A stretch of 64,000 nucleotides of DNA from assembly GCA_944392785.1 (NCBI GenBank), contig CALXXW010000004.1:247-64246 (forward strand), read 5' to 3'. A program made the position numbers and the translations under genes. Of this stretch, positions 1 to 64,000 are shown one piece after another. This DNA is from an uncultured Alphaproteobacteria bacterium (GTDB lineage Bacteria > Pseudomonadota > Alphaproteobacteria > CAAHEQ01 > UBA3637). Below the pieces are notes generated by a model. That model was not told the origin of the DNA. It ran no database searches and saw nothing but the letters and a program-made list of their open reading frames with translations. Every line of letters starts with the position of its first letter. Position 1 is the stretch's first letter.

Positions 1-859
1 GCAAATCTCCTTTGGCCGCAACGCCTTTCCCCTTTAAACGGAGCGTCTTCCCAGAGCTTGTGGACGGTGGTACTTTCAGCGCAACAGTCCCAGAGGGCGT
101 TGGTAATGTGATCTTTGTTCCCAAAACAGCTTCTTTGAGTGTCAGAGGAACCGTCATTAACAGATTGTTGCCCTCGCGCGTATAAAGAGAGCTTTTTTGA
201 ATGCGAATTTTGATGAGGGCATCGCCGTTTCCCCCTCGACCCGACATTCCTTGGCCTTTCAGTCGTAATACGGCATCGTCATTGACTCCGGCGGGGATTT
301 TGACTTTGAGCCGTTTGCCATTTGCCAGACCAACGGTCGTCTCTCCCCCCGTGACGGATAAATTAAAAGGTATTTCTAATTCATACGATATATCTTGTCC
401 CTTAGAGGTGTGAGTATGAAATCCGCGCGTGTTGTCGCCCATACCATTCATGCCGCTCCCCATGCCGAATAAATCGCTGAAATTAAATCCGCCCCCAAAA
501 CCGCCACCACCAAACATAGCGGCTAAATCTTCCGGGTTGATGTTATGGGTGCGATAGTGCGTGCCGCCCTGACCAAAACCGCTAAATCCGCTAAAACCGG
601 AACCACCACGATCATAAGCGCCATGACCAAAAGGAGTGGGATTGCCGTTTTCATCAATCTCTCCGGCATCAAAGCGTTGACGTTTTTCCTTGTCAGACAG
701 CAACTCATATGCGGCACTGATAGCCTTAAATTTTTCGGCGGCTTGCTTGTCCGGATTAACGTCCGGATGCAACGTGCGCGCCAGCTTGTGATAGGCTTTT
801 TTTATCTCGGTTTCCGTCGCGTTTTTTGAAACGCCTAATAATTCATACGGGTTTGCCAT
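1..859 (-). CDS. DnaJ-family co-chaperone, CbpA-like (J domain, Gly/Phe-rich linker, C-terminal substrate-binding domains, no Zn finger); 3' end runs off window
   Basis: Minus-strand ATG at 859-857 behind a GGAGAA RBS. Translation gives [38 protein letters not shown]... (HPD motif) ...[21 protein letters not shown], then [20 protein letters not shown]... The frame stays open to position 1. The ORF track misses it because it has no stop in the window; track ORFs 523..717 and 545..829 are off-frame. Confidence 0.7.
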
Positions 860-954
860 GGTTTCTCCTTTTTAACTCATACTATGATATAATATAGGGC
901 AAAAATAAAAAAAATCTATGGAAAAATAAAAAAAAATAAGTTATATTTGATGCC

Positions 955-1851
955 GTGAGAAAAAGAACAGAACATAATAATGCTTTGATGAAGCGTGCCA
1001 GTTGGGCGTCAATTACAACGGCCGGTGTTCTGGTTATCTTGAAATTTATTGCTTTTTGTGTGACGGGATCTATGGCTATTTTGTCCGGTTTGTTTGATTC
1101 TGTCCAGGATTTTATGACCTCCGGCGTGAATGCCGTCGCGGTCCATCATGCCACTTGTCCGGCAGATCATAAACATCGTTTCGGACATGGGAAAGCTCAG
1201 GCATTGGGCGGCGTCGTGCAGGGCTTTATCATTGCCGTTGCGGCCGCTTTTTTAATGTATGAAGCCGTCGATCGCTTTTTGCATCCGCAAACACTGCAGC
1301 GGTTGTCCCTTGGTATTATCATGACTGTGGTGGCGCTGGGAATGACGATTCTTCTGATCTCCTTTCAAAGCTATGTCATTCGTCAGACAAATTCGCTGTC
1401 TATCAAAGCAGATCGGGCACACTATACCGGGGATATTTTGATGAATGTGGGAATTTTATGCTCTATGTTGGTCACATATTTCCTAGATTGGCCTTATATG
1501 GATGCACTGTTCGGTATCGCTGTCAGCTTGTATCTGTTCTTTGTTGTATATCGGATTGTGATAGAAGCTTTTGCTATGTTAATGGATACAGAAATGCCCG
1601 AGGCTTTTCGGCACCAAATTAAACAAATCGCTCTGGCATGTCCCGATGTGCGTGCTATCCGTGATTTGAAAACTCGTCAATCAGGTAATAATACTTTTGT
1701 GCAATTTTGTGTGCGTTTGGACCAGCACTTGACGTTGGCAAAAGCGCATCAGATTATTGATGCCATCGAGGAGCATATTCGTCACCGTTTCCCGGATGTT
1801 GAGCTGATTATTCACCCCGAACCAGATGGAGAGGTCTTCCATGATCATTGA
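955..1851 (+). CDS. Cation diffusion facilitator (CDF) family metal efflux transporter
   Basis: 298 aa with multiple TM segments and the His/Asp-rich motif HHATCPADHKHRFGHGKAQALGG typical of CzcD/FieF-type CDF proteins. The start may instead be the internal Met (MKRASW...). Confidence 0.65.
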   Translation: MRKRTEHNNALMKRASWASITTAGVLVILKFIAFCVTGSMAILSGLFDSVQDFMTSGVNAVAVHHATCPADHKHRFGHGKAQALGGVVQGFIIAVAAAFLMYEAVDRFLHPQTLQRLSLGIIMTVVALGMTILLISFQSYVIRQTNSLSIKADRAHYTGDILMNVGILCSMLVTYFLDWPYMDALFGIAVSLYLFFVVYRIVIEAFAMLMDTEMPEAFRHQIKQIALACPDVRAIRDLKTRQSGNNTFVQFCVRLDQHLTLAKAHQIIDAIEEHIRHRFPDVELIIHPEPDGEVFHDH

Positions 1852-3421
1852 TAACCAAGAAGATGTGATCCGTGCTTTAAGCTCTCCCCGTCTGTATCCT
1901 CATGCACCACGCGTTGAAGTTCGCCAATCTCATATTGCGTTGTTATTCTTGGCTGGCGATAAGGCGTATAAACTGAAGCGGGCTGTCTTAACGCCGGAAG
2001 CTGATTTTTCCACACCGGCAAAAAGACGAGTGGCCTGTGCTCATGAAATGAAGCGTAGTGTTGTGTATGCGCCTCATTTGATCTTGGGCTTAAAATCCGT
2101 TCGCCGGCTGCCAGACGGAACGATTGTCTTGGGGGGAACGGCAGGTGAGGAAATTGATACGGTTATCGAAATGTATCGTATACCGGACAATCGTTTGTTG
2201 GATCGGCTGCTGCCCAGTCCTGATTTTGATCGCTTCCAAGTGATGGATTTAGCTGAAAAGTTGGCCGATTTGCACACAAAAGCTAAAATTTTTAAAAGTA
2301 AGTGGACACCGGATACCGTCAAAAAAATTATTTTGGAAAATGAGGCTGTTTTGGCCTGTTTTTGTCCTTCCATTTTTGACAAAAAGGCCGTGAATCATTT
2401 GACGCGAATTTGCTTGGAGGCTTTGGGGCATTATGCGCGTTTAATCACTTATCGTCAAAAAACGGGACATGTGCGTAAATGTCACGGTGATTTGCTTTTA
2501 TCTAATATCGCTTATGTCAATGACCATTTTTTGTTTTTTAGCCCTATTGAATATAATGATGGATTAAGCTGTATCGACACCTTGTATGATCTGGCGGATA
2601 TTTTGATGGATCTGGAAGTGCGCGGATTGCGACGCCTGACAAATATCTTATTCAATCATTATATGGCCTATATGAATGATATAGATGGATTTCCGTTGTT
2701 GCCTTTATATCAATCTTTGCGCGCCGCAGCACGAGCTGCAGTGTGTGCTAAAAAATCAACCTTGACACATGGTGTGGAAAAGCGTCATCTTATTCGCCTG
2801 GCTCGACGGTATTTTGATTTAGCCGATCATGTTATTTCGGGAGGTGCTTCGATTTTAATCGCTTGCGGCGGATTATCGGGGAGCGGAAAATCTCGTGTCG
2901 CACGTGAGTTGGGAGGATTGTTGGATCCGGCTCCCGGAGCCGTGATCTTGCGAGATGATGTTGTTAAAAAGCAAATCATTGGTTTGGCCCCACACGAAAC
3001 GTTCTGTAAGGCATATGACACACAAGCTTTTGAAAGTGTTGTTTATGATGTCTTGCGGCAACAGGCAAAAACGGCTTTGTCCGTTGGCTCCTGTGTTATT
3101 GTTGATGCGCTGTTTTATAATGAAGCCGAGCGTCGCGCCGTTGAGACATTGGCTGAAGAGTTAAGGGTTCCTTTCGTGGGATTTTGGATGGATGCACCTT
3201 TCGCCGTTCGAGCCGAGCGCGTGGAAAAGAGATTGCGTAATCCTTCGGACGTCAAAAATTCATCCGAATTGCGGCAGCAATTACAACTGGAGACGGGTGA
3301 AATTACCTGGTATAAAATCATGACAGATGCGCCGCGAGAAAAAACCCTTCAAAACGCATTTCGTATTTTAAAAAAAGAAATCAAACAACAAAAGGAGAAC
3401 AATCATGGAAATCAGTCATGA
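1841..3421 (+). CDS. Bifunctional aminoglycoside-phosphotransferase-like kinase domain fused to a P-loop (AAA/NTP-kinase-like) ATP-binding domain
   Basis: The N-terminal half looks like an APH/protein-kinase fold (HGDLLLSNI catalytic-loop-like motif). The C-terminal half has the Walker A motif GGLSGSGKS. The start is set at the internal Met MIIDNQ (1841), which overlaps the CDF stop by 11 nt. Confidence 0.5.
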   Translation: MIIDNQEDVIRALSSPRLYPHAPRVEVRQSHIALLFLAGDKAYKLKRAVLTPEADFSTPAKRRVACAHEMKRSVVYAPHLILGLKSVRRLPDGTIVLGGTAGEEIDTVIEMYRIPDNRLLDRLLPSPDFDRFQVMDLAEKLADLHTKAKIFKSKWTPDTVKKIILENEAVLACFCPSIFDKKAVNHLTRICLEALGHYARLITYRQKTGHVRKCHGDLLLSNIAYVNDHFLFFSPIEYNDGLSCIDTLYDLADILMDLEVRGLRRLTNILFNHYMAYMNDIDGFPLLPLYQSLRAAARAAVCAKKSTLTHGVEKRHLIRLARRYFDLADHVISGGASILIACGGLSGSGKSRVARELGGLLDPAPGAVILRDDVVKKQIIGLAPHETFCKAYDTQAFESVVYDVLRQQAKTALSVGSCVIVDALFYNEAERRAVETLAEELRVPFVGFWMDAPFAVRAERVEKRLRNPSDVKNSSELRQQLQLETGEITWYKIMTDAPREKTLQNAFRILKKEIKQQKENNHGNQS

Positions 3422-4130
3422 ATTGGAAAAATTGGATGCATTGCGTCAAAAAGGTGTGTTGACGCGGGAAGAGTTTGACGTCCAAAAGAAAGCTCTTTTG
3501 GCGGCACAAATAGGAACGGTCGGCTCATCCGGACAAAAGCAACAGTTGATTTATGTGTTATTGGCGTTTTTCCTGGGAGCTTTGGGAATACATAACTTTT
3601 ATGCCGGATACAAGGGGCGGGGTGTGACCCAGTTGCTTTTGACGGTTTTCTCTCCCTTGACACTGTTTTTGTCTCTCATCTGTGTTGAAATCTGGGTCAT
3701 TATTAACATCTTTCGGATTAAAAAAGATGCTGCCGGTGAGGATTTTTTACCCAGCAGAGGCGTTCAATTAGCGTTGGGCTGGATTAAAATTGTTTTTGAT
3801 ATCCTAGCATTCGGCGGGATCTTGTTAATTGCCGGAATAGCGGGATATGCGGCTGCCATGCAGAGATTTCAGGCAAATGCTGTATTGGATTATGCGACTC
3901 ATGTAGCTGTGATGAATCAGAAACGGTCAGCCGATTTTCCGATACCGTGTCGTTCTTTAGTGCCTGAAACGCCATCGGCTTTGGATGATGTGGTGTGCAT
4001 GATTTTACATGATGAAGACGGAGTTGTTGTCTTGATGCAGGGTGTGGCAAGTCATATAATGGAGCAGATTTCCGTTTTGGCGCCGGGTCAGACCGTTATT
4101 GATGATGATGTGATTGGTATTCAATTTTAG
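3405..4130 (+). CDS. SHOCT-like N-terminal motif plus TM2-domain membrane protein with a C-terminal extension
   Basis: The N-terminus ELEKLDALRQKGVLTREEFDVQKKALL is SHOCT-like. It is followed by two hydrophobic helices of TM2 type (LAFFLGALGIHNFYAGY...). This is a paralog of the next gene. Confidence 0.45.
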   Translation: MEISHELEKLDALRQKGVLTREEFDVQKKALLAAQIGTVGSSGQKQQLIYVLLAFFLGALGIHNFYAGYKGRGVTQLLLTVFSPLTLFLSLICVEIWVIINIFRIKKDAAGEDFLPSRGVQLALGWIKIVFDILAFGGILLIAGIAGYAAAMQRFQANAVLDYATHVAVMNQKRSADFPIPCRSLVPETPSALDDVVCMILHDEDGVVVLMQGVASHIMEQISVLAPGQTVIDDDVIGIQF

Positions 4131-4138
4131 GAGAAAGT

Positions 4139-4489
4139 ATGTCCAGATTAGTAGAATTAGAAAAATTAGCTGAATTAAAGAAAAAGAAAATCTTGTCCCA
4201 AGAGGAATTTGAACAACAAAAAAAAGCTCTGTTAGCCGAAAATCTGAGAGAAGTAGAGAAACCGGCGGCTAAAAGTCGATTGGCTTATTTGCTGTTGGCT
4301 TGGTTTTTGGGCGTTTTGGGTATCCATAATTTTTATATCGGACGGAATGGTGTCGGACTGGCTCAACTGCTGATTACCTTATTGACGGGGATATTTATTC
4401 TTCCCTTAATTGTGGTGGGTATATGGGTTTTGATTGAGATGGTCACGATTACTCGAGATGCCTCTGGACAGCCGATGAGTTGGCCATAA
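4139..4489 (+). CDS. SHOCT-like plus TM2-domain membrane protein (short paralog)
   Basis: 116 aa with the same architecture as the preceding gene (ELEKLAELKKKKILSQEEFEQQKKALL, then LAWFLGVLGIHNFYIG). RBS AGGAGAAAG upstream. Confidence 0.45.
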   Translation: MSRLVELEKLAELKKKKILSQEEFEQQKKALLAENLREVEKPAAKSRLAYLLLAWFLGVLGIHNFYIGRNGVGLAQLLITLLTGIFILPLIVVGIWVLIEMVTITRDASGQPMSWP

Positions 4490-4575
4490 GAGTCAAAAAG
4501 AGATATTTTTTTCGATATTTTAAAAAAAAGACTTGCATTTTTTTTAGAATAGGTGTAAAAGTATCCTCATGCGAT

Positions 4576-4652
4576 GCGCCCGTAGCTCAATTGGATAGAG
4601 CATCTGACTACGGATCAGAAGGTTGTAAGTTCGAATCCTGCCGGGCGCGCCA
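4576..4652 (+). tRNA. tRNA-Arg (anticodon ACG)
   Basis: Cloverleaf read by hand: acceptor GCGCCCG/CGGGCGC, D-arm GCTC-AATTGGATA-GAGC, anticodon stem TCTGA/TCAGA with loop CTACGGA (anticodon ACG), T-loop TTCGAAT, encoded CCA. Confidence 0.85.
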
Positions 4653-4657
4653 CTAAT

Positions 4658-4686
4658 AAATCCCCCGTTCAGGGGGATTTATTTTA
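4658..4686 (+). terminator. Rho-independent terminator after tRNA-Arg
   Basis: AAATCCCCC-GTTC-AGGGGGATTT hairpin followed by ATTTT. Confidence 0.7.
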
Positions 4687-5004
4687 TGGAGTCGAGCAAG
4701 GTATGAGGACGGATAATGTTCGGCAAGAGCGCGCTATCAGGTGCAAATGAAAGACGTTGTGTCGATAAGCGAACAAAGGCGCGGATTGGCTTTCAGCCAA
4801 CCAAGCCATCATGTGTGCGTTGGGCGCATGACAATTCTGCCGGGCACGCCTCTCTTTTGTGTTTTGTTTTTTTGTCTTAGAGTGCATCATGTCTTCGCCT
4901 GTCGCTGGTGGATTTGATGAACGAATGATGAAAATGTTGATTGAAAAAGATAAGGGCTTTTCATAACCATCAACTGGGAGCAAGAGAGCCGTTAAAAGAA
5001 TAAC

Positions 5005-5037
5005 AAAAAAGGCTCTTTCTTTTCAGAAAAAGCCTTT
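5005..5037 (-). terminator. Rho-independent terminator after tRNA-His (minus strand)
   Basis: On the minus strand AAAGGCT...AGCCTTT forms a hairpin followed by TTTTGTT. Confidence 0.5.
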
Positions 5038-5041
5038 AAAA

Positions 5042-5119
5042 TGGGGTGGAAGATGAGACTCGAACTCACGACATCTGGTACCACAAACCAGCGCTCTAAC
5101 CAACTGAGCTACATCCACC
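5042..5119 (-). tRNA. tRNA-His (anticodon GTG) with genomically encoded G-1
   Basis: Reverse complement is G-GTGGATG-TA-GCTC-AGTTGGTTA-GAGC...CTGGT-TTGTGGT-ACCAG (anticodon GTG)...GTGAG-TTCGAGT-CTCAT-CTTCCAC-C-CCA. The extra 5' G opposite discriminator C is the His identity element. Confidence 0.85.
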
Positions 5120-5236
5120 ATCAAATGTGTTTTCTCTTATACCCAAAAAAAAAGATGAAGTCAAGAAAAAAATACATCCGCCACAAAAAAACCGTCCTTT
5201 AAAAAAGAGGGACGGTCTTTCATAGAGCCTTTACGA

Positions 5237-5362
5237 TTAACCCTGGCGTGCCTTTAATTTAGGCTTTTTCTTGTTAATAACGTAAACACGACCTTTGCGG
5301 CGGACAATTTTACAATCCTTATCGCGTGCTTTAGCCGATTTTAATGAACAACGAACTTTCAT
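5237..5362 (-). CDS. rpmJ: 50S ribosomal protein L36
   Basis: 41-aa minus-strand [44 protein letters not shown]. This is the canonical L36 length and C/K-rich sequence. It is absent from the ORF track (<60 aa). Confidence 0.85.
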
Positions 5363-5421
5363 AATGCTACCCTTTCTGTTTGAAACTTAGGGCTCTACTA
5401 TATAGAAGAAAAAAGCATTTG

Positions 5422-6906
5422 TCAAGACCTATTTTGCTTTTTATAAGAAAAAACAAGCAACAAGATACATAAAACTAAAGGAATAATAACCCCAAAAAGA
5501 GCATAAAAGGTTGGGCCGAGAGCTTTTGGCAGAGAGCTGTCCAAAATACCCTGCGTCCCCAACGGCAGACTGTTTTCAATTTCGCCAAAAGCATTGATAA
5601 CGGCACTGATACCTGTATTGGCGATTCGAATAACCGGAAGTCCTTCTTCAACTGCACGCATCTGTGCCGCCGCTAAATGTTGATACGGACCGGCAGATAG
5701 TCCATACCAAGCATCATTGGTGACATTGATTAACCATTCAGGGCGATGTTTTTTCTGAACGACCTCTCCGGAGAAAAGGACTTCATAACAAATGAGAGGA
5801 CCCGCCGGAGGCGCCTTGGGAATCGTCAAGGTTCGAACACCGGATCCCTCCATAAATGAGCCTACTCCGGGAACGAGTTTGTCTAAAGGCAGCCAATTTT
5901 TTAACGGCATATATTCTCCGAAAGGCACTAAATGCGATTTGTCATAAAAGTCCACAACATCGGCTAAGTCATTTAAAATAAAGAAACTATTGGCTATTTG
6001 GATTTCTCCCTGATAATCCGGTAGACGTCGAATACCCCCTGTCAACAACGTGCCGCCTTGACGGACCGCCGACATGAGACGCAGACGGTTCGGGCTGGTA
6101 TTAATCGGGTAGGGAACAGCCGATTCGGGCCATAATACGTGCGTAATGTTTTGATTGTTTTCTCGAGAAAGACGTAAAAGCGTGTTTTCATTGTGAAAGG
6201 CTTTTTCGGGATCCCACTTAAATGACTGTTCGATGTTCGGTTGAACTAAGCGCAGTTGAACGCCCCATACCACACCGTCCGGCGCATTGAATATACGCCA
6301 AAAACCGATAACACCTAAAAGAGCCATGCCGCTCCAGACAGAAATGATGATTTTTTTCCTTGGCCAAAGGGCAAAGACACTGGCGGATAATAACGTAATC
6401 AGGGATAAAGTATAGATGCCTCCTACAGCGGCAATTTGTATCATCACCGGATATCCCGTCCAAATAGAACCAACTAAATTCCAAGGAAACCCTGTCAACA
6501 ACCAACTACGCACCCATTCGAATAGTGTGAATATAGCCGCAAAAGCAAGCCACCGGCGAACACCCTTCGGCCATCGGATAGCCAATCCGGCCGGTATCGC
6601 CCAAAATAAACCGAACAACACCCCCATCCCAATCCAGACAAGGGGGATTAAGAAACTAAGTTGTAATCCTTCCGTCAATAAAGCATTTCCCAACCATGCC
6701 ATAGAAAAAGCTCCTTGCCCCATGCCAAAGCAAAATCCTCGGGCAAAAGCTGTTTTACAAGGAATAGACTGATTGATACTTCCAAACAAAAAGGCCGTTG
6801 CTAAAATGAAAAGAGGGATACCATATGTGGGGGCAAATCCCAATGAACTGAGAGCGCCGCCGATAAACAATAGTGTTTTCAGATATTTTATTGAAAAATG
6901 GGGCAT
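5422..6906 (-). CDS. lnt: Apolipoprotein N-acyltransferase
   Basis: 494 aa with an N-terminal polytopic membrane domain and a C-terminal nitrilase-like domain carrying the catalytic-Cys motif PLICYEVLF. Confidence 0.8.
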   Translation of the reverse strand: MPHFSIKYLKTLLFIGGALSSLGFAPTYGIPLFILATAFLFGSINQSIPCKTAFARGFCFGMGQGAFSMAWLGNALLTEGLQLSFLIPLVWIGMGVLFGLFWAIPAGLAIRWPKGVRRWLAFAAIFTLFEWVRSWLLTGFPWNLVGSIWTGYPVMIQIAAVGGIYTLSLITLLSASVFALWPRKKIIISVWSGMALLGVIGFWRIFNAPDGVVWGVQLRLVQPNIEQSFKWDPEKAFHNENTLLRLSRENNQNITHVLWPESAVPYPINTSPNRLRLMSAVRQGGTLLTGGIRRLPDYQGEIQIANSFFILNDLADVVDFYDKSHLVPFGEYMPLKNWLPLDKLVPGVGSFMEGSGVRTLTIPKAPPAGPLICYEVLFSGEVVQKKHRPEWLINVTNDAWYGLSAGPYQHLAAAQMRAVEEGLPVIRIANTGISAVINAFGEIENSLPLGTQGILDSSLPKALGPTFYALFGVIIPLVLCILLLVFSYKKQNRS

Positions 6907-6917
6907 CTTGCTTGGAG

Positions 6918-8045
6918 CTATTTTGTTTCTTGTTTCAAATAGTATTTTCCATCTGCCGCCTTTTCAAAAGTTTCGATGCCATAACCATCCCATTTAATCG
7001 TATAGGAGGTTGGGGTTTTTTTTAGAACTTGACAAGAGCCGGCTTCTTGCCTTTTGCACAGATGGTCACTTAGCCCAACATATCCTTCCCAACTGGGGTG
7101 GTGAAAGTATTCGACAACAGGAAAATCAAGACGACAATCCTTTTCCCATATCTGTTCTAATTTTTGTTGATTTAACAATTTTTTTGTGCGATTTGCTTCA
7201 ATCAGCTTTGGTAGTAAAAGACAGCGGCTAAAAGGATCTCGTCCGTCTTTATATTCAAAAAAACGATTAATCATTTCATAGTGAAACCGGCGTTTGCTGA
7301 CATTTTGTTCATACTCGTATGAGGCATATTTATCAGGATGAATGTAATATTTTAACAACACCTCGGGATAAACGGACATTTTCCCGCCATTGGTAATAAT
7401 TTCTCCGTAAAACGGTCGATCTTCTGCGGCTTTATAGGCCTCTCGATAACGAATGTGATGCTTGTTTAAAAAATCCCGCCGGACCATGATGGAAGGATGA
7501 GACAAGGGAACACTTCCCAAGTATAATTGAATGGCGTTGATATCCGGATCCGGCTCTCTTTGAAAGTTATAAGGTGTCATGCTTCCCGGAGGGCTGATTT
7601 GTGTTCCCAAAACGGTAATTTCCGGATGTTCGTCTAAGTATTTTACCTGTTTTTCAAAGCGTTTCGGCAGTGAAATATCATCATCGTCCATACGGGCAAT
7701 ATACTTGCCTCGAGCCATATCCAACCCTTTGTTTAATGAGGCGATTAACCCTTGATTAGGCCGATTGGTGATAATTTTAATGCGCTTGTCTTGTCGGGCA
7801 TAGTTTTCTAAAATTTCGGCCGTAGAGTCGGCAGAACCATCGTTAATGATAATGAATTCAAAATCCGTAAAAGTTTGAGATAAAATTGACTCAATGGCAC
7901 GAGGAAGCAGACTCTCACGGTTATAGGTGCTCATGACGACAGATACTGTCGGACGCGTCACATAACGCCAGAGCGGTATCACGCCCAGCAATAACATACA
8001 AGTAAGACAAACCAATACGACATATTTTTTTGATAAGTGTTTCAT
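6918..8045 (-). CDS. Family 2 glycosyltransferase
   Basis: N-terminal TM anchor followed by VVMSTYNRESLLPRAIESILSQTFTDFEFIIINDGSADST and a DDD motif (RMDDDDIS), typical of GT-A/GT2 enzymes. Confidence 0.7.
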   Translation of the reverse strand: MKHLSKKYVVLVCLTCMLLLGVIPLWRYVTRPTVSVVMSTYNRESLLPRAIESILSQTFTDFEFIIINDGSADSTAEILENYARQDKRIKIITNRPNQGLIASLNKGLDMARGKYIARMDDDDISLPKRFEKQVKYLDEHPEITVLGTQISPPGSMTPYNFQREPDPDINAIQLYLGSVPLSHPSIMVRRDFLNKHHIRYREAYKAAEDRPFYGEIITNGGKMSVYPEVLLKYYIHPDKYASYEYEQNVSKRRFHYEMINRFFEYKDGRDPFSRCLLLPKLIEANRTKKLLNQQKLEQIWEKDCRLDFPVVEYFHHPSWEGYVGLSDHLCKRQEAGSCQVLKKTPTSYTIKWDGYGIETFEKAADGKYYLKQETK

Positions 8046-8109
8046 GATAAGATCCTCAATTTATCCATTCGGTTATAACTCAAGCCGTTGAAAAAAGCAA
8101 GATGTTGCA

Positions 8110-8138
8110 TTGACAAAAAAGGTTTTTTTATGTATAAT
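8110..8138 (+). promoter_or_regulatory. Near-consensus sigma70 promoter (TTGACA, 17-nt spacer, TGn-TATAAT)
   Basis: TTGACA at 8110-8115 and TATAAT at 8133-8138 with an upstream TG (extended -10). The ORF-track start at 8110 is simply the TTG of the -35 box. Confidence 0.6.
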
Positions 8139-8169
8139 AGACTGGAATAAGTCAGAAGCGGAGGTCAAA

Positions 8170-9501
8170 ATGGAAGTAATTGATCGGGAAATACAACAAG
8201 AAATTGCAAAAGCTCAGGAACGTCTGAGACAAGAGGAAGAAGCCCGAAACGAGCGAGATCGGCGAGCGGCTCAGGAGGCCGGACTTCGGTATACACCACC
8301 GTCTACTCCGGAGGATAAGGCCAAAGAAGCCGAAAGTGAAAAACACGGGATGAAGCCGTTTCAACCCGTTGAACAACAAAGCGAAAAAGCAGCTTCTTCT
8401 GCCAATACATCCAAGAAAGAACCGACGGTTGCTCAAGCGGCTCCTGACAAGGGGGAGGCCTCCAAAGAAGACGGGTCTCTAGAAGGAAAGGGAAGTGCAG
8501 CGCTTGCTTCGGAGCAATCAGATGGGGTGACTCCGACAGTTGACAAGCAGGTGCCCGAAGGTCAGGAACCTACCTTAGAGAAGATTGAAGAGTACTTTGA
8601 AAAACACGGGATGAAGCCGTTTCAACCCGTTGAACAACAAAGCGAAAAAGCAGCTTCTTCTGCTAATACATCCAAGAAAGAACCGACGGTTGCTCAAGCG
8701 GCTCCTGACAAAGGGGAGGCCTCCAAAGAAGACGGGTCTCTCTTTGCATCTCTGCAGTATTTTGAATCCAAATATGATAAAGATTTTTGGAATGTTTTTG
8801 GAAAAACAACATTGGATTTATTTGATTCTTTAAGAAAAAGTCGTGATTTGGAAAGCATGGTTCAAGACTTTGTCTTTGCTGTTCTGGAGTGGCCGTTAAA
8901 ACTGGCGTTGGCCGCTACGGAATACAGTGAAGAAAAACAAAAAGTCTTGGCTGAAAGGCGTCAAAAAGCGAAAGAAGCATGGGATAATTCCGCCTTGAAA
9001 AAAGCCGGAACGGATGCGACACGTTTTGCTATTGATATCATGGTGCGTCTACATACGCGTATTGAGAAAAAGCATCCGACATTTTATCGCCATTTACCTA
9101 AAACAGCGGGTGAAAACGGCGTCGTTGATATTCGCCAATGTACATACAGACAGCGGCGGAAGTTTTATGACCTGTGTAAGGCTGAGGCTCTGAAAGATCC
9201 GGATATCATCCGCTTTATTTCGACAACATTGCAGCGTGAAATTACACGAGCTGATTTGGAAAAGACTCTGTCAGCTGGTGAAAATTTGAGCTTTGGATCG
9301 TTGCTTAATGTCAATGTTAAAGAGTTGCCAAAACGGAAAAAATCTCAGGAACAAGCTGAACAGGTTGAACATCGTTCCACGCACCATAAAAATAGATTTC
9401 AAGTGTTGAAAAAAGTTTACCACTTGTTGCAACACGCTCGTCACAAAGATCGTGTGCAACGTTCTGTGCCAACACAACAGCGGGACAATGTCCGCTCTTA
9501 A
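8170..9501 (+). CDS. Hypothetical coiled-coil / low-complexity protein with two identical 87-aa tandem repeat units and a C-terminal globular domain
   Basis: Start reassigned to the ATG at 8170 behind a GGAGG RBS (MEVIDREIQQE...). The repeat unit EKHGMKPFQPVEQQSEKAASSANTSKKEPTVAQAAPDKGEASKEDGSL occurs twice. There is no signal peptide. Confidence 0.5.
   Translation: MEVIDREIQQEIAKAQERLRQEEEARNERDRRAAQEAGLRYTPPSTPEDKAKEAESEKHGMKPFQPVEQQSEKAASSANTSKKEPTVAQAAPDKGEASKEDGSLEGKGSAALASEQSDGVTPTVDKQVPEGQEPTLEKIEEYFEKHGMKPFQPVEQQSEKAASSANTSKKEPTVAQAAPDKGEASKEDGSLFASLQYFESKYDKDFWNVFGKTTLDLFDSLRKSRDLESMVQDFVFAVLEWPLKLALAATEYSEEKQKVLAERRQKAKEAWDNSALKKAGTDATRFAIDIMVRLHTRIEKKHPTFYRHLPKTAGENGVVDIRQCTYRQRRKFYDLCKAEALKDPDIIRFISTTLQREITRADLEKTLSAGENLSFGSLLNVNVKELPKRKKSQEQAEQVEHRSTHHKNRFQVLKKVYHLLQHARHKDRVQRSVPTQQRDNVRS
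8338..8741 (+). repeat. Two copies of a ~143-bp direct repeat (8338-8480 and 8599-8741; 2 mismatches) spaced 261 bp apart, in frame inside the CDS
   Basis: Direct comparison of the two stretches. The differences are gcc/gct and gggg/aggg. The 261-bp period equals 87 codons. Confidence 0.85.
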
Positions 9502-9600
9502 AACCAGATCGTCGATTATCAACAGGCGGCTTTAAAAATTCACTCCTCTCCGTTTCAAAAACGGAGGGGGTGAGGTATCTCGGCCGATGCCGGCTTGGGA

Positions 9601-10839
9601 TTAGAAATAAAGCTTGGCGGTTAAAGATGAGACCGTGACAATAGACCGATTTTTATCTAAAGCCGGATTAATATAAATCTGCACATCCGGTGTAATCGTC
9701 ATGAAATCCGAAATACCAAAGGCCCAATATGCTTCGGCAATGCTTTCCCATTCACGTTCGGCCTTTAAATTCATTTTACTGACTTTGTTGGCCGCAAAAC
9801 CGATGCCAAGTTGATCCAAGGGATTGCGATTAAATGGATTATTATACATAACATCCAAGGCATAGGATTGATCCATACACATTCTGCTACCGGTTGCACC
9901 ATTGATTTTAGCAAATATCGTCCATTTTTTTCCAAAATCTTGTCGGAGATTAAGCATCCATCCTGTCGCGGGATGATTATAAGAAACCCCCAGAGGTTTG
10001 AGCTGTCCCCCATCTGTATAACGGTCTACATTCGGACTGTGCGATATCCATCCGGTAATAACCGTTCGCCCGAAATCAAACCATTTGGGACGATATTGTG
10101 CATAAATGAAGTTTGTCCAATGGCTTTTATCAATATCGTTAAAGGCAACGTTTTGAGGAAAATAATTTGTTGTGTCCTGTGCCCCGAAAATGATTGTTGT
10201 ATCCGGCCGGATATTCATGGTAATATAACCGCCCAAGCCTCCTGTCGGATAAGCTTTTGTCATATTCTTTGATAAGGAGAAGTTATTAAAGTGGTACATG
10301 GGTTTGGACAGATAGCTGACTTTTCCAAATGAGCCAATTAAAAACTGTCCAACCGAGACGGATAACCAGTTCATTTTTCCGGGAAGTTGATGAGTATATG
10401 TCAGTCGTTTGAAATATTCGCGTTTTTGAGCATCATCATTCATGGGGGTTATAATCCCAAGTCGTGTTTGCATGGCGGTCGCTTCCATATGCTCATAGTT
10501 GATATCTTCATACAAAAGTTGAATCGAGCCGCTACCCAAAGCCGCTGATTGAAACATGTCCCAGTTGGCTTCTACTTCATATTTGTCTCGAAAGACGGTG
10601 TTTTTGCCGTTGGGTGCACCGCGCTGCATTAAAAAACCGGCCCGCACGACATAGTCAAAACCATAACGGTCGTGTAGCTTTTTCTTAAAAGCCGTATAGA
10701 CCTGCGAGGCATCATCAACCGCTTGAAAAATGCTGTGTTTATCCGTCAGTTGCCCATCGGTTATATCTATATCGGCTGCCGCTGCATATAAAGGTAAACT
10801 CATCAGGGCAGCTGCCAATCCATAACGTAAATAGTTCAT
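9601..10839 (-). CDS. Outer-membrane beta-barrel protein, porin-like (possibly carbohydrate-selective/OprB-like)
   Basis: Signal peptide MNYLRYGLAAALMSLPLYAAAA, alternating amphipathic beta-strand-like sequence, and a C-terminal ...LTAKLYF with terminal Phe (OMP signature). Confidence 0.5.
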   Translation of the reverse strand: MNYLRYGLAAALMSLPLYAAAADIDITDGQLTDKHSIFQAVDDASQVYTAFKKKLHDRYGFDYVVRAGFLMQRGAPNGKNTVFRDKYEVEANWDMFQSAALGSGSIQLLYEDINYEHMEATAMQTRLGIITPMNDDAQKREYFKRLTYTHQLPGKMNWLSVSVGQFLIGSFGKVSYLSKPMYHFNNFSLSKNMTKAYPTGGLGGYITMNIRPDTTIIFGAQDTTNYFPQNVAFNDIDKSHWTNFIYAQYRPKWFDFGRTVITGWISHSPNVDRYTDGGQLKPLGVSYNHPATGWMLNLRQDFGKKWTIFAKINGATGSRMCMDQSYALDVMYNNPFNRNPLDQLGIGFAANKVSKMNLKAEREWESIAEAYWAFGISDFMTITPDVQIYINPALDKNRSIVTVSSLTAKLYF

Positions 10840-10856
10840 GACTATCGCTTCCTTGA

Positions 10857-12476
10857 TTAGTTGAGATTATATTGAGTCGGGCTCAATTCATACGGTTGAA
10901 AACGTTCTACACGATAAACCGTGTTGTTGAGCAGTCCGTCAGTTTCGGCTTCAAATACAACCTGTCCGTCTTTGACTTCAATAATTTTCGCGAAAGATTT
11001 TGCCGGTTGTTTCTCGGGATTCAAAGAGGCTTCTACGCTTGTGATTGTTTCATCTTTATCCGCCACGACATCTCCGAAATTCATAAGGTAATGTCCGTCC
11101 GCAAATTTGTCGACATCACCCAAATAGTGATTATATAGCTCGGGTCCACGTTTATACTCCCAGACAACAGATACAGTCATATCTTTATCATTGACCAAGA
11201 ATTCGACGCCGCGCGACCAACTGTTCGAAGGATTATAATCAGCAATGGGACCATTGGCTCCTTTGTCATAGATATCCCGATACAGCCCGTTGTCCAAAAC
11301 AGTAAAGCGATTTCCTCCTTGGGGTTTGGACGCATGTGCTCCATAGATATAGTCAAAGTCTTTGTCCGTTGGCTTTAAAAGCTTCTTTTCCAGTTCGGGC
11401 GTCACCCAGGGATTGTTCGGATTCGCCAAAATCCACTTAATCTCTTTTGTTTTACGATCGATTTTCATCAGAAAATTAAAAAAGCGTGCCGTCATAATGA
11501 TGCTGTCATCTTCCGGGTCGTAGTTGAGCGAGTTCAAATGCATTGCATCCATTTTAGCGCGCTTATAGTTGTCTTTATAAAGGTAGTGTTCCAGTGTGCG
11601 AGGAATACGTTCATTCTGCACACCCATAATTTCATCAATTTCAAAACGATCAACCACTTGATTATCAGGTGTTAATTCAACGACGCTGTCACAAATTGTA
11701 TCTTTGCCCGTTGCGTTAACAAGAGCTAAATAGTTGCCGTTCGGTAATTGGACAATATCATGTTGAATATCATCTTCGGCCTTTATTTTGTGACGAATAT
11801 TACCCATCAGGTCCAGTTCATATAAAGAGTGATAAGCAACAGTGTATTGAGGGTCATATTCTTCACTGCCCAACATGAGCGTCCCATTTTTCATCATGTG
11901 CAGAGGAGACATTTTGCCCATAATCGGATCTGTTAATACCCAACGGACATCTCCGTTTTTGTCAAAGGCAAAAGCAAAACTACCCGGATTGACAATCACA
12001 CCGGGCGTGACAAAGGTTAAGCCTTCTTTCATCTGATCCGTATCAGCCGTCAGTATGTTGGCATAATTTTTAAGAGGAATTTTTTCCGTTGTTATTTTTA
12101 ATTCTTTGACGTGCGTCTCTTCTCCCTCTTTAACGGTTAAAATAACGGTATTATCTCCCTCATAAAGGCCGTAGACGGGGATTTTGTGTTTTGTCGTGAC
12201 TTCCGGGAAATCATGCGCAATCGTTGTTTCTTTGTCTTTTCCGACAATGGTTATTCCGACCTGAGCGGGTTTGTCTGTTTCAAATGAAATCAGCGCCGTC
12301 AACGGAGAAATATGGTAGGGATTGACTAAAATCAGAGGCGCATCAAGAGAGTATTTTGTTTGTTGTATTTCGCTTAAAATATCTGCCGTCATTTGAGTCT
12401 GGTCACTCATATAATCCGCTTGAACCGGATGAGTTAATAATGTGCCACACATTAAAGCAAAAATCAGATGTTTCAT
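10857..12476 (-). CDS. Aryl-sulfate sulfotransferase (ASST)-family periplasmic protein
   Basis: 539 aa with a signal peptide. By recall it matches the ASST beta-propeller family (HSLYELD, HDIVQLPNGN, MHLNSLNYDPEDDSIIMTARFFN...). This rests on recalled family sequences only. Confidence 0.45.
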   Translation of the reverse strand: MKHLIFALMCGTLLTHPVQADYMSDQTQMTADILSEIQQTKYSLDAPLILVNPYHISPLTALISFETDKPAQVGITIVGKDKETTIAHDFPEVTTKHKIPVYGLYEGDNTVILTVKEGEETHVKELKITTEKIPLKNYANILTADTDQMKEGLTFVTPGVIVNPGSFAFAFDKNGDVRWVLTDPIMGKMSPLHMMKNGTLMLGSEEYDPQYTVAYHSLYELDLMGNIRHKIKAEDDIQHDIVQLPNGNYLALVNATGKDTICDSVVELTPDNQVVDRFEIDEIMGVQNERIPRTLEHYLYKDNYKRAKMDAMHLNSLNYDPEDDSIIMTARFFNFLMKIDRKTKEIKWILANPNNPWVTPELEKKLLKPTDKDFDYIYGAHASKPQGGNRFTVLDNGLYRDIYDKGANGPIADYNPSNSWSRGVEFLVNDKDMTVSVVWEYKRGPELYNHYLGDVDKFADGHYLMNFGDVVADKDETITSVEASLNPEKQPAKSFAKIIEVKDGQVVFEAETDGLLNNTVYRVERFQPYELSPTQYNLN

Positions 12477-12477
12477 G

Positions 12478-12942
12478 TTAGTCTCCTTGGATAAGTTGAT
12501 TTTGATATGTTAGTGTAAAAGAGTTTGTTTTTAAACTTTCAGGAATAACGAAAATCAACAGCCCCGTATGTGTTCCTAATTTAATCTTGAGGTGGGTGAA
12601 CGGCGTTTTTCCATAGTCAATTAAAAAGCCATCATCCTCCATTCGTGTGAAAGTTTGATTTCCCAAGTGCAGCTTTATTTTTTCGGCGTGAAAAAGCTCA
12701 GCATCGCTTTGTTTTCGTGAAACGGTTATCGGCAGCATATAGAAAACATATCCCGCCGGCGCTTGTTTCTGAATACGGTGCATCATCATGTCACCGGTGT
12801 AGGTTTCAACCTGTTCTTCAACCTCCAAAAGATGGGTTATTTCCGGTTTTTCCCAGCTGATGTCCCATCCGTTAACTTCATCGGCCAGGGCCGGAAGTCC
12901 GCATAAAAGAAAGGCTAACAAACATGTGCAAAAACGCTTCAT
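12478..12942 (-). CDS. Exported hypothetical protein, co-transcribed with the ASST-like gene
   Basis: Start set at the Met preceded by RBS GGGGAG (MKRFCTCLLAFLLCGLPALA signal peptide). There is a 1-nt gap to the downstream gene. Confidence 0.4.
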   Translation of the reverse strand: MKRFCTCLLAFLLCGLPALADEVNGWDISWEKPEITHLLEVEEQVETYTGDMMMHRIQKQAPAGYVFYMLPITVSRKQSDAELFHAEKIKLHLGNQTFTRMEDDGFLIDYGKTPFTHLKIKLGTHTGLLIFVIPESLKTNSFTLTYQNQLIQGD

Positions 12943-13010
12943 TTTTCTCCCCCTTTTCATCATGACCGCTACGAGTAAAGCACGGTGAGTATATTAAAGT
13001 CAATATCTTT

Positions 13011-13039
13011 TTGACAAAAGCGTAAAAAAAGTGTAAAAT
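13011..13039 (+). promoter_or_regulatory. Sigma70-like promoter (TTGACA, 17 nt, TAAAAT)
   Basis: TTGACA at 13011-13016 and TAAAAT at 13034-13039, upstream of the ATG at 13083, which has an AAGGGGAAA RBS. Confidence 0.5.
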
Positions 13040-13082
13040 GACGGCATGTTCACCATTCAAGTTATATAAGGGGAAAATAAAG

Positions 13083-14078
13083 ATGGGATTGTTGGCACAA
13101 TTTAAGCATGTTTTAACGCGCCGTGATACGATGGCGGGAGGGCGATTACTTGATTGGAAAGATGAATCCGTTTGGGAGAAGGGCATTGATAAAAATGGGC
13201 AAGCCTATAAAAGATTGTCTCTCAAGCGCGTTTCATCGGAAGATATTGCTCGTCTTGCTGCAGAGATAGCTTCATCCGGTGTTTTGGCAACGCCGCAACA
13301 AACGAAAACAGGCGTGGCTTTGTGTGTCGTTAATCCGGATAGTCTGGATTTATTGAACATGTATCTGAAAAAAGAACCGATCGTCCCTTATGGCGGTATA
13401 TTTCAATTTCAAAATTGGCAGGGAGATCAACATAGAATAACTCTGGAAGTCCCGTCGCGATATGCTTTAGTAGAAAATAATCGTCATGCTTTATTAAAAG
13501 AACTGATTCGCTCAGGTGTTCAAGGGTGTCGTCAAGAAACAGTCCCCGGTTATCGCTATCGCCAACGCTTGACCATCGAAGGAGCCGAAAACATTTCGAT
13601 CTTTAAAGAAGCCTGTGCGCTCTTTCAAAAAGCCTTTCAAATGCAAAAGGAGGAGTTGCTGGCTCGAGAAGCGGAAAAAAGGCGGCAAGAGGAACGGCTT
13701 GCCCGTGTGCGGGATGAGGCTATGATAGTCGCCGGTCTGCATTTGAAAGAGCCGCGCTTTTGGGAAGATATTGTTGTTCAAAGTCAGGATGGTAAGACGC
13801 GATCGGCTATGCGACTGCCTTTGTCAAACGCAGAGCAAGGATATCATTTCAAAGATTACTTGATAGCTATCGGAGTCCCGGAAGACAGCCTTCGCGTTTC
13901 AAAAGCCACCCGTACAACTGAAAAAGTGAAAGAGGGTGAGTGGGCGTTGCGTGTGTCGGGAAAAGAGGCTATTCATGCTTTAAAGCTCAACCTCTTCCAT
14001 GAGTGTATGCAGATTCCGTCACGCAAGAAAGCGCCATCACCTGTTTTAAAAATCGTTCGTTCTAAACGGACGCATTGA
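13083..14078 (+). CDS. Hypothetical protein (331 aa, no recognisable domain)
   Basis: ORF with RBS and promoter. The start was moved to the internal Met MGLLAQFK. It has a charged coiled-coil stretch (KEELLAREAEKRRQEERLARVRDEA). Confidence 0.4.
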   Translation: MGLLAQFKHVLTRRDTMAGGRLLDWKDESVWEKGIDKNGQAYKRLSLKRVSSEDIARLAAEIASSGVLATPQQTKTGVALCVVNPDSLDLLNMYLKKEPIVPYGGIFQFQNWQGDQHRITLEVPSRYALVENNRHALLKELIRSGVQGCRQETVPGYRYRQRLTIEGAENISIFKEACALFQKAFQMQKEELLAREAEKRRQEERLARVRDEAMIVAGLHLKEPRFWEDIVVQSQDGKTRSAMRLPLSNAEQGYHFKDYLIAIGVPEDSLRVSKATRTTEKVKEGEWALRVSGKEAIHALKLNLFHECMQIPSRKKAPSPVLKIVRSKRTH

Positions 14079-14082
14079 TGGG

Positions 14083-16932
14083 TTAGTATTTATAGGACAT
14101 TCCCAACATAACGCGCCAATCCGGTTGACGACGACGGATGCCATCCGGATGCAGGCGCATACCGGCCTCACTGCGAAGCAACCAGCGCTGCCCGATATCT
14201 GTTGTATAGTAGGTGTTAAATTGCCACTCTTGTGCCGTCGGTTTTAAGTCGATGTCTTGTTGGCTCAGTATAACGGTATCGGTTTCGTAATCACGTCCGA
14301 CTGGTAAAAGGGCCGTCAGTCGACCAGAGGTCGTTAAGGGCATAATCGCCTGGATACCTCCGAAACTTCGAGGGGTCATTTGATAGCGAAGATCCACAGC
14401 CAGCTGTTGACTTTTAAGGTCTTTAAATTGAAAAATATCTTGTTGCGTATCGGGTTTCGTCGAGCCATAAAAATAACTGCCGGTCAGAGTCAAACGAGGT
14501 GTTGTTTGCCACTGAAATGCCAGACCTATGAAATAGGTGTCGGCTCCCGGAGAGTGAAACGAGTCCTCTCCTTGAATACCCAACAGGCTATCTGCTTCGG
14601 ATAACAGGCCAACTGTCGAGGTTAAGGAAATGTTAGAAGTCGGTTGATAGCTTGTCTCGGCAGCAAAGGTATAGCTCTGTTGTTTTACTCTGTCTAAATA
14701 ATCATCTTCCGTCAAGGCAACCAGGCCGCTTCTTCCTATGGCTGTTTGAAAGCCAAAGCTGATTGAAGAAGTCATCTGATAAGTGTTATGAATTCCATAG
14801 GCATCTTTTAATGCCATGAACGGATTTTTAAGGCGATTCATATTGAAATCCGTATCAAAGAACTGAGTATCCTCGGTGTAAAAGGCACGTATTTTTAAAT
14901 GCTCGATTGGCTGTAATGTCATTTCCAATAATCCGGCGTTCCAGTCCGACACATAGGATGAAATAGGTGTTGAAAAGCGTAAGCTGAACGTATCTGAGGG
15001 CGTCAACTTTTGAATCGTGGGCTGGTTTGTAAAAGCCCGAAATGTTCGTTTAAATTGATAGAATGATGTATCGGTTGAGCGGACTAATTGACGTGTGTTC
15101 ATAAAGAATGAACGGTCATATTTATCCAATACCATTACCTCTGAGGGAAGGGCGGACAAAGCCTTTTCTCCCAGAGCTTTTGGCAAGGAAAGTGCCGCCT
15201 GATCCAGGGAAATCAGATGCGTATCGGGACTATCCGTTAGGGCTAATTTCAACACACCTTGGGGGCGTGTGGCTTCTTCTAAATTGACAAGCCCGTGTCC
15301 ATAAACACTATCCACCCCGATTTCTCCCAAATCCGTTGCCGTATCAAATAAAATTTGCACGGCATTTTGTGGTGTCAGATTTGGAAAAGCTCCTAACAAA
15401 ACCGCCAAGCTACCCGATACGGTCGGAGCGGCCATAGACGTTCCAAAAAGCCCGATATAACCATTGTCCTCACTGGTTGAAAAAATCGGGCTGCCGGATG
15501 TTCCTCCGGGAGCGGCAATACACCATTGTGCCGTTGTTCCGCATCGGTTGGAATAATCCGCTATTTGAAGGTTGCTGTCAACCGAGACCACGCTGACGAC
15601 CAGATTATCCAGTTGATAGCCTTTAAGCGCATTGGCCTCGGGTGCCGCTGCAAAAATAGAGGCGTCGTTCAAGCCGTCATTCCCGGCCGCAAAAACTAAA
15701 ATAGTGTTGGTTTCGGCGGCCTTCTTGAAAAAATTAAGCCCCTCTGAACCAATATAGTACTCAAACCCAGTGACGTTATCAATTATTTGATTGGCGCTTG
15801 CTGCGGTAATGTCACTGAATCCCAGACTGATGTTGATTATATCCGGATTCATATCGAATAACTGAAGAGTCGCCTCTGAAAAAGTATCCCATAAATCGGC
15901 CCGTCCGATAATCAGACCGGCTTCGGGAGCGACACCTTCCATTCCCGTATCATTCCTTAAGGCCGCAATCAAGCCGGCGACATGTGTTCCGTGGATATTA
16001 TCCGAAGCCAGATAACCACTGGGGGTCCAATCATCTTGTTGCGCATCCCAGTCATACCAGCTGGCATAGCTGTAATAATAGCTTTCCCAATCGGCTTTAT
16101 TAATTGAACCGATGAGCTGTTTTTGGCCGTCTTTATAAAGGTATAAAAGGCCATTTTCATAATTATAGCAATTTGTGCGGTCTCCGTCCACGCGGCAAGG
16201 GCCATAATCAAAATTGTATCCGCCGATAATGTTGTCATCTAAGTCTGTGTGGTGATATACGCCCGTATCCAAAACAGCGACACGGACACCCTGGCCGCTG
16301 TATCCTCGTGCAAAAGCCTCAGCGGCTTTTATCGCAGTTAAAGCGCGGCTATAGCGGTATTCGGCTGTGTTAAATGCCTCGGCATCCGGACTGGGGGCGG
16401 GATCCGGGTTATCAGAAGGCGAGGATGTATCATTTCCGGCAGATGAATCACTGCCTCCGCCACCACCGGCTGCTAAAGCCACAACTCCAACAGCGCCGGC
16501 AACGCCGACTCCTCCCCACAACAGCGTGTTATCGGATAGAGCGGTCCTACTCGAAGGATGGACTTCTTTGGTATAACGGTTCGTTCCGATATAATAGGTG
16601 TTCCTATCCGGTTGGTTTTTGTAAAAAGCCTCTTGTTCCTGATAGCTCAAGCGCGAGCGACATAAGGCCTCAGAGCGAGCTCCTTGAGATTTTAATAGTT
16701 CAAACCCTTGATAATCTTTTAACCGCATGGCATGACATAGCGGTGTTAAACCATTGCGATCCAGAGCATCGATATGTCCGCCGCTTGCCGTAAAGCGTTT
16801 AAGCGCTTGTAAGTCGCGCTGTTGCATTAAAGACATGACGTATGAAAAAGAACTGACAGGTCCTTGCGCCATAGCAAGAATTGGGTAGATGACCAGGCAA
16901 CCGCCCAAAAGTATTCTTAGTGAGAGTTTCAT
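14083..16932 (-). CDS. Subtilisin-family (S8) serine protease with C-terminal autotransporter-like beta-barrel
   Basis: Signal peptide, then the catalytic triad motifs VAVLDTGV (Asp), HGTHVAGLIAA (His) and GTSMAAPTVSGS (Ser). A ~300-aa C-terminal region rich in alternating aromatic and Gly/Ser/Thr residues is consistent with a translocator barrel. Confidence 0.65.
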   Translation of the reverse strand: MKLSLRILLGGCLVIYPILAMAQGPVSSFSYVMSLMQQRDLQALKRFTASGGHIDALDRNGLTPLCHAMRLKDYQGFELLKSQGARSEALCRSRLSYQEQEAFYKNQPDRNTYYIGTNRYTKEVHPSSRTALSDNTLLWGGVGVAGAVGVVALAAGGGGGSDSSAGNDTSSPSDNPDPAPSPDAEAFNTAEYRYSRALTAIKAAEAFARGYSGQGVRVAVLDTGVYHHTDLDDNIIGGYNFDYGPCRVDGDRTNCYNYENGLLYLYKDGQKQLIGSINKADWESYYYSYASWYDWDAQQDDWTPSGYLASDNIHGTHVAGLIAALRNDTGMEGVAPEAGLIIGRADLWDTFSEATLQLFDMNPDIINISLGFSDITAASANQIIDNVTGFEYYIGSEGLNFFKKAAETNTILVFAAGNDGLNDASIFAAAPEANALKGYQLDNLVVSVVSVDSNLQIADYSNRCGTTAQWCIAAPGGTSGSPIFSTSEDNGYIGLFGTSMAAPTVSGSLAVLLGAFPNLTPQNAVQILFDTATDLGEIGVDSVYGHGLVNLEEATRPQGVLKLALTDSPDTHLISLDQAALSLPKALGEKALSALPSEVMVLDKYDRSFFMNTRQLVRSTDTSFYQFKRTFRAFTNQPTIQKLTPSDTFSLRFSTPISSYVSDWNAGLLEMTLQPIEHLKIRAFYTEDTQFFDTDFNMNRLKNPFMALKDAYGIHNTYQMTSSISFGFQTAIGRSGLVALTEDDYLDRVKQQSYTFAAETSYQPTSNISLTSTVGLLSEADSLLGIQGEDSFHSPGADTYFIGLAFQWQTTPRLTLTGSYFYGSTKPDTQQDIFQFKDLKSQQLAVDLRYQMTPRSFGGIQAIMPLTTSGRLTALLPVGRDYETDTVILSQQDIDLKPTAQEWQFNTYYTTDIGQRWLLRSEAGMRLHPDGIRRRQPDWRVMLGMSYKY

Positions 16933-17199
16933 GTGTGTTTCCCGTTTTTCCTATTATTATACATGACATTTTAGGAAACGTAAACATTTTATTTGATAAG
17001 GGCACATTTTTATTCAATATCAAAGAAAGGAGTGCTGAGTAAAAAAAAGATAAATGATTGTCTAACATTATGAAAAGTATTAAAAATATCTCAAATAATC
17101 ATCCGCTTTTGTCCGAAGAAAGGAGAAGTCGGGGCAGGTGAATTAAAGACGACATGTTTTTTGAAATCAAAAATCTCATAAATCTGTTGAAATATCTTC

Positions 17200-17228
17200 T
17201 TGATTTTGGCGGAAAAGATTGATATACT
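17200..17228 (+). promoter_or_regulatory. Sigma70-like promoter for ileS (TTGATT, 17 nt, TATACT)
   Basis: -35 TTGATT at 17200-17205 and -10 TATACT at 17223-17228. It is followed by the hairpin CCCTCT...AGAGGG (17229-17259), which overlaps the GAGGG RBS. Confidence 0.5.
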
Positions 17229-17264
17229 CCCTCTCATTGTATTTTGAAGTATAGAGGGCTTTTT

Positions 17265-20200
17265 ATGACAGAAAAACAAAAATACTATCCGGAATTAACG
17301 GCTAAAATCAACTTTCCCGAGATGGAAAAAGACGTCTTGGCTTTTTGGCAGAGCGATCACACATTTCAAAAATCGGTTGATAATCGCTCCTGCGCTGAGG
17401 AGTTCACTTTTTATGACGGTCCGCCGTTTGCTAACGGTATGCCGCATTATGGGCATATTATGGTGTCTTATGTGAAAGATACCATTGCACGGTTTCAAAC
17501 CATGTTGGGTAAGCGTGTGGAACGTCGATTGGGATGGGATTGTCACGGATTGCCTGCAGAAATGAGCGCTGAAAAGCAGTTGGGCGTTTCTGGGCATAAG
17601 GCCATTGAAGAATACGGGATGTCGCGTTTTAATGATTTTTGCCGTCAAGACGTGCTTAAATATGCCGATATTTGGGTGACGATGTTGAAGCGTATCGGTC
17701 GTTGGGTTGATTTTGAACATGACTATAAAACAATGGACCTACCGTTCATGGAGTCGGTTATTCATAATTTTAAAGAATTGTATGATAAGGGATTGGTCTA
17801 TGAAGGTTATCGGGTGCAACCTTATTCATGGGCAGCACAAACACCCGTGTCAAATTTTGAGGTGAATCAAGCGTATCGTGATAAAACGGATACGGCTATT
17901 ACTGTTATGTTCCGTCTTGAAAATGGGTTGAATTTGTTGGCGTGGACAACAACACCGTGGACATTGCCTTCCAATCAAATGCTGGCGGTCGGGGCCGATA
18001 TTGATTATGCCGTGATGGCCGAAGGTGATGAAAAATATGTTTTGGCTGAAGCCTTGTTGGATAAATATAAGCCGCAATTACAACATGCCACGCGTGTCGG
18101 TACACTGAAAGGATCTGAATTGGTGGGATTGTCATATGAGCCGCTGTTTCCCTATTTTAAAACATGGGCCGAGAAAGGGTGTTTCCGCGTGATGGCGGCT
18201 GATTACGTCTCGGTTGAAGATGGAACGGGTATTGTCCATATTGCCTCAGGTTTTGGCGAAGATGATTTTAATGCGTGCCTAGCGTATGATAAAAATTTTC
18301 CGATTTTGTGTCCGGTGGATGAGGCCGGGTGTTTTACGGGTGAAGTCAGCGACTATGCCGGTATGCAGGTTTTTGATACCAACGAGTTAATCATAGCTCG
18401 CCTCAAAGCCGAACGTAAATTGGTTAAAAAGGAGCAGATTACACACAGTTATCCTTATTGTTGGCGGACGGATACGCCGTTGATATATCGTGCCATGGAT
18501 AGTTGGTTCGTGCGCGTGGAGGCTATTAAAGAGCAAATGCTGGCGGCCAATCAGGAAATTACGTGGACACCGGACCATATTAAAGACGGTCGATTCGGAA
18601 AAGGTTTGGAATCTGCGCCGGATTGGAATATCTCACGCAATCGTTTTTGGGGAGCACCGCTGCCTGTCTGGAAATCAGATAACCCTGCTTTCCCTCGCGT
18701 AGATGTGTTTGGTTCTGTTGCCGAAATTAAAGAAAAAACAGGCTGTGATGTGGTCGACTTGCATCGACCTTATATTGATGAGGTCGTTTATCCGAATCCG
18801 GATGATCCCTCTGGAAAAACGATGATGAGACGGGTGCCTTATGTCTTTGATTGCTGGTTTGAATCCGGATCGATGCCCGAAGGACAAATTCACTATCCCT
18901 TTGAAAAAAAAGCATGGTTTGACAGCCATTTCCCCGCCGATTTTATTGTGGAGGGAATTGATCAAACACGAGGATGGTTCTACTCGCTGCATGTGTTGGG
19001 AGTTGCGTTGCATGGTAAGCCTGCCTACAAACATTGTTTGGCAACGGGGCTTTTGATGGCAGAAAGTGGTGTCAAGTTGTCGAAAAAACTCAAAAATTAT
19101 CCGGATCCGTATGAGGTGTTGGATACGATTGGGTCGGATACTCTTCGGTGGTTCCTCCTGTCATCGCCGGCCGTCAAAGCCGGGCAGGCTTACGTGAATG
19201 AAAGGGAAATCACCAAGGCGACACGTAAAGCGGTTTTACCCCTTTGGAATGCGTATTACTTCTTCTGCCTGTATGCCAATGCAGAAGGGTTAAAAGCTGA
19301 GATGATATCAACTTCAACAGATGTCTTGGATCGGTATATTTTGGCTAAATTACGTCGTCTGTCCGAGGTGGTTAAAAAGGCGATGCTGGCCTATGATATG
19401 AATACAGCTTATGCCGAATCGGCGGAATTCTTAGATATTTTAAATAATTGGTATATTCGTCGGTCTCGGGCTCGTTTCTGGGATGGAACAGATGTTCAAG
19501 CGTTTAACACGCTTTATACGGTTTTGGTTTATTTGACTCAAATCATGGCTTCGTTGATGCCGATGTTGACAGAGTTTATTTATCGCGGCTTGACCGGTTG
19601 TGAATCCGTACATTTGACAGATTATCCCGATTTGTCGTCTATTCCGTTTGATACGGATTTAATCGCCGAAATGGATTTAGTGCGTATGATTTCTTCAACG
19701 GCCAAATCAATGCGTGAGGAGCATAAACTACGCAATCGATTGCCTTTGGCCTCTATGACTATTGCCGGGAAAAAAGCCACTCAACTGGCTTCTTTCAAAG
19801 AAGTTTTAAAAGACGAGGTGAATGTCAAAGAGGTTATTTTAACAGATGACATTGCAGCGGTGGCCACAACATTCCTGTATTTAAAAACACCTTTAATCGG
19901 CAAGCGATTAGGACGCTTCATGGGGGCAATCATGGCCGCACATAAAGCCAATATCTGGCAGCTTCAGTCGGATGGGACGCTGTTGATTGCCGATCAAATA
20001 CTTTTACCGGAAGAGTTTGAGTTGCGCCTTGTTTTAAAAGAAGGCTTGGACGGTCAACCTTTACCGGATAATACGGCGGTTATTCAGTTGGATACAACCG
20101 TGTATCCCGAGCTGGAACGTGAAGGAATCGCACGCGATTTTGTGCGTTTGGTTCAAACACGCCGTAAAGAAAGCGGTTTAGATATCTTAGATACCATTCA

Positions 20201-20369
20201 TATTCGCTATCAAACGTCATCCGCTCTTGTCAAAAGCGCTTTGGAAGAACATCGTGCCTATATTTTAGAGCAAGTATTGGGGCTTGATTTGCTGAGTGTC
20301 GAGGGGATAGAGGCACCCGTCGATGAATTGGGAGACGCCAATATATTGTTTGATATTGTGAAAGGATAG
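17265..20369 (+). CDS. ileS: Isoleucine--tRNA ligase, type 2 (eukaryote-like form found in Rickettsiales and some other bacteria)
   Basis: Start at ATG 17265; the track start at 17244 is a TTG. Strong recalled similarity to Rickettsia IleRS: FYDGPPFANGMPHYGH, WTTTPWTLPSN, KLSKKLKN (KMSKS), and a long type-2 C-terminal extension. Confidence 0.9.
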   Translation: MTEKQKYYPELTAKINFPEMEKDVLAFWQSDHTFQKSVDNRSCAEEFTFYDGPPFANGMPHYGHIMVSYVKDTIARFQTMLGKRVERRLGWDCHGLPAEMSAEKQLGVSGHKAIEEYGMSRFNDFCRQDVLKYADIWVTMLKRIGRWVDFEHDYKTMDLPFMESVIHNFKELYDKGLVYEGYRVQPYSWAAQTPVSNFEVNQAYRDKTDTAITVMFRLENGLNLLAWTTTPWTLPSNQMLAVGADIDYAVMAEGDEKYVLAEALLDKYKPQLQHATRVGTLKGSELVGLSYEPLFPYFKTWAEKGCFRVMAADYVSVEDGTGIVHIASGFGEDDFNACLAYDKNFPILCPVDEAGCFTGEVSDYAGMQVFDTNELIIARLKAERKLVKKEQITHSYPYCWRTDTPLIYRAMDSWFVRVEAIKEQMLAANQEITWTPDHIKDGRFGKGLESAPDWNISRNRFWGAPLPVWKSDNPAFPRVDVFGSVAEIKEKTGCDVVDLHRPYIDEVVYPNPDDPSGKTMMRRVPYVFDCWFESGSMPEGQIHYPFEKKAWFDSHFPADFIVEGIDQTRGWFYSLHVLGVALHGKPAYKHCLATGLLMAESGVKLSKKLKNYPDPYEVLDTIGSDTLRWFLLSSPAVKAGQAYVNEREITKATRKAVLPLWNAYYFFCLYANAEGLKAEMISTSTDVLDRYILAKLRRLSEVVKKAMLAYDMNTAYAESAEFLDILNNWYIRRSRARFWDGTDVQAFNTLYTVLVYLTQIMASLMPMLTEFIYRGLTGCESVHLTDYPDLSSIPFDTDLIAEMDLVRMISSTAKSMREEHKLRNRLPLASMTIAGKKATQLASFKEVLKDEVNVKEVILTDDIAAVATTFLYLKTPLIGKRLGRFMGAIMAAHKANIWQLQSDGTLLIADQILLPEEFELRLVLKEGLDGQPLPDNTAVIQLDTTVYPELEREGIARDFVRLVQTRRKESGLDILDTIHIRYQTSSALVKSALEEHRAYILEQVLGLDLLSVEGIEAPVDELGDANILFDIVKG

Positions 20370-20373
20370 AAAA

Positions 20374-22023
20374 ATGACACCTGAAATTATTGAAAAACTC
20401 TTCCCAAATGCGCTGCCGAGCATTGCGGAAATTGAAGCAAAGTACCCGCCGCGTTCATTGCCGGAGGGAGCTCGGGTGATGCGTGTTGCTCCCAGCCCGA
20501 CCGGAAAGATGCATGTCGGAACCTTGTATCAAGCACTCTTGGCTGAACGCGTGGCACATCAAAGCGGCGGCGTTTTCTTTTTACGCTTGGAAGACACGGA
20601 CCAAAAAAGAGAGGTCGCCGGTGCCGCCGATTTGATTATCAATTCATTGGCGCGTTATGGACTGCGGATAGACGAGGGGGTGGGCGCCGATGGTCAAGAT
20701 ATCGGTCTGTATGGTCCTTATATACAGTCTCAACGTCGAGAAATCTATCAGGCGTATGCGAAAAAGCTGTTGATGGACGGTTTGGCCTATCCTTGTTTCT
20801 GCACTGCGGAAGATGTGGACATGATGCGTAAAATTCAAGAAAAGCAAGGTCTCAGACCAGGGTATTATGGAAAATATGCGCATTGTCGCCACTTAACTGA
20901 TGAACAAATTTTAGAAAATTTAGCCGCCGGAAAGCCATGGGTTTTACGATTTAAGTCTCCCGGAAAATATGATAACCGCATTGTTGTTAAGGATTTAATG
21001 AAAGGCAACCTGTCCATGCCGGAAAATGATATGGATATCGTGTTGATTAAAGGAGACGGTTTGCCGACATATCATCTGGCGCATGCCGTTGATGATCATT
21101 TGATGGGAACAACACACGTTTCTCGCGGAGACGAGTGGCTGTCCAGTGTGCCGTTGCATATTCAATTATTTACGGCATTGGGATGGAAGCCGCCTAAGTT
21201 TGCCCATATGGCGCCTTTGCAAAAATTAGATAACGGTAATCGGAGAAAGCTATCAAAAAGGCATGATCCCGAGGCCAGTATTACCTATTTTTGGGAGCAT
21301 GGATATCCGGAAATAGCTATGGTTGAGTATCTGCTGAATTTGATAAATGCTTCTTTTGAAGACTGGCGTAAGACAAATCCGGAAAAAAGTGCTTTCGATT
21401 TCCCGATGAATTTTAATAAAGTATCTAATACAGCCGGTGCGTTGTTTGATTTCATGAAATTAAACAGTATTTCCAAAGATGTGGTGGCGGCTATGACGGC
21501 CGAGGAGGTCTATCAGGCTGTTTTGGCATGGGCCAAGACATATAATCCCTCTTTTGCGGATCGGTTATTGGCTCATGACGCATATGTCAAAGCGATTTTG
21601 AATATTGAGCGTGGTATCGGGAAAAAATCGCGTAAAGATTTATTGAAATGGGAAGATGTGGAGAACGATATTTCTTACTTTTTCGATGAGTTATACCAGC
21701 CGACATTAGCCGATCAATTGGCTCTGTTGGCCGGATTGGATGAGGCTTTGATTAGGCAGGTCGCAGCAGATTATCGCGCCGTCTATCGTTATGATGACAG
21801 TAAAGAGGTTTGGTTCGATAAAATTAAACAAGTCGGTGCCCAAAATGGCTTTGCCTCGGATATGAAAGCGTATAAAGCCGATCCATCGGCCTATCGGGGC
21901 AGTGTTGCCGATGTGGCAAAGATATTACGTGTTTTGATAACGGGACGTGTTCAGTCTCCGGATTTGTTTGCCATCCAACAGGTGATGGGGGAAGACAGAG
22001 TCATGCACCGCTTGATGATTTAG
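20374..22023 (+). CDS. gltX: Glutamate--tRNA ligase (long form, 549 aa)
   Basis: Class I HIGH-type motif HVGTLYQALLAERVAHQSGGVFFLRLEDTDQKRE and the KMSKS-type motif RRKLSKRH. Confidence 0.8.
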   Translation: MTPEIIEKLFPNALPSIAEIEAKYPPRSLPEGARVMRVAPSPTGKMHVGTLYQALLAERVAHQSGGVFFLRLEDTDQKREVAGAADLIINSLARYGLRIDEGVGADGQDIGLYGPYIQSQRREIYQAYAKKLLMDGLAYPCFCTAEDVDMMRKIQEKQGLRPGYYGKYAHCRHLTDEQILENLAAGKPWVLRFKSPGKYDNRIVVKDLMKGNLSMPENDMDIVLIKGDGLPTYHLAHAVDDHLMGTTHVSRGDEWLSSVPLHIQLFTALGWKPPKFAHMAPLQKLDNGNRRKLSKRHDPEASITYFWEHGYPEIAMVEYLLNLINASFEDWRKTNPEKSAFDFPMNFNKVSNTAGALFDFMKLNSISKDVVAAMTAEEVYQAVLAWAKTYNPSFADRLLAHDAYVKAILNIERGIGKKSRKDLLKWEDVENDISYFFDELYQPTLADQLALLAGLDEALIRQVAADYRAVYRYDDSKEVWFDKIKQVGAQNGFASDMKAYKADPSAYRGSVADVAKILRVLITGRVQSPDLFAIQQVMGEDRVMHRLMI

Positions 22024-22088
22024 GACTTGCAATTACCACTTAAATGTGATAAAACAGGCAACATATTTAATTTTTAAAGGAGAAAAAT

Positions 22089-22847
22089 ATGCGTCGTAAA
22101 TTGATTGCCGGAAACTGGAAAATGAATTGTATGAAAGAAAACGGGCTTGCCTTGGCTTCGGCTGTTTTTCAGAAATGCCAACAAAATGCTCCGCTGCCGT
22201 TTGATGTTTTGGTATGCCCTCCCATGAGCTTGTTGGCAAAGGTTGCTGAGTTGCCGCATACAGGGGCTGCCATCGGGGCGCAAGATGTGGCTGAGACAAC
22301 AAAAGCCGAAGGGGCGTTTACCGGAGATATCTCGGCGGATATGGTCGTGGATTTAGGAGCAACCTATACACTGGTGGGACACTCAGAGCGTCGCACCATG
22401 CATCATGAAACAGATGCCGTTGTGCGCCAAAAGGCCGAAAATGCTATGAAAGCAGGATTAACGACGGTTATTTGTATCGGCGAGACTTTGGAAGAGCGTG
22501 AGACCGGCCGTGCTTTGGATGTCGTCGCCGCACAGATACGCGGCTCTGTCCCGACAAGTGCAACGGCGGATAAATGTGTTATCGCTTATGAACCTGTTTG
22601 GGCGATCGGTACGGGCAAAGTCCCGACCAATCATGACGTCGCCGAAATGCATGCGAAAATTCGAGAGGAGTTAACGCATTTACTGGGTGCCGAGGTGGCC
22701 AATGAGATGCGTGTGCTTTATGGTGGCTCTGTGAAGCCGTCCAATGCGAAAGAGCTATTGAGTATTAATCATGTGGATGGCGCTCTAATCGGTGGGGCAA
22801 GTCTAAAGGCTGAAGACTTTTGGGCGATTGCCGAGACTCAGATGTAA
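22089..22847 (+). CDS. tpiA: Triosephosphate isomerase
   Basis: MRRKLIAGNWKMN... start. Active-site motifs VGHSERR and AYEPVWAIGTG. RBS AAGGAG. Confidence 0.9.
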   Translation: MRRKLIAGNWKMNCMKENGLALASAVFQKCQQNAPLPFDVLVCPPMSLLAKVAELPHTGAAIGAQDVAETTKAEGAFTGDISADMVVDLGATYTLVGHSERRTMHHETDAVVRQKAENAMKAGLTTVICIGETLEERETGRALDVVAAQIRGSVPTSATADKCVIAYEPVWAIGTGKVPTNHDVAEMHAKIREELTHLLGAEVANEMRVLYGGSVKPSNAKELLSINHVDGALIGGASLKAEDFWAIAETQM

Positions 22848-22859
22848 AGGAATCAAATA

Positions 22860-23144
22860 ATGCAGACAATTTTATTGACAGTACATATTTTGTTGGCGGT
22901 ATCAATTACGATATTGGTTATGTTGCAACGTGCCGAAGGCGGGGCTTTAGGTGCCTTGGGCGGGGGACAAGGCGGTGCCGGCTTTTTAACGGGACGGCAG
23001 GCCGGTAATTTGTTGACGAAGTTGACCGGTTGTTTTTTCTTTTTCTTTATTTGCACAAGCTTAAGCTTGGTGATTTTGGCTCGTCAAGCAACGGTGAATG
23101 AAACCGTCTCTTTGCTTCCCACAACGGAACAGACAACCAACTGA
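22860..23144 (+). CDS. secG: Preprotein translocase subunit SecG
   Basis: 94 aa with two TM helices separated by the Gly-rich loop GGALGALGGGQGGAGFLTG. It sits immediately after tpiA, the conserved arrangement. Confidence 0.75.
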   Translation: MQTILLTVHILLAVSITILVMLQRAEGGALGALGGGQGGAGFLTGRQAGNLLTKLTGCFFFFFICTSLSLVILARQATVNETVSLLPTTEQTTN

Positions 23145-23209
23145 TTGATTTTGATGAAAGGTTGCTCTATGTAAATGAAAGGTAGAAATACCTTTCATTT
23201 TTTTTATAA

Positions 23210-24535
<1,326 letters not shown>

Positions 24536-24545
24536 TAGGGACATA

Positions 24546-24581
24546 TAAAAAAACACCCTCCGGCCGAAGGGTGTTTTTTTT
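24546..24581. terminator. Bidirectional rho-independent terminator between eno (+) and the TrbC-like gene (-)
   Basis: AAAAAAA-CACCCTCCGGCCGAAGGGTG-TTTTTTTT. It is flanked by an A-run on one side and a T-run on the other. Confidence 0.75.
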
Positions 24582-24590
24582 GTGAAGAGC

Positions 24591-24932
24591 TTACTCCAAT
24601 GTATCAGCAAAATTAGAGCCGGTAAAATCAGAGACAGAGCCGCTGGTATTCGTTGTGGCATAGTCCACAATGGCACCGGCGATAGCCACGATTGCCAAAC
24701 CGACACCCAAAGCGGCTAACCATTTCCAGTTGATTTTTCCGAAAATGGCTGCTGCGCCAAGACCTACCAAACCGAAGCCGCCCAATACAAAGATAACGGC
24801 ACGAGCGTTTTTAAACGTATCCGTCATTTTCGAAATCACGGTTCCAAAGGCGTCTTGAGCATTGGCACCTGTTGCCGTGAAAACCAAGGCAACCAAGCCG
24901 AACAGAGCCAAGTATTTTAGATATTTTGTCAT
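24591..24932 (-). CDS. TrbC/VirB2-family type IV secretion pilin-like protein (orphan)
   Basis: 113 aa. A Sec signal peptide (cleavage after ANA) is followed by two hydrophobic helices separated by a short basic loop (GKINWKW) and a short Ser/Thr-rich C-terminal tail. This is the classic VirB2/TrbC topology and size. Confidence 0.55.
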   Translation of the reverse strand: MTKYLKYLALFGLVALVFTATGANAQDAFGTVISKMTDTFKNARAVIFVLGGFGLVGLGAAAIFGKINWKWLAALGVGLAIVAIAGAIVDYATTNTSGSVSDFTGSNFADTLE

Positions 24933-25129
24933 GTTAATTCTCCTTATATAAGTTTAATTAATGGGGGACAGAATTCTATCCCTTAAGTTTATAATACACC
25001 TTTTTTCCGGCTTGTCTAGATTTTTTTAGGAAAAAGCATAAAAAAACTGTTTTTTGTTAGTAAAAAATTAAAGAATTGTCATTTATGATGTGAATAGCTT
25101 ATTGTATCTTTCGCGAAAAGGAATATAAA

Positions 25130-26107
25130 ATGGTTCAAAAAAATGTCTTGATACATGCTTCTTTCCTGTGTTTAGTGGTGTTGTTAAGCGCTCATGTTCG
25201 AGCCGATGGGGATCCCGTCGAATTTGTGGGTGAGGCGCAGGAATTGCAGCCAGATGAGCAGCTTGAAACCGCCGAAGATGCGATTGCAACGGTGACGGCG
25301 GACGGAGAGTTTTTATTGCCTTCTTACATTGTTCCGACAGAGCCGCTAAAAAACACCGCTTCGGAAAAGACTGCACCGCGTATCACGACAGAAAAACGCT
25401 CAACCGTTCCCGTCGGGCGCACCATTAAGACAACAACCGTGCGGACCGAATATGTGCCGGCAGATGCCGAGGTTCTGGCTAAGTTAGGCATTCCGCCGCC
25501 GAGTACTCCTGTGTTGTTAGATATGGGAAAGTCTGTTCCTATGGCTCAGGGAGGGGCATCATCGGCTCCGTCTTTAAACGGACAAAGACCGATGGAAAGG
25601 CCGAAAGCTAAAAAACCTTTGCTGATTCCGATTGCCGCTGAGGCCGAGATTGTTCAGGAAGAGGATATGCCTTTGCCGGTTTCCAATCGTCCTGCACTTA
25701 ATTCGGCCTATGCCGATCGTATCTTAGAAGATTTTACGCAAAACGGCACAAGTACGTTGATGCCTCACGAGATGAAAGTGACATTTTATCCCGGAGAGGC
25801 CTCTTTTTCAGGACACTCATTGAAGTGGATTCGTGCGTTTTCCAATGCCGCTATGTATGATCCTCGCTTGGTTCTCGAAATACGGATGAGTCGAAATGAG
25901 ATGCCGTTGCAGTATAAGCGGTTGGCTATTTTGCAAAATGCTTTGACGGGCGCGGGGCTTTCAACGCATCAGATGCAGGTGAGCTTTGTTAATCGTCCGA
26001 CGGATACGCTGTTGCTTCGCAATATTAAGCGGCCGGAGCCGACAGAGGTTATTCAGAAAAATACGCAAAAAAAAGTGAAAAAACAAACAAAAGCGGTGAA
26101 ATGGTAA
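25130..26107 (+). CDS. Secreted acidic protein of unknown function; first gene of the secretin/ATPase cluster
   Basis: Signal peptide MVQKNVLIHASFLCLVVLLSAHVRA, then an acidic low-complexity region and a C-terminal ~110-aa globular region. No confident family assignment. Confidence 0.4.
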   Translation: MVQKNVLIHASFLCLVVLLSAHVRADGDPVEFVGEAQELQPDEQLETAEDAIATVTADGEFLLPSYIVPTEPLKNTASEKTAPRITTEKRSTVPVGRTIKTTTVRTEYVPADAEVLAKLGIPPPSTPVLLDMGKSVPMAQGGASSAPSLNGQRPMERPKAKKPLLIPIAAEAEIVQEEDMPLPVSNRPALNSAYADRILEDFTQNGTSTLMPHEMKVTFYPGEASFSGHSLKWIRAFSNAAMYDPRLVLEIRMSRNEMPLQYKRLAILQNALTGAGLSTHQMQVSFVNRPTDTLLLRNIKRPEPTEVIQKNTQKKVKKQTKAVKW

Positions 26108-26175
26108 AAGAAAAACAATTTGTGCTTGTATAATTCCAAAAAATAACGTATGGTGAAGCAAGAAGGAGTATGAAC

Positions 26176-27180
26176 ATGATGCAAAACAAATTAATAAAGG
26201 CTGTTCTTCCGGGCATTTTTGTGGCGTCGTTCTGTGTGGTGGGTTGCACGCGTATGCAGACGGATGAAGTGTATTATGATGAAGCTTATTATGAAGATGA
26301 AACAGCTCCTGTTCAACTGGAAGAAAATGACTATTCTTGCGGAGCGGATGATGATTGCTTGCTAACCAATGATGATGGTTTGTTTCTGACGGAAGAATTT
26401 ACAGAAACTTATGTCGTTTCGCAACCCGGTACGTTGATGGTTGATACCTCTGCTCCGGTGAACATACCGACGACCATGCGTCCCGCGGAAAAAGCTATTG
26501 TGACGAACGGTGAGATATCTGCTTCACGACCGGCCGCCATGAAAGCAACGGCCGTGAAAGATAAGGTTGTATCACAATCAGAAACGGTATCAGAGAAGCC
26601 TTCCTCTCAGGGGAGTGTGACGACGGTGGCTTCTGTCCCTCTCGTTGAGGAGACGACGACAACGGAAGTTATTGAAAAAGAAGCGCCACCCGCACCGATT
26701 CCTCTGGTCAAAAAAATAACAACGACGAAGGTTGTTGAGTCGGATGTTGTTGCAAAATCCGAACCGGCTCGAAAAGTGGTGACGACGGTTTCTGAAAAGA
26801 AGACAACATCGCGTATCGATGCTAAAACAGGTGAGAAAATTGAAGTGAAAAAGGAGGAGAGCTCCATTACGGCCGAAGGAACAACTTTAGCGTCTCGTGT
26901 GGCTTATGGGGAAGAAGTCCATGAATGGGAAGCTATTCCGGGAACAACGTTGAGGGCTCTTTTGCTGGAGTGGGGTGAAAAATCCGGATGGACCGTGATT
27001 TGGAAAATGGATCGCGATTACTTGTTAGAGGCCGGAGTTGTCTTTCGAGGAACGTTTATGGAGGTTGCGGGTGCTTTGGTTCGCTCTTTTGCTCGTGCCG
27101 TACCGGCTCCGATCGGAACGTTCTATCAAGGAAACCGTGTCTTGGTTATCAATACGCAGGAGGATGAGAATGCGCACTAA
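26176..27180 (+). CDS. Lipoprotein with a C-terminal TcpQ/PilL-like domain (type IVb pilus secretin-associated lipoprotein-like)
   Basis: Lipobox FCVVGC after a signal peptide (start at 26176, 7 nt after AGAAGGAG). Thr/Val-rich linker. The C-terminal EWEAIPGTTLRALLLEWGEKSGWTVIWKMDRDYLLEAGVVFRGTFMEVAGALVRSF matches the conserved block of the TcpQ/PilL domain as recalled. The size matches R64 PilL. Confidence 0.5.
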   Translation: MMQNKLIKAVLPGIFVASFCVVGCTRMQTDEVYYDEAYYEDETAPVQLEENDYSCGADDDCLLTNDDGLFLTEEFTETYVVSQPGTLMVDTSAPVNIPTTMRPAEKAIVTNGEISASRPAAMKATAVKDKVVSQSETVSEKPSSQGSVTTVASVPLVEETTTTEVIEKEAPPAPIPLVKKITTTKVVESDVVAKSEPARKVVTTVSEKKTTSRIDAKTGEKIEVKKEESSITAEGTTLASRVAYGEEVHEWEAIPGTTLRALLLEWGEKSGWTVIWKMDRDYLLEAGVVFRGTFMEVAGALVRSFARAVPAPIGTFYQGNRVLVINTQEDENAH

Positions 27181-28816
27181 TATAGCTCGAATTATTTTGT
27201 TATCCGGTGTTTTGTGCGGTTTTGTGTCGTTAACGGCGTGTAATAAGTATGTGGATAAAACAAATAAAAAAATAGAAACAATTTATGAACAGGCTGAAAC
27301 ATATCGTGATGTGGCGCGAATTCCTGATTTACCCGAGCCGGTGGATACTGTTCGGATTCAAAATGATATTTGGTTGGGAACCAGCAGTTCTAAGATTACG
27401 GAGGGAGACCCATTACCGGCAGCGTTGGAAAAAGACGATGGTGTGACGATTTCTTTAGCCGGTGAGGTCACTTTACCGATTTTGGCTCAAGAAATCATGG
27501 ATGTGACACATATCGTCGTGCGTTTGGATGATTTAAAGTCCGAAAACGAAATTCCTGAAAATACCTTACCGGTGAATTATTCCGGAAAGCTGAGTGGTTT
27601 GTTAAATTATATTGCGAATAGATATGGTGTGTGGTGGAAGTATCAAGGGGGTATTATTACCTTTTTTACCAAAGAAACACGTGTCTTCACAATTTATGCG
27701 CTGCCTACGGAAACAAGCCTTTCGGCTACGTTGACCGGTGCCTCTATGGGAGAAAACTCTGGGGGGGGGAGCGCCTCATCATCCTTGAACACATCGGCTA
27801 ATCTGTCTTTGTGGGATAATATTGAGGAAGGAATTAAACAGATCGTCGGTGAGAATGATAAAGTATCGTTTAGTCGTGTCGCCGGAACAGTGACGGTGAC
27901 GGCTAGTCCCTTTGTCATCCGGAAAGTCGGACAATATGTGGCTAACTGGAATGAAAAACTATCGCGACAGGTCGCTATTTCTGTGAAAGTTCTACAGGTC
28001 TCTTTAACGAACGAAGATAGCTATGGTCTTGATTTGCGGCTGGCGTTTAATTCGAATAAGTTAGGTTCTTCCTTTTCAAGTCCCTATTTCATTGATGCAG
28101 CCGGTGGCGGTGCAACAGGTAGCGTTGGTTTGTTGTCTATGGCTCTGTTAGATCCCGGGTCCCGTTGGAAGGATTCACAATCAATCATTCAGGCCTTGTC
28201 AACTCAAGGAAAGACTTCTCTCGTGACCAGTACAAGCGTGACAACTTTGAATAATAAAGTGGCTCCTGTTCAGATTTCAACGGCCCAGAATTATGTGAAG
28301 GAAACCAATGTGACAACGTCCGGTTCCGGAACAGATCGTAGTACGGAAGTCGATATGGATACGGACACGTTAAATTACGGATTCACGATGGAAATTTTAC
28401 CTCGCATTTTAGATCACGGTCGTTTGATTGTTATGTTCTCATTGACATTGACGGATCTGTTGTCTCTGGATCAATTTTCATCGAATGATGGTCTGCAAAC
28501 ATCTGAAGATTCTTCCGACGAAGAAGATACCGAAGAAGAAACCGGAGATCGAGAGTCCACGATTGTTCAGTTGCCTAAGATGCAAATGCGCGGCTTTATT
28601 CAGGAAATTGCCATGCGTTCGGGCTCAACATTGGTCTTGACCGGTTTTGAAAGTGCCAATGATACGACGGATACGGCCGGTATCGGTAAGGCAAAAATGG
28701 GTATTTTGGGCGGTAAAGCCTACAGTTCAAACACGCGGGATGTTATGGTGATTTTGATGACGCCTGAGGTATTACAGTCACCGCTGTCACCCGAAGCCAG
28801 AATGAGGAATTTTTAA
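27170..28816 (+). CDS. Secretin-family outer-membrane channel, lipoprotein type (BfpB/TcpC/PilN-like)
   Basis: Start ATG 27170 overlaps the upstream stop. Lipobox LTAC. N-terminal secretin domain, then a C-terminal secretin core (SLVTSTSVTTLNNKVAPVQIS..., LNYGFTMEILPRILDHGRLIVMFSL, STIVQLPKMQMRGFIQEIAMRSGSTLVLTGF, RDVMVILMTPEVLQ). Confidence 0.75.
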   Translation: MRTNIARIILLSGVLCGFVSLTACNKYVDKTNKKIETIYEQAETYRDVARIPDLPEPVDTVRIQNDIWLGTSSSKITEGDPLPAALEKDDGVTISLAGEVTLPILAQEIMDVTHIVVRLDDLKSENEIPENTLPVNYSGKLSGLLNYIANRYGVWWKYQGGIITFFTKETRVFTIYALPTETSLSATLTGASMGENSGGGSASSSLNTSANLSLWDNIEEGIKQIVGENDKVSFSRVAGTVTVTASPFVIRKVGQYVANWNEKLSRQVAISVKVLQVSLTNEDSYGLDLRLAFNSNKLGSSFSSPYFIDAAGGGATGSVGLLSMALLDPGSRWKDSQSIIQALSTQGKTSLVTSTSVTTLNNKVAPVQISTAQNYVKETNVTTSGSGTDRSTEVDMDTDTLNYGFTMEILPRILDHGRLIVMFSLTLTDLLSLDQFSSNDGLQTSEDSSDEEDTEEETGDRESTIVQLPKMQMRGFIQEIAMRSGSTLVLTGFESANDTTDTAGIGKAKMGILGGKAYSSNTRDVMVILMTPEVLQSPLSPEARMRNF

Positions 28817-28836
28817 AAAGGGAGTATAAAAACAGG

Positions 28837-30165
28837 ATGGTGGATCAACAAAATCCGACGCAGACACGTCCGCAGACGCATGCGGAAATGGTTGCTCAAG
28901 CCAGCCAGTCAGGAACAGTTGTTATTGACGGGATGCGCTATGCTGTCGGTTTAATGTGGTTGCCACTTCAGAATCTGGATGATCCGATTCCCGAGATTCG
29001 TGAAACGATGGATAGTGAACCCGGTGCAGACTACTACTGTTTGCGCACGGGGGCAGCGCCGCAGTATGGTATTGCTAAAAGTTCGATGGGGCATATGGAA
29101 AATGAACCCTCATTGGCGGCGGCTGTTGCTTCAGCTTTGTCCGATAAAACTTCGGTTTGTGCCGTTTTTAAGGTAGATGAAGGATATTGGTTTGTCGCCA
29201 TTCGAAATGACTTAATCCTATCTGAAGAGGACATCCTTTTCCATACGGAAGAAGAAGCAAAACGTGCCTTTTTTTCCATGATGGCCGTGCCGGATTGGGG
29301 CATAAAAATTGTTCCGGCTTCATGGCATATTGAAGGAACAGAAGAGCGGGATTTGGCCGCGTTGATAAAAAATAGCCGTAAAGTTCGTTTGGTCGAATTA
29401 AGCACGGCGAAAAAAACGCAAATTTTGCTTTTCGTTTCTCTGGTTATTTTGGCTCTGTTGGGCGGTGCGGTCTATTTAATCTATTCGTTGATCAAGGTTG
29501 CGTGGACACCCGAAACTATACCGGTTATGCCGACCCCGGAAGTTGTTAAACCTGTTGAGCCGGTTATTCCCAAAGCAAAGCCGTGGGAAAAGGTGGTTCA
29601 AGTGGATGCTTTGTTGAGTCGTTGTTGGAATAATACATATCAATTAACATCGGTCTTTATTCCTTGGTGGAAAATGGGGACGGTTGTCTGTACTCCATCG
29701 GGTATCCAAACGACATGGACTCGTACGGGGGATCCGGGTAAGCGATTGGCATGGTTAAAATATGCCATCAAAGATTATCAATTTAACCGATTGGAAATCA
29801 AGCCGATTTCAACAACGCAAGCCGAAGGAAAATTACCGTTTGCCGATATGCCGATGATTTCAACGGCTCCGACCCTGACCGTTGAGCAGTTGCAGGAAGA
29901 GTTGCATGAAATTACGGATGCGACAGGAATGCCTATTGCTTTTTCGGAGCAAACGGTTTTGGATCCGCCTAATAATGCAGATGGATCGGCGCCTCCGAAT
30001 CAACAAGTATATCACTTTTTTTCCTTTACCATTAATTCGGAATATACGCCATGGGAATGGAAGACGTTTTTTGATAAATTTACGGGATTGGAATTGTTAA
30101 AGCTGGAATATGCACCGGGTAATCAAAATAAGTGGAAGTATGAGGGGAGAATCTATGCCAAATAA
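28837..30165 (+). CDS. Bitopic inner-membrane assembly protein (cytoplasmic N-domain, one TM, periplasmic C-domain); BfpC/PilO-like by architecture
   Basis: 442 aa with a single TM helix near the middle (ILLFVSLVILALLGGAVYLIYSL). Its position and size correspond to pilO of R64 or bfpC. No sequence-level family call is possible by eye. Confidence 0.4.
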   Translation: MVDQQNPTQTRPQTHAEMVAQASQSGTVVIDGMRYAVGLMWLPLQNLDDPIPEIRETMDSEPGADYYCLRTGAAPQYGIAKSSMGHMENEPSLAAAVASALSDKTSVCAVFKVDEGYWFVAIRNDLILSEEDILFHTEEEAKRAFFSMMAVPDWGIKIVPASWHIEGTEERDLAALIKNSRKVRLVELSTAKKTQILLFVSLVILALLGGAVYLIYSLIKVAWTPETIPVMPTPEVVKPVEPVIPKAKPWEKVVQVDALLSRCWNNTYQLTSVFIPWWKMGTVVCTPSGIQTTWTRTGDPGKRLAWLKYAIKDYQFNRLEIKPISTTQAEGKLPFADMPMISTAPTLTVEQLQEELHEITDATGMPIAFSEQTVLDPPNNADGSAPPNQQVYHFFSFTINSEYTPWEWKTFFDKFTGLELLKLEYAPGNQNKWKYEGRIYAK

Positions 30166-31057
30166 AACATTGACTTTTGTGATGAGCCTAGTAATAGGTA
30201 GTTTATTTCTGAGCGCAGGTGTGAAAGCTCAAACGGCAGAACCCGCACCCAGCTCGGAGTCTGTGGATGTTCAGGCAGCTGAAGCGGCGGCTAAAGAGGC
30301 GTTGAATAATGAATTGGCGACACCGACACTCACCGATAAAACAGCGGTTGATTTTCCTAATCGTCAGAATTTAGGAACTCAGGAATTGGCCGTTTTACCG
30401 GGTATTAATGAAACCGATATGACCGGTCCATCTCCGATGGCTATTTCGGTCTCAAAAAAAGATTTGCCCAGTGAACAATTGATTGGGAAAATTACACCGG
30501 AAGTGTTTCAAGAAATGGCCGATATTGAACGAGCCAGTACATTTTTGCGCTTGCAAAAACAAAAAGAGGAATTGAAAAATGATCTCGAACGTACCAGAGC
30601 CATGTATCGTCAGTCGCGTCTGGAAGAAATCGCTAAACGCGAAGAAGTGGTTAAAGAGCGTATTAAATGGTGGCAAGAACAAGAAGAACTTCGAGAAGAG
30701 TTACGTCAGAAAAAGGCCGAAACAGAAAATATAGAACAACGGATTGAGGAAGAAAAAGCCCTTCGTGAAGAGCTACGAAAAAAGGCTTTGCAACGTCGTG
30801 AAACGGCCGAGACCAAGGGGACAACGGAGGAAGTGACGGAAGAAGTCGGATTTGTCCCAACAACATATGTTTTAATGGGGGTTCGCGGGATGAGTGATAC
30901 GTTGATGGCGCAATTGCAGGATGCTGATACACAGGCCGTCATTACCGTTAAGAAAAATGATGTTTTACCCTCAGGGTATGTCGTTTCTGAAATTACGAAA
31001 GACTATGTGATTATCTCTTACGGAGATTTACAAACGCGCGTTGGATTTAATCAGTAA
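30155..31057 (+). CDS. Periplasmic or membrane-anchored coiled-coil protein of the cluster
   Basis: Start at the Met behind the strong RBS GAGGGGAG. Signal/anchor KTLTFVMSLVIGSLFLSAGVKA. There is a long charged coiled coil (EELKNDLERTRAMYRQSRLEEIAKREEVVKERIKWWQEQEELREELRQKKAETENIEQRIEEEKALREELRKK). Confidence 0.4.
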   Translation: MPNKTLTFVMSLVIGSLFLSAGVKAQTAEPAPSSESVDVQAAEAAAKEALNNELATPTLTDKTAVDFPNRQNLGTQELAVLPGINETDMTGPSPMAISVSKKDLPSEQLIGKITPEVFQEMADIERASTFLRLQKQKEELKNDLERTRAMYRQSRLEEIAKREEVVKERIKWWQEQEELREELRQKKAETENIEQRIEEEKALREELRKKALQRRETAETKGTTEEVTEEVGFVPTTYVLMGVRGMSDTLMAQLQDADTQAVITVKKNDVLPSGYVVSEITKDYVIISYGDLQTRVGFNQ

Positions 31058-31091
31058 AGAGGGGGGATAGGTTTGTTATCCTTGGGAGCTT

Positions 31092-33401
31092 ATGTTGTGG
31101 GATGATGAAGAGGCAAAAAAGGCTGCCGCCAGTTTATCAGGCGAGGTATCAAAAAAGCCCGATAAAAAATCGGATGCGATAGAGGCATCGGATATTCCGA
31201 CAGCCGAACGCTTGCCGCAAGAGATGCCTTCGTTTTTAAAAGCATCGGAAACATCTTCTCAAGAGCCGCTTTCTTCTTTTGTCCCACCACCTCAAATTCC
31301 GCATGTATCAGAACATATCGCAGAAACGAATCATAAGGAAAACGAGCCTTTGACCGAGCCGTCATCTTCTGCATTGCAGATATCAGATATAGCCCAACAA
31401 AAGCCAGAGAGCTCTCAACCGATTGGGCCTATGCCGAGGGTAGCTGAACCGAATAAAGAACAGGATCAGCCCTTGTCTTCTGTGGCTGAATCCCCTGAGG
31501 TGATACCAGCCGATCCGGGCGAAGACGTGCCGGCCGTGGTGGCGCCGTCGGATGCTTCCCTTAAGCCCGAACAGAAAGATACTGCTATTTCTTTGTCGGA
31601 TCAGGCCAGATTGGGAACGACACAAGCTCCGATGAATCCCTCATCAGATAAGTCGATTTTGGCTGACAAAGAGACATTGCTTGATGCGATAAAAGCGGAA
31701 AAAACAAAGGAAGAGAGTGAGTCATCGTCCAATGGAAAGATGTCTTTTGGACACCCGGCTGATGATATTATTGTCTCGGATGTGCAAGCAGCTGCCGCGG
31801 CTGAACAGACAAAGACAGATTATACTTCAAATACTTTTTTAAAAGAGCTATTCGCAGATGGGAATGAATGTGTGACGGCTATTAACGGTTCGTTCCCTAT
31901 CAAGGAAGATACCCGTTCTTTATTGGCGTTATTTTCCAATGGCCGTTTTTTTGTCTCCGAATCGGCTAAATTTGACGGTAAGGTGTTAGGTTTTCAATAC
32001 CAGGCAAAAAAACGCCGCTTACAAATCGGGAAGCCGGAGTATGTTCCGACAATTATTTTAAATGACATCTATGAGTATGCTCTTCAGGTAAAGGCGGCTA
32101 GTACCAAAGTTGATATATCGGATGCACAGGAACAGGCTCGGATGCAGCGTGATTTTGTGACAATTGTCACACGTGCTGCGGCTAATCATGTGTCAGATAT
32201 CCATATCGTTGTCGCCGACCACTCAACAGTTATGTTTCGCATTAACGGATTGATGCAAACGGAAATGGAATATACTAAAGAGTGGGGTGAAAGTTTCGTG
32301 CGCGCGGCTTTTGCCTCATCAGATATTTCTGATTCGAACTATGCTCAGAATGAATACCAGGCGGCTCAAAAACTTGGTCGGACACCGCTCAGAGGCTCTA
32401 ACGGACGTCTGTTATTGCCCAGGAACGTGTTGGGTATCCGATTGCAATTTAACCCTATTGCTTTTGGAACACGCTATGTCGTTATGCGTCTTCTGTATGC
32501 GGAAGACGATGCCACTTCAGCCAGTGATTTAGAAGTCCTAGGATTTACAAAAAGAGAAACGGGACTGTTTTATCAATTACGTTCGGAACCAACCGGTATT
32601 GTGATTGTTTCGGGGCCAACGGGATCTGGAAAGTCAACGACTTTGCAGCGTAATATGATTGCCATGTTGCAAGAGCATAATTATGAAATTAACTTGATTA
32701 CGGTGGAAGATCCGCCGGAATATCCTATTCCCGGAGCGCGTCAAATGCCGGTGACTAATGCTACGTTGGAGGAGGAAAAAGATAGAGAGTTCAATAAAGC
32801 CTTGGCGGCAGCTTTACGGTCGGATCCCGATTCATTGATGATCGGTGAAATTCGAACCTTATCTGCAGCTGACTTGGCTTTTCGGGGAGCATTGTCGGGA
32901 CATAATGTTTGGACAACCTTGCATGCCAATAGTGCGGCGGCGGTGATTATGCGTCTGAAAGATATGGGGGTTGAGGATTTTAAATTGCAGGATCCCAGTA
33001 TTATGAGAGGGATGTTAGCACAACGTTTGTTTCGAAAACTTTGTCCGCATTGTCGGATTAAAGCGGCTACGAATCCGACTCATCCCGCCGTGCAGCGATT
33101 GGAGCGAGCTTTGGGGGATGTCGCATTGGATTTGGCGTATTTGCGAGGCCCGGGCTGTAAAGAATGTGATTTTCGAGGAGTCAGCGGTCGTACCGTGGTT
33201 TCTGAATTTATTCTGCCGGATGCCACCTTTTTGGATTTGATGGTTAAGGGAGAAGTCAATAAGGCCATGAGCTATTGGTTAAATGATTTGAATGGTCAAA
33301 CATTACGTGAGGCGGCTATTTCTCGTATGTTGAACGGGATTATTGATATTGAAGAGGTTGAACACTGGACCGGTTTCTTGGATCAACAGCTTTTGATATA
33401 A
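31092..33401 (+). CDS. GspE/PilB-family secretion ATPase (type II / type IV pilus assembly ATPase) with ~330-aa disordered N-terminal extension
   Basis: Walker A VSGPTGSGKSTT. Asp box and Walker B motifs. His box TTLHAN. A C-terminal tetracysteine zinc motif CPHCR...CKEC. The N-terminal third is Ser/Pro/Glu/Ala-rich low complexity. Confidence 0.8.
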   Translation: MLWDDEEAKKAAASLSGEVSKKPDKKSDAIEASDIPTAERLPQEMPSFLKASETSSQEPLSSFVPPPQIPHVSEHIAETNHKENEPLTEPSSSALQISDIAQQKPESSQPIGPMPRVAEPNKEQDQPLSSVAESPEVIPADPGEDVPAVVAPSDASLKPEQKDTAISLSDQARLGTTQAPMNPSSDKSILADKETLLDAIKAEKTKEESESSSNGKMSFGHPADDIIVSDVQAAAAAEQTKTDYTSNTFLKELFADGNECVTAINGSFPIKEDTRSLLALFSNGRFFVSESAKFDGKVLGFQYQAKKRRLQIGKPEYVPTIILNDIYEYALQVKAASTKVDISDAQEQARMQRDFVTIVTRAAANHVSDIHIVVADHSTVMFRINGLMQTEMEYTKEWGESFVRAAFASSDISDSNYAQNEYQAAQKLGRTPLRGSNGRLLLPRNVLGIRLQFNPIAFGTRYVVMRLLYAEDDATSASDLEVLGFTKRETGLFYQLRSEPTGIVIVSGPTGSGKSTTLQRNMIAMLQEHNYEINLITVEDPPEYPIPGARQMPVTNATLEEEKDREFNKALAAALRSDPDSLMIGEIRTLSAADLAFRGALSGHNVWTTLHANSAAAVIMRLKDMGVEDFKLQDPSIMRGMLAQRLFRKLCPHCRIKAATNPTHPAVQRLERALGDVALDLAYLRGPGCKECDFRGVSGRTVVSEFILPDATFLDLMVKGEVNKAMSYWLNDLNGQTLREAAISRMLNGIIDIEEVEHWTGFLDQQLLI

Positions 33402-33425
33402 AGGTATTGGAAAAAGGAGTACAGC

Positions 33426-34571
33426 ATGGATAGTATCCCGCAGACAAAAATTCCTCAAAAACGTAAAAGCAGTATCGGAGAAAGTGCCGGTCAGATCGGT
33501 TCACGCTTGAATTATTGGTATGCCAGATTGATGGTCCGGTCGATCACTTCTGATAGATTGGCGGTTTATCGTAAACTATCCGCATTATTGCGCAATCGAT
33601 TTTCATTGATGGATGCCTTGGATCGTCTGCATCAAATTGCTTCAAAAGATGGGAAAAATCCGGATGATACTATGGCTATTGCTATTCATGAATGGGTTAA
33701 GTCGATTCAAAACGGTGAATCTTTCTCGGTAGCGTTAAGAGGGTGGGCGCCGCCAACAGAGCTTTTAATGCTTTCGGTCGGTGATATTGCGAATTTAGAG
33801 TTGGCCTTGGATAATACCGTTAACGTCGTTGAGGGAATGAATAAAATGAAAGGACCCGTTGTAAATGCCATTGCCTATCCCTCTTTCTTGATTTGTATGG
33901 TTTTATTTTTAATTTACGGCGTTGGTCGTTGGATGGTTCCTCCGATGGTTGATGCTGTTCCCGGTATGGTTTGGACGGGATTGGCAAAGTCTTTGGTTGA
34001 CTTGTCGTATTTTGTGGCGGATTATACGATTTTATTCTTTGCGGCACTGCCGGTCCTTTTTTTGATTGTTCTCTTTTCGTTTCCCCGCTGGCGAGGAAGA
34101 TCAAGGACTATGGTTGAAAATGTTCCGCCATGGTCTATTTACCGGATTTTTATTGGTGTCGGTTGGTTGTTATCTTTGGCCGCTTTGGTGAAGGCGGGAA
34201 CACCGGTTTCTAAGGCTATGCGCTCTTTGCGAGCCGATGCTTCGCCGTATTTGCTGTATCGAATCGACAGAACGCTTATTTACATCAATAACGGTGACAA
34301 CTTGGGTGATGCTTTATATCGAACCGGACTTAAATTTCCGGATGAGGAAGTCGTGGGCGATTTGCGAATTTACGCGGAGTTGGATAACTTTCAAGATGCT
34401 TTGGAAAGTTTGGCTCAGGATTGGCTCAAGAACTCGATTCGTGATATTGAGCAAAAGGCGGCTATCTTAAACGGGGTTGCCATTCTGTTGATTGCGGCTG
34501 TGGTGGCTTGGGTTGTTATGGGAACGTTTGCCATGCAAGAACAAATGGTCTCTGGGATGGGTGTCGCGTAA
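33426..34571 (+). CDS. GspF/PilC-family inner-membrane platform protein
   Basis: 381 aa with two repeats of a cytoplasmic helical domain followed by TM helices. It sits immediately downstream of the ATPase. RBS AAGGAG. Confidence 0.65.
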   Translation: MDSIPQTKIPQKRKSSIGESAGQIGSRLNYWYARLMVRSITSDRLAVYRKLSALLRNRFSLMDALDRLHQIASKDGKNPDDTMAIAIHEWVKSIQNGESFSVALRGWAPPTELLMLSVGDIANLELALDNTVNVVEGMNKMKGPVVNAIAYPSFLICMVLFLIYGVGRWMVPPMVDAVPGMVWTGLAKSLVDLSYFVADYTILFFAALPVLFLIVLFSFPRWRGRSRTMVENVPPWSIYRIFIGVGWLLSLAALVKAGTPVSKAMRSLRADASPYLLYRIDRTLIYINNGDNLGDALYRTGLKFPDEEVVGDLRIYAELDNFQDALESLAQDWLKNSIRDIEQKAAILNGVAILLIAAVVAWVVMGTFAMQEQMVSGMGVA

Positions 34572-34709
34572 AAGTATTTTTTATAACGCTCAGAAGAAAT
34601 TATTCCCTTGCGGTGTTTTTTTCTAGGTGTAAGAATGCTTTTTTTGTTGATTTTTTATGCCATTCTGATACAATGCATACCAGATGAATTTTAAATAAAG
34701 AGGAAAAAT

Positions 34710-35270
34710 ATGGAGTATGCACAAGTAAAACAAGACATGCAAGCACATCTGTTGAAGACAGAAGCGGCTTTAAAAAAAGAATTTGCTGGTTTGCGAACCG
34801 GTCGTGCGACAACCGCATTGCTGGATGGTATTATGGTGGAAGCTTATGGGGCCGTTTCTCCGTTAAATCAAATCGGAAGTGTCTCTGTCCCGGAGGCTCG
34901 GATGTTATCCGTACAAGTGTGGGATAAGTCGCTGTTGAAAGCGGTTGAAAAAGCCATTATGGAATCAGGCCTGGGACTGAACCCCATGAACGATGGTCAA
35001 ATGATTCGCATCCCTATCCCCCCCTTGTCCGAAGAGAGACGTATTGAACTGACTAAAATTGCCGGTAGATATACGGAAACAGCTCGTGTCTCGGCCAGAA
35101 ATGTGCGTCGGGAAGCTTTGGATGCCGTGAAAAAAATGAAGGCGGATAATGTGATCTCTGAAGATGATCAAAAACGCTATGAAACCGAAATCCAGGGCAT
35201 GACCGATAAAACGATAAAAGTTTTAGACGATATGTTAAAAGCTAAAGAAATAGAAATCAAACAAGTATAG
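34710..35270 (+). CDS. frr: Ribosome recycling factor
   Basis: 186 aa. [47 protein letters not shown]... is the canonical RRF sequence. Confidence 0.9.
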
Positions 35271-35271
35271 T

Positions 35272-35985
35272 ATGACAAACGAAGAACAAAATATCCCAAC
35301 CCATATCGCTTTTATTATGGATGGCAATGGGCGGTGGGCACAGGCACGTGGCTTATCACGAACAGAGGGGCATAAACGAGGGGCAGAAGTCGTGCGAACG
35401 GTGCTTGAGCGTGCGCGGGAAGTCGGTGTTAAGGTTGTGACTTTATTTGCTTTTTCTTCTGAAAACTGGAAACGCCCCAAAGAAGAGGTTGATATATTAA
35501 TTTCTTTGTTCCGTCAGTATTTGTCGCGGGATATTGAGGAGTTGAAAAAACAAAAGGTTCGTATTACTTTTATCGGTGATCGTGAAAAATTCCCATCAGA
35601 TATGGTCAAACGTATGAATGATGTTGAACGAGAAACGTCTTCTTTTAACGATTTTCGAGTAGTCTTGGCGCTCAGCTATGGTGCGCGAGACGATTTAATC
35701 GCGGCCATGAAAAAAATAGCTATTGATATTTTAGATCGCAAATATCTGATTTCTAACATTGATGAGGCCAGAGTGTGCGAGGCCTTGTCTACTCATGGTA
35801 TCCCTTATCCGGACTTGGTCATTCGTACCAGTGGAGAGCAAAGAGTCAGTAATTTTTTGCTATGGGAGTTGGCCTATGCCGAACTTTATTTCACCCCCAT
35901 TTATTGGCCGGATTTTAACGAACATGATTTGGATGAGGCGATAGAAGCTTATGGTCGTCGGGATCGGCGATTTGGTCAGGTATAA
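35272..35985 (+). CDS. uppS: Undecaprenyl diphosphate synthase (cis-isoprenyl transferase)
   Basis: HIAFIMDGNGRWA, FAFSSENWKRP and RTSGEQRVSNFLLWELAYAELYF motifs. This is the conserved frr-uppS neighbourhood. Confidence 0.9.
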   Translation: MTNEEQNIPTHIAFIMDGNGRWAQARGLSRTEGHKRGAEVVRTVLERAREVGVKVVTLFAFSSENWKRPKEEVDILISLFRQYLSRDIEELKKQKVRITFIGDREKFPSDMVKRMNDVERETSSFNDFRVVLALSYGARDDLIAAMKKIAIDILDRKYLISNIDEARVCEALSTHGIPYPDLVIRTSGEQRVSNFLLWELAYAELYFTPIYWPDFNEHDLDEAIEAYGRRDRRFGQV

Positions 35986-35987
35986 AT

Positions 35988-36920
35988 ATGCTTAGAAAAT
36001 GTTATCGGTTGATTATCAAAGGCTTGACAGGAATTTGTATGCCCAGAAACAGACGAGCGTATGTTCGTCACCTGTTGCTGGACGGCGGTATTTTGAAAGT
36101 CGTGAAGGTGTGGTACCAAATGCATCATCAGCCAACGACGTTTCCTTATACGCTTTCGTTAACGATGTGCGTCAAGGATGAGGGGCGTTATTTAAAGGAG
36201 TGGATTGAATATTATTTGCTTCAAGGGGTAGAGCATTTTTATCTTTATAATAATAACGGTACAGATAACTCTCAAGATATATTGGCTCCTTATATTCAGT
36301 CCGGTCTGGTCACTTGGCATGAATATCCGGGCTATAAAAAACAAAAAGAGATTTATAATCACGCCATTGATACCTATAAAAATGAAACAAAGTGGATGGG
36401 GTTTGTTGATGCGGATGAATTTATTGTTCCGATGCAGGATCCGGATTTAAAAACAGCTCTTCTTCGGTATCAAGGAGCGTCTCAGGTTTTGGTTCGTTGG
36501 ATATTATTCGGAAGTTCCGGTCATAAAACCTACACCGATGGGTTGGTGATTGAGCGCTTTAAGTATCGTTCGGCAGGGGTATCAGAAACACCGAAATGTT
36601 TGTTGAATCCACGCTCGGTTGTTTATATGGTCGTTCACTCAGCGGTTGTTTTGGGGAAAACAGTCAATGAACAGGGAATGCCTGTTCCTGATACGCATAC
36701 GGGCCCAATAACGGCAGATATTTTGCGTTGTCATCACTATGTTGTCAAGTCGCTTGAAGAGTATTTACGCAAAAAGAATCGCTGGAAGGTCGAACAAGAA
36801 CAACAAGGACAACAAGTTTATCATGTTGTAGACGATACTTATTTTACACAACACGATCAAAATGACGTGAAAGACGATACCATGGATCGTTTCGTTCCGT
36901 TGTTGCGAGAGCGCGTATGA
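35988..36920 (+). CDS. Glycosyltransferase family 92-like (formerly DUF23) protein
   Basis: Recalled resemblance to the GT92 domain: VKDEGRYLKEWIEYYLLQGVEHFYLYNNN.TDNS, then a downstream DADEF motif. Start uncertain. Confidence 0.4.
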   Translation: MLRKCYRLIIKGLTGICMPRNRRAYVRHLLLDGGILKVVKVWYQMHHQPTTFPYTLSLTMCVKDEGRYLKEWIEYYLLQGVEHFYLYNNNGTDNSQDILAPYIQSGLVTWHEYPGYKKQKEIYNHAIDTYKNETKWMGFVDADEFIVPMQDPDLKTALLRYQGASQVLVRWILFGSSGHKTYTDGLVIERFKYRSAGVSETPKCLLNPRSVVYMVVHSAVVLGKTVNEQGMPVPDTHTGPITADILRCHHYVVKSLEEYLRKKNRWKVEQEQQGQQVYHVVDDTYFTQHDQNDVKDDTMDRFVPLLRERV

Positions 36921-37093
36921 CTTTAAAATGTTGTGCGTTCACAAATGCGTGTGACACCATTTAAAGTGGACAAGAAGACACTTTCTCCTTTTTGTAAGTT
37001 AAGCTCATTTGTCTGAACAACGCTTATCAATGCGCCGTTTTCTTAATGAATAAGAAATTCGTATGCCGTATCTTTTGTTAAAGCTTCTTCCGT

Positions 37094-37376
37094 CTATCCG
37101 CCAATGATACCGCCGACAACGGCACCACCGATACCTCCGATAATGTTGACAGCCGTATTCCCGCCGATCATTGAACCGGCAGTGACTCCGGCCTCCATGA
37201 GAGTGCCGACACCTTCCATTCCGGCGTTTTGAATAGGGGTAATACTGATGATTTTACCTATTTCAACAGGGGCCCGCTTTCCGATTTCTGTGCGTTCATG
37301 AGTGGTGTTTGTATTACCGATACCACCTCCGGCCGAGAGCCGCTCTCATGAAATAAATGACAGCATTTTTTTTCAT
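37094..37376 (-). pseudogene. Glycine-zipper small outer-membrane/surface-antigen-like gene (17-kDa antigen/SlyB-like Gly-zipper) interrupted by an in-frame TGA after codon 9
   Basis: Minus-strand reading gives MKKMLSFIS*ERLSAGGGIGNTNTTHERTEIGKRAPVEIGKIISITPIQNAGMEGVGTLMEAGVTAGSMIGGNTAVNIIGGIGGAVVGGIIGG*. The Gly-zipper repeats GxxxGxxxG are typical of this family. There is no intact signal peptide. Confidence 0.4.
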
Positions 37377-37451
37377 TGCTTTTCTTTTTCAAACAAGTTA
37401 ATATGCAGTAAGTATGATAAAATATTTTGATCGGCAACTTAAAGGAATTAT

Positions 37452-38051
37452 ATGAAAAAATTATGGAATAAAATGATGCGTGGTTTATACGATTGGTCCA
37501 TGCAGATGATGTCAGGTTCCCACGCTTTATGGATTTTATGCGGGATTGCTTTTGTTGAAAGTTCTTTTTTCCCGATTCCACCGGATATTTTATTGATTCC
37601 GCTTGTTTTGGCTCAACGTAAAAAAGCCTTTTATATAGCGGCAGCTTGCACAGCTTCCAGTGTGTTAGGCGGTTGTTTTGGATACGCTATCGGTTGGTTT
37701 TTATATGATGCTGTTGCTGTTCCTGTGCTTGATTTTTATCATTATACCGCTCAATTTCAGGAATTCACCTCTTACTATAATGATTATGGCCCTTGGATCG
37801 TGTTGTTTGCTGGGATAACACCGTTCCCCTATAAAATTGTCACGATTGCCAGTGGTGTAGCTCATATGGATTTTGTTCTGTTTACACTTTTTTCCATCAT
37901 AGCTCGTGGTTTTCGGTTTTTCCTGGTCGCTTGGCTGTTGTGGAAATGGGGGGCCCCTATGAAAATCTGGATTGAAAAGAATTTAGGATGGCTTTCCGTT
38001 GTGTGCTTTTTATTGCTGATCGGCGGTTTTTTCTTGTTGAAGTGGATATAA
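37452..38051 (+). CDS. YqaA/DedA-family (SNARE-associated/TVP38-like) membrane protein
   Basis: 199 aa polytopic membrane protein with the DedA-type motif FVESSFFPIPPDILLIPL. Confidence 0.55.
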   Translation: MKKLWNKMMRGLYDWSMQMMSGSHALWILCGIAFVESSFFPIPPDILLIPLVLAQRKKAFYIAAACTASSVLGGCFGYAIGWFLYDAVAVPVLDFYHYTAQFQEFTSYYNDYGPWIVLFAGITPFPYKIVTIASGVAHMDFVLFTLFSIIARGFRFFLVAWLLWKWGAPMKIWIEKNLGWLSVVCFLLLIGGFFLLKWI

Positions 38052-38057
38052 AAGGTT

Positions 38058-38924
38058 ATGGCCCCGAAAATCCGAATTCCTGTAGCTATTTGTTATGACT
38101 TTGATGATACTTTGGCCCCCGGTAATATGGCCGAGTACGGTTTGATTGAGCGTTTGGGAACAACACCGGAAGCGTTTTGGCCGCAGATTAATACCTTTGC
38201 ACAACGACATGAAATGGATACCATTTTAGCTTATATGCTTTGTATGTGTACAGACTCTGCTACGGCTCAGGCACCTTTGACGCGAGAAGAGTTGAGAGCT
38301 TACGGTCGAAAGATTCGTTTGTTCCCCGGGGTTCAAACTTGGTTTGCACGAATCAACGAATATGCTCGTCAGCGCGGTATTCTATTAGAGCATTATATCA
38401 TTTCTTCAGGACTTAAAGAAATACTGGAAGGCACATCGATTGCTCAAGAATTTCGAGCCATTTTTGCCTCAGCTTTCTTATACAATGAACAGGGTCTTGC
38501 TCGTTGGCCGGCAATGTCGGTTAATTATACCAATAAAACACAGTTCTTGTTTCGAATTAACAAGGGGTGTTTAGATGTGGGCGACAATACATTGATTAAT
38601 CAAAGGATTCCTCAGGAAGAAAAGCATCTGCCTTTTTCTCGGATGATTTATATAGGAGACGGAGAAACGGATGTTCCCTGCATGTTGACACTGAAAAATG
38701 AGGGAGGACACTCCATAGCCGTGTATCGGAAAGATGTTGCGGACTCTTGTCAAAAAGTGCAGCGTTTGCTGCAAGATCGCCGCGTTGATTTTGTCGCTAA
38801 AGCCGATTATCGGGCTCATGGTGAAATTGAGACGTATGTGCAGGCTTTGCTGGATAAAATAGCCGCCGATGCACACCTTCATATCCTGAAACAGAATATG
38901 TGTCTTTATCAAAAAAAGAAATAG
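38058..38924 (+). CDS. HAD-superfamily hydrolase
   Basis: Motif I CYDFDDTL (DxDxT) near the N-terminus and motif IV IYIGDGETDVPCM. Confidence 0.55.
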   Translation: MAPKIRIPVAICYDFDDTLAPGNMAEYGLIERLGTTPEAFWPQINTFAQRHEMDTILAYMLCMCTDSATAQAPLTREELRAYGRKIRLFPGVQTWFARINEYARQRGILLEHYIISSGLKEILEGTSIAQEFRAIFASAFLYNEQGLARWPAMSVNYTNKTQFLFRINKGCLDVGDNTLINQRIPQEEKHLPFSRMIYIGDGETDVPCMLTLKNEGGHSIAVYRKDVADSCQKVQRLLQDRRVDFVAKADYRAHGEIETYVQALLDKIAADAHLHILKQNMCLYQKKK

Positions 38925-38927
38925 TTT

Positions 38928-40328
38928 TTATCGAGTTCTTTTTTTCTGTTTCGTATCCGCCATAGGTAATAGAACCATGGCGCGCAATCCCCCCATGGGA
39001 CTATCCTCTAAATGAATATCCCCCCCATGAGATAAAATGATGTCACGTGTAATGGTCAGGCCTAATCCAACACCGCCGGTTGCTGGATTCCGAGAGGGAT
39101 CCAATCGAAAAAAAGCTTTAAAGACATCGCGACGTTTGTCTTTTGGAATACCAGGGCCATCATCATCGATAATAATTTGAGCCATGGCTCCGCGAATGCC
39201 GAGGGAGATATACGTATGCTGAGCATAGCGTCCGGCATTTGTGATTAAGTTGTTGAGGGCTCGACTTAAATCTGTGTTGCGAGCTAATAGAAAAATATCT
39301 TGTTCGGCATGAATATCAATAAATTGTCCGCCTTTTTTCAGTTTATCCACGATTCCGCAGACCAAATTGACCAATGAAATTTGTTGAGGCTTTTCTTGCC
39401 CTTCACCACGAGCAAAAGCCAAATATCCTCCCAACATTTGCTCCATTTCGGTAATATCCGCCAGCAAATCGGTGACATTTTCATTTGGCTCCATCATCGA
39501 CAGCTGCAGCTTCATGCGCGTTAAGGGCGTTCGCAAGTCATGTGAAACGCCGGCCAGCATGGCCGTCCTCTCGGTTAAATAGCGTTGGATACGATTTTTC
39601 ATCTGGAGAAAAGAAAGCCCGGCTTGTTTGACTTCTGTTGCTCCTTCCGGTTTAAAGGGCTCATCCTTCCCCAGCCCGAACAGCTCAGAGGCACGTGACA
39701 ATCGTTCTATAGAGCGCACTTGATTCTTCATAAATAAAAACGCAATCAAGAAAAATAACATGGAAAAGCCAACCAGCCATACCATAAAAACATAAACGGT
39801 TGAGCTGAAAAAACGCTTCCGAGGAACTCGGACACTCAGAACGCCTTTGTTCAACTGGATATTGATTTGTTGTTGTCTATCGTTTGCGTCCAACATCTGT
39901 GTTGGGTAGGGCAGTTCTTTAAGTGCCTGAAACAGAGGTGTTGTCACTTGGTTTAAATCGGTTGTTTTGTGCGGTATAAGAGTTGCTTTGCTCTGAAAGG
40001 TTATATCCAAATTTAAGTTTTTCTCCAGAAGCTTTAAAAAGGTTGTAATGCGTTCGGGGTCTGCCGTCGTTTCATCCAGCAGTGTGGCAATAGACGAGAC
40101 CTCTCCCACAACATCGGCAGCCAAACGACGACTAATGGTATCCCAATGGCGATTGAAAAAAAAGTTAAAGGCGACAGCTTGTAGCAATACAAGAGGTAAA
40201 AGAATAATCAACACAAAACGGTATAGTAAACTTTTGGGCATAATAGCATGCTTGATGGTACGTATCAGATCATACCCGAAAACCGATAGTGTTTTGATAA
40301 CATTTTTCAAAGAAAGTTTATGTGTCAT
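38928..40328 (-). CDS. Sensor histidine kinase (EnvZ/ChvG-like), two TM segments
   Basis: H-box VSHDLRTPLTRMKLQ. N/G-box HATPase motifs (ITNAGRYAQ, DDDGPGIP, GGVGLGLTI). The start is set at the Met overlapping the response-regulator stop (ATGA overlap); the track ORF extends further upstream. Confidence 0.75.
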   Translation of the reverse strand: MTHKLSLKNVIKTLSVFGYDLIRTIKHAIMPKSLLYRFVLIILLPLVLLQAVAFNFFFNRHWDTISRRLAADVVGEVSSIATLLDETTADPERITTFLKLLEKNLNLDITFQSKATLIPHKTTDLNQVTTPLFQALKELPYPTQMLDANDRQQQINIQLNKGVLSVRVPRKRFFSSTVYVFMVWLVGFSMLFFLIAFLFMKNQVRSIERLSRASELFGLGKDEPFKPEGATEVKQAGLSFLQMKNRIQRYLTERTAMLAGVSHDLRTPLTRMKLQLSMMEPNENVTDLLADITEMEQMLGGYLAFARGEGQEKPQQISLVNLVCGIVDKLKKGGQFIDIHAEQDIFLLARNTDLSRALNNLITNAGRYAQHTYISLGIRGAMAQIIIDDDGPGIPKDKRRDVFKAFFRLDPSRNPATGGVGLGLTITRDIILSHGGDIHLEDSPMGGLRAMVLLPMADTKQKKRTR

Positions 40329-40999
40329 TTGGTAATCAAGGTATATCCTTGTCCTCGAACAGTTTGAATACAAAGCGGTATTTTAATATCATCTTCGATT
40401 TTTTTGCGTAGACGTGTGATCTGCACATCAACGGTGCGCAAGTTATCGGTATCAATCAAGTGTCCCAATTCTTCCCGAGAAACGATCTCTCGCGGTCTGC
40501 TGACAAAAATTTTTAACAGGGCTTGTTCCGCGGTCGTTAGTGATATGGGCTGCCCGTCTTTCAAGAGAATCCCGGCTTTTGTCTGATATATACACGAGCC
40601 AAAATAGATATCTGTCTCCTCTTGTTCAGATGCTTGTCGCTTCAACAGATTTTTCAATCGTAAAATAAGCTCCCGTGGCTCGAATGGTTTGGATAAATAG
40701 TCATCTGCGCCGGCTTCTAGCCCCGTAATACGATTATCAATATCACCCATGGCGGTTAACATAAAAATCGGAGTCGTGATACCTCGTTCACGTAATTCTT
40801 TTGTGAAATCTTGCCCATTTTTATGCGGCATCATAACATCCATAATAATCACATCAAATTGAAAAAGAGTTAAAAGCTCATCTGCTTCATCAGGCAGAGA
40901 AGCCTCGGCTACTTGAAAACCATTTTCACTGAGGTATTTGTGTAAAAGGTGTCTAAGGCGCGTATCATCATCTACAACGAGGATATGTGCTTGCGTCAT
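40325..40999 (-). CDS. OmpR-family response regulator (ChvI-like)
   Basis: Receiver domain ILVVDDDTRLRHLLHKYL...DVIIMDVMMP. C-terminal winged helix ...TVRGQGYTLI. Confidence 0.8.
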   Translation of the reverse strand: MTQAHILVVDDDTRLRHLLHKYLSENGFQVAEASLPDEADELLTLFQFDVIIMDVMMPHKNGQDFTKELRERGITTPIFMLTAMGDIDNRITGLEAGADDYLSKPFEPRELILRLKNLLKRQASEQEETDIYFGSCIYQTKAGILLKDGQPISLTTAEQALLKIFVSRPREIVSREELGHLIDTDNLRTVDVQITRLRKKIEDDIKIPLCIQTVRGQGYTLITK

Positions 41000-41448
41000 T
41001 ATTCCTCCCGTATTTTTTTTAAAAGAGCTTGACCGGCTTTGCCGCCCTTGCCAACCATCTGTTCTTTTAAAATACGTTGCATCATGCGAGCATATGTTTC
41101 TGCTTTTTTGACCTCTGTATCCGTAAAGGTTTCTTTATGACGTAAAAGATCACACAGGACTTGTCCCACTTCGGTCATCAAGGGGTAATCAAAAGTCGTT
41201 CCTTGTCCCTTGATGTCATGAGATTTTCTAAACACAACTTCGATAAGTAGTTTGGATCGTTCTTTTGGAGAGGCTTTTTTGGCGGTTTGTAGAGCTTCTA
41301 AAATGGCCTCAACTTCGACCATCGTCCATTCGGGGTAGGCTTCTTTTAAATCCGTCAGAACTTTCGTTGCTTGTTGTTCTAAGGCAGATGGTTGAGGGGT
41401 TGAGTTATTTTTTTTGAAAATCTCAGGTAAATCGGTATAATCAGACAT
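40999..41448 (-). CDS. Small hypothetical protein encoded upstream of, and co-oriented with, the two-component genes
   Basis: Start reassigned to MSDYTDLPE behind RBS AAAGGGG. The track start at 41511 is the TTG of a putative -35 box (TTGGCA, 18 nt, TATACT on the minus strand at 41482-41511). Confidence 0.4.
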   Translation of the reverse strand: MSDYTDLPEIFKKNNSTPQPSALEQQATKVLTDLKEAYPEWTMVEVEAILEALQTAKKASPKERSKLLIEVVFRKSHDIKGQGTTFDYPLMTEVGQVLCDLLRHKETFTDTEVKKAETYARMMQRILKEQMVGKGGKAGQALLKKIREE

Positions 41449-41618
41449 CTTGTTTTGCCCCTTTCGTTTTCTGGCAGCATCAGTATAACAGAAAATATCC
41501 CAGCTTGCCAAGTTTTTTATTCTACAAAAAAGTTGTTCTTTGGGACGATATCAAAAACGACTGGAGGATAGAGGAAAAAGAAGGGTGAAAATACATCAGG
41601 ACCAAAATAAAGCCTATT

Positions 41619-41705
41619 TGGTGCGGCCAAGAAGACTTGAACTTCCACGAGCTTTCGCCCACAGCGACCTCAACGCTGCGCGTCTACCAATTCCGCCATG
41701 GCCGC
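41619..41705 (-). tRNA. tRNA-Leu (anticodon GAG), type II with long variable arm
   Basis: Reverse complement GCGGCCA-TG-GCGG-AATTGGTAGA-CGCG...CAGCG-TTGAGGT-CGCTG (anticodon GAG)...long variable arm...GGAAG-TTCAAGT-CTTCT-TGGCCGC-A-CCA. It is very similar to the E. coli Leu tRNA D-arm. Confidence 0.8.
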
Positions 41706-41823
41706 GTCCGAAGGTCGATGTGAGTATAGCGAAATTCATTTCTTTTTGCAAGTCTTTTTTTATTTTCCTCTTGTGATTATATAAAAGGTGGTATATTTTC
41801 ATCAAGAGAAAGGAGATAATGAT

Positions 41824-42426
41824 ATGATTGAATTACCACCCTTGCCATATGCTTTAGATGCGTTGGCACCATTTATCAGTAAACAAACGCTTGATTTTCA
41901 TTATAACAAGCATCATGCGGCCTATGTTAAAACAACCAATGACTTGATTGCCAATACGGATATGCAGGATAAAAGCTTGTCAGATATTGTTTTGGAAAGT
42001 GCTGCTGATGCTGTGTTTTCTAAATTATTTAACAATGCGGCTCAGGCTTGGAACCATGGCTTTTTTTGGAATAGTTTAACACCCTATCAACAAAACCAGC
42101 AGATACCCGATGATTTACAAACACAAATCATTGCAGATTTTGGCTCTGTCGAACAAATGAAGTCAGATCTCAAAGCAGCTGCCGTCGGTCGTTTTGGCAG
42201 CGGGTGGGCTTGGTTGGTTTCGGATGCCGGTACATTGAAAGTGATTTCAACTTCTAACGCCGAAACGCCTTTGACACAAGGAAATTTGGTGCCGTTATTG
42301 TGTATTGATGTTTGGGAACATGCTTATTACTTAGACTATCAAAATCGACGAGCCGACTTTGTCGATTCCGTGATTAACCATTTGTTGAATTGGCAGTTTG
42401 CGTATCAAAACTGGAAAGGACAATAG
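41824..42426 (+). CDS. sodB: Fe/Mn-type superoxide dismutase
   Basis: Start at MIELPPLPYALDALAP (ATG 41824 after GGAG). HYNKHHAAYV, FNNAAQAWNHGFFW and DVWEHAYYLDYQNRR motifs. Confidence 0.85.
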   Translation: MIELPPLPYALDALAPFISKQTLDFHYNKHHAAYVKTTNDLIANTDMQDKSLSDIVLESAADAVFSKLFNNAAQAWNHGFFWNSLTPYQQNQQIPDDLQTQIIADFGSVEQMKSDLKAAAVGRFGSGWAWLVSDAGTLKVISTSNAETPLTQGNLVPLLCIDVWEHAYYLDYQNRRADFVDSVINHLLNWQFAYQNWKGQ

Positions 42427-43389
42427 ATGAATGTTTTGATTGTTGGCGGCGCGGGTTATATCGGAGCGCATGTCGTTAAAGCCTGCCTGTCAGCCGGTAT
42501 GACGGTGAGTGTCTTTGATAATCTATCTACAGGGAAAAAGGTTAATCTTTTCCCTCAGGTACGCTTTATCCCGGGTGATATTTTGGACACAAAGGCATTG
42601 GATGCCGCCATGCAGGGACAACAGGCCGTTGTGCACTTGGCGGCTAAAAAAGCCGTCGGGGAGTCTATGGAAAATCCCGAAAAATATGCCGTCAACAATA
42701 TAACGGGGACTTTAAATGTGCTGAACGCTATGGGAAAAGCAGGTGTTCGGCACATTGTCTTTTCTTCATCAGCCGCCGTTTACGGTATCCCTCATATCCC
42801 GGAGATAGATGAAACGGTTCCGACGAATCCCATCAACTTTTATGGGTTTACAAAAAGAGAAATCGAGCGTTTCCTGGTGTGGTATGAACGGCTTCGGGGC
42901 ATTACTTTTGTTGCCTTGCGCTATTTCAACGCCGTCGGATATGATGCCGAGGGAGATATTCGTGGCTTAGAAAGTCATCCTCAAAATCTTTTACCGATCG
43001 TGATGGAAGTGGCTAACGGAACTCGTCAAGAACTGAGCATCTTCGGTCATGATTATCCGACGCCGGATGGGACGTGTATTCGTGACTATGTTCATGTGAC
43101 GGATTTGGCAATCGCTCATGTTCAGGCTTTAACATATTTGGCGTCGGGAAAGGCTAGCCAAATTTTAAATTTGGGAACGGGGAAGGGACATTCCGTTTTG
43201 GATATTGTGCGTCGGACCGAAACACTCACTAAACAGCCGATAAGGTATGTTTTTGCTCCTCGCCGACACGGGGATCCGGCCGAATTACGCGCCTCGGCCG
43301 CCAAAGCAAAGGAAGTGTTGGGCTGGCAGGCGATTCACAGTGATTTGGATACGATTATTCTGACAACGTGGGCACGCTATCAGAGATAA
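42427..43389 (+). CDS. galE: UDP-glucose 4-epimerase (NAD-dependent epimerase/dehydratase)
   Basis: Rossmann motif VLIVGGAGYIGAHVV. Catalytic YxxxK motif within the fold. The length is 320 aa. Confidence 0.7.
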   Translation: MNVLIVGGAGYIGAHVVKACLSAGMTVSVFDNLSTGKKVNLFPQVRFIPGDILDTKALDAAMQGQQAVVHLAAKKAVGESMENPEKYAVNNITGTLNVLNAMGKAGVRHIVFSSSAAVYGIPHIPEIDETVPTNPINFYGFTKREIERFLVWYERLRGITFVALRYFNAVGYDAEGDIRGLESHPQNLLPIVMEVANGTRQELSIFGHDYPTPDGTCIRDYVHVTDLAIAHVQALTYLASGKASQILNLGTGKGHSVLDIVRRTETLTKQPIRYVFAPRRHGDPAELRASAAKAKEVLGWQAIHSDLDTIILTTWARYQR

Positions 43390-43899
43390 GGAAAATGTTG
43401 GGATAAAACTGCCTATCCTCCCGACCCGGGAAAATTTGAGGCTTGCGTTGATTTAAAACAATTCCTAAACGACGAATTGGCCTTGTATGAACCGAGTCTT
43501 TGCAGAGAATACGGGAACTTGAGCGCGGTATTCATCGATGCTTTTGAGCGCGTGTTATACCGGTTTCTCTCAGGTTTCGAAAGATAGCTCTTGTTTCGGA
43601 TTTTTCGTGATGTCGGAGAGTCGAATTCTTGCTGGATGATATGATGTGCTCTGAGTCACATGATGCCTTAATGGAAGATAATGTCTCAGTTGTAAAGGAT
43701 ACGTTAAATGGATAGGCTATTGATAAAAAAAGCCCCTCCAAGTTTAAACGTTGGAGGGGAAAACAGAAAAGGAACAAAAAAAGGGGGAGATGCTCACTCT
43801 TCTGCTCGTGATGTTTGCATGACATAGGGAGACTAAAAGCGCAAACATCGCGATCATCAATTCCTGATGACGAAATAAGTTTACTCTTTTTTGTTGATT

Positions 43900-44330
43900 T
43901 TGTCAACATATTTTTTAACCTCTTTTTAATATTTTTATATCACTGTTGAAATATAATCTTTTTTTTGTGTGAAAGAAGAGATTTTTTTGTTTTGGTTAAA
44001 AAAAGAAAATCAGATTTCCTTTCATTTTTTTGGCAGAAATTAACGAAATATATGAACGAATCAATGATTCTAAATATCAAATTGAAATATAAATATTTTT
44101 TTATTTTTTATGGTAGAGATTCGCTTTGCGATAAAAAAGAACAAAAGAATAACACTCGAATGAATGAAAAATAAAATTGTTTTTTGCTATCAATGATATA
44201 TCATGATATGAAATGGTGTGTTGAACTATATATTGATGTTTAAAAACTAGATATAGGGTCAAGAAGTTTGTGTAAAAAAAAAAGAAAAAAGAGGGTTGCT
44301 TTTTGTTTTTTATTTTTTTATGATAGCCCC
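43900..44330. other. Extremely AT-rich intergenic region upstream of dnaA; candidate replication-origin/DNA-unwinding region
   Basis: ~430 bp of >80% A+T with A/T runs directly 5' of dnaA. No convincing TTATCCACA boxes were found by eye. Confidence 0.25.
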
Positions 44331-44360
44331 ATCAATTCACTTCAGATTAAAGGGTATGAA

Positions 44361-45752
44361 ATGGATTTCAGAGACGACAGCATTCAAACAGAGTGGAGCG
44401 CGATTTGTTCGCGGCTTCAACAGGAAATGGGAGACCGTTTTGCTGTGCGTTGGTTGTCTAAAATTGTGCCGGACTCTATCGAAAATCATTGCGTGAATTT
44501 GTTGAGTCCTTCCCCTTGTATTCATGAGCTGGTTAAGCAGAACTATGCCTCACAAATTTTGGCTTTGTGGCAAAAGGAAAATCCCAATGTGAGTGGCCTG
44601 AACTTTAAGTTGGCGCCACGTTCGTTAGAGACAACGACTTCATCCATTGTATTAAAGGCCCCCAAGACGGCTGTTCAACCGATATCGGCGCGGCCATCAA
44701 TGGTTGAGGATGACAGTCTTCCTTCTTTGTTGGATCCTGCCCATACTTTTGATACGTTTGTCGTGGGAGATTCAAATAAAATGGCAGCAACGGCGGCGCG
44801 GCATGTGGCTGAGTCGGACATGATAACCTTTAATCCGTTGTATATTCACGGAGGCGTCGGATTGGGAAAGACTCACCTCATGCATGCGATTGCTTTGAAA
44901 ATGGGTGAGATTCATCCCGATAAAAAGGTGCTTTATTTGTCCGCAGAACAGTTTTTTCATCGCTTTATGCAGGCCTTGCGTATTGATCAGGACACACGCC
45001 CTTTCCAGAATCGCTTAAGATCTGTGGATGCGTTGTTGATTGATGATATCCAGTTTATTTTTGGTAAGACAGCAACACAAAGTGAATTTGCTCAGACATT
45101 TAATGCTCTGATAGCTGAGGGTAAGAAAATTATTTTGTCCGCTGATAAATCTCCAGCTGACTTGCAGGGGATTGACGAGCGTCTACGCTCTCGCATGACA
45201 CAAGGGTTGGTGGTTGAAATTCATCCGACGGATTATGATTTGCGTTTGAATATTGCCATACAGAAAGCCAAGCAACTGAATAAAGATATTCCATCTGAGG
45301 TGCTGGAGTTTTTGGCACGCCATGTGACGGCTAACATTCGTGAGTTAGAGGGAGCCATCAAGCGGATAACGGCTCATGCCGATTTTATGGATACGCCCAT
45401 TACGATAGAGACAACAAAGGATGTTTTGCAAGACATTTTGAACGTTCATGAACGGCAAGTTTCTGTTCCGGATATTCAACAAACGGTTGCCATTCATTTT
45501 AATCTGACGATTGCTGATTTGAAATCAGTTCGGCGGGAACGGCGCGTGGTGCGTCCGCGGCAATTGGCTATGTATTTAGCCAAAGAGTTGACACCGCTGT
45601 CTTTACCGGATATTGCGATGTGCTTTGGTCGGGATCACACAACGGTGATGCACGCCATTCGGACGATTGAAAATCTATTGCCTCGAGATGCGCAATTGGC
45701 ACGTGATCTGGACGTTATCAAGGCCGAGTTGAAAGGGGATATGAATGGCTGA
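44361..45752 (+). CDS. dnaA: Chromosomal replication initiator protein DnaA
   Basis: Start set to MDFRDDSIQTEW. AAA+ Walker A GGVGLGKTHL. Sensor motifs. C-terminal DNA-binding helix-turn-helix ...LSLPDIAMCFGRDHTTVMHA. Confidence 0.85.
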   Translation: MDFRDDSIQTEWSAICSRLQQEMGDRFAVRWLSKIVPDSIENHCVNLLSPSPCIHELVKQNYASQILALWQKENPNVSGLNFKLAPRSLETTTSSIVLKAPKTAVQPISARPSMVEDDSLPSLLDPAHTFDTFVVGDSNKMAATAARHVAESDMITFNPLYIHGGVGLGKTHLMHAIALKMGEIHPDKKVLYLSAEQFFHRFMQALRIDQDTRPFQNRLRSVDALLIDDIQFIFGKTATQSEFAQTFNALIAEGKKIILSADKSPADLQGIDERLRSRMTQGLVVEIHPTDYDLRLNIAIQKAKQLNKDIPSEVLEFLARHVTANIRELEGAIKRITAHADFMDTPITIETTKDVLQDILNVHERQVSVPDIQQTVAIHFNLTIADLKSVRRERRVVRPRQLAMYLAKELTPLSLPDIAMCFGRDHTTVMHAIRTIENLLPRDAQLARDLDVIKAELKGDMNG

Positions 45753-46188
45753 TTTCCCAACGTTAAACAGTCCTTTTATGCTGGGATTTGATGAGTTGGA
45801 AAATATGCTGTGTCAGGTATCAAAGCGTACCGAGACTTTTCCACCTTACAACATCGAACAGTTGGATAAGAACACTCTGGAAATTACTTTGGCCGTAGCA
45901 GGCTACGGAGAAGCGGACTTAGAGATTACGCAAGAGGATAACCAGTTATTTATTCGCGGGCATAAAGAAAAAAATACCGCCCAGCGTTTTTTGCATCAGG
46001 GGATTGCGTATCGTTCCTTTGTTAAGTCTTTTGTTTTAGCGGACGGTTTGACGATTACGGGGGCTCAGCTTGAAAACGGGATTCTGGCGATTCGTTTGAA
46101 AAGGCCCGAGCGTCAGGTGACGGTGCATCGTATCGCTATTGAAACGCATGCTCAGTCGAAAAAGGTTTTGGGAAGAAAAGTTAAATGA
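45745..46188 (+). CDS. Hsp20/alpha-crystallin-family small heat-shock protein
   Basis: 147 aa. The alpha-crystallin-domain core is YNIEQLDKNTLEITLAVAGYGEADLEITQEDNQLFIRG. Confidence 0.75.
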   Translation: MADFPTLNSPFMLGFDELENMLCQVSKRTETFPPYNIEQLDKNTLEITLAVAGYGEADLEITQEDNQLFIRGHKEKNTAQRFLHQGIAYRSFVKSFVLADGLTITGAQLENGILAIRLKRPERQVTVHRIAIETHAQSKKVLGRKVK

Positions 46189-46409
46189 CAAAAATGTTAA
46201 CGATTGATTTACCCGAAGATGCTTATGTTTTACCGGAAAAGGAATCGGTAAAACAAGATATTGCCTATATTAAACAAGAGATTCGGCATCATCGTGCCGT
46301 TTGGATCGTGTATGATGCAGATGGCTGTGAATTAGCCCAAACACTTAACCGGGAAACGGCTTTTATCGTCGTGCAAGAAAATGATTTAGAGGCTATTTCC
46401 GTCCACTAA
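46185..46409 (+). CDS. Small hypothetical protein co-transcribed with hsp20
   Basis: 74-aa ORF with a 4-nt overlap to hsp20. A small conserved ORF follows hsp20 in many alphaproteobacteria, as recalled. Confidence 0.35.
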   Translation: MTKMLTIDLPEDAYVLPEKESVKQDIAYIKQEIRHHRAVWIVYDADGCELAQTLNRETAFIVVQENDLEAISVH

Positions 46410-46537
46410 AATCGTTTATTTTTAGATTTCTATTGCTTCTGTCGAAAAAGAGACCTATACTATCCTCTGTCTTCGATGATAATCGAATTTATGGCCGATG
46501 ATAAGGCAGTTATATTGTTAGTATAAGGAGTTTAAAT

Positions 46538-46741
46538 ATGCTCTCAGGCAAAGTAAAATGGTTTAACTACAAAAAAGGATATGGTTTTATTGTGCCGGAA
46601 GATGGTGGCAAAGATGTCTTTGTCCATATCACGGCCGTTCGAGAAGCCAAGTTGCATGGGCTTGAAGAAAATCAGCCTATCTCTTATGAAGTTAAAGAAG
46701 AAAATGGTAAAATTTGTGCTACCAACTTGGTGTTGCAGTAA
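46538..46741 (+). CDS. cspA: Cold-shock protein (CspA family)
   Basis: 67 aa. MLSGKVKWFNYKKGYGFIVPEDGGKDVFVH carries RNP1/RNP2-like motifs. Confidence 0.85.
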   Translation: MLSGKVKWFNYKKGYGFIVPEDGGKDVFVHITAVREAKLHGLEENQPISYEVKEENGKICATNLVLQ

Positions 46742-46836
46742 TCGGATAAAATCGGGTTAGAAAAGGGAGATAGAGGCTCTGTTAAAAAGTGTCTGTTTCT
46801 TTATGAATGAACTCGCTTATTCGGAAGTAAGTTTTA

Positions 46837-46870
46837 CAAAAATACCCCTGTCAGAGTGTTTTGACAGGGG
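46837..46870 (-). terminator. Rho-independent terminator downstream of tsf
   Basis: CCCCTGTCAGAGTGTTTTGACAGGGG hairpin, followed on the minus strand by TATTTTT. Confidence 0.6.
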
Positions 46871-46897
46871 TTCATTGTATTAGGTATCAACAGATAC

Positions 46898-47815
46898 TTA
46901 TTGACCGATTTGTTTGGCTACTTCGGCTGCGAAATCTTCTTCTTTTTTCTCGATACCTTCGCCTAAACCAAAGCGAATGAAAGCGCTTACCTTAATATCA
47001 GCCCCGGCTTCTTTAGTGGCTTCGGTGATGACATCTTTAACCTTTTTGTCCGGATCCATGATGAAAGCTTGTTCCATAACGACAACTTCTTCATAGAATT
47101 TACGCAAACGTCCCTCAACCATTTTTTCAATAATGGCAGCCGGTTTACCGGAAGATTTAGCCTGTTCTTCATAAATGCCTTTTTCATGAGCAATGGTGGC
47201 TTCATCCACATCATTAATCGTTAAAAAACGCGGGTTGGCTGCGGCAATATGCATGGCGATTTTTTTACCCATCTCTGTTAAAACAGTTGTATCACCGGCA
47301 CTTTCCAAAGCAACTAAAACGCCGATTTTACCCATGTTCGGCGCAGCGGCCGTGTGAATATACGGAACCACAACACCTTCTTTGACGGAAACATAACCTG
47401 AACGACGCAGATTCATGTTTTCTCCGATTTTAGCAATCAAGGCAGTTAACGTATCCGCCACTGTTTTACCGTTCATATCCGCTGCTTTAATGGCTTCCAT
47501 ATCACCCTTTTGTGTCAAGGCAATTTCGGTGACCTCGCCTAAGAATGTTTGGAAATCGCTGTTTTTAGCGACGAAATCTGTTTCGGAGTTCAATTCAACA
47601 ATCGCTCCTTCTTTACCGGCAACGGCAATACCGACCAATCCTTGGCTGGCGACGCGACCGGCCTTCTTTTCAGCAACGGACATACCTTTTTTGCGCAAGA
47701 AGTCGATAGCAGCCTCTAAATCACCCCCGACCTCTGTCAGAGCTTTTTTGCACTCCATCATACCGGCTCCGGTTTTTTCACGCAACTCTTTAACTAAACT
47801 TGCTTTAATTTCCAT
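46898..47815 (-). CDS. tsf: Elongation factor Ts
   Basis: MEIKASLVKELREKTGAGMMECKKALTEVGGDLEAAIDFLRKKG matches the canonical EF-Ts N-terminus. Confidence 0.9.
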   Translation of the reverse strand: MEIKASLVKELREKTGAGMMECKKALTEVGGDLEAAIDFLRKKGMSVAEKKAGRVASQGLVGIAVAGKEGAIVELNSETDFVAKNSDFQTFLGEVTEIALTQKGDMEAIKAADMNGKTVADTLTALIAKIGENMNLRRSGYVSVKEGVVVPYIHTAAAPNMGKIGVLVALESAGDTTVLTEMGKKIAMHIAAANPRFLTINDVDEATIAHEKGIYEEQAKSSGKPAAIIEKMVEGRLRKFYEEVVVMEQAFIMDPDKKVKDVITEATKEAGADIKVSAFIRFGLGEGIEKKEEDFAAEVAKQIGQ

Positions 47816-48221
47816 TTTTTTGTTCCTTTCGTGTTTGTTTCAATGAATTATTTTATTTTCACTTCTTTCTCGGCCGCTTTCTTCGCCTGACGCTGAGCGA
47901 ATGGGACTTACACACTATTTTGGTTCTTAGAACAAGGGTGATTAGGATATTCAGCAGAGCATCCTCTTTATCTGTTTCGGCAGCCGGTCCGACTCAACGT
48001 TTTTTGTGAGATTTCTTTCCCATCTTTTGAGGATATTCCTCTGACTCCCTCATCTTGCTATTGTCCCCCATTTTTTTAGCCGCTTTTAGTGTTTGTCCCA
48101 TACATGTCCAGGTGTTTTTCCATCCGCCTTTTTTGAGTTTTTTCTTTCCGATTCGGATATTTTTAGATAACACTCTGAAATTTTGTCAGGTTTCGGTTGT
48201 TTTTTTCTCCCTTTGCCTTGG

Positions 48222-48258
48222 CCACTTTAAAAGAGAGACGGGAACAAGGTGTTCCCGT
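48222..48258 (-). terminator. Hairpin immediately after rpsB (possible rpsB-tsf attenuator)
   Basis: GACGGGAAC-AAGGTG-TTCCCGTC stem-loop 17 nt past the rpsB stop, followed on the minus strand by TCTCTCTTTT. Confidence 0.35.
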
Positions 48259-48274
48259 CCGACTTTTTCGATAA

Positions 48275-49054
48275 TTATTCGGCTTTAACTTCCTCGGCGG
48301 GAGCTGTTGTTTCCTTTTCCGGTACAACTTCAGCCGTTCCGACATCCACGCCGGCAGCTTTCAGCTCTGCTTGGATTCCATCTAAGACGGCGTCCGAGAT
48401 TAAATCGCAATAAAGGTTGATTGCCCGCAACGCATCATCATTGCCCGGAATCGGATAAGTAATTCCATCCGGATTGGCGTTGGAATCGCAAATGGCAATC
48501 ACGGGAATCCCCAATTTTTTTGCTTCGGCGATGGCTAATTCTTCTTTGGGAACATCAATAACAAACAGGATGTCCGGACGACCGGCCATGTCTTGAATAC
48601 CGCCCAAAGAGGCAAATAATTTTTCACGTTCACGGGCTATATTCAAACGCTCTTTTTTGGTGAAACCATCCAATTCGCCTTTGGCCGTTTTTGCATCGAT
48701 TTCTTTCAGGCGTTTAATGCTGGAAGAAATTGTTTTCCAGTTTGTCAGCATACCACCTAACCAGCGATGATTCACATAGTATTGTCCACAACGTGTGGCG
48801 GCCTGAGCGATGGGTTCTTGAGCTTGTGCTTTTGTCCCAACGAACAGAACTTTTCCACCTTTAGCAGCGACATCACGAACAGCTTCCAGAGCTTTATATA
48901 ACATAGGAACCGTTTGTGTTAAATCTAAAATATGGACACCATCACGAGTGCCATAGATATATTGTCCCATTTTGGGGTTCCAACGACGTGCGTTATGACC
49001 AAAATGGACGCCAGCTTCTATCAGTTGACGCATTGTAATTGTCGGAGTAGTCAT
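48275..49054 (-). CDS. rpsB: 30S ribosomal protein S2
   Basis: [29 protein letters not shown]... has the typical S2 N-terminus. Confidence 0.9.
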
Positions 49055-49269
49055 TTTTGTATCCTTTCTTTTTTCCGGTTAATCCTCTGTAGGGCAAGAT
49101 ATCAAATATATGTATATTCAACACCGGAAGCGCATTGTTTTTTTTGATCAAATGCTTCGAAAAACACGGCGCTTTCCCCACATGTGTAATATGCCTCGTT
49201 AGCCGAGACGCTTTCTTATACACTTTTTTATAAAAAAAATCAAGCTTTTTTTTCGTATACTCTCAACAT

Positions 49270-50166
49270 TTAAAAAACAGAGTGTTGAAGCGGATTAAAT
49301 CGTAGTGTCATTTCTCGCCATGCAGCATAATTGGAAGGATATTTGTTTGCCAAAATTTGGAAAGGAGCATCCGGATCTTCGGTGTCGCAAATATAGACGG
49401 CGCGTTCAGCGCTTTCGGCAATGTTTCGGAAGGCCGGTGTGTTTTTGTTGTTGAGCACTTTAACCGAACGCACATGTCCATCTTTTCCTAAACTAACACT
49501 CAGTTCAATGGTCATATCATCAATACCTTCAACACCGGCATTTACATTCCAGCATTGGCGTAATTTGGAAGCGATTAAATCACGCTCGGAAATGCTTAGA
49601 GGGAGTGCTGTATCTCCACCAAGCCCTCCTTTAATTCCCGTTTTGGCAGGCTCTGTTGACGAGGAAGAGGGCGATGTGACCGGTGTTGCCGGTCGCCGTG
49701 TTTTTTCAACAGAAGCTAACAGATTATTGATATCATACGTTTTTTTTGTTTTTTGTGCTTTTTCGGAAGCCAAGCGCTTAGAGTGAGACGCTTTTTCTTG
49801 AGATGTTTTTTTAGGCTTATTTGTCGTCTTGCTTGAAGGCGGCTGTGTCGATACAACGGGTGCTGCTTGTTTTTTAGACGGAGCCGGTGTCGGTTTGGAA
49901 TCGACTTTTTGTTGTGCCGGTTTGGATGGAGGAGGGGGTACCGGTTTGATTTTTGTATTCGCTTTGGAAGGTTGTTTTTTTGAAGCAGAAGCTTTAACCT
50001 CGGGCGGTAAATTGGTTTTTTCGCTGATCTCCAACTTGGTTAAATCAACCATGACAATCGCCGGCGGTGCTTTTTCTGAGGCACGGGGCAGGGAAATATC
50101 CGCGACCATCAGCCCTAAAATCACGGCATGCATCAGGCTCGAGAGCGTTAAAGCTTTTTTATCCAC
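49270..50166 (-). CDS. TolA/TonB-like protein (N-terminal anchor, Pro/Lys-rich linker, C-terminal TonB/TolA domain)
   Basis: Single N-terminal TM, then a PPPPSKPAQQK... linker and a C-terminal globular domain. It is encoded after tolQ-tolR. Confidence 0.6.
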   Translation of the reverse strand: MDKKALTLSSLMHAVILGLMVADISLPRASEKAPPAIVMVDLTKLEISEKTNLPPEVKASASKKQPSKANTKIKPVPPPPSKPAQQKVDSKPTPAPSKKQAAPVVSTQPPSSKTTNKPKKTSQEKASHSKRLASEKAQKTKKTYDINNLLASVEKTRRPATPVTSPSSSSTEPAKTGIKGGLGGDTALPLSISERDLIASKLRQCWNVNAGVEGIDDMTIELSVSLGKDGHVRSVKVLNNKNTPAFRNIAESAERAVYICDTEDPDAPFQILANKYPSNYAAWREMTLRFNPLQHSVF

Positions 50167-50173
50167 GATTCTT

Positions 50174-50608
50174 CTACCCCTTTTTCTTTCCTGCTGTCGG
50201 CGTCATAACCTTGGCATCCGTTTTTAATCCGACTTGGGTATAGCCGGCACTGCGCAGTAAAGCCATCACTTCAATCACTGTTCCGTAGGAAGCATTTTTG
50301 TCCCCACTGATCATAACCTGAATTTTGGGGTTTTCTGCTATAATGGCTTGGACTTTCGGGAGCAATTCATCGGCTTTGATTTCTTGTGTTCCCAAATAAA
50401 TACTTCCGTTTTCTGTGACGCCGATATCCAACGTTTTATCCGGCCCTTCTATGCTTTTTCCGTCACCCTTAGGCAACGTCAGAGGAATACCGTTGGTCAG
50501 TAAAGGTGCCGTAATCATGAAAATGGCTAACAACGATGTCATGACGTCTATCAACGGCGTCAAGTTAACGTCAGCACGTAGGTTTTTTTTGCGTCTTTGC
50601 CGTGCCAT
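50174..50608 (-). CDS. tolR: TolR/ExbD-family biopolymer transport protein
   Basis: 144 aa. MARQRRKKNLRADVNLTPLIDVMTSLLAIFMITAPLL signature. Confidence 0.8.
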   Translation of the reverse strand: MARQRRKKNLRADVNLTPLIDVMTSLLAIFMITAPLLTNGIPLTLPKGDGKSIEGPDKTLDIGVTENGSIYLGTQEIKADELLPKVQAIIAENPKIQVMISGDKNASYGTVIEVMALLRSAGYTQVGLKTDAKVMTPTAGKKKG

Positions 50609-51309
50609 TAGGTATCCTCCGCCAAGTCATTTTGTCGAGCCAAAATAGTGCTCAATTCATCTGCAAAAGTTTCCATGCGTTGTGTTATTCGATCAATGTC
50701 CGTCGATAGTTTGTTGTAAGCAATGACGGCAGGAATGGCAGCAATTAATCCGACAGCGGTCGTGAACAAAGCCGACGCAACACCGGGAGCTACCGCAGCT
50801 ATATTCGTGCTTTGAGTCGCACCGATGGCATTAAAACTATCCATGATTCCCCACACGGTTCCGAAAAGACCCAGCAAAGGTGCTACAGACCCGGTTGACG
50901 CTAAAAAAGTCATGCGTGTTTCTAATTTTTCGACCTGTTTGTCAATAATGATTTGCATCACTTTATCTAATCGTTCTTCCATCTTAATGGTTTTTCCGGC
51001 TTTTTTATGCGAGCTTAACAAGCGTTTCCATTCTTGGATAGCACCGACAAAAATGAGGGACAAGGGATCTTTGGGGGCTTTGGCATAGGCCGTATAAAGT
51101 GTTTCCAGAGAATGCCCGCTCCAAAATTGTTCTTGGAAATGCTTCATATTGGCTCGCATGCGTTTAAACGCCATGCCTTTATCAAAGATAATTGCCCAGC
51201 ACCAGACCGAGGCAAGAATAAGCCCTATAATCAAGGCCTTCATAAAAAGGTCCGAGCTTAAAAACATGCTGTACATGGAAAGAGTGGTATGGGTCGCATC
51301 AGGTGTCAT
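50608..51309 (-). CDS. tolQ: TolQ/ExbB-family proton channel
   Basis: Three TM helices with the conserved motif region ...ATQSTNIAAVAPGVASALFTTAVGLIAAIPAVIAYN. The start may be an internal Met. Confidence 0.8.
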   Translation of the reverse strand: MTPDATHTTLSMYSMFLSSDLFMKALIIGLILASVWCWAIIFDKGMAFKRMRANMKHFQEQFWSGHSLETLYTAYAKAPKDPLSLIFVGAIQEWKRLLSSHKKAGKTIKMEERLDKVMQIIIDKQVEKLETRMTFLASTGSVAPLLGLFGTVWGIMDSFNAIGATQSTNIAAVAPGVASALFTTAVGLIAAIPAVIAYNKLSTDIDRITQRMETFADELSTILARQNDLAEDT

Positions 51310-51719
51310 TTGAGGGTCTCCTTTTGATATTGAGAAAATAGCTCTTTAATGTGGGGTGGAATACGAATGGGTCTCAGTGTTTTTGGGTTAATAAAGGCCA
51401 GTTGAAGCGTCATGCTAACCAACACTTTTTCATCACGTACGACTTCTTGGAACATGGTGATACTTGCCGGTTTTATGTCACCGATTTGGGTGTGAATAGT
51501 CAAAAGCTCATCCAATCGTGCCGGCGCTTTAAAGTCCATATCAATATGCCGTAAAACAAAGGCAATATCTTGCTCCAGAAGATGGACGACGGGGCAGTGA
51601 ATATCTCGCAAAAATTCAGCACGAGCACGCTCGGCAAAATCCAGATATTTTGAATGATAAACGATACCGCCGGCATCGGTGTCTTGATAATAAATCCGAA
51701 TCGGATAATGATGAATCAT
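51306..51719 (-). CDS. ybgC: YbgC-type acyl-CoA thioesterase (hot-dog fold)
   Basis: 137 aa. The N-terminus [29 protein letters not shown] is the 4HBT/YbgC signature. It sits between ruvB and tolQ. Confidence 0.75.
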
Positions 51720-52744
51720 GATAAATCCTCCAGAAAAGTCGGTTGATTGTTTTGTGCGGGAACTTTTAACCCCAAGTGACGGTACCCATGAGCGGAAAGC
51801 ATCCGGCCGCGCGGTGTGCGCATGACAAGCCCCAGTTGCATTAAGTAAGGTTCAATAACCTCCTCAATCGTATCTCGTTCTTCGGATAATGCTGCGCACA
51901 GTGTTTCTGCACCGACGGGTCCTCCGGCGTATTTTTCGGCAATACACCGTAAATATCGTCTGTCCATCAGATCCAGACCGGCTTTGTCAACCTCCAATCG
52001 CGTCAGCGCCATATCGGCGATTTCCTGTGATACGGATTGGCTACCAGCAAAATCACGAACGCGTCTGAGCAAACGACCGGCAATACGAGGGGTTCCGCGG
52101 GAACGTTTGGCAATTTCTTCGGCACCGTCCTCCGTCATTTCCAGGTGAAGTAAATGAGCTCCTCGTTTGACGATACGTTTCAGGTCATCCGTTGTATAAA
52201 ATTCTAACCGTAGCGGAATGCCGAAACGATCTCTCAACGGCGTGGATAATAAGCCGGAACGGGTTGTGGCTCCCACCAGTGTAAAGGGGGGTAAATCAAT
52301 ACGGACGGAACGAGCCGCCGGTCCTTCACCGATAATAATGTCCAATTGAAAATCTTCCATGGCGGAATACAAAACTTCTTCCACCGTTGGGTTGAGACGA
52401 TGAATCTCATCGATGAAAAGGACATCATGAGGCTCGAGGTTTGTCAAAATGGCGGCCAGATCACCGGCTTTTGAAATCATGGGCCCGGCCGTTGGGCGAA
52501 AACCAACGCCCAGTTCTTTTGATATAATTTGAGCCAAGGTTGTTTTTCCCAACCCCGGAGGGCCGAACAATAATAAATGGTCCAGCGCATCTCCGCGATT
52601 TTTGGCCGCTTCAATAAAAACGCGCAGATTTTCGCACAGCGTTTTCTGGCCGACGAAATCATCAAGAGATTGTGGGCGCAACCCGGTATATAATTCCTCA
52701 TCTCCCGAAATTTTTTGAGGTGTAATCAATCTGTTCTCTGCCAT
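51716..52744 (-). CDS. ruvB: Holliday junction branch-migration ATPase RuvB
   Basis: Walker [12 protein letters not shown] and Walker [10 protein letters not shown] in a RuvB-like AAA+ domain of the right length. Confidence 0.9.
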
Positions 52745-53370
52745 CAGAAAGCTCCTTTCCCAAGTTCTTTTAAGGTCAGACGAATTAACTCACTTGTATT
52801 GGCTTCGGGGTTCTGACGCAATGTATCGGCCGCCAGCATGCCGGCTTCTGTTCGAGAGTAGCCAAGGTTAACCAGTGCCGAAATGGTTTCGGACAGCACA
52901 TGACTATCGGAGAGCAGATGACCATCGACAGAGCCACCGGATACAACAAAGTCTTCATGACTTCCCAGAGTGCCCATTTTCCCCTTGAGTTCGGTGACGA
53001 TTCGTGTGGCCAGCTTGGGTCCGACACCATTCGCGCGGGTAAAGGCTTTGGTATCACCGGTCATCACAGCCAGCTGTAATTCGGTTGCGCTTAAGACGGA
53101 TAGAATGCCCAAAGCGACTTTTGCGCCAACACCCTGTACCACGGTGAGTAGAGTAAAAGCTTGTTGCTCTGTGGCGTCAAAAAAACCGAACAGGTGGATA
53201 TGATCTTCGCGGACTTGTGTTTCAATAAACAGAGAAACGGCTTGACCTTTGGACGGGAGTTTGGAAATCGTTTTTGCCGAGCAAAAAACGCGATACCCCA
53301 CCCCGTTAACATCTAAAATAATAAAGCCTTCATAAATAGAATCAACCAATCCGATCAGCTTTGCAATCAT
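52744..53370 (-). CDS. ruvA: Holliday junction DNA helicase RuvA
   Basis: [28 protein letters not shown] matches the RuvA N-terminus. Two HhH motifs ([23 protein letters not shown]). Confidence 0.9.
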
Positions 53371-53522
53371 CTTTTTTCATCCTTTTCATCCAACGATTTC
53401 GTCATTGTAGCGGAAAGTTTTACAAAAAGCAAATTTTTTCATAGAAGGAGAAACAGAAAAAAGATTGCTTTTTGTCGGACGTTTGTATATAATGAGACGC
53501 AGTATGATTTGTGGGGATAAAA

Positions 53523-54980
53523 ATGGACGCTTTGACAGAAATAAATCGTATACCGCCGCAAAATATAGAAGCGGAACAGGCTCTTTTAGGGGCTATTTTA
53601 TCAAACAATCGCGCTTTGGAAAAGGTTTCTGATTTTTTGCAGCCATTCCATTTTGCCAACCCGGTTCATGGTAAAATTTATGAAGCGTGTCGCACCTATA
53701 TTGAACAGGGGCGCATTGCGGAACCTTTGATGCTGAAAGCTTTATTCGCACACGATGAATCATTAAAAGATGTCGGCGGCGCTGACTATTTAGCAAAGTT
53801 AGCGGCTGCCTCTACAACCATTATCAATGCCGGTGATTATGGGCGCCAGATTTTGGATTGTTATTTGCGACGTCAGTTGATTGACTTAGGAACGGATATC
53901 GTCAATGAGGCCTTTGAAATAACACTGGATAATGAGGCTTTGACTCAGGTAGAAGAAGCTGAAAAGAAGCTGTATCATTTGGCCAATCAAGGAGAATTAA
54001 CCGGCGGACCAAAAGCGTTAAATGAGGCCTTGGCCGAATCGTTAACGGCTACCGAAAAAGCGATGAAAAATACGACAGGTGTTGCCGGTGTCACGACCGG
54101 ATTGGTGGATATGGATAAATTGCTTGGCGGCCTCTATAATTCGGATTTATTGATTTTGGCAGGACGTCCGGCCATGGGTAAATCAGCTTTGGCCACAACA
54201 ATCGCTTTCAATGCGGCTTGCCACTTTGCGGAGGAAAATAAAAAACCGGGAGCTACCAAAAAATCCGTGGCTTTCTTTTCCTTAGAAATGTCGGCGGAGC
54301 AGCTGGCAACGCGCATCTTGTCCGCTAAGGCACAAGTTCCAAGCCATTTGATGCGAACGGGAAAATTGACAAATGATCAATTTGATGAGTTGGCGGCTGC
54401 TGTGACGCTGCTTTCCAAAATACCTCTTTATATTGACGAAACACCGGGGATAACTGTTTCTGCTATCCGGAATCGTGCCCGTCGAATGAAAAGAAATAAA
54501 GAGCAGGGTTTGGGCCTGATTGTCATTGACTATTTACAGCTTATTACAGCTTCGGGGCGTAGCGAAAATCGTGTGCAGGAGTTGTCGGAAATGACACGTG
54601 CCCTTAAAATTATGGCAAAAGAATTGGATGTGCCGGTTTTAGTCCTTTCTCAGTTGTCTCGGTTGGTTGAGCAACGAGATAACAAGCGTCCTCAGTTATC
54701 GGATTTACGTGAGTCCGGTTCAATTGAACAAGATGCTGATATTGTCATGTTCGTTTACCGGGAGATTTATTATCTTCAAAATGATGAGCCTAAGCGTCAT
54801 ATGAATGAAACACCCGAAAAATTTGCTTTGCGTCATGCCGAGTGGGAACAGAAAAAAATTGATTTGGCGAATCAGGCCGAAGCTATCATTGCCAAACAAC
54901 GCCATGGTCCCGTCGGCAATATTGCTCTTTATTTCAACGGAGAGTTTGGTAAGTTCGGTGATTTGGAACGTGACACCTGA
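53523..54980 (+). CDS. dnaB: Replicative DNA helicase DnaB
   Basis: Start ATG 53523; the track start is a GTG. PPQNIEAEQALLGAIL N-terminus. Walker A GRPAMGKSALA. SQLSR and ...IIAKQRHGPVG motifs. Confidence 0.9.
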   Translation: MDALTEINRIPPQNIEAEQALLGAILSNNRALEKVSDFLQPFHFANPVHGKIYEACRTYIEQGRIAEPLMLKALFAHDESLKDVGGADYLAKLAAASTTIINAGDYGRQILDCYLRRQLIDLGTDIVNEAFEITLDNEALTQVEEAEKKLYHLANQGELTGGPKALNEALAESLTATEKAMKNTTGVAGVTTGLVDMDKLLGGLYNSDLLILAGRPAMGKSALATTIAFNAACHFAEENKKPGATKKSVAFFSLEMSAEQLATRILSAKAQVPSHLMRTGKLTNDQFDELAAAVTLLSKIPLYIDETPGITVSAIRNRARRMKRNKEQGLGLIVIDYLQLITASGRSENRVQELSEMTRALKIMAKELDVPVLVLSQLSRLVEQRDNKRPQLSDLRESGSIEQDADIVMFVYREIYYLQNDEPKRHMNETPEKFALRHAEWEQKKIDLANQAEAIIAKQRHGPVGNIALYFNGEFGKFGDLERDT

Positions 54981-55018
54981 AAAAACGGTCTTGCTTTTTG
55001 ATAAGGGGACTTGTATAA

Positions 55019-56268
55019 TGTGTCTTATGACAAAGAAAAGGCTGTTCTTTTTGTTAGGGATGTTTGTGCCGGCGGTTGTTTCTTGCGCGGCTTTATCGGC
55101 AGATTTATCCTTGCATGAAAGTCAGTTGTCAACTAAAGACGGATTATGCTCTATCTCTTATCTAACCGATAGGGATACCACGGGTTGGTATATCGAAACA
55201 GACACACAAAAGTGTGTGGATGGGTTGGCCGATGGATATACGTCCGTTGTTGTCAAAAATGCGTTGGCACAGACGGTTGAGGTTTTGGCTGGCTCTTTTA
55301 TTTCAGGTTATCGGACTGATAAAATTTGGGCTAAAGGACGAATGCTCAGTCGTTTTTCAACAAAGTCTGATACACAAAGTTTTTTATTTCAACCGGATGA
55401 AATGTTGACGGACAGTGATGTGGTCTATGCTTTGCAATTTGATGCGATTCGTCAAAAAAATGGTTTTTATGGTGCTTTTCAAGCATGTCAACCCGTTCGC
55501 GTTTTTGCCATAACGGATGCACCGGAGTTGTTTGATGATGATACGGCTCGGAATCAAATTATGACAGAGGTGCGGCAACATGTCATAGCCATTTGCCCCG
55601 ATGCACAAGAGGTTTCTTTATCGGCTCTCTCTGAAATGACGCCCCAAGAAGATAACATCTTTTTTAAAGCAACCTTGAACTTTAAAACTCAAGAGGTTGT
55701 CTTGCATAAAACACCTTTTTCCGAATCCTATATTCCCTATCCGACACAGATTCGTCAAGAAAACGGTATCACGTTGATGATTGTCCATCCGATTTTACCA
55801 GAGGCTCCGTTGCCTGAGACAGCTCCGGTGCTTGAGGAAGAGGAGGATACCGCAGCACAATTTTCCGAAGCCATGGCGGAAATCACAAACGTGATGCAAG
55901 AGGACGCGTCGGAAAAAACAACTCAACCGTCTGTAGAGTCGGTTAATCCTCTTGTCTTGCCGGTTCTTCCGACGGATAAGCGAGATGATGTGCTTAAATT
56001 GATGGTGCTCAGTCGTGTTCAACATGCTCCGGTTCACGGACGTGCGGTTGTGCGTGTGGCGGCGGTTCGTCCTAATGGGGAAGGATTGACGGATGCGCCG
56101 ATGACGCTGTATCTAAAAGGAGCGCCTGTTTCCGCCGGCTGGGGGATCGTGACGGGGCGGTTTTCAGATATAAGACAAGAGGGGTATAAACGTGTGCGAC
56201 GTGTTGATGTTGAGACGTTCACGCCCTGTTTAACACCTATGTGTGTCCGAGAAGGAGGCGATGAATGA
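55019..56268 (+). CDS. Secreted hypothetical protein (~416 aa)
   Basis: Start reassigned to MCLMTKKRLFFLLGMFVPAVVSCAALSA (signal peptide). No family recognised. Confidence 0.35.
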
Positions 56269-57026
56269 GTCACCGAACGTTTCTGTGGAGCGGATTAATC
56301 GTATGTATCAGCTTGCTTTTACTGTGGCTTGGAGCTTCTCAGCTGACGGAGCGTCGCGTTTGGCGTACCTATCAAAGAGCGCTGCATTTAACGCCGGCAG
56401 ATATGACATATCGCTCGGTTGATGTGCCCATAGGGGGAGATGGCGTTTTGCTGTATGATGTGACGTTTCCAAGGCTGGGATTGGCTTTAAAAGCAGACAA
56501 GGTCCTGTTAAAACGAGCCGATCATCAGATGATGATGACTCTGTATGGGGCGCGTTTAGATGTCTTGTCTTCTTTGCGGCAGCGATATGCGGATGAGCTT
56601 GAATCTGTTTTGACGGCATATGCGTTGCCCCATGATGTTTTTCGTCATCCGCTGATAACGTTGGCGTTGATGGATGTTGATGAGGTGTCCGGTGAGGTGC
56701 GCTTGGGCTTTATTCAAAAGGGTGAACAGGCTCAATTACAGATGGAGTTTCGAGATCAGGAAGGAACACCTGTTTTGCGAGGGATAATGGATATGGTCTT
56801 GCCTTCTTACCAAGAGCCTTCTTTGTTCGGGTTTTTACGTGGACACGTTTCGGGGATAACTTTCATTGTCCCGGATGGGCGTGTTTTAGAACGTTATCGT
56901 CGGTTGGCGCAGCAAATGAATATCCCTTTGTCAGAGGAAGTTAGACAAGCCATTCGGACGCATGTGCCATTTCAAATGACGTATTTTCTGAATAAGACAC
57001 CTTTGATGGATTTTGTTTTCCCTTAA
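56265..57026 (+). CDS. Membrane-anchored hypothetical protein
   Basis: 253 aa with an N-terminal TM (LWSGLIVCISLLLLWLGA). It overlaps the upstream gene by 4 nt. Confidence 0.35.
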   Translation: MSHRTFLWSGLIVCISLLLLWLGASQLTERRVWRTYQRALHLTPADMTYRSVDVPIGGDGVLLYDVTFPRLGLALKADKVLLKRADHQMMMTLYGARLDVLSSLRQRYADELESVLTAYALPHDVFRHPLITLALMDVDEVSGEVRLGFIQKGEQAQLQMEFRDQEGTPVLRGIMDMVLPSYQEPSLFGFLRGHVSGITFIVPDGRVLERYRRLAQQMNIPLSEEVRQAIRTHVPFQMTYFLNKTPLMDFVFP

Positions 57027-58492
57027 AAGAAACTGGCTTTTAACAGCTGTTGCGTGTAGGGATGCTTAGGTGACGTCAACAGAGTCTGAGCTTGGGCCTG
57101 TTCAACAATGCGTCCATCCTTCATAACCAGTATATAGTCCGCCATTTGTCGAATAATTTTCATATCATGAGAAATACAAAGATAGGAAAGCGTCATATCG
57201 TGTTGAAGGGCACTGAGCAGGGTTATTAATTGTTGCTGTGTGTAAATATCCAAGGCGGATGTTGCTTCGTCTAAAATCAAGACTTTGGGATGTAAAATTA
57301 AAGAGCGAGCAAGCGCGACCCGTGTACGCTGTCCTCCGGAAAGTTCATGAGGATAACGCGACATGATTTCCGGTTTTAACCCAACCTGTTTAAGGGTGTC
57401 GGCAACTATTTCCGTTGTTCCGGATCGATGATGTACCAACAATCCTTCTCGAACGATATCAGCGACGGTCATACGAGGATTTAAAGAAGAAACAGGGTCC
57501 TGAAAAACCATTTGTAAATTCGCTCGAGCCTGTTGAAGATTTTTTCCGGATAATTGAAAAAAATTTTGCCCTTCTAAAAATACCTCCCCTTGTGTTTTCA
57601 ACAAGCGGACCAATCCCTTGGCCAAGGATGATTTCCCGGAACCACTTTCACCGACAATACCTATGGTTTCTCCTTGGTACAGGCGAAAGGAGGCTTGATG
57701 AACAGCTTCAAAATTATCATAGAAAACAGAAAGTTTTTTGACATGCAGAACAGGTTTCTCTTTGTCTCTGGGTAATGATATTCGTGCAGAAGGTGGCTGT
57801 ATTGTCGGCAAACGTGTGGCAATGATCCGACCAAATTTCATGACGTAGACACGGTCGGCCATTTGTCGAACAATGTCCAGGTCATGCGTAATGAATAAAA
57901 TACTCAGGTTTAATTTTTGCTGTAAATTTTTGAGTAGGTTTAAAATTTGTGCTTGGATACTGACATCCAAAGCGGTGGTTGGTTCATCTGCGATCAATAA
58001 ATCCGGATGACCGGCTAAAGCCATGGCAATCATGACGCGTTGCCGTTGACCACCGGAAAGGGTGTGAGGATAAGCATGATAAAAACGTTCTACATCGGTT
58101 AGTTCTACCAGTCGTAATAGCTCAAAAACACGTTCTCGCGTTGCTTGTTGGGTATGAAGACGCAAAGCTTCCAAAATTTGAGCTCCGGCCGTATGCAAAG
58201 GATTTAAACTACTCATCGGCTCTTGGAAAATCATCGCTATTTTTCCACCGCGAATCTGTTGCATTTGATCCTCGGTCAGGGGAATCAAATCTTGTTTCTT
58301 AAATAAAATTTTTCCACTGTATTTGGCATCATCTTGTAGTTTCAACAGACTGAGGGCTACGGTTGATTTTCCGGAGCCACTGTTGCCGACCAAGGCCACA
58401 AACTCACCGTCTTTGATGGCCAGTGAAATGCCGCGGACAGGAGAAAATCCGGCAAAGGAAACACGTAAATCCCTGACTTCCAATAGGTTCAT
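57023..58492 (-). CDS. ABC transporter ATP-binding protein with duplicated ATPase domains (YejF/oligopeptide-type)
   Basis: Two Walker A motifs (GNSGSGKST, GESGSGKSS), two ABC signatures (LSGGQRQRV, LSGGQRTRV) and two Walker B motifs. Confidence 0.8.
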   Translation of the reverse strand: MNLLEVRDLRVSFAGFSPVRGISLAIKDGEFVALVGNSGSGKSTVALSLLKLQDDAKYSGKILFKKQDLIPLTEDQMQQIRGGKIAMIFQEPMSSLNPLHTAGAQILEALRLHTQQATRERVFELLRLVELTDVERFYHAYPHTLSGGQRQRVMIAMALAGHPDLLIADEPTTALDVSIQAQILNLLKNLQQKLNLSILFITHDLDIVRQMADRVYVMKFGRIIATRLPTIQPPSARISLPRDKEKPVLHVKKLSVFYDNFEAVHQASFRLYQGETIGIVGESGSGKSSLAKGLVRLLKTQGEVFLEGQNFFQLSGKNLQQARANLQMVFQDPVSSLNPRMTVADIVREGLLVHHRSGTTEIVADTLKQVGLKPEIMSRYPHELSGGQRTRVALARSLILHPKVLILDEATSALDIYTQQQLITLLSALQHDMTLSYLCISHDMKIIRQMADYILVMKDGRIVEQAQAQTLLTSPKHPYTQQLLKASFF

Positions 58493-59523
58493 TGTCTCCT
58501 CCGTATTGAGGGGCGTGTGTGGGGATCAAAGGCATCGCGTACCCCTTCGCCAATAAACAAAAGTAAGGCTAATAAAAATGTCAAAAAAACAAAAATACTC
58601 AGTCCAATCCAAGGAGCTTGTAGATTTTCCTTTCCCTGACGAATCAGGTCTCCCAGACTGGCCGTTCCCGAAGGAAGACCCAAGCCTAAAAAATCAAGCG
58701 CCGATAAAGATACAATAGCTCCCGACAGAATAAAAGGAATATAGGTAATTGTTGAGACCAATGCATTGGGCAGAATGTGTCGGCACATAATACGTATATC
58801 CGAAACGCCTAAAATTTTGGCGGCTTTGACATAATCAAGACTGCGTGTCCTTAAGAATTCTGCTCGCACAACAGATGTGAGCGATGTCCAGCTAAAAAGC
58901 ATCAAAACAATCAAAAGCGAAAGAAAACTGGGGCTGATTAAACTGGAAATAATAATCAAAATAAATAGTTGGGGCAACGCATTCCAAATTTCTAAAAAAC
59001 GCCCGATAATCAAGTCAATACGCCCGCCAAAATACCCCTGTAAGGCTCCGACCGCGATACCGATGAATGCCGAACAAATCGTGAGAGCCAGGCCAAATAA
59101 GATACTTAAACGCGTTCCGTAAAGTAAACGTGCCAATATATCTCGCCCTTGATCGTCTGTTCCCAGCCAATGTTGTGAGGAAGGAGGAGCCGGAAAAGGT
59201 GTCGTGCTGAAATAGTCAACCGTATCGGCCGCATATTCAATAGGAGGCATAATCAACGTGCCGTGACGATAGATTTGCCAGCGTGTGTAGGCATCTTTAT
59301 ATTCGGCCTCTGTCGGTAAGTTGCCATCCAGCTGATCATCCATTAAAGTTTCGAAAATCGGAAAGTAAAAATGGCCTTTGTATAAAAGGATAAGAGGCTT
59401 GTCGTTTGCCAGAAAAGGAGCTGCCAGAGATAAACAAAATATCCCTATAAATAAACGTAAAGCCCATTTGGCACGAGTATTTTTTTGAAAAATTCTCCAT
59501 CTGCGACGTGTCAGAGAGCCCAT
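58489..59523 (-). CDS. ABC transporter permease (YejE/OppC-like)
   Basis: 344 aa, 6 TM, BPD-type permease. Confidence 0.7.
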   Translation of the reverse strand: MGSLTRRRWRIFQKNTRAKWALRLFIGIFCLSLAAPFLANDKPLILLYKGHFYFPIFETLMDDQLDGNLPTEAEYKDAYTRWQIYRHGTLIMPPIEYAADTVDYFSTTPFPAPPSSQHWLGTDDQGRDILARLLYGTRLSILFGLALTICSAFIGIAVGALQGYFGGRIDLIIGRFLEIWNALPQLFILIIISSLISPSFLSLLIVLMLFSWTSLTSVVRAEFLRTRSLDYVKAAKILGVSDIRIMCRHILPNALVSTITYIPFILSGAIVSLSALDFLGLGLPSGTASLGDLIRQGKENLQAPWIGLSIFVFLTFLLALLLFIGEGVRDAFDPHTRPSIRRRQ

Positions 59524-59526
59524 GTT

Positions 59527-60633
59527 CTAAGACCTCCGTTTGTCAAACGTAATGCGAGGATCAACCAGTGTATAAATAAAGTCACTGATTAAATTCAGAA
59601 CAAGCCCTAATAGGGCAAATAGATACAGCGTGCCAAAAACGACGGGATAGTCACGGTTTTGAACGGCTTCAAATCCCAATAATCCCAAGCCGTCCAGAGA
59701 AAAAATAACCTCTATCAAGACAGATCCGGTAAATAACATACTGACAAGCATGGCCGGAAAGCCGGCAATCACAATTAACATAGCGTTTCTAAAAATATGG
59801 TGATATAAGATTGCTTTTGGTCCCAAACCTTTGGCTTTTGCCGTGCGGACATAGGCTTTGCCCAGTTCATCCAAAAAGGCATTTTTTGTCAAGAATGAAA
59901 GACCGGCCAGCCCTCCGACTGTCATAGAGATAACAGGCAAGACAATATGCCATAAATAGTCCCCGATTTTTCCCATCCCAGAAAGCTCCGTCCAGTTGTC
60001 TGATGTCAAACCACGTAGCGGAAACCAACTAAAATAACGTCCTCCGGCGAAAACAATAATGAGGAAAATCGCCAATAAGAACGAAGGAATGGCATAGGAA
60101 ACCGTCAAGAGCCAACTGGTCGTTTTATCAAAACGCGAACCGGCTGTCACCGCTTTTTTGATACCCAGAGGAATAGAAATGAGGTAAATTAAAAGAGTCG
60201 AAAAAACACCTAGAGAAATAGATACCGGCATTTTTTCACGAACTAGTTGTAAAACCGTTTTATCTTGATAAAAACTTTTACCAAAATCAAATAGTACATA
60301 ATTTTTTATCATCATCAGAAAACGTGTTAAAGGTGGTTTATCAAATCCGAATTGTTTTTCCAGTTCCTGTCGTAATTCTTGTTGTAATCCTTGGGCCCCG
60401 CGGTATTTTGTCATGTGTCCCGTTTGGGCGGTCGAACCGCCTTCCATCATGCCGGCAGCCGCTCCCGAAAGGCGCATGGTGGCATTATTGATGTTGCCGC
60501 TTTCTAGTTTTATCATCATCTGCTCGACCGGACCACCGGGTGCCAGCTGGACGAACAAAAAATTCAAACTCATAATCCCGAAAAGTGTAATCGGTATTAA
60601 CAACAGGCGCTTGATAAAATACGCTTTATTCAT
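59527..60633 (-). CDS. ABC transporter permease (YejB/OppB-like)
   Basis: 368 aa. N-terminal MNKAYFIKRLLLIPITLFGIMSLNFLFVQLAPGGP is typical of the OppB/DppB family. Confidence 0.7.
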   Translation of the reverse strand: MNKAYFIKRLLLIPITLFGIMSLNFLFVQLAPGGPVEQMMIKLESGNINNATMRLSGAAAGMMEGGSTAQTGHMTKYRGAQGLQQELRQELEKQFGFDKPPLTRFLMMIKNYVLFDFGKSFYQDKTVLQLVREKMPVSISLGVFSTLLIYLISIPLGIKKAVTAGSRFDKTTSWLLTVSYAIPSFLLAIFLIIVFAGGRYFSWFPLRGLTSDNWTELSGMGKIGDYLWHIVLPVISMTVGGLAGLSFLTKNAFLDELGKAYVRTAKAKGLGPKAILYHHIFRNAMLIVIAGFPAMLVSMLFTGSVLIEVIFSLDGLGLLGFEAVQNRDYPVVFGTLYLFALLGLVLNLISDFIYTLVDPRITFDKRRS

Positions 60634-61328
60634 TTGTGGTTTAAGGCTTTTTTCAGAGAACTCGACACCTCTATCGGTTGTTTTTCTTGTGTCGATTTTG
60701 TTTTAAAGAACGGTTTTAGAAAAGCAGGAGAAACCGGAGCCGTCCAAAATGAGACGCTCACCTCGCTAATACCTAGCTCCTGACAAATGCCCAGTCGGTG
60801 GTGTCCCTGCAGTAGTTGATCCTGGACACCTCCGTGTCGATTGAGTAAGATAAGCATGGGTTGATTTCGATCATATCCGTTTTTAAGAGAACGATATAGT
60901 GATTTATAGCGCTTTTGGGCACTATTTTGTGAAATACGCCAACGCTTGTTTGTCCATTGATAGGCGTTTTCTTGGGTTCGAATACCCCGAGCAAGCTTTT
61001 TATCCACAATTTCCGAAAGAGGGATACGATATATTCCCTGAAAAGCATGATAAAATCTTTTTTTGATTGGTTTAATCAGATTGATAAAAAATCCCATAGC
61101 AAGGGGAAAGCTATAATAGGCGAATCGAACAGGGATATATTTTTGCTGTTCCTTTAGGGCGCGTCTCAATGGAACCAAGCCGGCATAAAGGGTTTCTTGG
61201 CCTGTTCGTTCATCCAATAAGACGATCACTTCTTTGCCACTTTTGTGATGGGCGTTTAAGGGTAAAGAGCCAATATCATGCGTTCGGATTAAATATGTTT
61301 CAGATGAGTAAACCAGTTTTTTCTTCAT
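60630..61328 (-). CDS. Hypothetical protein with C-terminal ParB/sulfiredoxin-like (ParBc) motif
   Basis: 232 aa. C-terminal ...LLNRHGGVQDQLLQGHHRLGICQELGI resembles the DGHHR...LG core of ParB-like nuclease domains. Confidence 0.35.
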   Translation of the reverse strand: MKKKLVYSSETYLIRTHDIGSLPLNAHHKSGKEVIVLLDERTGQETLYAGLVPLRRALKEQQKYIPVRFAYYSFPLAMGFFINLIKPIKKRFYHAFQGIYRIPLSEIVDKKLARGIRTQENAYQWTNKRWRISQNSAQKRYKSLYRSLKNGYDRNQPMLILLNRHGGVQDQLLQGHHRLGICQELGISEVSVSFWTAPVSPAFLKPFFKTKSTQEKQPIEVSSSLKKALNHK

Positions 61329-62263
61329 TATTCCCCCTTGACCTTCAATACAGAGGCTTGTCCGATAATGGCAGCCATGTTATCCAAGCGAGGGCGAGAA
61401 GGCATCGGATGGTATAATTTTGTTCCCAAATAAACAAAAAATGCCGATGTTAAATAGGGAGCTTTTCTGGTTTTTCGGGTATATTTCCAAAAATCGGAAA
61501 CAGCTTTGGCATACAGTGTCTTTTGGATATCGGCAGCCAATTCGGGATGATCTGTTAAAAAGTAATAGTGTGCCAAAAAACGATCATGATCCAGTTGAAT
61601 TTTAACGCCGGATAAATTACCATTTTCTCGAGGCACTAAAACGACATCGGCTGCCATCTTGATAATTCCGTCGGCCAATAAAGCCGCCCGTAAAGGAATG
61701 GTTTCATCTTGAATGAAGACACGTTCGTCGGCTCCATGAGCGGCTTGCAACACTTGCCGCTTAATTAGTTGCCCCATTCGGGTGAAGCGTCCGGCCAAAA
61801 CGGCGCGTAAAGCATCTTTATGATAGGTATAAGGAATATCTGTCGGCATATAACAATGAGTCAAAGCTTCGGGTTCTTTTCCCGTTTTTATAAAGGTCCC
61901 ATAAACCATATCCGCCGCATGTTTTTTGGCTAATTTCATCATTTGCTCTGTTGAATCCAGCGGGAAAATATCATCCGAGTCCAACATGCGTATATACGTT
62001 CCTTTGGCTAATTGAATGCCCTGGTTAATTCGCACGCTGATGCCGCGGTTATGTGTGTTTTGGATGATATGTACATGTGGTAAGCCCCGTGTCATTTCTT
62101 CAATAATTTGGACGGAACGATCACAGGAACAATCATCTACAAAAATATACTCGCGTGTAAAGCTGCCCGTTTGATTTAAAAGAGCCTTCAGGACAGAAGG
62201 CAAATAGGCTTCTTTATTATACACGGTCATGACATATGATACGTCGATTTGACTCATTTTCAC
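61328..62263 (-). CDS. Family 2 glycosyltransferase
   Basis: VSYVMTVYNKEAYLPSVLKALLNQT....EYIFVDDCSCD plus a DSDD motif. GT-A fold. Confidence 0.65.
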   Translation of the reverse strand: MKMSQIDVSYVMTVYNKEAYLPSVLKALLNQTGSFTREYIFVDDCSCDRSVQIIEEMTRGLPHVHIIQNTHNRGISVRINQGIQLAKGTYIRMLDSDDIFPLDSTEQMMKLAKKHAADMVYGTFIKTGKEPEALTHCYMPTDIPYTYHKDALRAVLAGRFTRMGQLIKRQVLQAAHGADERVFIQDETIPLRAALLADGIIKMAADVVLVPRENGNLSGVKIQLDHDRFLAHYYFLTDHPELAADIQKTLYAKAVSDFWKYTRKTRKAPYLTSAFFVYLGTKLYHPMPSRPRLDNMAAIIGQASVLKVKGE

Positions 62264-62319
62264 TCCATTCTGTTAATAGGTTGTATGTAGCAGAATTTAA
62301 TTCGAAAATCAAGTATTTT

Positions 62320-63378
62320 TTATGAGGCCAGCTCGGCCCACTGTACCTCCCGGATATCGGCGGCGTTTCCTAGCAGCATGATCAGCCTGTCAACCCCCAG
62401 CGCATTTCCGGCCGCTTCGGGCATACCAAAATTCAGAGCATCCATAAAATCTTCATCCAACGGATAGCGTTCGCCGTAAAGTTTTTCTTTCATATTCATA
62501 TCTGCTTCGAATCGGCGGCGTTGCTCCTGAGGATCGGTTAATTCTGAGAAAGCATTGCAAAGCTCTATACCGCAAGCATACGCTTCAAAGCGTTCGACAA
62601 CTTTGGGATTACCGGGCTTCTGTCGAGCCAGAGCTCCAAGACATGTCGGATATTCATATAAAATGACGGGGACACCATCACCTAAATTGTCTTCGATTTT
62701 ATTTAACATGATTCGGAAAAAAACATCTTCCCATCGGTCTGTTTGACTGCAGCGGATACCTCTTTTTTCAGCGGCGACTTTTAGTTTTTCCGGATCCGGT
62801 TCGCATTTGGGATTTTCCGGCAGCGTTGCCATCAAGTCAATATCGGCATATTGTTGGAAGGCTTCGGCTACGGTCAAGCGTCGCCAAGGTTGAAAGGGAT
62901 CGGCCTCTCGTCCATTGTGCCGCAAAAGAGAGACCTGAGCCGCCGTGGCGCAAGCCCGAACCAAAGCTTCGGTATCGGCCATGATACTTTCATAGGTTTC
63001 CCGAGCACGATACCATTCTAACAAAGTGAATTCAGGATAGTGTGTCGGAGAAACGACTTCATTACGATAGACTTTAGCCAGTTGGAAAATGCGTGGCAAA
63101 CCGGCTACCAGTAATTTTTTCATGGTGAACTCGGGCGAGGTATGAAGAAGATAGCGCTTTGTCGTATCCGTCAACGGATCATGCAAAAAGGTTTCAAAGG
63201 CCTTAAGATGGACCTCCAACCCGGGTGAAATCTGCAGAGCCGGTGTATCTACTTCATCAAAGGAGCGAGCGGCAAAAAAATCGCGTATGGTTTTAAAAAC
63301 CTGAGCACGCAAACGCCGATGGGGCATATTTTTTAAATAGACTTCCGGTTGCCACCATTTTTGAGATGTCTGTATCAT
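62320..63378 (-). CDS. epmA: EF-P lysine34 lysyltransferase (PoxA/GenX, truncated class II LysRS paralog)
   Basis: Start set to MIQTSQKWWQPEV... Class II aaRS motifs (FELCNAFSELTDPQEQ..., GVDRLIMLL) are present. There is no anticodon-binding domain. Confidence 0.75.
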   Translation of the reverse strand: MIQTSQKWWQPEVYLKNMPHRRLRAQVFKTIRDFFAARSFDEVDTPALQISPGLEVHLKAFETFLHDPLTDTTKRYLLHTSPEFTMKKLLVAGLPRIFQLAKVYRNEVVSPTHYPEFTLLEWYRARETYESIMADTEALVRACATAAQVSLLRHNGREADPFQPWRRLTVAEAFQQYADIDLMATLPENPKCEPDPEKLKVAAEKRGIRCSQTDRWEDVFFRIMLNKIEDNLGDGVPVILYEYPTCLGALARQKPGNPKVVERFEAYACGIELCNAFSELTDPQEQRRRFEADMNMKEKLYGERYPLDEDFMDALNFGMPEAAGNALGVDRLIMLLGNAADIREVQWAELAS

Positions 63379-63447
63379 TGTTGCTTGCCTTTCTTGAAAA
63401 ACTATGCTATCATAGCACATCTTTTAACAAAAATATAGAGGTATTTT

Positions 63448-64000
63448 ATGAAACAACAAGCAAATCAAATTCGTCCGGGCTGGGTTATTGAACATAACGG
63501 TAAGCAATATATTGTCACAAAAATCAATCTTATTCAACCTGGGAAAGGGGGCGCCTTTATTCAGGTAGAGATGCGTGGTGTAGAAAATGGTGTTAAAACA
63601 CAAGAACGTTGGCGTACGGCCGATACGGTTGAAAAATTGATGAGCGAAGAGCTGGATTGCCAATATCTATATAGAGAAGGGGAGACTCTTGTTTTTATGA
63701 ATACCGAAAATTATGATCAGTTTGAAATTCCGGCCGATTTGATGGGAGAGGCGGCAGCATTCTTACAAGACAATATGGAGGTGACGGTCAACTTTATTGA
63801 AGGAAAGCCCTTATCGGTTAATTTGCCGCCGCATGTTGTTTTGACGGTTGCGGAAACGGAACCGGCTTTGAAAAATCAAACGGTGACATCTTCTTATAAA
63901 CCGGCTGTTTTGGAAAATGGTGTGCGGACAACGATACCTCCTTTTATTAACGCCGGTGAAAAAATCGTTGTATCAACGGCTGATGCCTCTTATGTTGAGC
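63448..64000 (+). CDS. efp: Elongation factor P (3' end beyond window)
   Basis: MKQQANQIRPGWVIEHNGKQYIVTKINLIQPGKGGAFIQVEMRGV... with the conserved KPGKG loop (Lys target of EpmA). It has no stop in the window, so it is absent from the ORF track. Confidence 0.85.
   Translation, partial: MKQQANQIRPGWVIEHNGKQYIVTKINLIQPGKGGAFIQVEMRGVENGVKTQERWRTADTVEKLMSEELDCQYLYREGETLVFMNTENYDQFEIPADLMGEAAAFLQDNMEVTVNFIEGKPLSVNLPPHVVLTVAETEPALKNQTVTSSYKPAVLENGVRTTIPPFINAGEKIVVSTADASYVE

Follow-up and report, generated by a model that had tools for sequence, protein, structure and literature searches.

A probable type IVb pilus assembly operon of the R64 thin-pilus class, linked to a VirB2-like gene, on the chromosome of uncultured gut and rumen Alphaproteobacteria

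We analysed a 64,000-nucleotide stretch of an alphaproteobacterial contig, referred to here as the window. Seven genes in this stretch most probably form the conserved operon that encodes the core assembly machinery of a chromosomal type IVb pilus (T4bP) of the R64 thin-pilus (PilS/bundlin) class in an uncultured gut and rumen alphaproteobacterial lineage, a reading to which we assign a probability of roughly 0.78. Type IVb pili are familiar chiefly from enteric pathogens and from the conjugative plasmids and ICEs of Gammaproteobacteria. In this large lineage, the R64-type machine is a core and strongly conserved feature of the chromosome. The operon was also found to have a conserved link to a VirB2(-VirB3-VirB4) module without a visible VirB6-10 core. 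This link is undescribed, and we found nothing relevant in the literature on a hybrid of a T4bP with VirB2/3/4 or on the pili of RF32 Alphaproteobacteria.

The operon lies on the plus strand at positions 25130 to 34571, between eno (23234-24535) and frr (34710-35270). Its genes encode, in order, ORF1 (25130-26107), a PilL-like lipoprotein (26170-27180), a PilN-family secretin (27164-28816), PilO2 (28837-30165), a protein in the PilP position (30155-31057), the PilQ assembly ATPase (31092-33401), and the PilR inner-membrane platform (33426-34571). A VirB2/TrbC-like gene is located on the minus strand (24591-24932) and is divergent from the operon. The co-directional cluster that the preliminary description had reported between eno and frr was thus confirmed, with all genes in place and strong family support from profile searches of the window ORFs. 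Its coordinates stood except for two gene starts. For the secretin, ATG 27164 is the most likely start rather than TTG 27038; it gives a lipoprotein signal (MRMRTNIARIILLSGVLCGFVSLTAC) and a 17-nt overlap with pilL, as in relatives. For the PilP-position gene, the most likely start is 30155, which yields a protein of 300 aa, and the same call is made on a contig with 99% identity.

Six of the seven operon proteins and the VirB2-like protein could be assigned to a family. Searches with Pfam profiles matched TcpQ, Secretin, PAP_PilO, T2SSE, and T2SSF. ORF1, the first gene of the operon, encodes a predicted secreted or periplasmic protein with a signal peptide, an acidic low-complexity middle, and an OmpA-like peptidoglycan-binding fold at its C-terminal end; a profile search against PDB sequences gave no match. 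The PilL-like lipoprotein has the lipobox VVGC and a C-terminal TcpQ domain (PF10671, 2e-16, 60.3 bits, gathering score 27), and is 40% identical to the C-terminus of the PilL of the Bosea T4bP. The lipoprotein secretin, the putative outer-membrane channel, contains a lipobox, scored above the gathering score of PF00263, and is 28-29% identical over its full length to the PilN proteins of the Bosea (29%), Thalassospira, and Salmonella T4bP loci.

PilO2 is a BfpC/GspL-like bitopic protein consisting of a cytoplasmic domain, one transmembrane helix, and a periplasmic domain. It was matched by PAP_PilO (PF06864, 2.6e-22, 79.7 bits, gathering score 26.7) over profile positions 2-419 of 419. Members of this family adopt an actin-like ATPase fold and occur specifically in R64-variant T4bP (PMC3984277). 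The PilP-position protein, with a signal or anchor, a long coiled coil, and a C-terminal beta domain, had no Pfam or NCBIfam match. Aligned by hhalign with a PilP profile built from three sequences (Salmonella, Bosea, and Thalassospira), it gave a probability of 73% (E 3e-5) over the C-terminal 57 columns only, and its match to GspC HR was non-significant (E 0.95).

The PilQ ATPase, of the GspE/PilB family (PF00437, 5.7e-70, 236 bits), carries a disordered N-terminal extension of about 340 aa, the Walker A motif GPTGSGKST, and a tetracysteine motif CPHC...CKEC. It is 38% identical to the PilQ of Bosea and 31% identical to the R64-type PilQ of Salmonella. PilR, of the GspF/PilC family (PF00482, 1.2e-23, 84 bits), is 36% and 30% identical to its counterparts in Bosea and Salmonella, respectively. 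The secretin reached 281.8 bits on the PilN-family model TIGR02520, 6 bits short of the curated cut-off of 287.65, and the ATPase and platform were short of all equivalog cut-offs. The operon thus represents a divergent branch. The closest annotated loci, alphaproteobacterial plasmid T4bP clusters and R64-type clusters, have the same PilL-N-O-P-Q-R order. Both the family matches and this shared order support the R64-type type IVb machine that had been proposed for the region.

The operon was found to be widely conserved. About 2,000 homologues of PilQ with 75-80% identity were detected in MAGs of gut Alphaproteobacteria. A relative of PilQ was present in at least 337 species genomes; the gene order was invariant in the 80 related species loci taken from these, and each retrieved locus of sufficient length contained the complete operon.

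We analyzed the VirB2-like gene and its surroundings. The 113-aa protein scored 36.6 bits on the TrbC/VirB2 family PF04956 (gathering score 27.9) and has a Sec signal peptide (...ANA↓QD), a helical hairpin of two transmembrane segments, and a conserved C-terminal F-x-DTL motif. All 436 homologues were matched by PF04956, and those from the clade were up to 43% identical to the annotated VirB2 of a P-type T4SS of Microvirga. The AF2 model (pLDDT 67) consists of the signal helix and the hairpin. It had no significant match in Foldseek because the fold is a simple hairpin, and a profile search against PDB sequences gave no match either. A consensus scan identified a sigma-70-like promoter for this gene on the minus strand (24991-25018, TAGACA-16-TATTAT), with an A-rich tract before it. 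The element T(G/A)GACA-N16-17-TATAAT and the upstream A-tract were kept in the spacer of 21 relatives. Just past the stop codon, a pattern match alone indicates a terminator-like hairpin and T-run on the same strand (24556-24570).

This gene had been described as an orphan, but it turned out to be a conserved neighbour that adjoins the pil operon in 49 of 71 species loci. In group B, the deeper-branching relatives, the order is VirB4<-VirB3<-VirB2 followed by ORF1 in the opposite direction, so that a virB2-virB3-virB4 operon stands back-to-back with the pil operon. The VirB4 of the clade is a true VirB4 (TIGR00929, 7e-106), and its VirB2, VirB3, and VirB4 are nearest to those of complete P-type systems of Microvirga, Erythrobacter, and Sphingosinicella plasmids. 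VirB3 and VirB4 are absent from the window. The virB3-virB4 pair was also found standing alone in metagenome contigs, which share too few housekeeping genes with the window's group to be assigned to it. The distance pattern indirectly suggests that the window's group keeps virB3-virB4 elsewhere.

We searched the window and its relatives for pilins. In agreement with the preliminary description, no class III prepilin was found in the 64 kb by a strict class III regular expression over all starts, by a relaxed six-frame expression, or by tblastn with clade pilins. The strict expression requires [FMLIVAST] at +1 and is blind to the pilins of the clade, which the relaxed one covers. An HMM of 120 clade pilins gave one match in the window, a 21-bit artefact in a TM2/SHOCT protein (3405-4130). 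In relatives, class III pilins with an unusual Arg at +1 (G↓RSMxEMLGV...) lie directly 3' of pilR in seven loci (L030, L051, L052, L054, L055, L057, and L061), and 7-9 kb off or further in others (L018, L032/34/36, L045, and L053). The clade-pilin profile retrieved at least 7,999 proteins, nearly all of them matched by PF08805 (PilS) with or without PF05307 (Bundlin), and the HMM also matched the pilin encoded in the T4bP locus on the Thalassospira plasmid. The pilins stand singly or in pairs amid housekeeping genes and are of two sorts, small genes resembling major pilins and pilin-headed Cys-rich proteins of 450-1,000 aa that look like tip adhesins.

An A24 prepilin peptidase was not detected. 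Peptidase_A24 was absent among the window ORFs scanned with Pfam, a set that ends before the ABC-transporter-like ORFs from 56265 to 63420, and tblastn with the Salmonella and Thalassospira peptidases found none across roughly 1.9 Mb of DNA sampled from the clade. A scan for the GxGDxK motif found nothing and is insensitive, as it also missed the annotated Thalassospira peptidase. The window is nearly its whole contig, so a distal pilin is the likely explanation. The pilin genes of this genome very probably lie elsewhere in the genome rather than being missing, and its peptidase and VirB3/4 would likewise be encoded elsewhere. Of the three explanations offered earlier for the lack of a pilin, a distally encoded pilin is the one favoured by the evidence. 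The absence of a pilin from a locus is a weak criterion where genomes scatter their pilus genes.

The linkage with VirB2 raises the possibility of a chimeric machine, in which the VirB2-like pilin and a VirB3/VirB4 membrane dislocase are joined to the T4bP envelope complex, or in which both filaments are assembled jointly to serve transfer between cells. A VirB2 filament of the conjugative type, for example, or its substrate might exit via the PilN secretin, which would replace VirB7/9/10. In a form driven by VirB4, with such a VirB2 filament or a transfer channel, a secretin-based T4bP scaffold would replace the VirB6-10 core, and the chimera would be fixed in the chromosome across a whole order of gut Alphaproteobacteria. 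Such a machine is consistent with the back-to-back position of VirB2 across an order-level clade, with purifying selection on the gene, and with its conserved strong promoter. It is also consistent with one locus (L097) in which virB3-virB4 is followed by two co-directional pilin-headed giant proteins. VirB5/6/8/9/10 were never found to follow VirB3-VirB4, and tblastn with Microvirga and Erythrobacter proteins found none of these genes and no relaxase in 1.84 Mb of clade DNA. However, only some 1% of each genome is represented in this sample, and VirB6-11 genes may lie scattered in the remainder, as in the rvh system of Rickettsiales. In the same sample, VirB11 queries gave only cross-matches to PilQ/PilT, and VirD4 was found at one locus (L063), where it stands solo and points to such scattering. 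Moreover, bona fide T4b pilins are abundant enough to account for the T4bP machine, passage of a VirB2 tube through a secretin has neither precedent nor structural rationale, and descent alone can preserve synteny. We therefore regard a chimeric machine as unlikely.

The same pilins bear on the reading preferred in the preliminary description, a secretion or uptake apparatus without a pilin, in which the secretin, ATPase, and platform would act on a non-pilin substrate. The 64 kb without a prepilin or peptidase would fit such an apparatus, as would the group A loci, in which pilR is the last gene of the operon and the genes beyond it are unrelated. However, two close relatives with 76-77% PilQ identity (L030 and L018) carry pilins of the PilS/bundlin type directly 3' of pilR or 5 kb downstream, and the pilin family of the clade is huge and dispersed over the genome. 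In addition, the known GspE/GspF machines all use pilin-like subunits (PMC6668835). An apparatus that dispenses with pilins is thus very unlikely. Nor is a locus of this layout new in itself, as the preliminary description had supposed. R64-variant loci without a peptidase are known from PAPI-1 and from Tfp7 of B. pseudomallei, where the peptidase lies outside the locus (PMC3984277), and models of T4bP treat them as systems spread over several loci, with loner genes (PMC6668835).

A degenerated locus had been the third suggestion. On this view, the pil region of a plasmid or integrated conjugative element would be in decay, with its pilin, peptidase, and T4SS genes already gone. T4bP clusters are usually borne on plasmids or ICEs, and the window's group has no VirB3/4 beside VirB2. 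Against this, all eight ORFs, the seven of the operon and the VirB2-like gene, are intact and full-length, and dN/dS over many species pairs is well below 1 for every one of them (0.006-0.4, with 0-0.4 for the VirB2-like gene and 0.006-0.24 for the secretin). Conservation in the 337 species genomes, a GC content equal to that of the surroundings, and a position in the core chromosome near dnaA also speak against decay, which we consider highly improbable. A misfiled T2SS or Tad (Flp, type IVc) system is scarcely credible: homologue records do carry labels like 'Flp pilus assembly complex ATPase component TadA' and 'GspE/PulE family', and GspE is the top NCBIfam match of the ATPase, but TcpQ and PilO2 occur specifically in T4bP, the pilins belong to PilS/bundlin rather than to Flp or the pseudopilins, no pseudopilins were found, the secretin scored 282 bits on the PilN model against 29 on GspD (cut-off 351), GspE and GspF reached 245 and 48 bits against cut-offs of 630 and 424, and the TadA-type model gave 46 bits against 373, so that the 'TadA' names are misnomers.

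With the R64-class T4bP as the best explanation, the established type IV pilus model suggests how the machine may work. Class III prepilins would enter the inner membrane and undergo cleavage by a prepilin peptidase whose gene lies elsewhere. PilQ, as a hexameric ATPase, would turn the PilR platform, raising pilins from the membrane into the growing filament. Through PilO2 and the PilP-like protein, this motor would be coupled to the outer-membrane secretin PilN, which the PilL/TcpQ lipoprotein would support, and the OmpA-like domain of the lineage-specific ORF1 probably anchors the machine to peptidoglycan. The VirB2-like gene is a conserved partner, transcribed separately, and would go back to an ancestral operon of virB2, virB3, and virB4 that stood back-to-back with the pil genes. 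Most likely, the pilus and T4SS genes came jointly from an ancient conjugative element and later became domesticated and dispersed, much as conjugative plasmids and ICEs pair T4bP with T4SS. Counting against such an origin, no relaxase, VirB6, or VirB8-10 was seen in the 1.84 Mb of sampled clade DNA. The link between the pil operon and VirB2 either records this domestication and scattering or hints at cooperation between two filament systems. The physiological role may be adhesion, contact for transfer, or both. The very large and dispersed pilin repertoire, including the giant Cys-rich adhesin-like proteins, suggests that attachment to the host or between cells is central to how the lineage lives.

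Among known systems, the R64 thin-pilus variant (IncI1 R64 pilI-V, Salmonella pil, PAPI-1 pilL-M, and Tfp7) shares with the window the core order PilL(TcpQ)-PilN-PilO2-PilP-PilQ-PilR (PilP being putative in the window), a lipoprotein secretin, and the PF06864 PilO2, and with the lineage pilins of the PilS/bundlin type and large PilV-like pilin-headed proteins. The loci of PAPI-1 and Tfp7, like the window operon, lack the peptidase. In contrast, the operon proteins are only 23-31% identical to the enterobacterial ones, and the window operon lacks PilM, PilS, PilT (a transglycosylase), PilU, and PilV, while it adds ORF1 as its first gene and the long disordered extension of PilQ. The pilins of the lineage are many chromosome-dispersed paralogues with the unusual Arg at +1. 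R64-variant loci on chromosomes have already been described in the literature; the window locus is core-chromosomal and lineage-wide, and is not on a mobile element.

The closest annotated relatives are the alphaproteobacterial plasmid T4bP loci of Bosea sp. ANAM02 (pANAM02) and Thalassospira xiamenensis. Both these loci and the basal clade members (L055 and L061) have a PilT-like ATPase and a pilin after PilR, and the PilV-position protein of Bosea is homologous to the giant pilins of the clade. The plasmid loci differ in that the pilins and the PilT-like ATPase are encoded in cis, as is the peptidase in Thalassospira. They adjoin I-type T4SS genes (DotD/TraH and TraJ) and have neither a VirB2 neighbour nor a homologue of ORF1.

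The genes of the rvh T4SS of Rickettsiales reportedly stand in small groups amid housekeeping genes. The T4SS genes of the clade do so too, and include a solo VirD4. Unlike rvh and other P-type (VirB/D4) T4SSs, the clade sample shows the VirB2/3/4 triad and one VirD4 only, and the triad shows synteny with a T4bP operon, an arrangement described for neither. Conjugative elements that carry both a T4bP and a T4SS (IncI R64/TP114 and the ICE PAPI-1) resemble the lineage in the physical linkage of the two gene sets, and the pilus of these elements is reported to stabilise mating pairs, in the gut as well as elsewhere (PMC9045228, PMC5297154). Their T4SSs are complete, of the I-type or GI-type, accompanied by relaxases, and located on mobile elements, whereas the genes linked to the pil operon in this lineage are P-type VirB2/3/4 only and are fixed in the chromosome.

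The gene content proposed for 24591-34571 in the preliminary description was borne out exactly, with each family match in its place. We found seven co-directional, closely packed and partly overlapping plus-strand genes (25130-34571) opposite a minus-strand gene for a 113-aa VirB2/TrbC-family protein (24591-24932; PF04956, 36.6 bits, gathering score 27.9), which has a Sec signal peptide and two hydrophobic helices. The operon starts with ORF1 (25130-26107), which had no family match, followed by a PilL-like lipoprotein with a C-terminal TcpQ domain (26170-27180; PF10671, 2e-16). The PilN-type lipoprotein secretin matched Pfam Secretin and scored 281.8 bits on the NCBIfam PilN-family type IVb model (cut-off 287.65), versus 29 bits for GspD. 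Its start needs correcting, most likely to ATG 27164: this yields a lipoprotein signal, and the gene then shares 17 nt with pilL, an overlap that relatives also have. PilO2 (28837-30165) matched PF06864 over its entire length. The coiled-coil protein provisionally assigned to PilP by its position in the operon also needs a new start, most likely 30155, the gene call on a 99%-identical contig; it aligned with the C-terminal domain of a PilP profile (E 3e-5 and probability 73% by hhalign). The last two genes encode PilQ, a 769-aa GspE-family ATPase (31092-33401) with a Walker A motif and a tetracysteine motif (CPHC...CKEC), and PilR, a GspF-family platform (33426-34571). Residues 1 to about 340 of PilQ (31092-32100) form a long Pro/Ser/Glu-rich, probably disordered extension whose length differs widely across relatives (proteins of 570-1,019 aa); the C-terminal 430 aa are 66-84% identical.

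The secretin's best annotated matches were in type IVb pilus (T4bP) loci on plasmids of Alphaproteobacteria (pANAM02 of Bosea and one from Thalassospira) and in enterobacterial R64-type/BFP loci, which have the same TcpQ-PilN-PilO2-PilP-PilQ-PilR order as the window. Pairwise identity to Bosea was 38% for PilQ, 36% for PilR, 29% for PilN, 23% for PilO and 40% for the PilL C-terminus; the corresponding values for a Salmonella R64-type locus were 31%, 30%, 28%, 23% and 30%. A T2SS or Tad identity had also been considered; in HMM searches the window proteins failed every specific model of either, and 'TadA', used for the ATPase homologues in some sources, is a misnomer. We put at roughly 0.78 the probability that this is an intact, functional R64-type T4bP assembly operon, with its pilins and presumably its peptidase encoded elsewhere. 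By the standard mechanism, PilQ would drive the PilR platform, which would feed pilins into a growing filament that exits via the PilN secretin, and ORF1 would act as a lineage-specific peptidoglycan anchor.

PilQ has about 2,000 close homologues, and a scan in which each species was represented by a single genome placed relatives in 337 genomes. We fetched 80 of these loci (designated by L numbers), nearly all titled uncultured gut or rumen Alphaproteobacteria MAGs, 'Acetobacter sp. CAG:977' among them. The order ORF1-PilL-PilN-PilO-PilP-PilQ-PilR was invariant wherever a locus was long enough, and the flanking genes varied. In L001, three genes lie 3' of pilR (13896-16864), one of them ART-PolyVal (ADP-ribosyltransferase-like), one for an unknown protein of 465 aa and one for an N6/N4 DNA methylase; together they possibly form a toxin or defence islet.

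In the window, the operon is flanked by eno and frr-uppS and has the GC content of its surroundings; the remainder is core chromosome (ileS, gltX, tpiA, dnaA, tsf, rpsB, tolQR, ruvAB, dnaB). As dnaA (44268-45752) lies 10 kb downstream, the operon is near the probable replication origin; cumulative GC skew climbs steadily as far as about 46 kb, where it flattens out. An OmpR-type response regulator and histidine kinase are encoded 4 kb from the operon (38928-40999, minus strand). Such a pair adjoins the VirB2-like gene in L002 (702-2725) and L086 (10954-13013) and may regulate the pilus system; in L118 (8510-9928), a HisKA kinase lies ahead of a pilin. Elsewhere, two neighbouring paralogous SHOCT + TM2 membrane proteins (241 and 116 aa; 3405-4489) are encoded beside tRNA-Arg and tRNA-His genes. 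Several sizeable ORFs had no Pfam family: 8110-9501 (463 aa), 13038-14078 (346 aa), 54805-56268 (487 aa) and 49270-50166 (298 aa), the last of which follows tolQ-tolR and may encode a TolA analogue.

No class III prepilin was found in the 64 kb by a regular expression over all starts, by a relaxed six-frame expression and tblastn with clade pilins, or by an HMM built from 120 clade pilins, in agreement with the preliminary description; no A24 prepilin peptidase was found among the window ORFs scanned. The further reading of a pilin-less machine did not hold for the lineage, since relatives carry class III pilins after pilR or elsewhere. A pilin lies immediately 3' of pilR in L030, L051, L052, L054, L055, L057 and L061 (fragmentary in the last), and about 5-8 kb downstream in L018, L032/34/36, L045 and L053. 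These pilins have a class III signal and the near-invariant N-terminus ...[S/Q]G|RSM[V/I/L]EMLGV[L/I]A[I/V][I/V]G.... Type IV pilins usually have F, M, L or S at +1; the Arg at +1 past the cleavage Gly (L030, L032, L045, L051-L057, L097 and others) is unusual and may imply a peptidase of special specificity.

L054 and L067 encode larger proteins of PilV-like type (570 and 1,024 aa; G|ALMVEAIALLGL...), homologues of the protein at the PilV position in the Bosea locus, and L097 has two pilin-signal proteins of roughly 1,000 aa right after virB3-virB4 on the same strand (12443-18297). Giant pilin-headed proteins of 450-1,024 aa, found in these loci (L097, 12443-18297; L054, 12606-13961; L067, 13019-16093) and in L018 (17468-20173, minus strand), carry Cys-rich repeats like those of EGF or the ephrin receptor, or else lack known domains. 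They resemble pilus-displayed adhesins, and the Cys-rich ones are the likely adhesins.

The clade pilin profile retrieved at least 7,999 proteins, nearly all with precomputed Pfam PilS (PF08805) and often Bundlin (PF05307), some named 'type 4 pilus major pilin [Alphaproteobacteria bacterium]', and it also recognized the pilin of the Thalassospira plasmid locus. On long contigs, PilS-type genes occur as singletons or pairs amid housekeeping genes, several per genome. The basal L055 and L061 retain a PilT-like ATPase past the pilin, like Bosea. This, with the pilins after pilR in relatives, indicates that the ancestral arrangement was canonical, pilR then pilin, and that the window's sub-lineage dispersed its pilin genes; its own pilins are out of view because the window is nearly all of its 65-kb contig. 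The published record fits such a history: R64-variant operons differ in organization, that of B. pseudomallei Tfp7 is chromosomal, and those of PAPI-1 and Tfp7 have no peptidase (PMC3984277), and the MacSyFinder model of T4bP is a multi-locus one that handles the peptidase as a loner (PMC6668835).

The VirB2-like gene, first taken for an orphan, proved to be a conserved neighbour of the operon: in 49 of 71 species loci it occupies the position immediately before ORF1 in divergent orientation, and some species have it duplicated (in tandem in L025, L041 and L055). All 436 retrieved homologues matched PF04956, and the mature two-helix core is nearly invariant. The spacers of 21 relatives share a conserved near-consensus sigma-70-type promoter for the VirB2-like gene, T(G/A)GACA-N16-17-TATAAT, with an upstream A-tract; its counterpart in the window is TAGACA-16-TATTAT (25018-24991, minus strand). 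On the plus strand, the motif reads TTTGTCCAG[C/T]AC-T6. Four close relatives (L001, L004, L009, L069) encode at the VirB2 position upstream of ORF1 a secreted non-membrane protein of roughly 115 aa (MKIHNLILCSAVALA...), unrelated to VirB2.

VirB2 is the only adjacent type IV secretion system (T4SS) gene in the window's own group A (about 55 loci, whose PilQ C-terminus shares 75% identity or more with that of the window). In the deeper-branching group B (66-73% identical), nearly every locus reaching far enough has virB2, virB3 and virB4 running in that order away from the ORF1-to-pilR operon. The VirB4-like protein, in which the Walker motifs are intact, matched TIGR00929 at 7e-106. Its nearest annotated relatives belong to complete P-type conjugative T4SSs on plasmids of Microvirga, Sphingosinicella and Erythrobacter, whereas in the gut clade virB3 and virB4 stand as a unit of two, with unrelated genes after them. 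L092 also has, just upstream of the full pair, a truncated 392-aa VirB3-VirB4 fusion paralogue made up of VirB3 and the CagE_TrbE_VirB N-terminal region (3750-4928). Stand-alone virB3-virB4 pairs from metagenomes, compared with groups B1 and B2, gave 56/48/51%, paralleling the 73/68/69% of group A PilQ; this distance pattern is an indirect hint that VirB3/4 of the window's group are encoded at a separate locus.

Every T4SS protein of Microvirga and Erythrobacter served as a query against 1.84 Mb of DNA from the clade, a sample that covers about 1% of each genome. VirB2 was found at 55 loci, VirB3 at 29 and VirB4 at 46; VirB5, VirB6, VirB8, VirB9, VirB10 and relaxase gave no match in this DNA, and VirB11 gave cross-hits only. 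VirD4 occurred once, as a solo gene in L063 (17622-19445; T4SS-DNA_transf, 2e-51), 7 kb downstream of pilR with housekeeping genes including ileS in between. Given this solo VirD4 and the precedent of the scattered rvh T4SS of Rickettsiales, a complete but scattered T4SS in the clade is plausible. A chimeric machine, in which VirB2/3/4 would work on the secretin-based T4bP scaffold, is improbable in our estimate, which reflects this level of sampling. The degenerated locus offered as another reading is excluded because every gene is under purifying selection: dN/dS was 0.01-0.1 in most pairs for PilN, PilQ and PilR (PilN up to 0.24 in a few), 0.05-0.4 for ORF1 and PilL, and 0-0.4 for the VirB2-like gene, with dN = 0 at dS 0.12-0.22 in two close pairs.

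A T4bP identity is in itself ordinary. Undescribed in the literature searched are a core, near-origin, lineage-wide T4bP of gut Alphaproteobacteria with massively expanded, dispersed pilins bearing Arg at +1, its OmpA-like ORF1, and the conserved back-to-back link between the pil operon and a reduced VirB2/3/4 module. By analogy, this VirB2(-3-4) linkage most likely reflects shared descent from an ancient conjugative element, whose genes would afterwards have been domesticated and scattered. IncI plasmids and PAPI-type ICEs pair a T4bP with a T4SS, as we propose for that ancestor.

What the first reader, a model, noticed from the sequence alone, without database searches (positions are those of the whole stretch)
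24591..24932. Orphan TrbC/VirB2-like pilin gene isolated between eno and the secretin cluster
The 113-aa protein has a Sec signal peptide, two TM helices and a basic inter-helix loop: the VirB2/TrbC topology. No other T4SS gene (VirB3-B11/D4) is in the window. Scattered, duplicated VirB2-like genes are a hallmark of the Rickettsiales rvh T4SS (established knowledge), which would fit the Rickettsia-like IleRS. Its divergent pairing with a T4bP-like assembly cluster, sharing the 24933-25129 AT-rich promoter region, is unusual. It raises the question of whether the two are co-regulated or functionally linked.
Basis: partly seen in the sequence, partly recalled or inferred. Interest (0 to 1): 0.6.

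Follow-up and report, generated by a model that had tools for sequence, protein, structure and literature searches.

The report
Detached VirB2 pilin beside pilus cluster
The small gene is a real, selectively maintained VirB2/TrbC-type secretion-system pilin of an uncultured gut alphaproteobacterium. It looks orphaned only because its partner genes virB3-virB4 moved elsewhere in this lineage, while it stayed beside a type IVb pilus assembly cluster that accompanies it in nearly all related genomes.

Summary
The ORF at 24591-24932 (-) is real. It has an AAGGAG ribosome-binding site, a promoter conserved across species, a terminator shared with eno, and only synonymous differences between strains. 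It passes Pfam TrbC/VirB2 (36.6 bits; cutoff 27.9). It is 38% identical to the annotated VirB2 of a complete plasmid T4SS operon in Microvirga. No other T4SS gene lies in the window.

The Rickettsiales reading is not supported. All relatives are gut Alphaproteobacteria MAGs, and the closest annotated T4SSs are alphaproteobacterial plasmid systems.

The pairing with the type IVb pilus (T4bP) cluster is conserved, not accidental:
- 59 of 67 species-level loci found through VirB2 carry the cluster.
- 32 of 35 metagenome loci found through the secretin carry the VirB2 gene.

In more distant relatives the same gene heads a virB2-virB3-virB4 operon divergent from the pilus cluster (34/34). In the window's sub-clade (0/8), virB3-virB4 sit elsewhere, beside ppa.

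Best reading: this is the pilin of a dispersed chromosomal T4SS, probably co-regulated and cooperating with the adjacent T4bP, as in IncI plasmids and PAPI-1. The T4bP has its own PilS-type prepilins in relatives, so a hybrid machine is unlikely but not excluded. I rate it a new variant of a known kind, of moderate interest.

The parts
24591..24932 (-). virB2/trbC-family pilin gene (113 aa prepilin). Residues 1-25 are the signal peptide, 45-65 TM helix 1, 66-70 a basic loop, 71-91 TM helix 2, and 92-113 a variable tail ending in the conserved F-x-D-T-L motif.
   Evidence: ORF. PF04956 above the gathering cutoff. 436 homologues, all PF04956. Family alignment with an invariant core. AF2 topology. 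38% identity to the annotated VirB2 of Microvirga pMVF16-3. Purifying selection.
24858..24932 (-). Region coding for the predicted Sec signal peptide (residues 1-25, cleavage ANA|Q).
   Evidence: Read from the sequence. The Ala at the -1 position and the mature N-terminus region are conserved in the family and in Microvirga VirB2 (ASA|Q). No signal-peptide predictor was available.
24940..24945 (-). Ribosome-binding site AAGGAG, 7 nt upstream of the ATG.
   Evidence: Sequence. Conserved as AAGGAG/GGAG in 11 of the 12 aligned sequences (the window and 10 orthologous loci).
24991..25018 (-). Sigma-70-type promoter of virB2: -35 TAGACA (25018-25013), 16-nt spacer, -10 TATTAT (24996-24991), preceded by an A-tract.
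   Evidence: Consensus scan, 10 of 12 matches. The -35 block AAAAAAGTGCTGGACAAAA and a TATAAT-like -10 are conserved upstream of virB2 across sister species while the flanking sequence diverges.
25054..25074 (.). Conserved 21-nt block (TCTTTAATTTTTTACTAACAA in virB2 sense) between the two divergent promoters. It is a candidate shared regulatory site or UP element.
   Evidence: Found exactly once per locus, at the same position, in the window and in 10 further loci of the sub-clade besides the window's own strain variants, with at most 2 mismatches. Its function is not tested.
25076..25105 (+). Promoter-like site for the pilus-cluster operon (TTGTCA, 18-nt spacer, TATTGT).
   Evidence: Consensus scan only, 9 of 12 matches.
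24546..24582 (.). Bidirectional intrinsic-terminator-like hairpin between convergent eno and virB2.
   Evidence: Sequence. Terminator scan.
25130..26107 (+). First gene of the T4bP-like cluster: a 325-aa secreted protein with no family match.
   Evidence: No Pfam or NCBIfam hit. Its C-terminal part is conserved next to the cluster in relatives.
26170..27180 (+). PilL-like lipoprotein with a C-terminal TcpQ domain.
   Evidence: PF10671, E=2e-16. Lipobox ..VVGC read from the translation.
27170..28816 (+). PilN-family type IVb lipoprotein secretin.
   Evidence: TIGR02520, 281.8 bits, just under its cutoff of 287.65. PF00263 Secretin. The start follows the gene calls.
28837..30165 (+). PilO-type pilus accessory protein.
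   Evidence: PF06864, E=2.6e-22.
30155..31057 (+). 300-aa secreted protein in the PilP position; no family match.
31092..33401 (+). PilQ/GspE-type assembly ATPase (769 aa).
   Evidence: PF00437 T2SSE, E=5.7e-70.
33426..34571 (+). PilR/GspF-type inner-membrane platform protein. The cluster ends here: frr follows, with no prepilin or prepilin peptidase.
   Evidence: PF00482. frr follows at 34710. No class III signal motif anywhere in the window.

Best explanation
The gene encodes the major pilin and channel subunit (VirB2/TrbC family) of a chromosomal, vertically inherited P-type type IV secretion system whose genes are dispersed around the genome.

Shown:
- The protein belongs to the family.
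- The gene is maintained by selection and has a conserved promoter.
- Its positional orthologues in more distant species are the first gene of a virB2-(virB2 paralogues)-virB3-virB4 operon that diverges from the same R64-type T4bP assembly cluster.
- In the window's sub-clade that operon was split. virB3-virB4 now lie beside ppa-HIT-kdsB, and virB2 stayed with the pilus cluster.

Inferred:
- The prepilin is inserted by Sec and cleaved at ANA|Q.
- It is stored in the inner membrane as a two-helix hairpin.
- It is extracted and polymerised by VirB4/VirB3 encoded elsewhere.
- The shared 197-bp divergent promoter region co-regulates it with the T4bP operon.
- The T4bP provides cell-to-cell attachment for the T4SS, as the thin pili of IncI plasmids and of PAPI-1 do for conjugation.
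For: Family membership: PF04956 above cutoff; 38% identity, E=1e-19, to the VirB2 of a complete VirB2-B3-B4...B8-B9-B10-B11-VirD4 operon, including the C-terminal FxDTL motif; hairpin topology.

Functionality: only synonymous strain differences and dN/dS of 0.13-0.32; a phylogenetically footprinted promoter and RBS.

Operon ancestry: in relatives TrbC is followed by a 96-aa VirB3-like gene (PF05101 in 8 of 13 members; 34% identity to an annotated VirB3) and an ~810-aa VirB4 (PF03135 above cutoff; TIGR00929 E=2.6e-112).

Clade pattern: 34 of 34 loci with secretin at or below 60% identity have VirB4 downstream. 0 of 8 in the window's clade do.

virB3-virB4 elsewhere in sister genomes: about 13 kb away on the same contig in BRZ_KG bin33, and on another contig of the same MAG, GCA_949286245.1.

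Linkage to the T4bP cluster: 59 of 67 loci found through TrbC and 32 of 35 found through the secretin. It survives changes of the other flank (eno here, HK/RR in 9 or more loci), an inversion (L059, L077, L092) and insertions.

Precedent for cooperation between a T4bP and a T4SS: PMC5297154, PMC9045228.
Against: - The window genome's own virB3/virB4 were not located.
- VirB7-B11 were never seen in about 1.7 Mb of held loci.
- VirB6-like and VirD4 genes were seen only in subsets, so a complete T4SS is not demonstrated.
- Co-regulation and cooperation with the T4bP rest on synteny and promoter geometry only; there are no expression data.
- Structural comparison with solved VirB2 pilins gave nothing.
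- MAG binning errors could affect the 'same genome' statements.
Confidence: 0.55

Rival explanations
1. It is a genuine T4SS VirB2, but its adjacency to the T4bP cluster is only inherited gene order with no functional or regulatory meaning.
For: All loci come from one alphaproteobacterial lineage, so shared ancestry alone can preserve a 200-bp divergent junction. In 11 loci, 5-8 kb of housekeeping genes separate the two without apparent harm. The closest plasmid T4SS, in Microvirga, has no T4bP cluster nearby.
Against: The adjacency outlasted at least two changes of the other flank, an inversion that kept the two blocks together, and the operon split. In that split virB2 stayed with the pilus cluster rather than with virB3-virB4. 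Where virB2 is displaced, a VirB6-like gene takes the divergent position next to the cluster.
Confidence: 0.25
2. The VirB2-like protein works with the T4bP-like machine itself as part of a hybrid apparatus, either as a fibre or membrane subunit handled by the PilQ/PilR motor or with the PilN secretin as the outer-membrane conduit for a VirB2/3/4 module.
For: The window cluster lacks a prepilin and a prepilin peptidase. Only VirB2/B3/B4 (plus a weak VirB6 and a rare VirD4) were found; the VirB7/9/10 outer-membrane core was never seen. Proteins with a type IV pilin N-terminus recur next to virB genes, for example directly upstream of virB3-virB4 in L095.
Against: Relatives carry one or two PilS/bundlin-type prepilins right after the platform gene (PF08805), so the T4bP has its own subunits. 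VirB2 has a Sec-type signal, not a class III signal. Absence of VirB7-11 was examined only in 20-kb flanks, not whole genomes. No such hybrid is known.
Confidence: 0.07
3. It is a non-functional relic left behind when the T4SS operon broke up.
For: It is separated from virB3-virB4 in the whole sub-clade. No T4SS partner lies in 64 kb.
Against: The reading frame is intact in every genome. Strain variation is synonymous-only, with dN=0 at dS=0.22 in one species pair. The promoter, RBS and terminator are conserved. virB3-virB4 are retained and about 80% conserved in sister genomes.
Confidence: 0.05
4. It is a scattered VirB2 paralogue of a Rickettsiales rvh-type T4SS.
For: The T4SS is split into islets and virB2 is duplicated. 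This resembles the rvh 'archipelago' (PMC2653234).
Against: Record titles place all relatives in gut Alphaproteobacteria MAGs, none in Rickettsiales. The nearest annotated VirB4/VirB2 are plasmid systems of Microvirga, Sphingomonadales and Holosporales. A secretin-based T4bP is present. No rvh hallmark duplications (virB4, B6, B8, B9) were seen. Rickettsiales chromosomes could not be searched directly.
Confidence: 0.05
5. The gene and the pilus cluster are cargo of an integrated conjugative element (ICE or plasmid remnant).
For: Pairing of a T4bP with a T4SS is typical of IncI plasmids and PAPI-1/ICEclc-type islands. The closest VirB2/VirB4 are plasmid-borne.
Against: The flanks are eno, secG, tpiA, gltX, ileS, frr and uppS. 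GC content is the same as in housekeeping genes. No integrase, relaxase or repeats were seen. The position is conserved across dozens of species.
Confidence: 0.03

Closest known systems
TrbC/VirB2 pilins of P-type (MPF-T-like) T4SSs, most closely the VirB2 of Microvirga sp. VF16 plasmid pMVF16-3 (NZ_CP069357.1)
   Same: Pfam PF04956. About 115 aa, with a Sec signal ending A-x-A|Q, two hydrophobic helices, a short basic loop, and a C-terminal FxDTL motif. 38% identity. Orthologues are followed by virB3 and virB4, as in that plasmid.
   Different: Here the gene is chromosomal, not next to virB3-virB4 or virB8-11/virD4, has no relaxase nearby, and is paired divergently with a T4bP cluster. Sequence searches find no solved VirB2 structure and, at database scale, no plasmid match.
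Rickettsiales vir homologue (rvh) T4SS
   Same: Chromosomal and vertically inherited, with T4SS genes split into several islets among housekeeping genes. virB2 is separate from virB3-virB4 (PMC2653234).
   Different: The host lineage differs (gut Alphaproteobacteria MAGs). rvh-type duplications of virB4/B6/B8/B9 were not seen. A T4bP cluster is associated here, which to my own knowledge is not a feature of rvh. Direct sequence comparison with Rvh proteins was not possible.
Conjugative T4bP 'thin pilus' plus T4SS pairs: IncI1 R64 / IncI2 TP114 pil clusters and the PAPI-1 pilL-pilV cluster
   Same: The gene set is the same R64-type: a PilL-like lipoprotein, PilN lipoprotein secretin, PilO, PilQ ATPase, PilR platform, and PilS-type prepilins in relatives. 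It is encoded next to T4SS genes. In those systems the T4bP mediates contact for T4SS transfer (PMC5297154, PMC9045228).
   Different: Here both parts are chromosomal, conserved across species, and without a relaxase or mobile-element features. The T4SS is VirB-like rather than I-type or G-type. The window copy of the cluster lacks pilS, pilU and pilV.
Helicobacter pylori ComB DNA-uptake T4SS (comB2-comB3-comB4 operon)
   Same: A stand-alone three-gene virB2-virB3-virB4 module separated from the rest of the apparatus. This is what is seen in L052 and L106. The ComB comparison rests on my own knowledge.
   Different: No sequence comparison was made and no competence genes were examined. It is a resemblance of operon layout only.

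Membership tests
TrbC/VirB2 pilin family (PF04956) | Match to the family HMM above the curated threshold | tested here: met
   36.6 bits against a gathering cutoff of 27.9, E=5.2e-9, profile positions 10-97 of 98. All 120 listed homologues carry PF04956.
TrbC/VirB2 pilin family (PF04956) | Cleavable Sec signal with a conserved Ala at the cleavage site, then two hydrophobic helices with conserved Gly in the first and a short loop (features as listed in PMC2653234) | tested here: met
   ANA|Q at residues 23-26. Invariant G51 G52 G54 G57 in helix 1. AF2 helices 28-63 and 69-93 with loop 64-68. The signal peptide was judged by inspection only.
TrbC/VirB2 pilin family (PF04956) | Homology to a VirB2 encoded in a complete, annotated T4SS operon | tested here: met
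   38% identity over 92 aa, E=1e-19, to WP_203447090.1. That gene is followed by VirB3, VirB4, VirB8, VirB9, VirB10, VirB11 and VirD4.
TrbC/VirB2 pilin family (PF04956) | Positional orthologues encoded together with virB3-virB4 | tested here: met
   34 of 34 more distant loci have VirB3-like and VirB4 genes downstream of the orthologous gene.
TrbC/VirB2 pilin family (PF04956) | The same genome encodes VirB4 and the rest of a T4SS | not testable with these tools
   The window has none. Sister genomes have virB3-virB4 elsewhere. The window MAG's other contigs could not be searched.
TrbC/VirB2 pilin family (PF04956) | Fold similarity to solved VirB2/TraA pilins | tested here: inconclusive
TrbC/VirB2 pilin family (PF04956) | Processing (cyclisation or C-terminal trimming) and assembly into a pilus | not testable with these tools
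   Needs experiment. The conserved FxDTL motif before a variable tail is only suggestive.
Rickettsiales rvh T4SS | Host belongs to Rickettsiales | tested here: inconclusive
   Record titles say only 'Alphaproteobacteria bacterium', and the sources are largely gut metagenomes (human, ruminant, rabbit) as far as the titles show. No phylogeny was made.
Rickettsiales rvh T4SS | T4SS genes dispersed in several chromosomal islets | tested here: met
   virB2 sits beside the T4bP cluster. virB3-virB4 sit beside ppa. There is a pentapeptide-virD4-rarA islet. Orphan virB2 paralogues exist.
Rickettsiales rvh T4SS | Duplicated virB4, virB6, virB8 and virB9 (PMC2653234) | not tested
Only one VirB4 type was seen per locus.
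R64-type type IVb pilus (neighbouring cluster) | PilN-family lipoprotein secretin | tested here: inconclusive
   TIGR02520 at 281.8 bits against a cutoff of 287.65, E=9.3e-84. PF00263 is met. A lipobox LTAC is present.
R64-type type IVb pilus (neighbouring cluster) | PilO accessory protein, GspE-type ATPase and GspF-type platform | tested here: met
   PF06864, PF00437 and PF00482, all above cutoff.
R64-type type IVb pilus (neighbouring cluster) | PilS-type prepilin and prepilin peptidase | tested here: not met
   Neither was found in the window. PilS/bundlin prepilins follow the platform gene in relatives. No peptidase was seen anywhere.

The most novel reading that the evidence does not exclude
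In this gut alphaproteobacterial lineage, a minimal VirB2-VirB3-VirB4 module and an R64-type T4bP assembly machine form one composite apparatus. The T4SS pilin/ATPase part would use the PilN secretin, rather than a VirB7/9/10 core, to cross the outer membrane. That would explain why the two gene sets stay together and why no VirB7-B11 genes were seen.
Probability: 0.07. Interest if true: 0.85.

Novelty: new variant of a known kind. Interest (0 to 1): 0.5.

Why it matters
The gene itself is an ordinary family member. Its context is new. A widespread, uncultured group of gut Alphaproteobacteria keeps a chromosomal VirB2/B3/B4 module physically tied to a type IVb pilus cluster.

Until now, pairing of a T4bP with a T4SS has been described for mobile conjugative elements (IncI plasmids, PAPI-1). 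A dispersed T4SS 'archipelago' has been regarded as a Rickettsiales peculiarity.

If the two machines cooperate, these commensals may use a domesticated contact-dependent transfer or effector system in the gut. If the VirB core genes are truly absent, it would be a new kind of hybrid envelope machine. It also shows that 'orphan' VirB2 genes should be read against synteny in relatives before being called paralogues or relics.

Tried and rejected
- **Solved-structure sequence search.** The family profile against PDB sequences gave only chance matches.
- **Plasmid search with the pilin.** tblastn of the 113-aa protein against PLSDB found no match at E<=1e-3. The Microvirga VirB2 homologue was reached only through VirB4.
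- **'VirB2 as the missing T4bP subunit'.** A strict class III signal search found nothing. A relaxed search found genuine G|RSMVEML prepilins in relatives, which weakens this idea.
- **Locating the window genome's own VirB4.** I searched with a relative's VirB4, ranked candidates by identity, made three context look-ups and listed cluster members. This yielded sister-genome loci only. The cluster listing gave accession numbers for only one protein.
- **Search for the other T4SS parts in held loci.** Queries were Microvirga VirB8/9/10/11, VirD4 and MobA and paralogues of the ATPases. This produced only one VirD4 islet. Its family has just 14 detectable homologues, so it is not a clade-wide component.
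- **Proteins downstream of virB4 in relatives** (628, 259 and 398 aa). They are secreted and helical with no family match, so calling them VirB5-like is a guess.
- **Literature.** Searches for gut alphaproteobacterial T4SS/T4P (RF32) found nothing relevant.
- **Upstream of virB3.** A motif shared with the virB2 promoter was not found there.

Full report
**The observation.** The 113-aa ORF at 24591-24932 on the minus strand is present as described.
- It has an AAGGAG ribosome-binding site 7 nt before the ATG.
- A hairpin flanked by A- and T-runs separates it from the convergent eno gene.
- The N-terminus (MTKYLKYLALFGLVALVFTATGANA|QD) looks like a Sec signal peptide.
- An AlphaFold model built on a 37-sequence family alignment has mean pLDDT 69. 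It shows the signal helix, then helices 28-63 and 69-93 joined by the basic loop GKINWKW, then a disordered tail.
Pfam TrbC/VirB2 (PF04956) scores 36.6 bits against a gathering cutoff of 27.9, E=5.2e-9, over nearly the whole profile.
- The 197-bp spacer to the next gene is 26% GC against 44% for the window. The gene and the pilus cluster have the same GC content as the housekeeping genes.

**Is it a live gene?** Yes.
- The same protein occurs on 15 contigs from several metagenomes and in MAG GCA_949297705.1.
- Strain variants differ by 4-5 nucleotides, all at third codon positions and synonymous.
- One pair of sister species has dS=0.22 with dN=0. dN/dS against orthologues is 0.13-0.32.
- The promoter-like site found by the consensus scan is TAGACA, 16-nt spacer, TATTAT at 25018-24991. 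It coincides with a block (AAAAAAGTGCTGGACAAAA ... TATAAT) conserved upstream of the gene in essentially all sister species, while the surrounding sequence diverges.
- A further 21-nt block at 25054-25074 sits between the two divergent promoters. It is conserved in the sub-clade.

**What surrounds it.** Downstream on the plus strand (25130-34571) lies an R64-type type IVb pilus (T4bP) assembly cluster:
- an unknown secreted protein;
- a PilL-like lipoprotein with a TcpQ domain;
- a PilN-family lipoprotein secretin (TIGR02520, 281.8 bits, just under its cutoff);
- PilO;
- an unknown secreted protein;
- a GspE-type ATPase;
- a GspF-type platform protein.

The cluster stops there. frr and uppS follow, and there is no prepilin or prepilin peptidase. 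The rest of the window is housekeeping: ileS, gltX, tpiA, secG, eno, dnaA, dnaB, ruvAB, tsf, rpsB and transporters. tblastn with VirB3, VirB4, VirB6-like, VirB8-11 and VirD4 queries finds nothing in the window. So 'no other T4SS gene in the window' is correct.

**Who carries it.**
- The protein has 436 detectable homologues, all carrying PF04956. Where named, they are 'TrbC/VirB2 family protein [Alphaproteobacteria bacterium]'.
- A scan of species-representative genomes found 196 relatives.
- The 80 loci kept are almost all Alphaproteobacteria MAGs, many from human, ruminant and rabbit gut samples.
- A few are titled Lactobacillales or Holdemanella, probably through binning errors.
- None is labelled Rickettsiales.

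**The pairing with the pilus cluster is conserved.**
- Of 67 species-level loci with at least 3 kb upstream, 59 carry the same seven-gene cluster within 10 kb of the TrbC-like gene. In 56 it is divergent, as in the window; in 3 it is on the same strand.
- The adjacency holds even where the secretin is only 35-40% identical.
- The other flank changes: eno here, a histidine kinase/response regulator pair in at least nine loci, and virB genes elsewhere.
- The reverse test started from secretin homologues in an independent metagenome collection. It found a TrbC-like gene in 32 of 35 loci with at least 5 kb upstream. Several of those loci are redundant human-gut strains.

**Why it looks orphaned.** In the more distant relatives, the positional orthologue is the first gene of a T4SS operon:
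- TrbC;
- often one or two further TrbC paralogues, some as domains of 261-1444-aa proteins;
- a 96-aa protein;
- an ~810-aa VirB4.

VirB4 passes PF03135 above its cutoff, and TIGR00929 gives E=2.6e-112. The 96-aa protein is VirB3-like. PF05101 is the top family in 8 of 13 members, though below threshold. It is 34% identical to an annotated VirB3.

The pattern is clean:
- All 34 loci with both flanks and secretin at or below 60% identity to the window's have VirB4 downstream.
- None of the 8 in the window's sub-clade does.

In that sub-clade virB3-virB4 exist elsewhere among housekeeping genes, always followed by ppa-HIT-kdsB:
- about 13 kb from virB2 on the same contig in BRZ_KG bin33;
- on a different contig of the same MAG, GCA_949286245.1;
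- likewise in two further genomes.

No virB2 sits next to those pairs. The simplest history is one rearrangement in the ancestor of the sub-clade that split virB2 from virB3-virB4, with virB2 staying beside the pilus cluster. I could not locate the window genome's own virB4.

**Other pieces.**
- Orphan virB2 paralogues sit alone between housekeeping genes in some genomes.
- A 768-aa polytopic protein gives a sub-threshold TrbL/VirB6 match. It occupies the divergent position next to the pilus cluster in the 11 loci where virB2 is displaced by 7-8 kb.
- A pentapeptide-VirD4-rarA islet exists in a few genomes, but its family is small, with 14 hits.
- No VirB8, VirB9, VirB10 or relaxase was found in about 1.7 Mb of held flanks. 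This says little about whole genomes.

**Closest annotated system.** VirB4 from a sister genome is 39% identical to that of Microvirga sp. VF16 plasmid pMVF16-3. There it lies in a contiguous MobA - VirB2 - VirB3 - VirB4 - ... - VirB8 - VirB9 - VirB10 - VirB11 - VirD4 set. Next come plasmids of Sphingosinicella, Erythrobacter and Ca. Paracaedimonas. The window protein is 38% identical (E=1e-19) to the Microvirga VirB2, including the C-terminal FxDTL motif. This anchors it in a P-type T4SS lineage.

**How it most likely works.** Shown: family membership, selection, a conserved promoter, operon ancestry, and linkage to the pilus cluster. The rest is inferred.
- The prepilin is Sec-inserted and cleaved at ANA|Q.
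- It is kept in the inner membrane as a hairpin.
- It is polymerised by VirB4/VirB3 encoded elsewhere.
- The divergent promoters in the shared 197-bp region allow joint control with the pil operon.
- The T4bP supplies attachment to target cells, as shown for PAPI-1 and the IncI2 plasmid TP114 (PMC5297154, PMC9045228).

**Rivals.**
- *Purely historical adjacency.* This cannot be excluded, because all genomes belong to one lineage.
- *A hybrid machine in which VirB2 is handled by the T4bP motor.* This is attractive because the window cluster lacks a pilin. However, relatives have one or two PilS/bundlin-type prepilins (G|RSMVEML...) right after the platform gene, and VirB2 has the wrong kind of signal peptide.
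- *A dead relic.* Selection and the conserved promoter contradict this.
- *A mobile element.* The flanks, composition and cross-species position contradict this.
- *The Rickettsiales rvh reading.* It captures the dispersed architecture (PMC2653234) but not the host or the nearest relatives.

**Verdict.** 'Orphan' is explained as a lineage-specific operon split. The suspected link with the pilus cluster is strongly supported at the level of conserved synteny but untested functionally. This is a new variant of known kinds: a VirB2 pilin, a dispersed T4SS and a T4bP-T4SS pairing, in a chromosomal, vertically inherited setting in uncultured gut Alphaproteobacteria.

Noticed in passing
window 25130-34571; L059 7810-9190; L077; L092; L052; L072; L081: The window's T4bP-like cluster ends at the platform gene, with no prepilin, minor pilin or prepilin peptidase. 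Relatives carry one or two PilS/bundlin-type prepilins (leader ...G|RSMVEMLGVLAIIGVLS) immediately after it. No prepilin peptidase was seen in any locus.
   Followed up: partly
L059 10494-11279 and 11333-15667; L106 7716-8765; L019 10743-11573: Proteins of 261-1444 aa inside the T4SS operons of relatives contain a VirB2-like two-helix segment (tblastn 36-59% to TrbC; PF04956 sub-threshold). VirB2 domains appear to be fused to long coiled-coil or secreted regions.
   Followed up: partly
L010/L029 5684-7861 and 16501-17619; L013 18771-20189; L037 16428-20156; L040; L043; L050; L095 7942-9234: Large proteins (372-1242 aa) with a type IV pilin N-terminus and no recognisable C-terminal domain are scattered near virB genes. 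In L095 one lies directly upstream of virB3-virB4 on the same strand.
   Followed up: no
L079 3320-5626, and homologues in L054, L067, L069, L073, L075, L082, L085, L088, L091, L094: A 768-aa polytopic membrane protein with a weak TrbL/VirB6 match (E=5e-4, below cutoff) sits divergently next to the T4bP cluster. It occurs exactly in the loci where virB2 is 7-8 kb away, separated by xerD-like, aroK, MATE and ROK genes.
   Followed up: partly
L066 16561-19990; L107 8677-12094: There is a conserved chromosomal islet: pentapeptide-repeat protein, then a VirD4-type coupling protein (PF02534 above cutoff), then rarA. Only 14 homologues were detectable, so it is confined to part of the lineage.
   Followed up: partly
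L053 13643-17516; L063 13227-16943; L059 18567-20177: Three to four secreted, helix-rich proteins with signal peptides follow virB4 in many relatives and match no family. They could be VirB5-like pilus-tip proteins.
   Followed up: no
window 38928-41511; L013 10631-13148 and others: An EnvZ-like histidine kinase, an OmpR-type regulator and a 170-aa protein lie about 4 kb beyond the cluster in the window. In nine or more sister species they lie immediately next to virB2. This regulator is a candidate for the conserved 21-nt block at 25054-25074.
   Followed up: no
L015, L036, L046, L047: Contigs deposited as Lactobacillales, Holdemanella biformis or Lactobacillus MAGs carry the same alphaproteobacterial virB2/virB4/T4bP genes. 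This is probably binning contamination in those assemblies.
   Followed up: no
window 44268-45752 and 53511-54980: dnaA and dnaB both lie in the window, so the replication origin may be nearby. I did not examine this.
   Followed up: no
window 3405-4489: Two tandem small proteins each combine a SHOCT domain with a TM2 domain.
   Followed up: no
To my knowledge that form occurs in many bacterial groups, so it is not evidence for Rickettsiales. I made no phylogeny.
   Followed up: no
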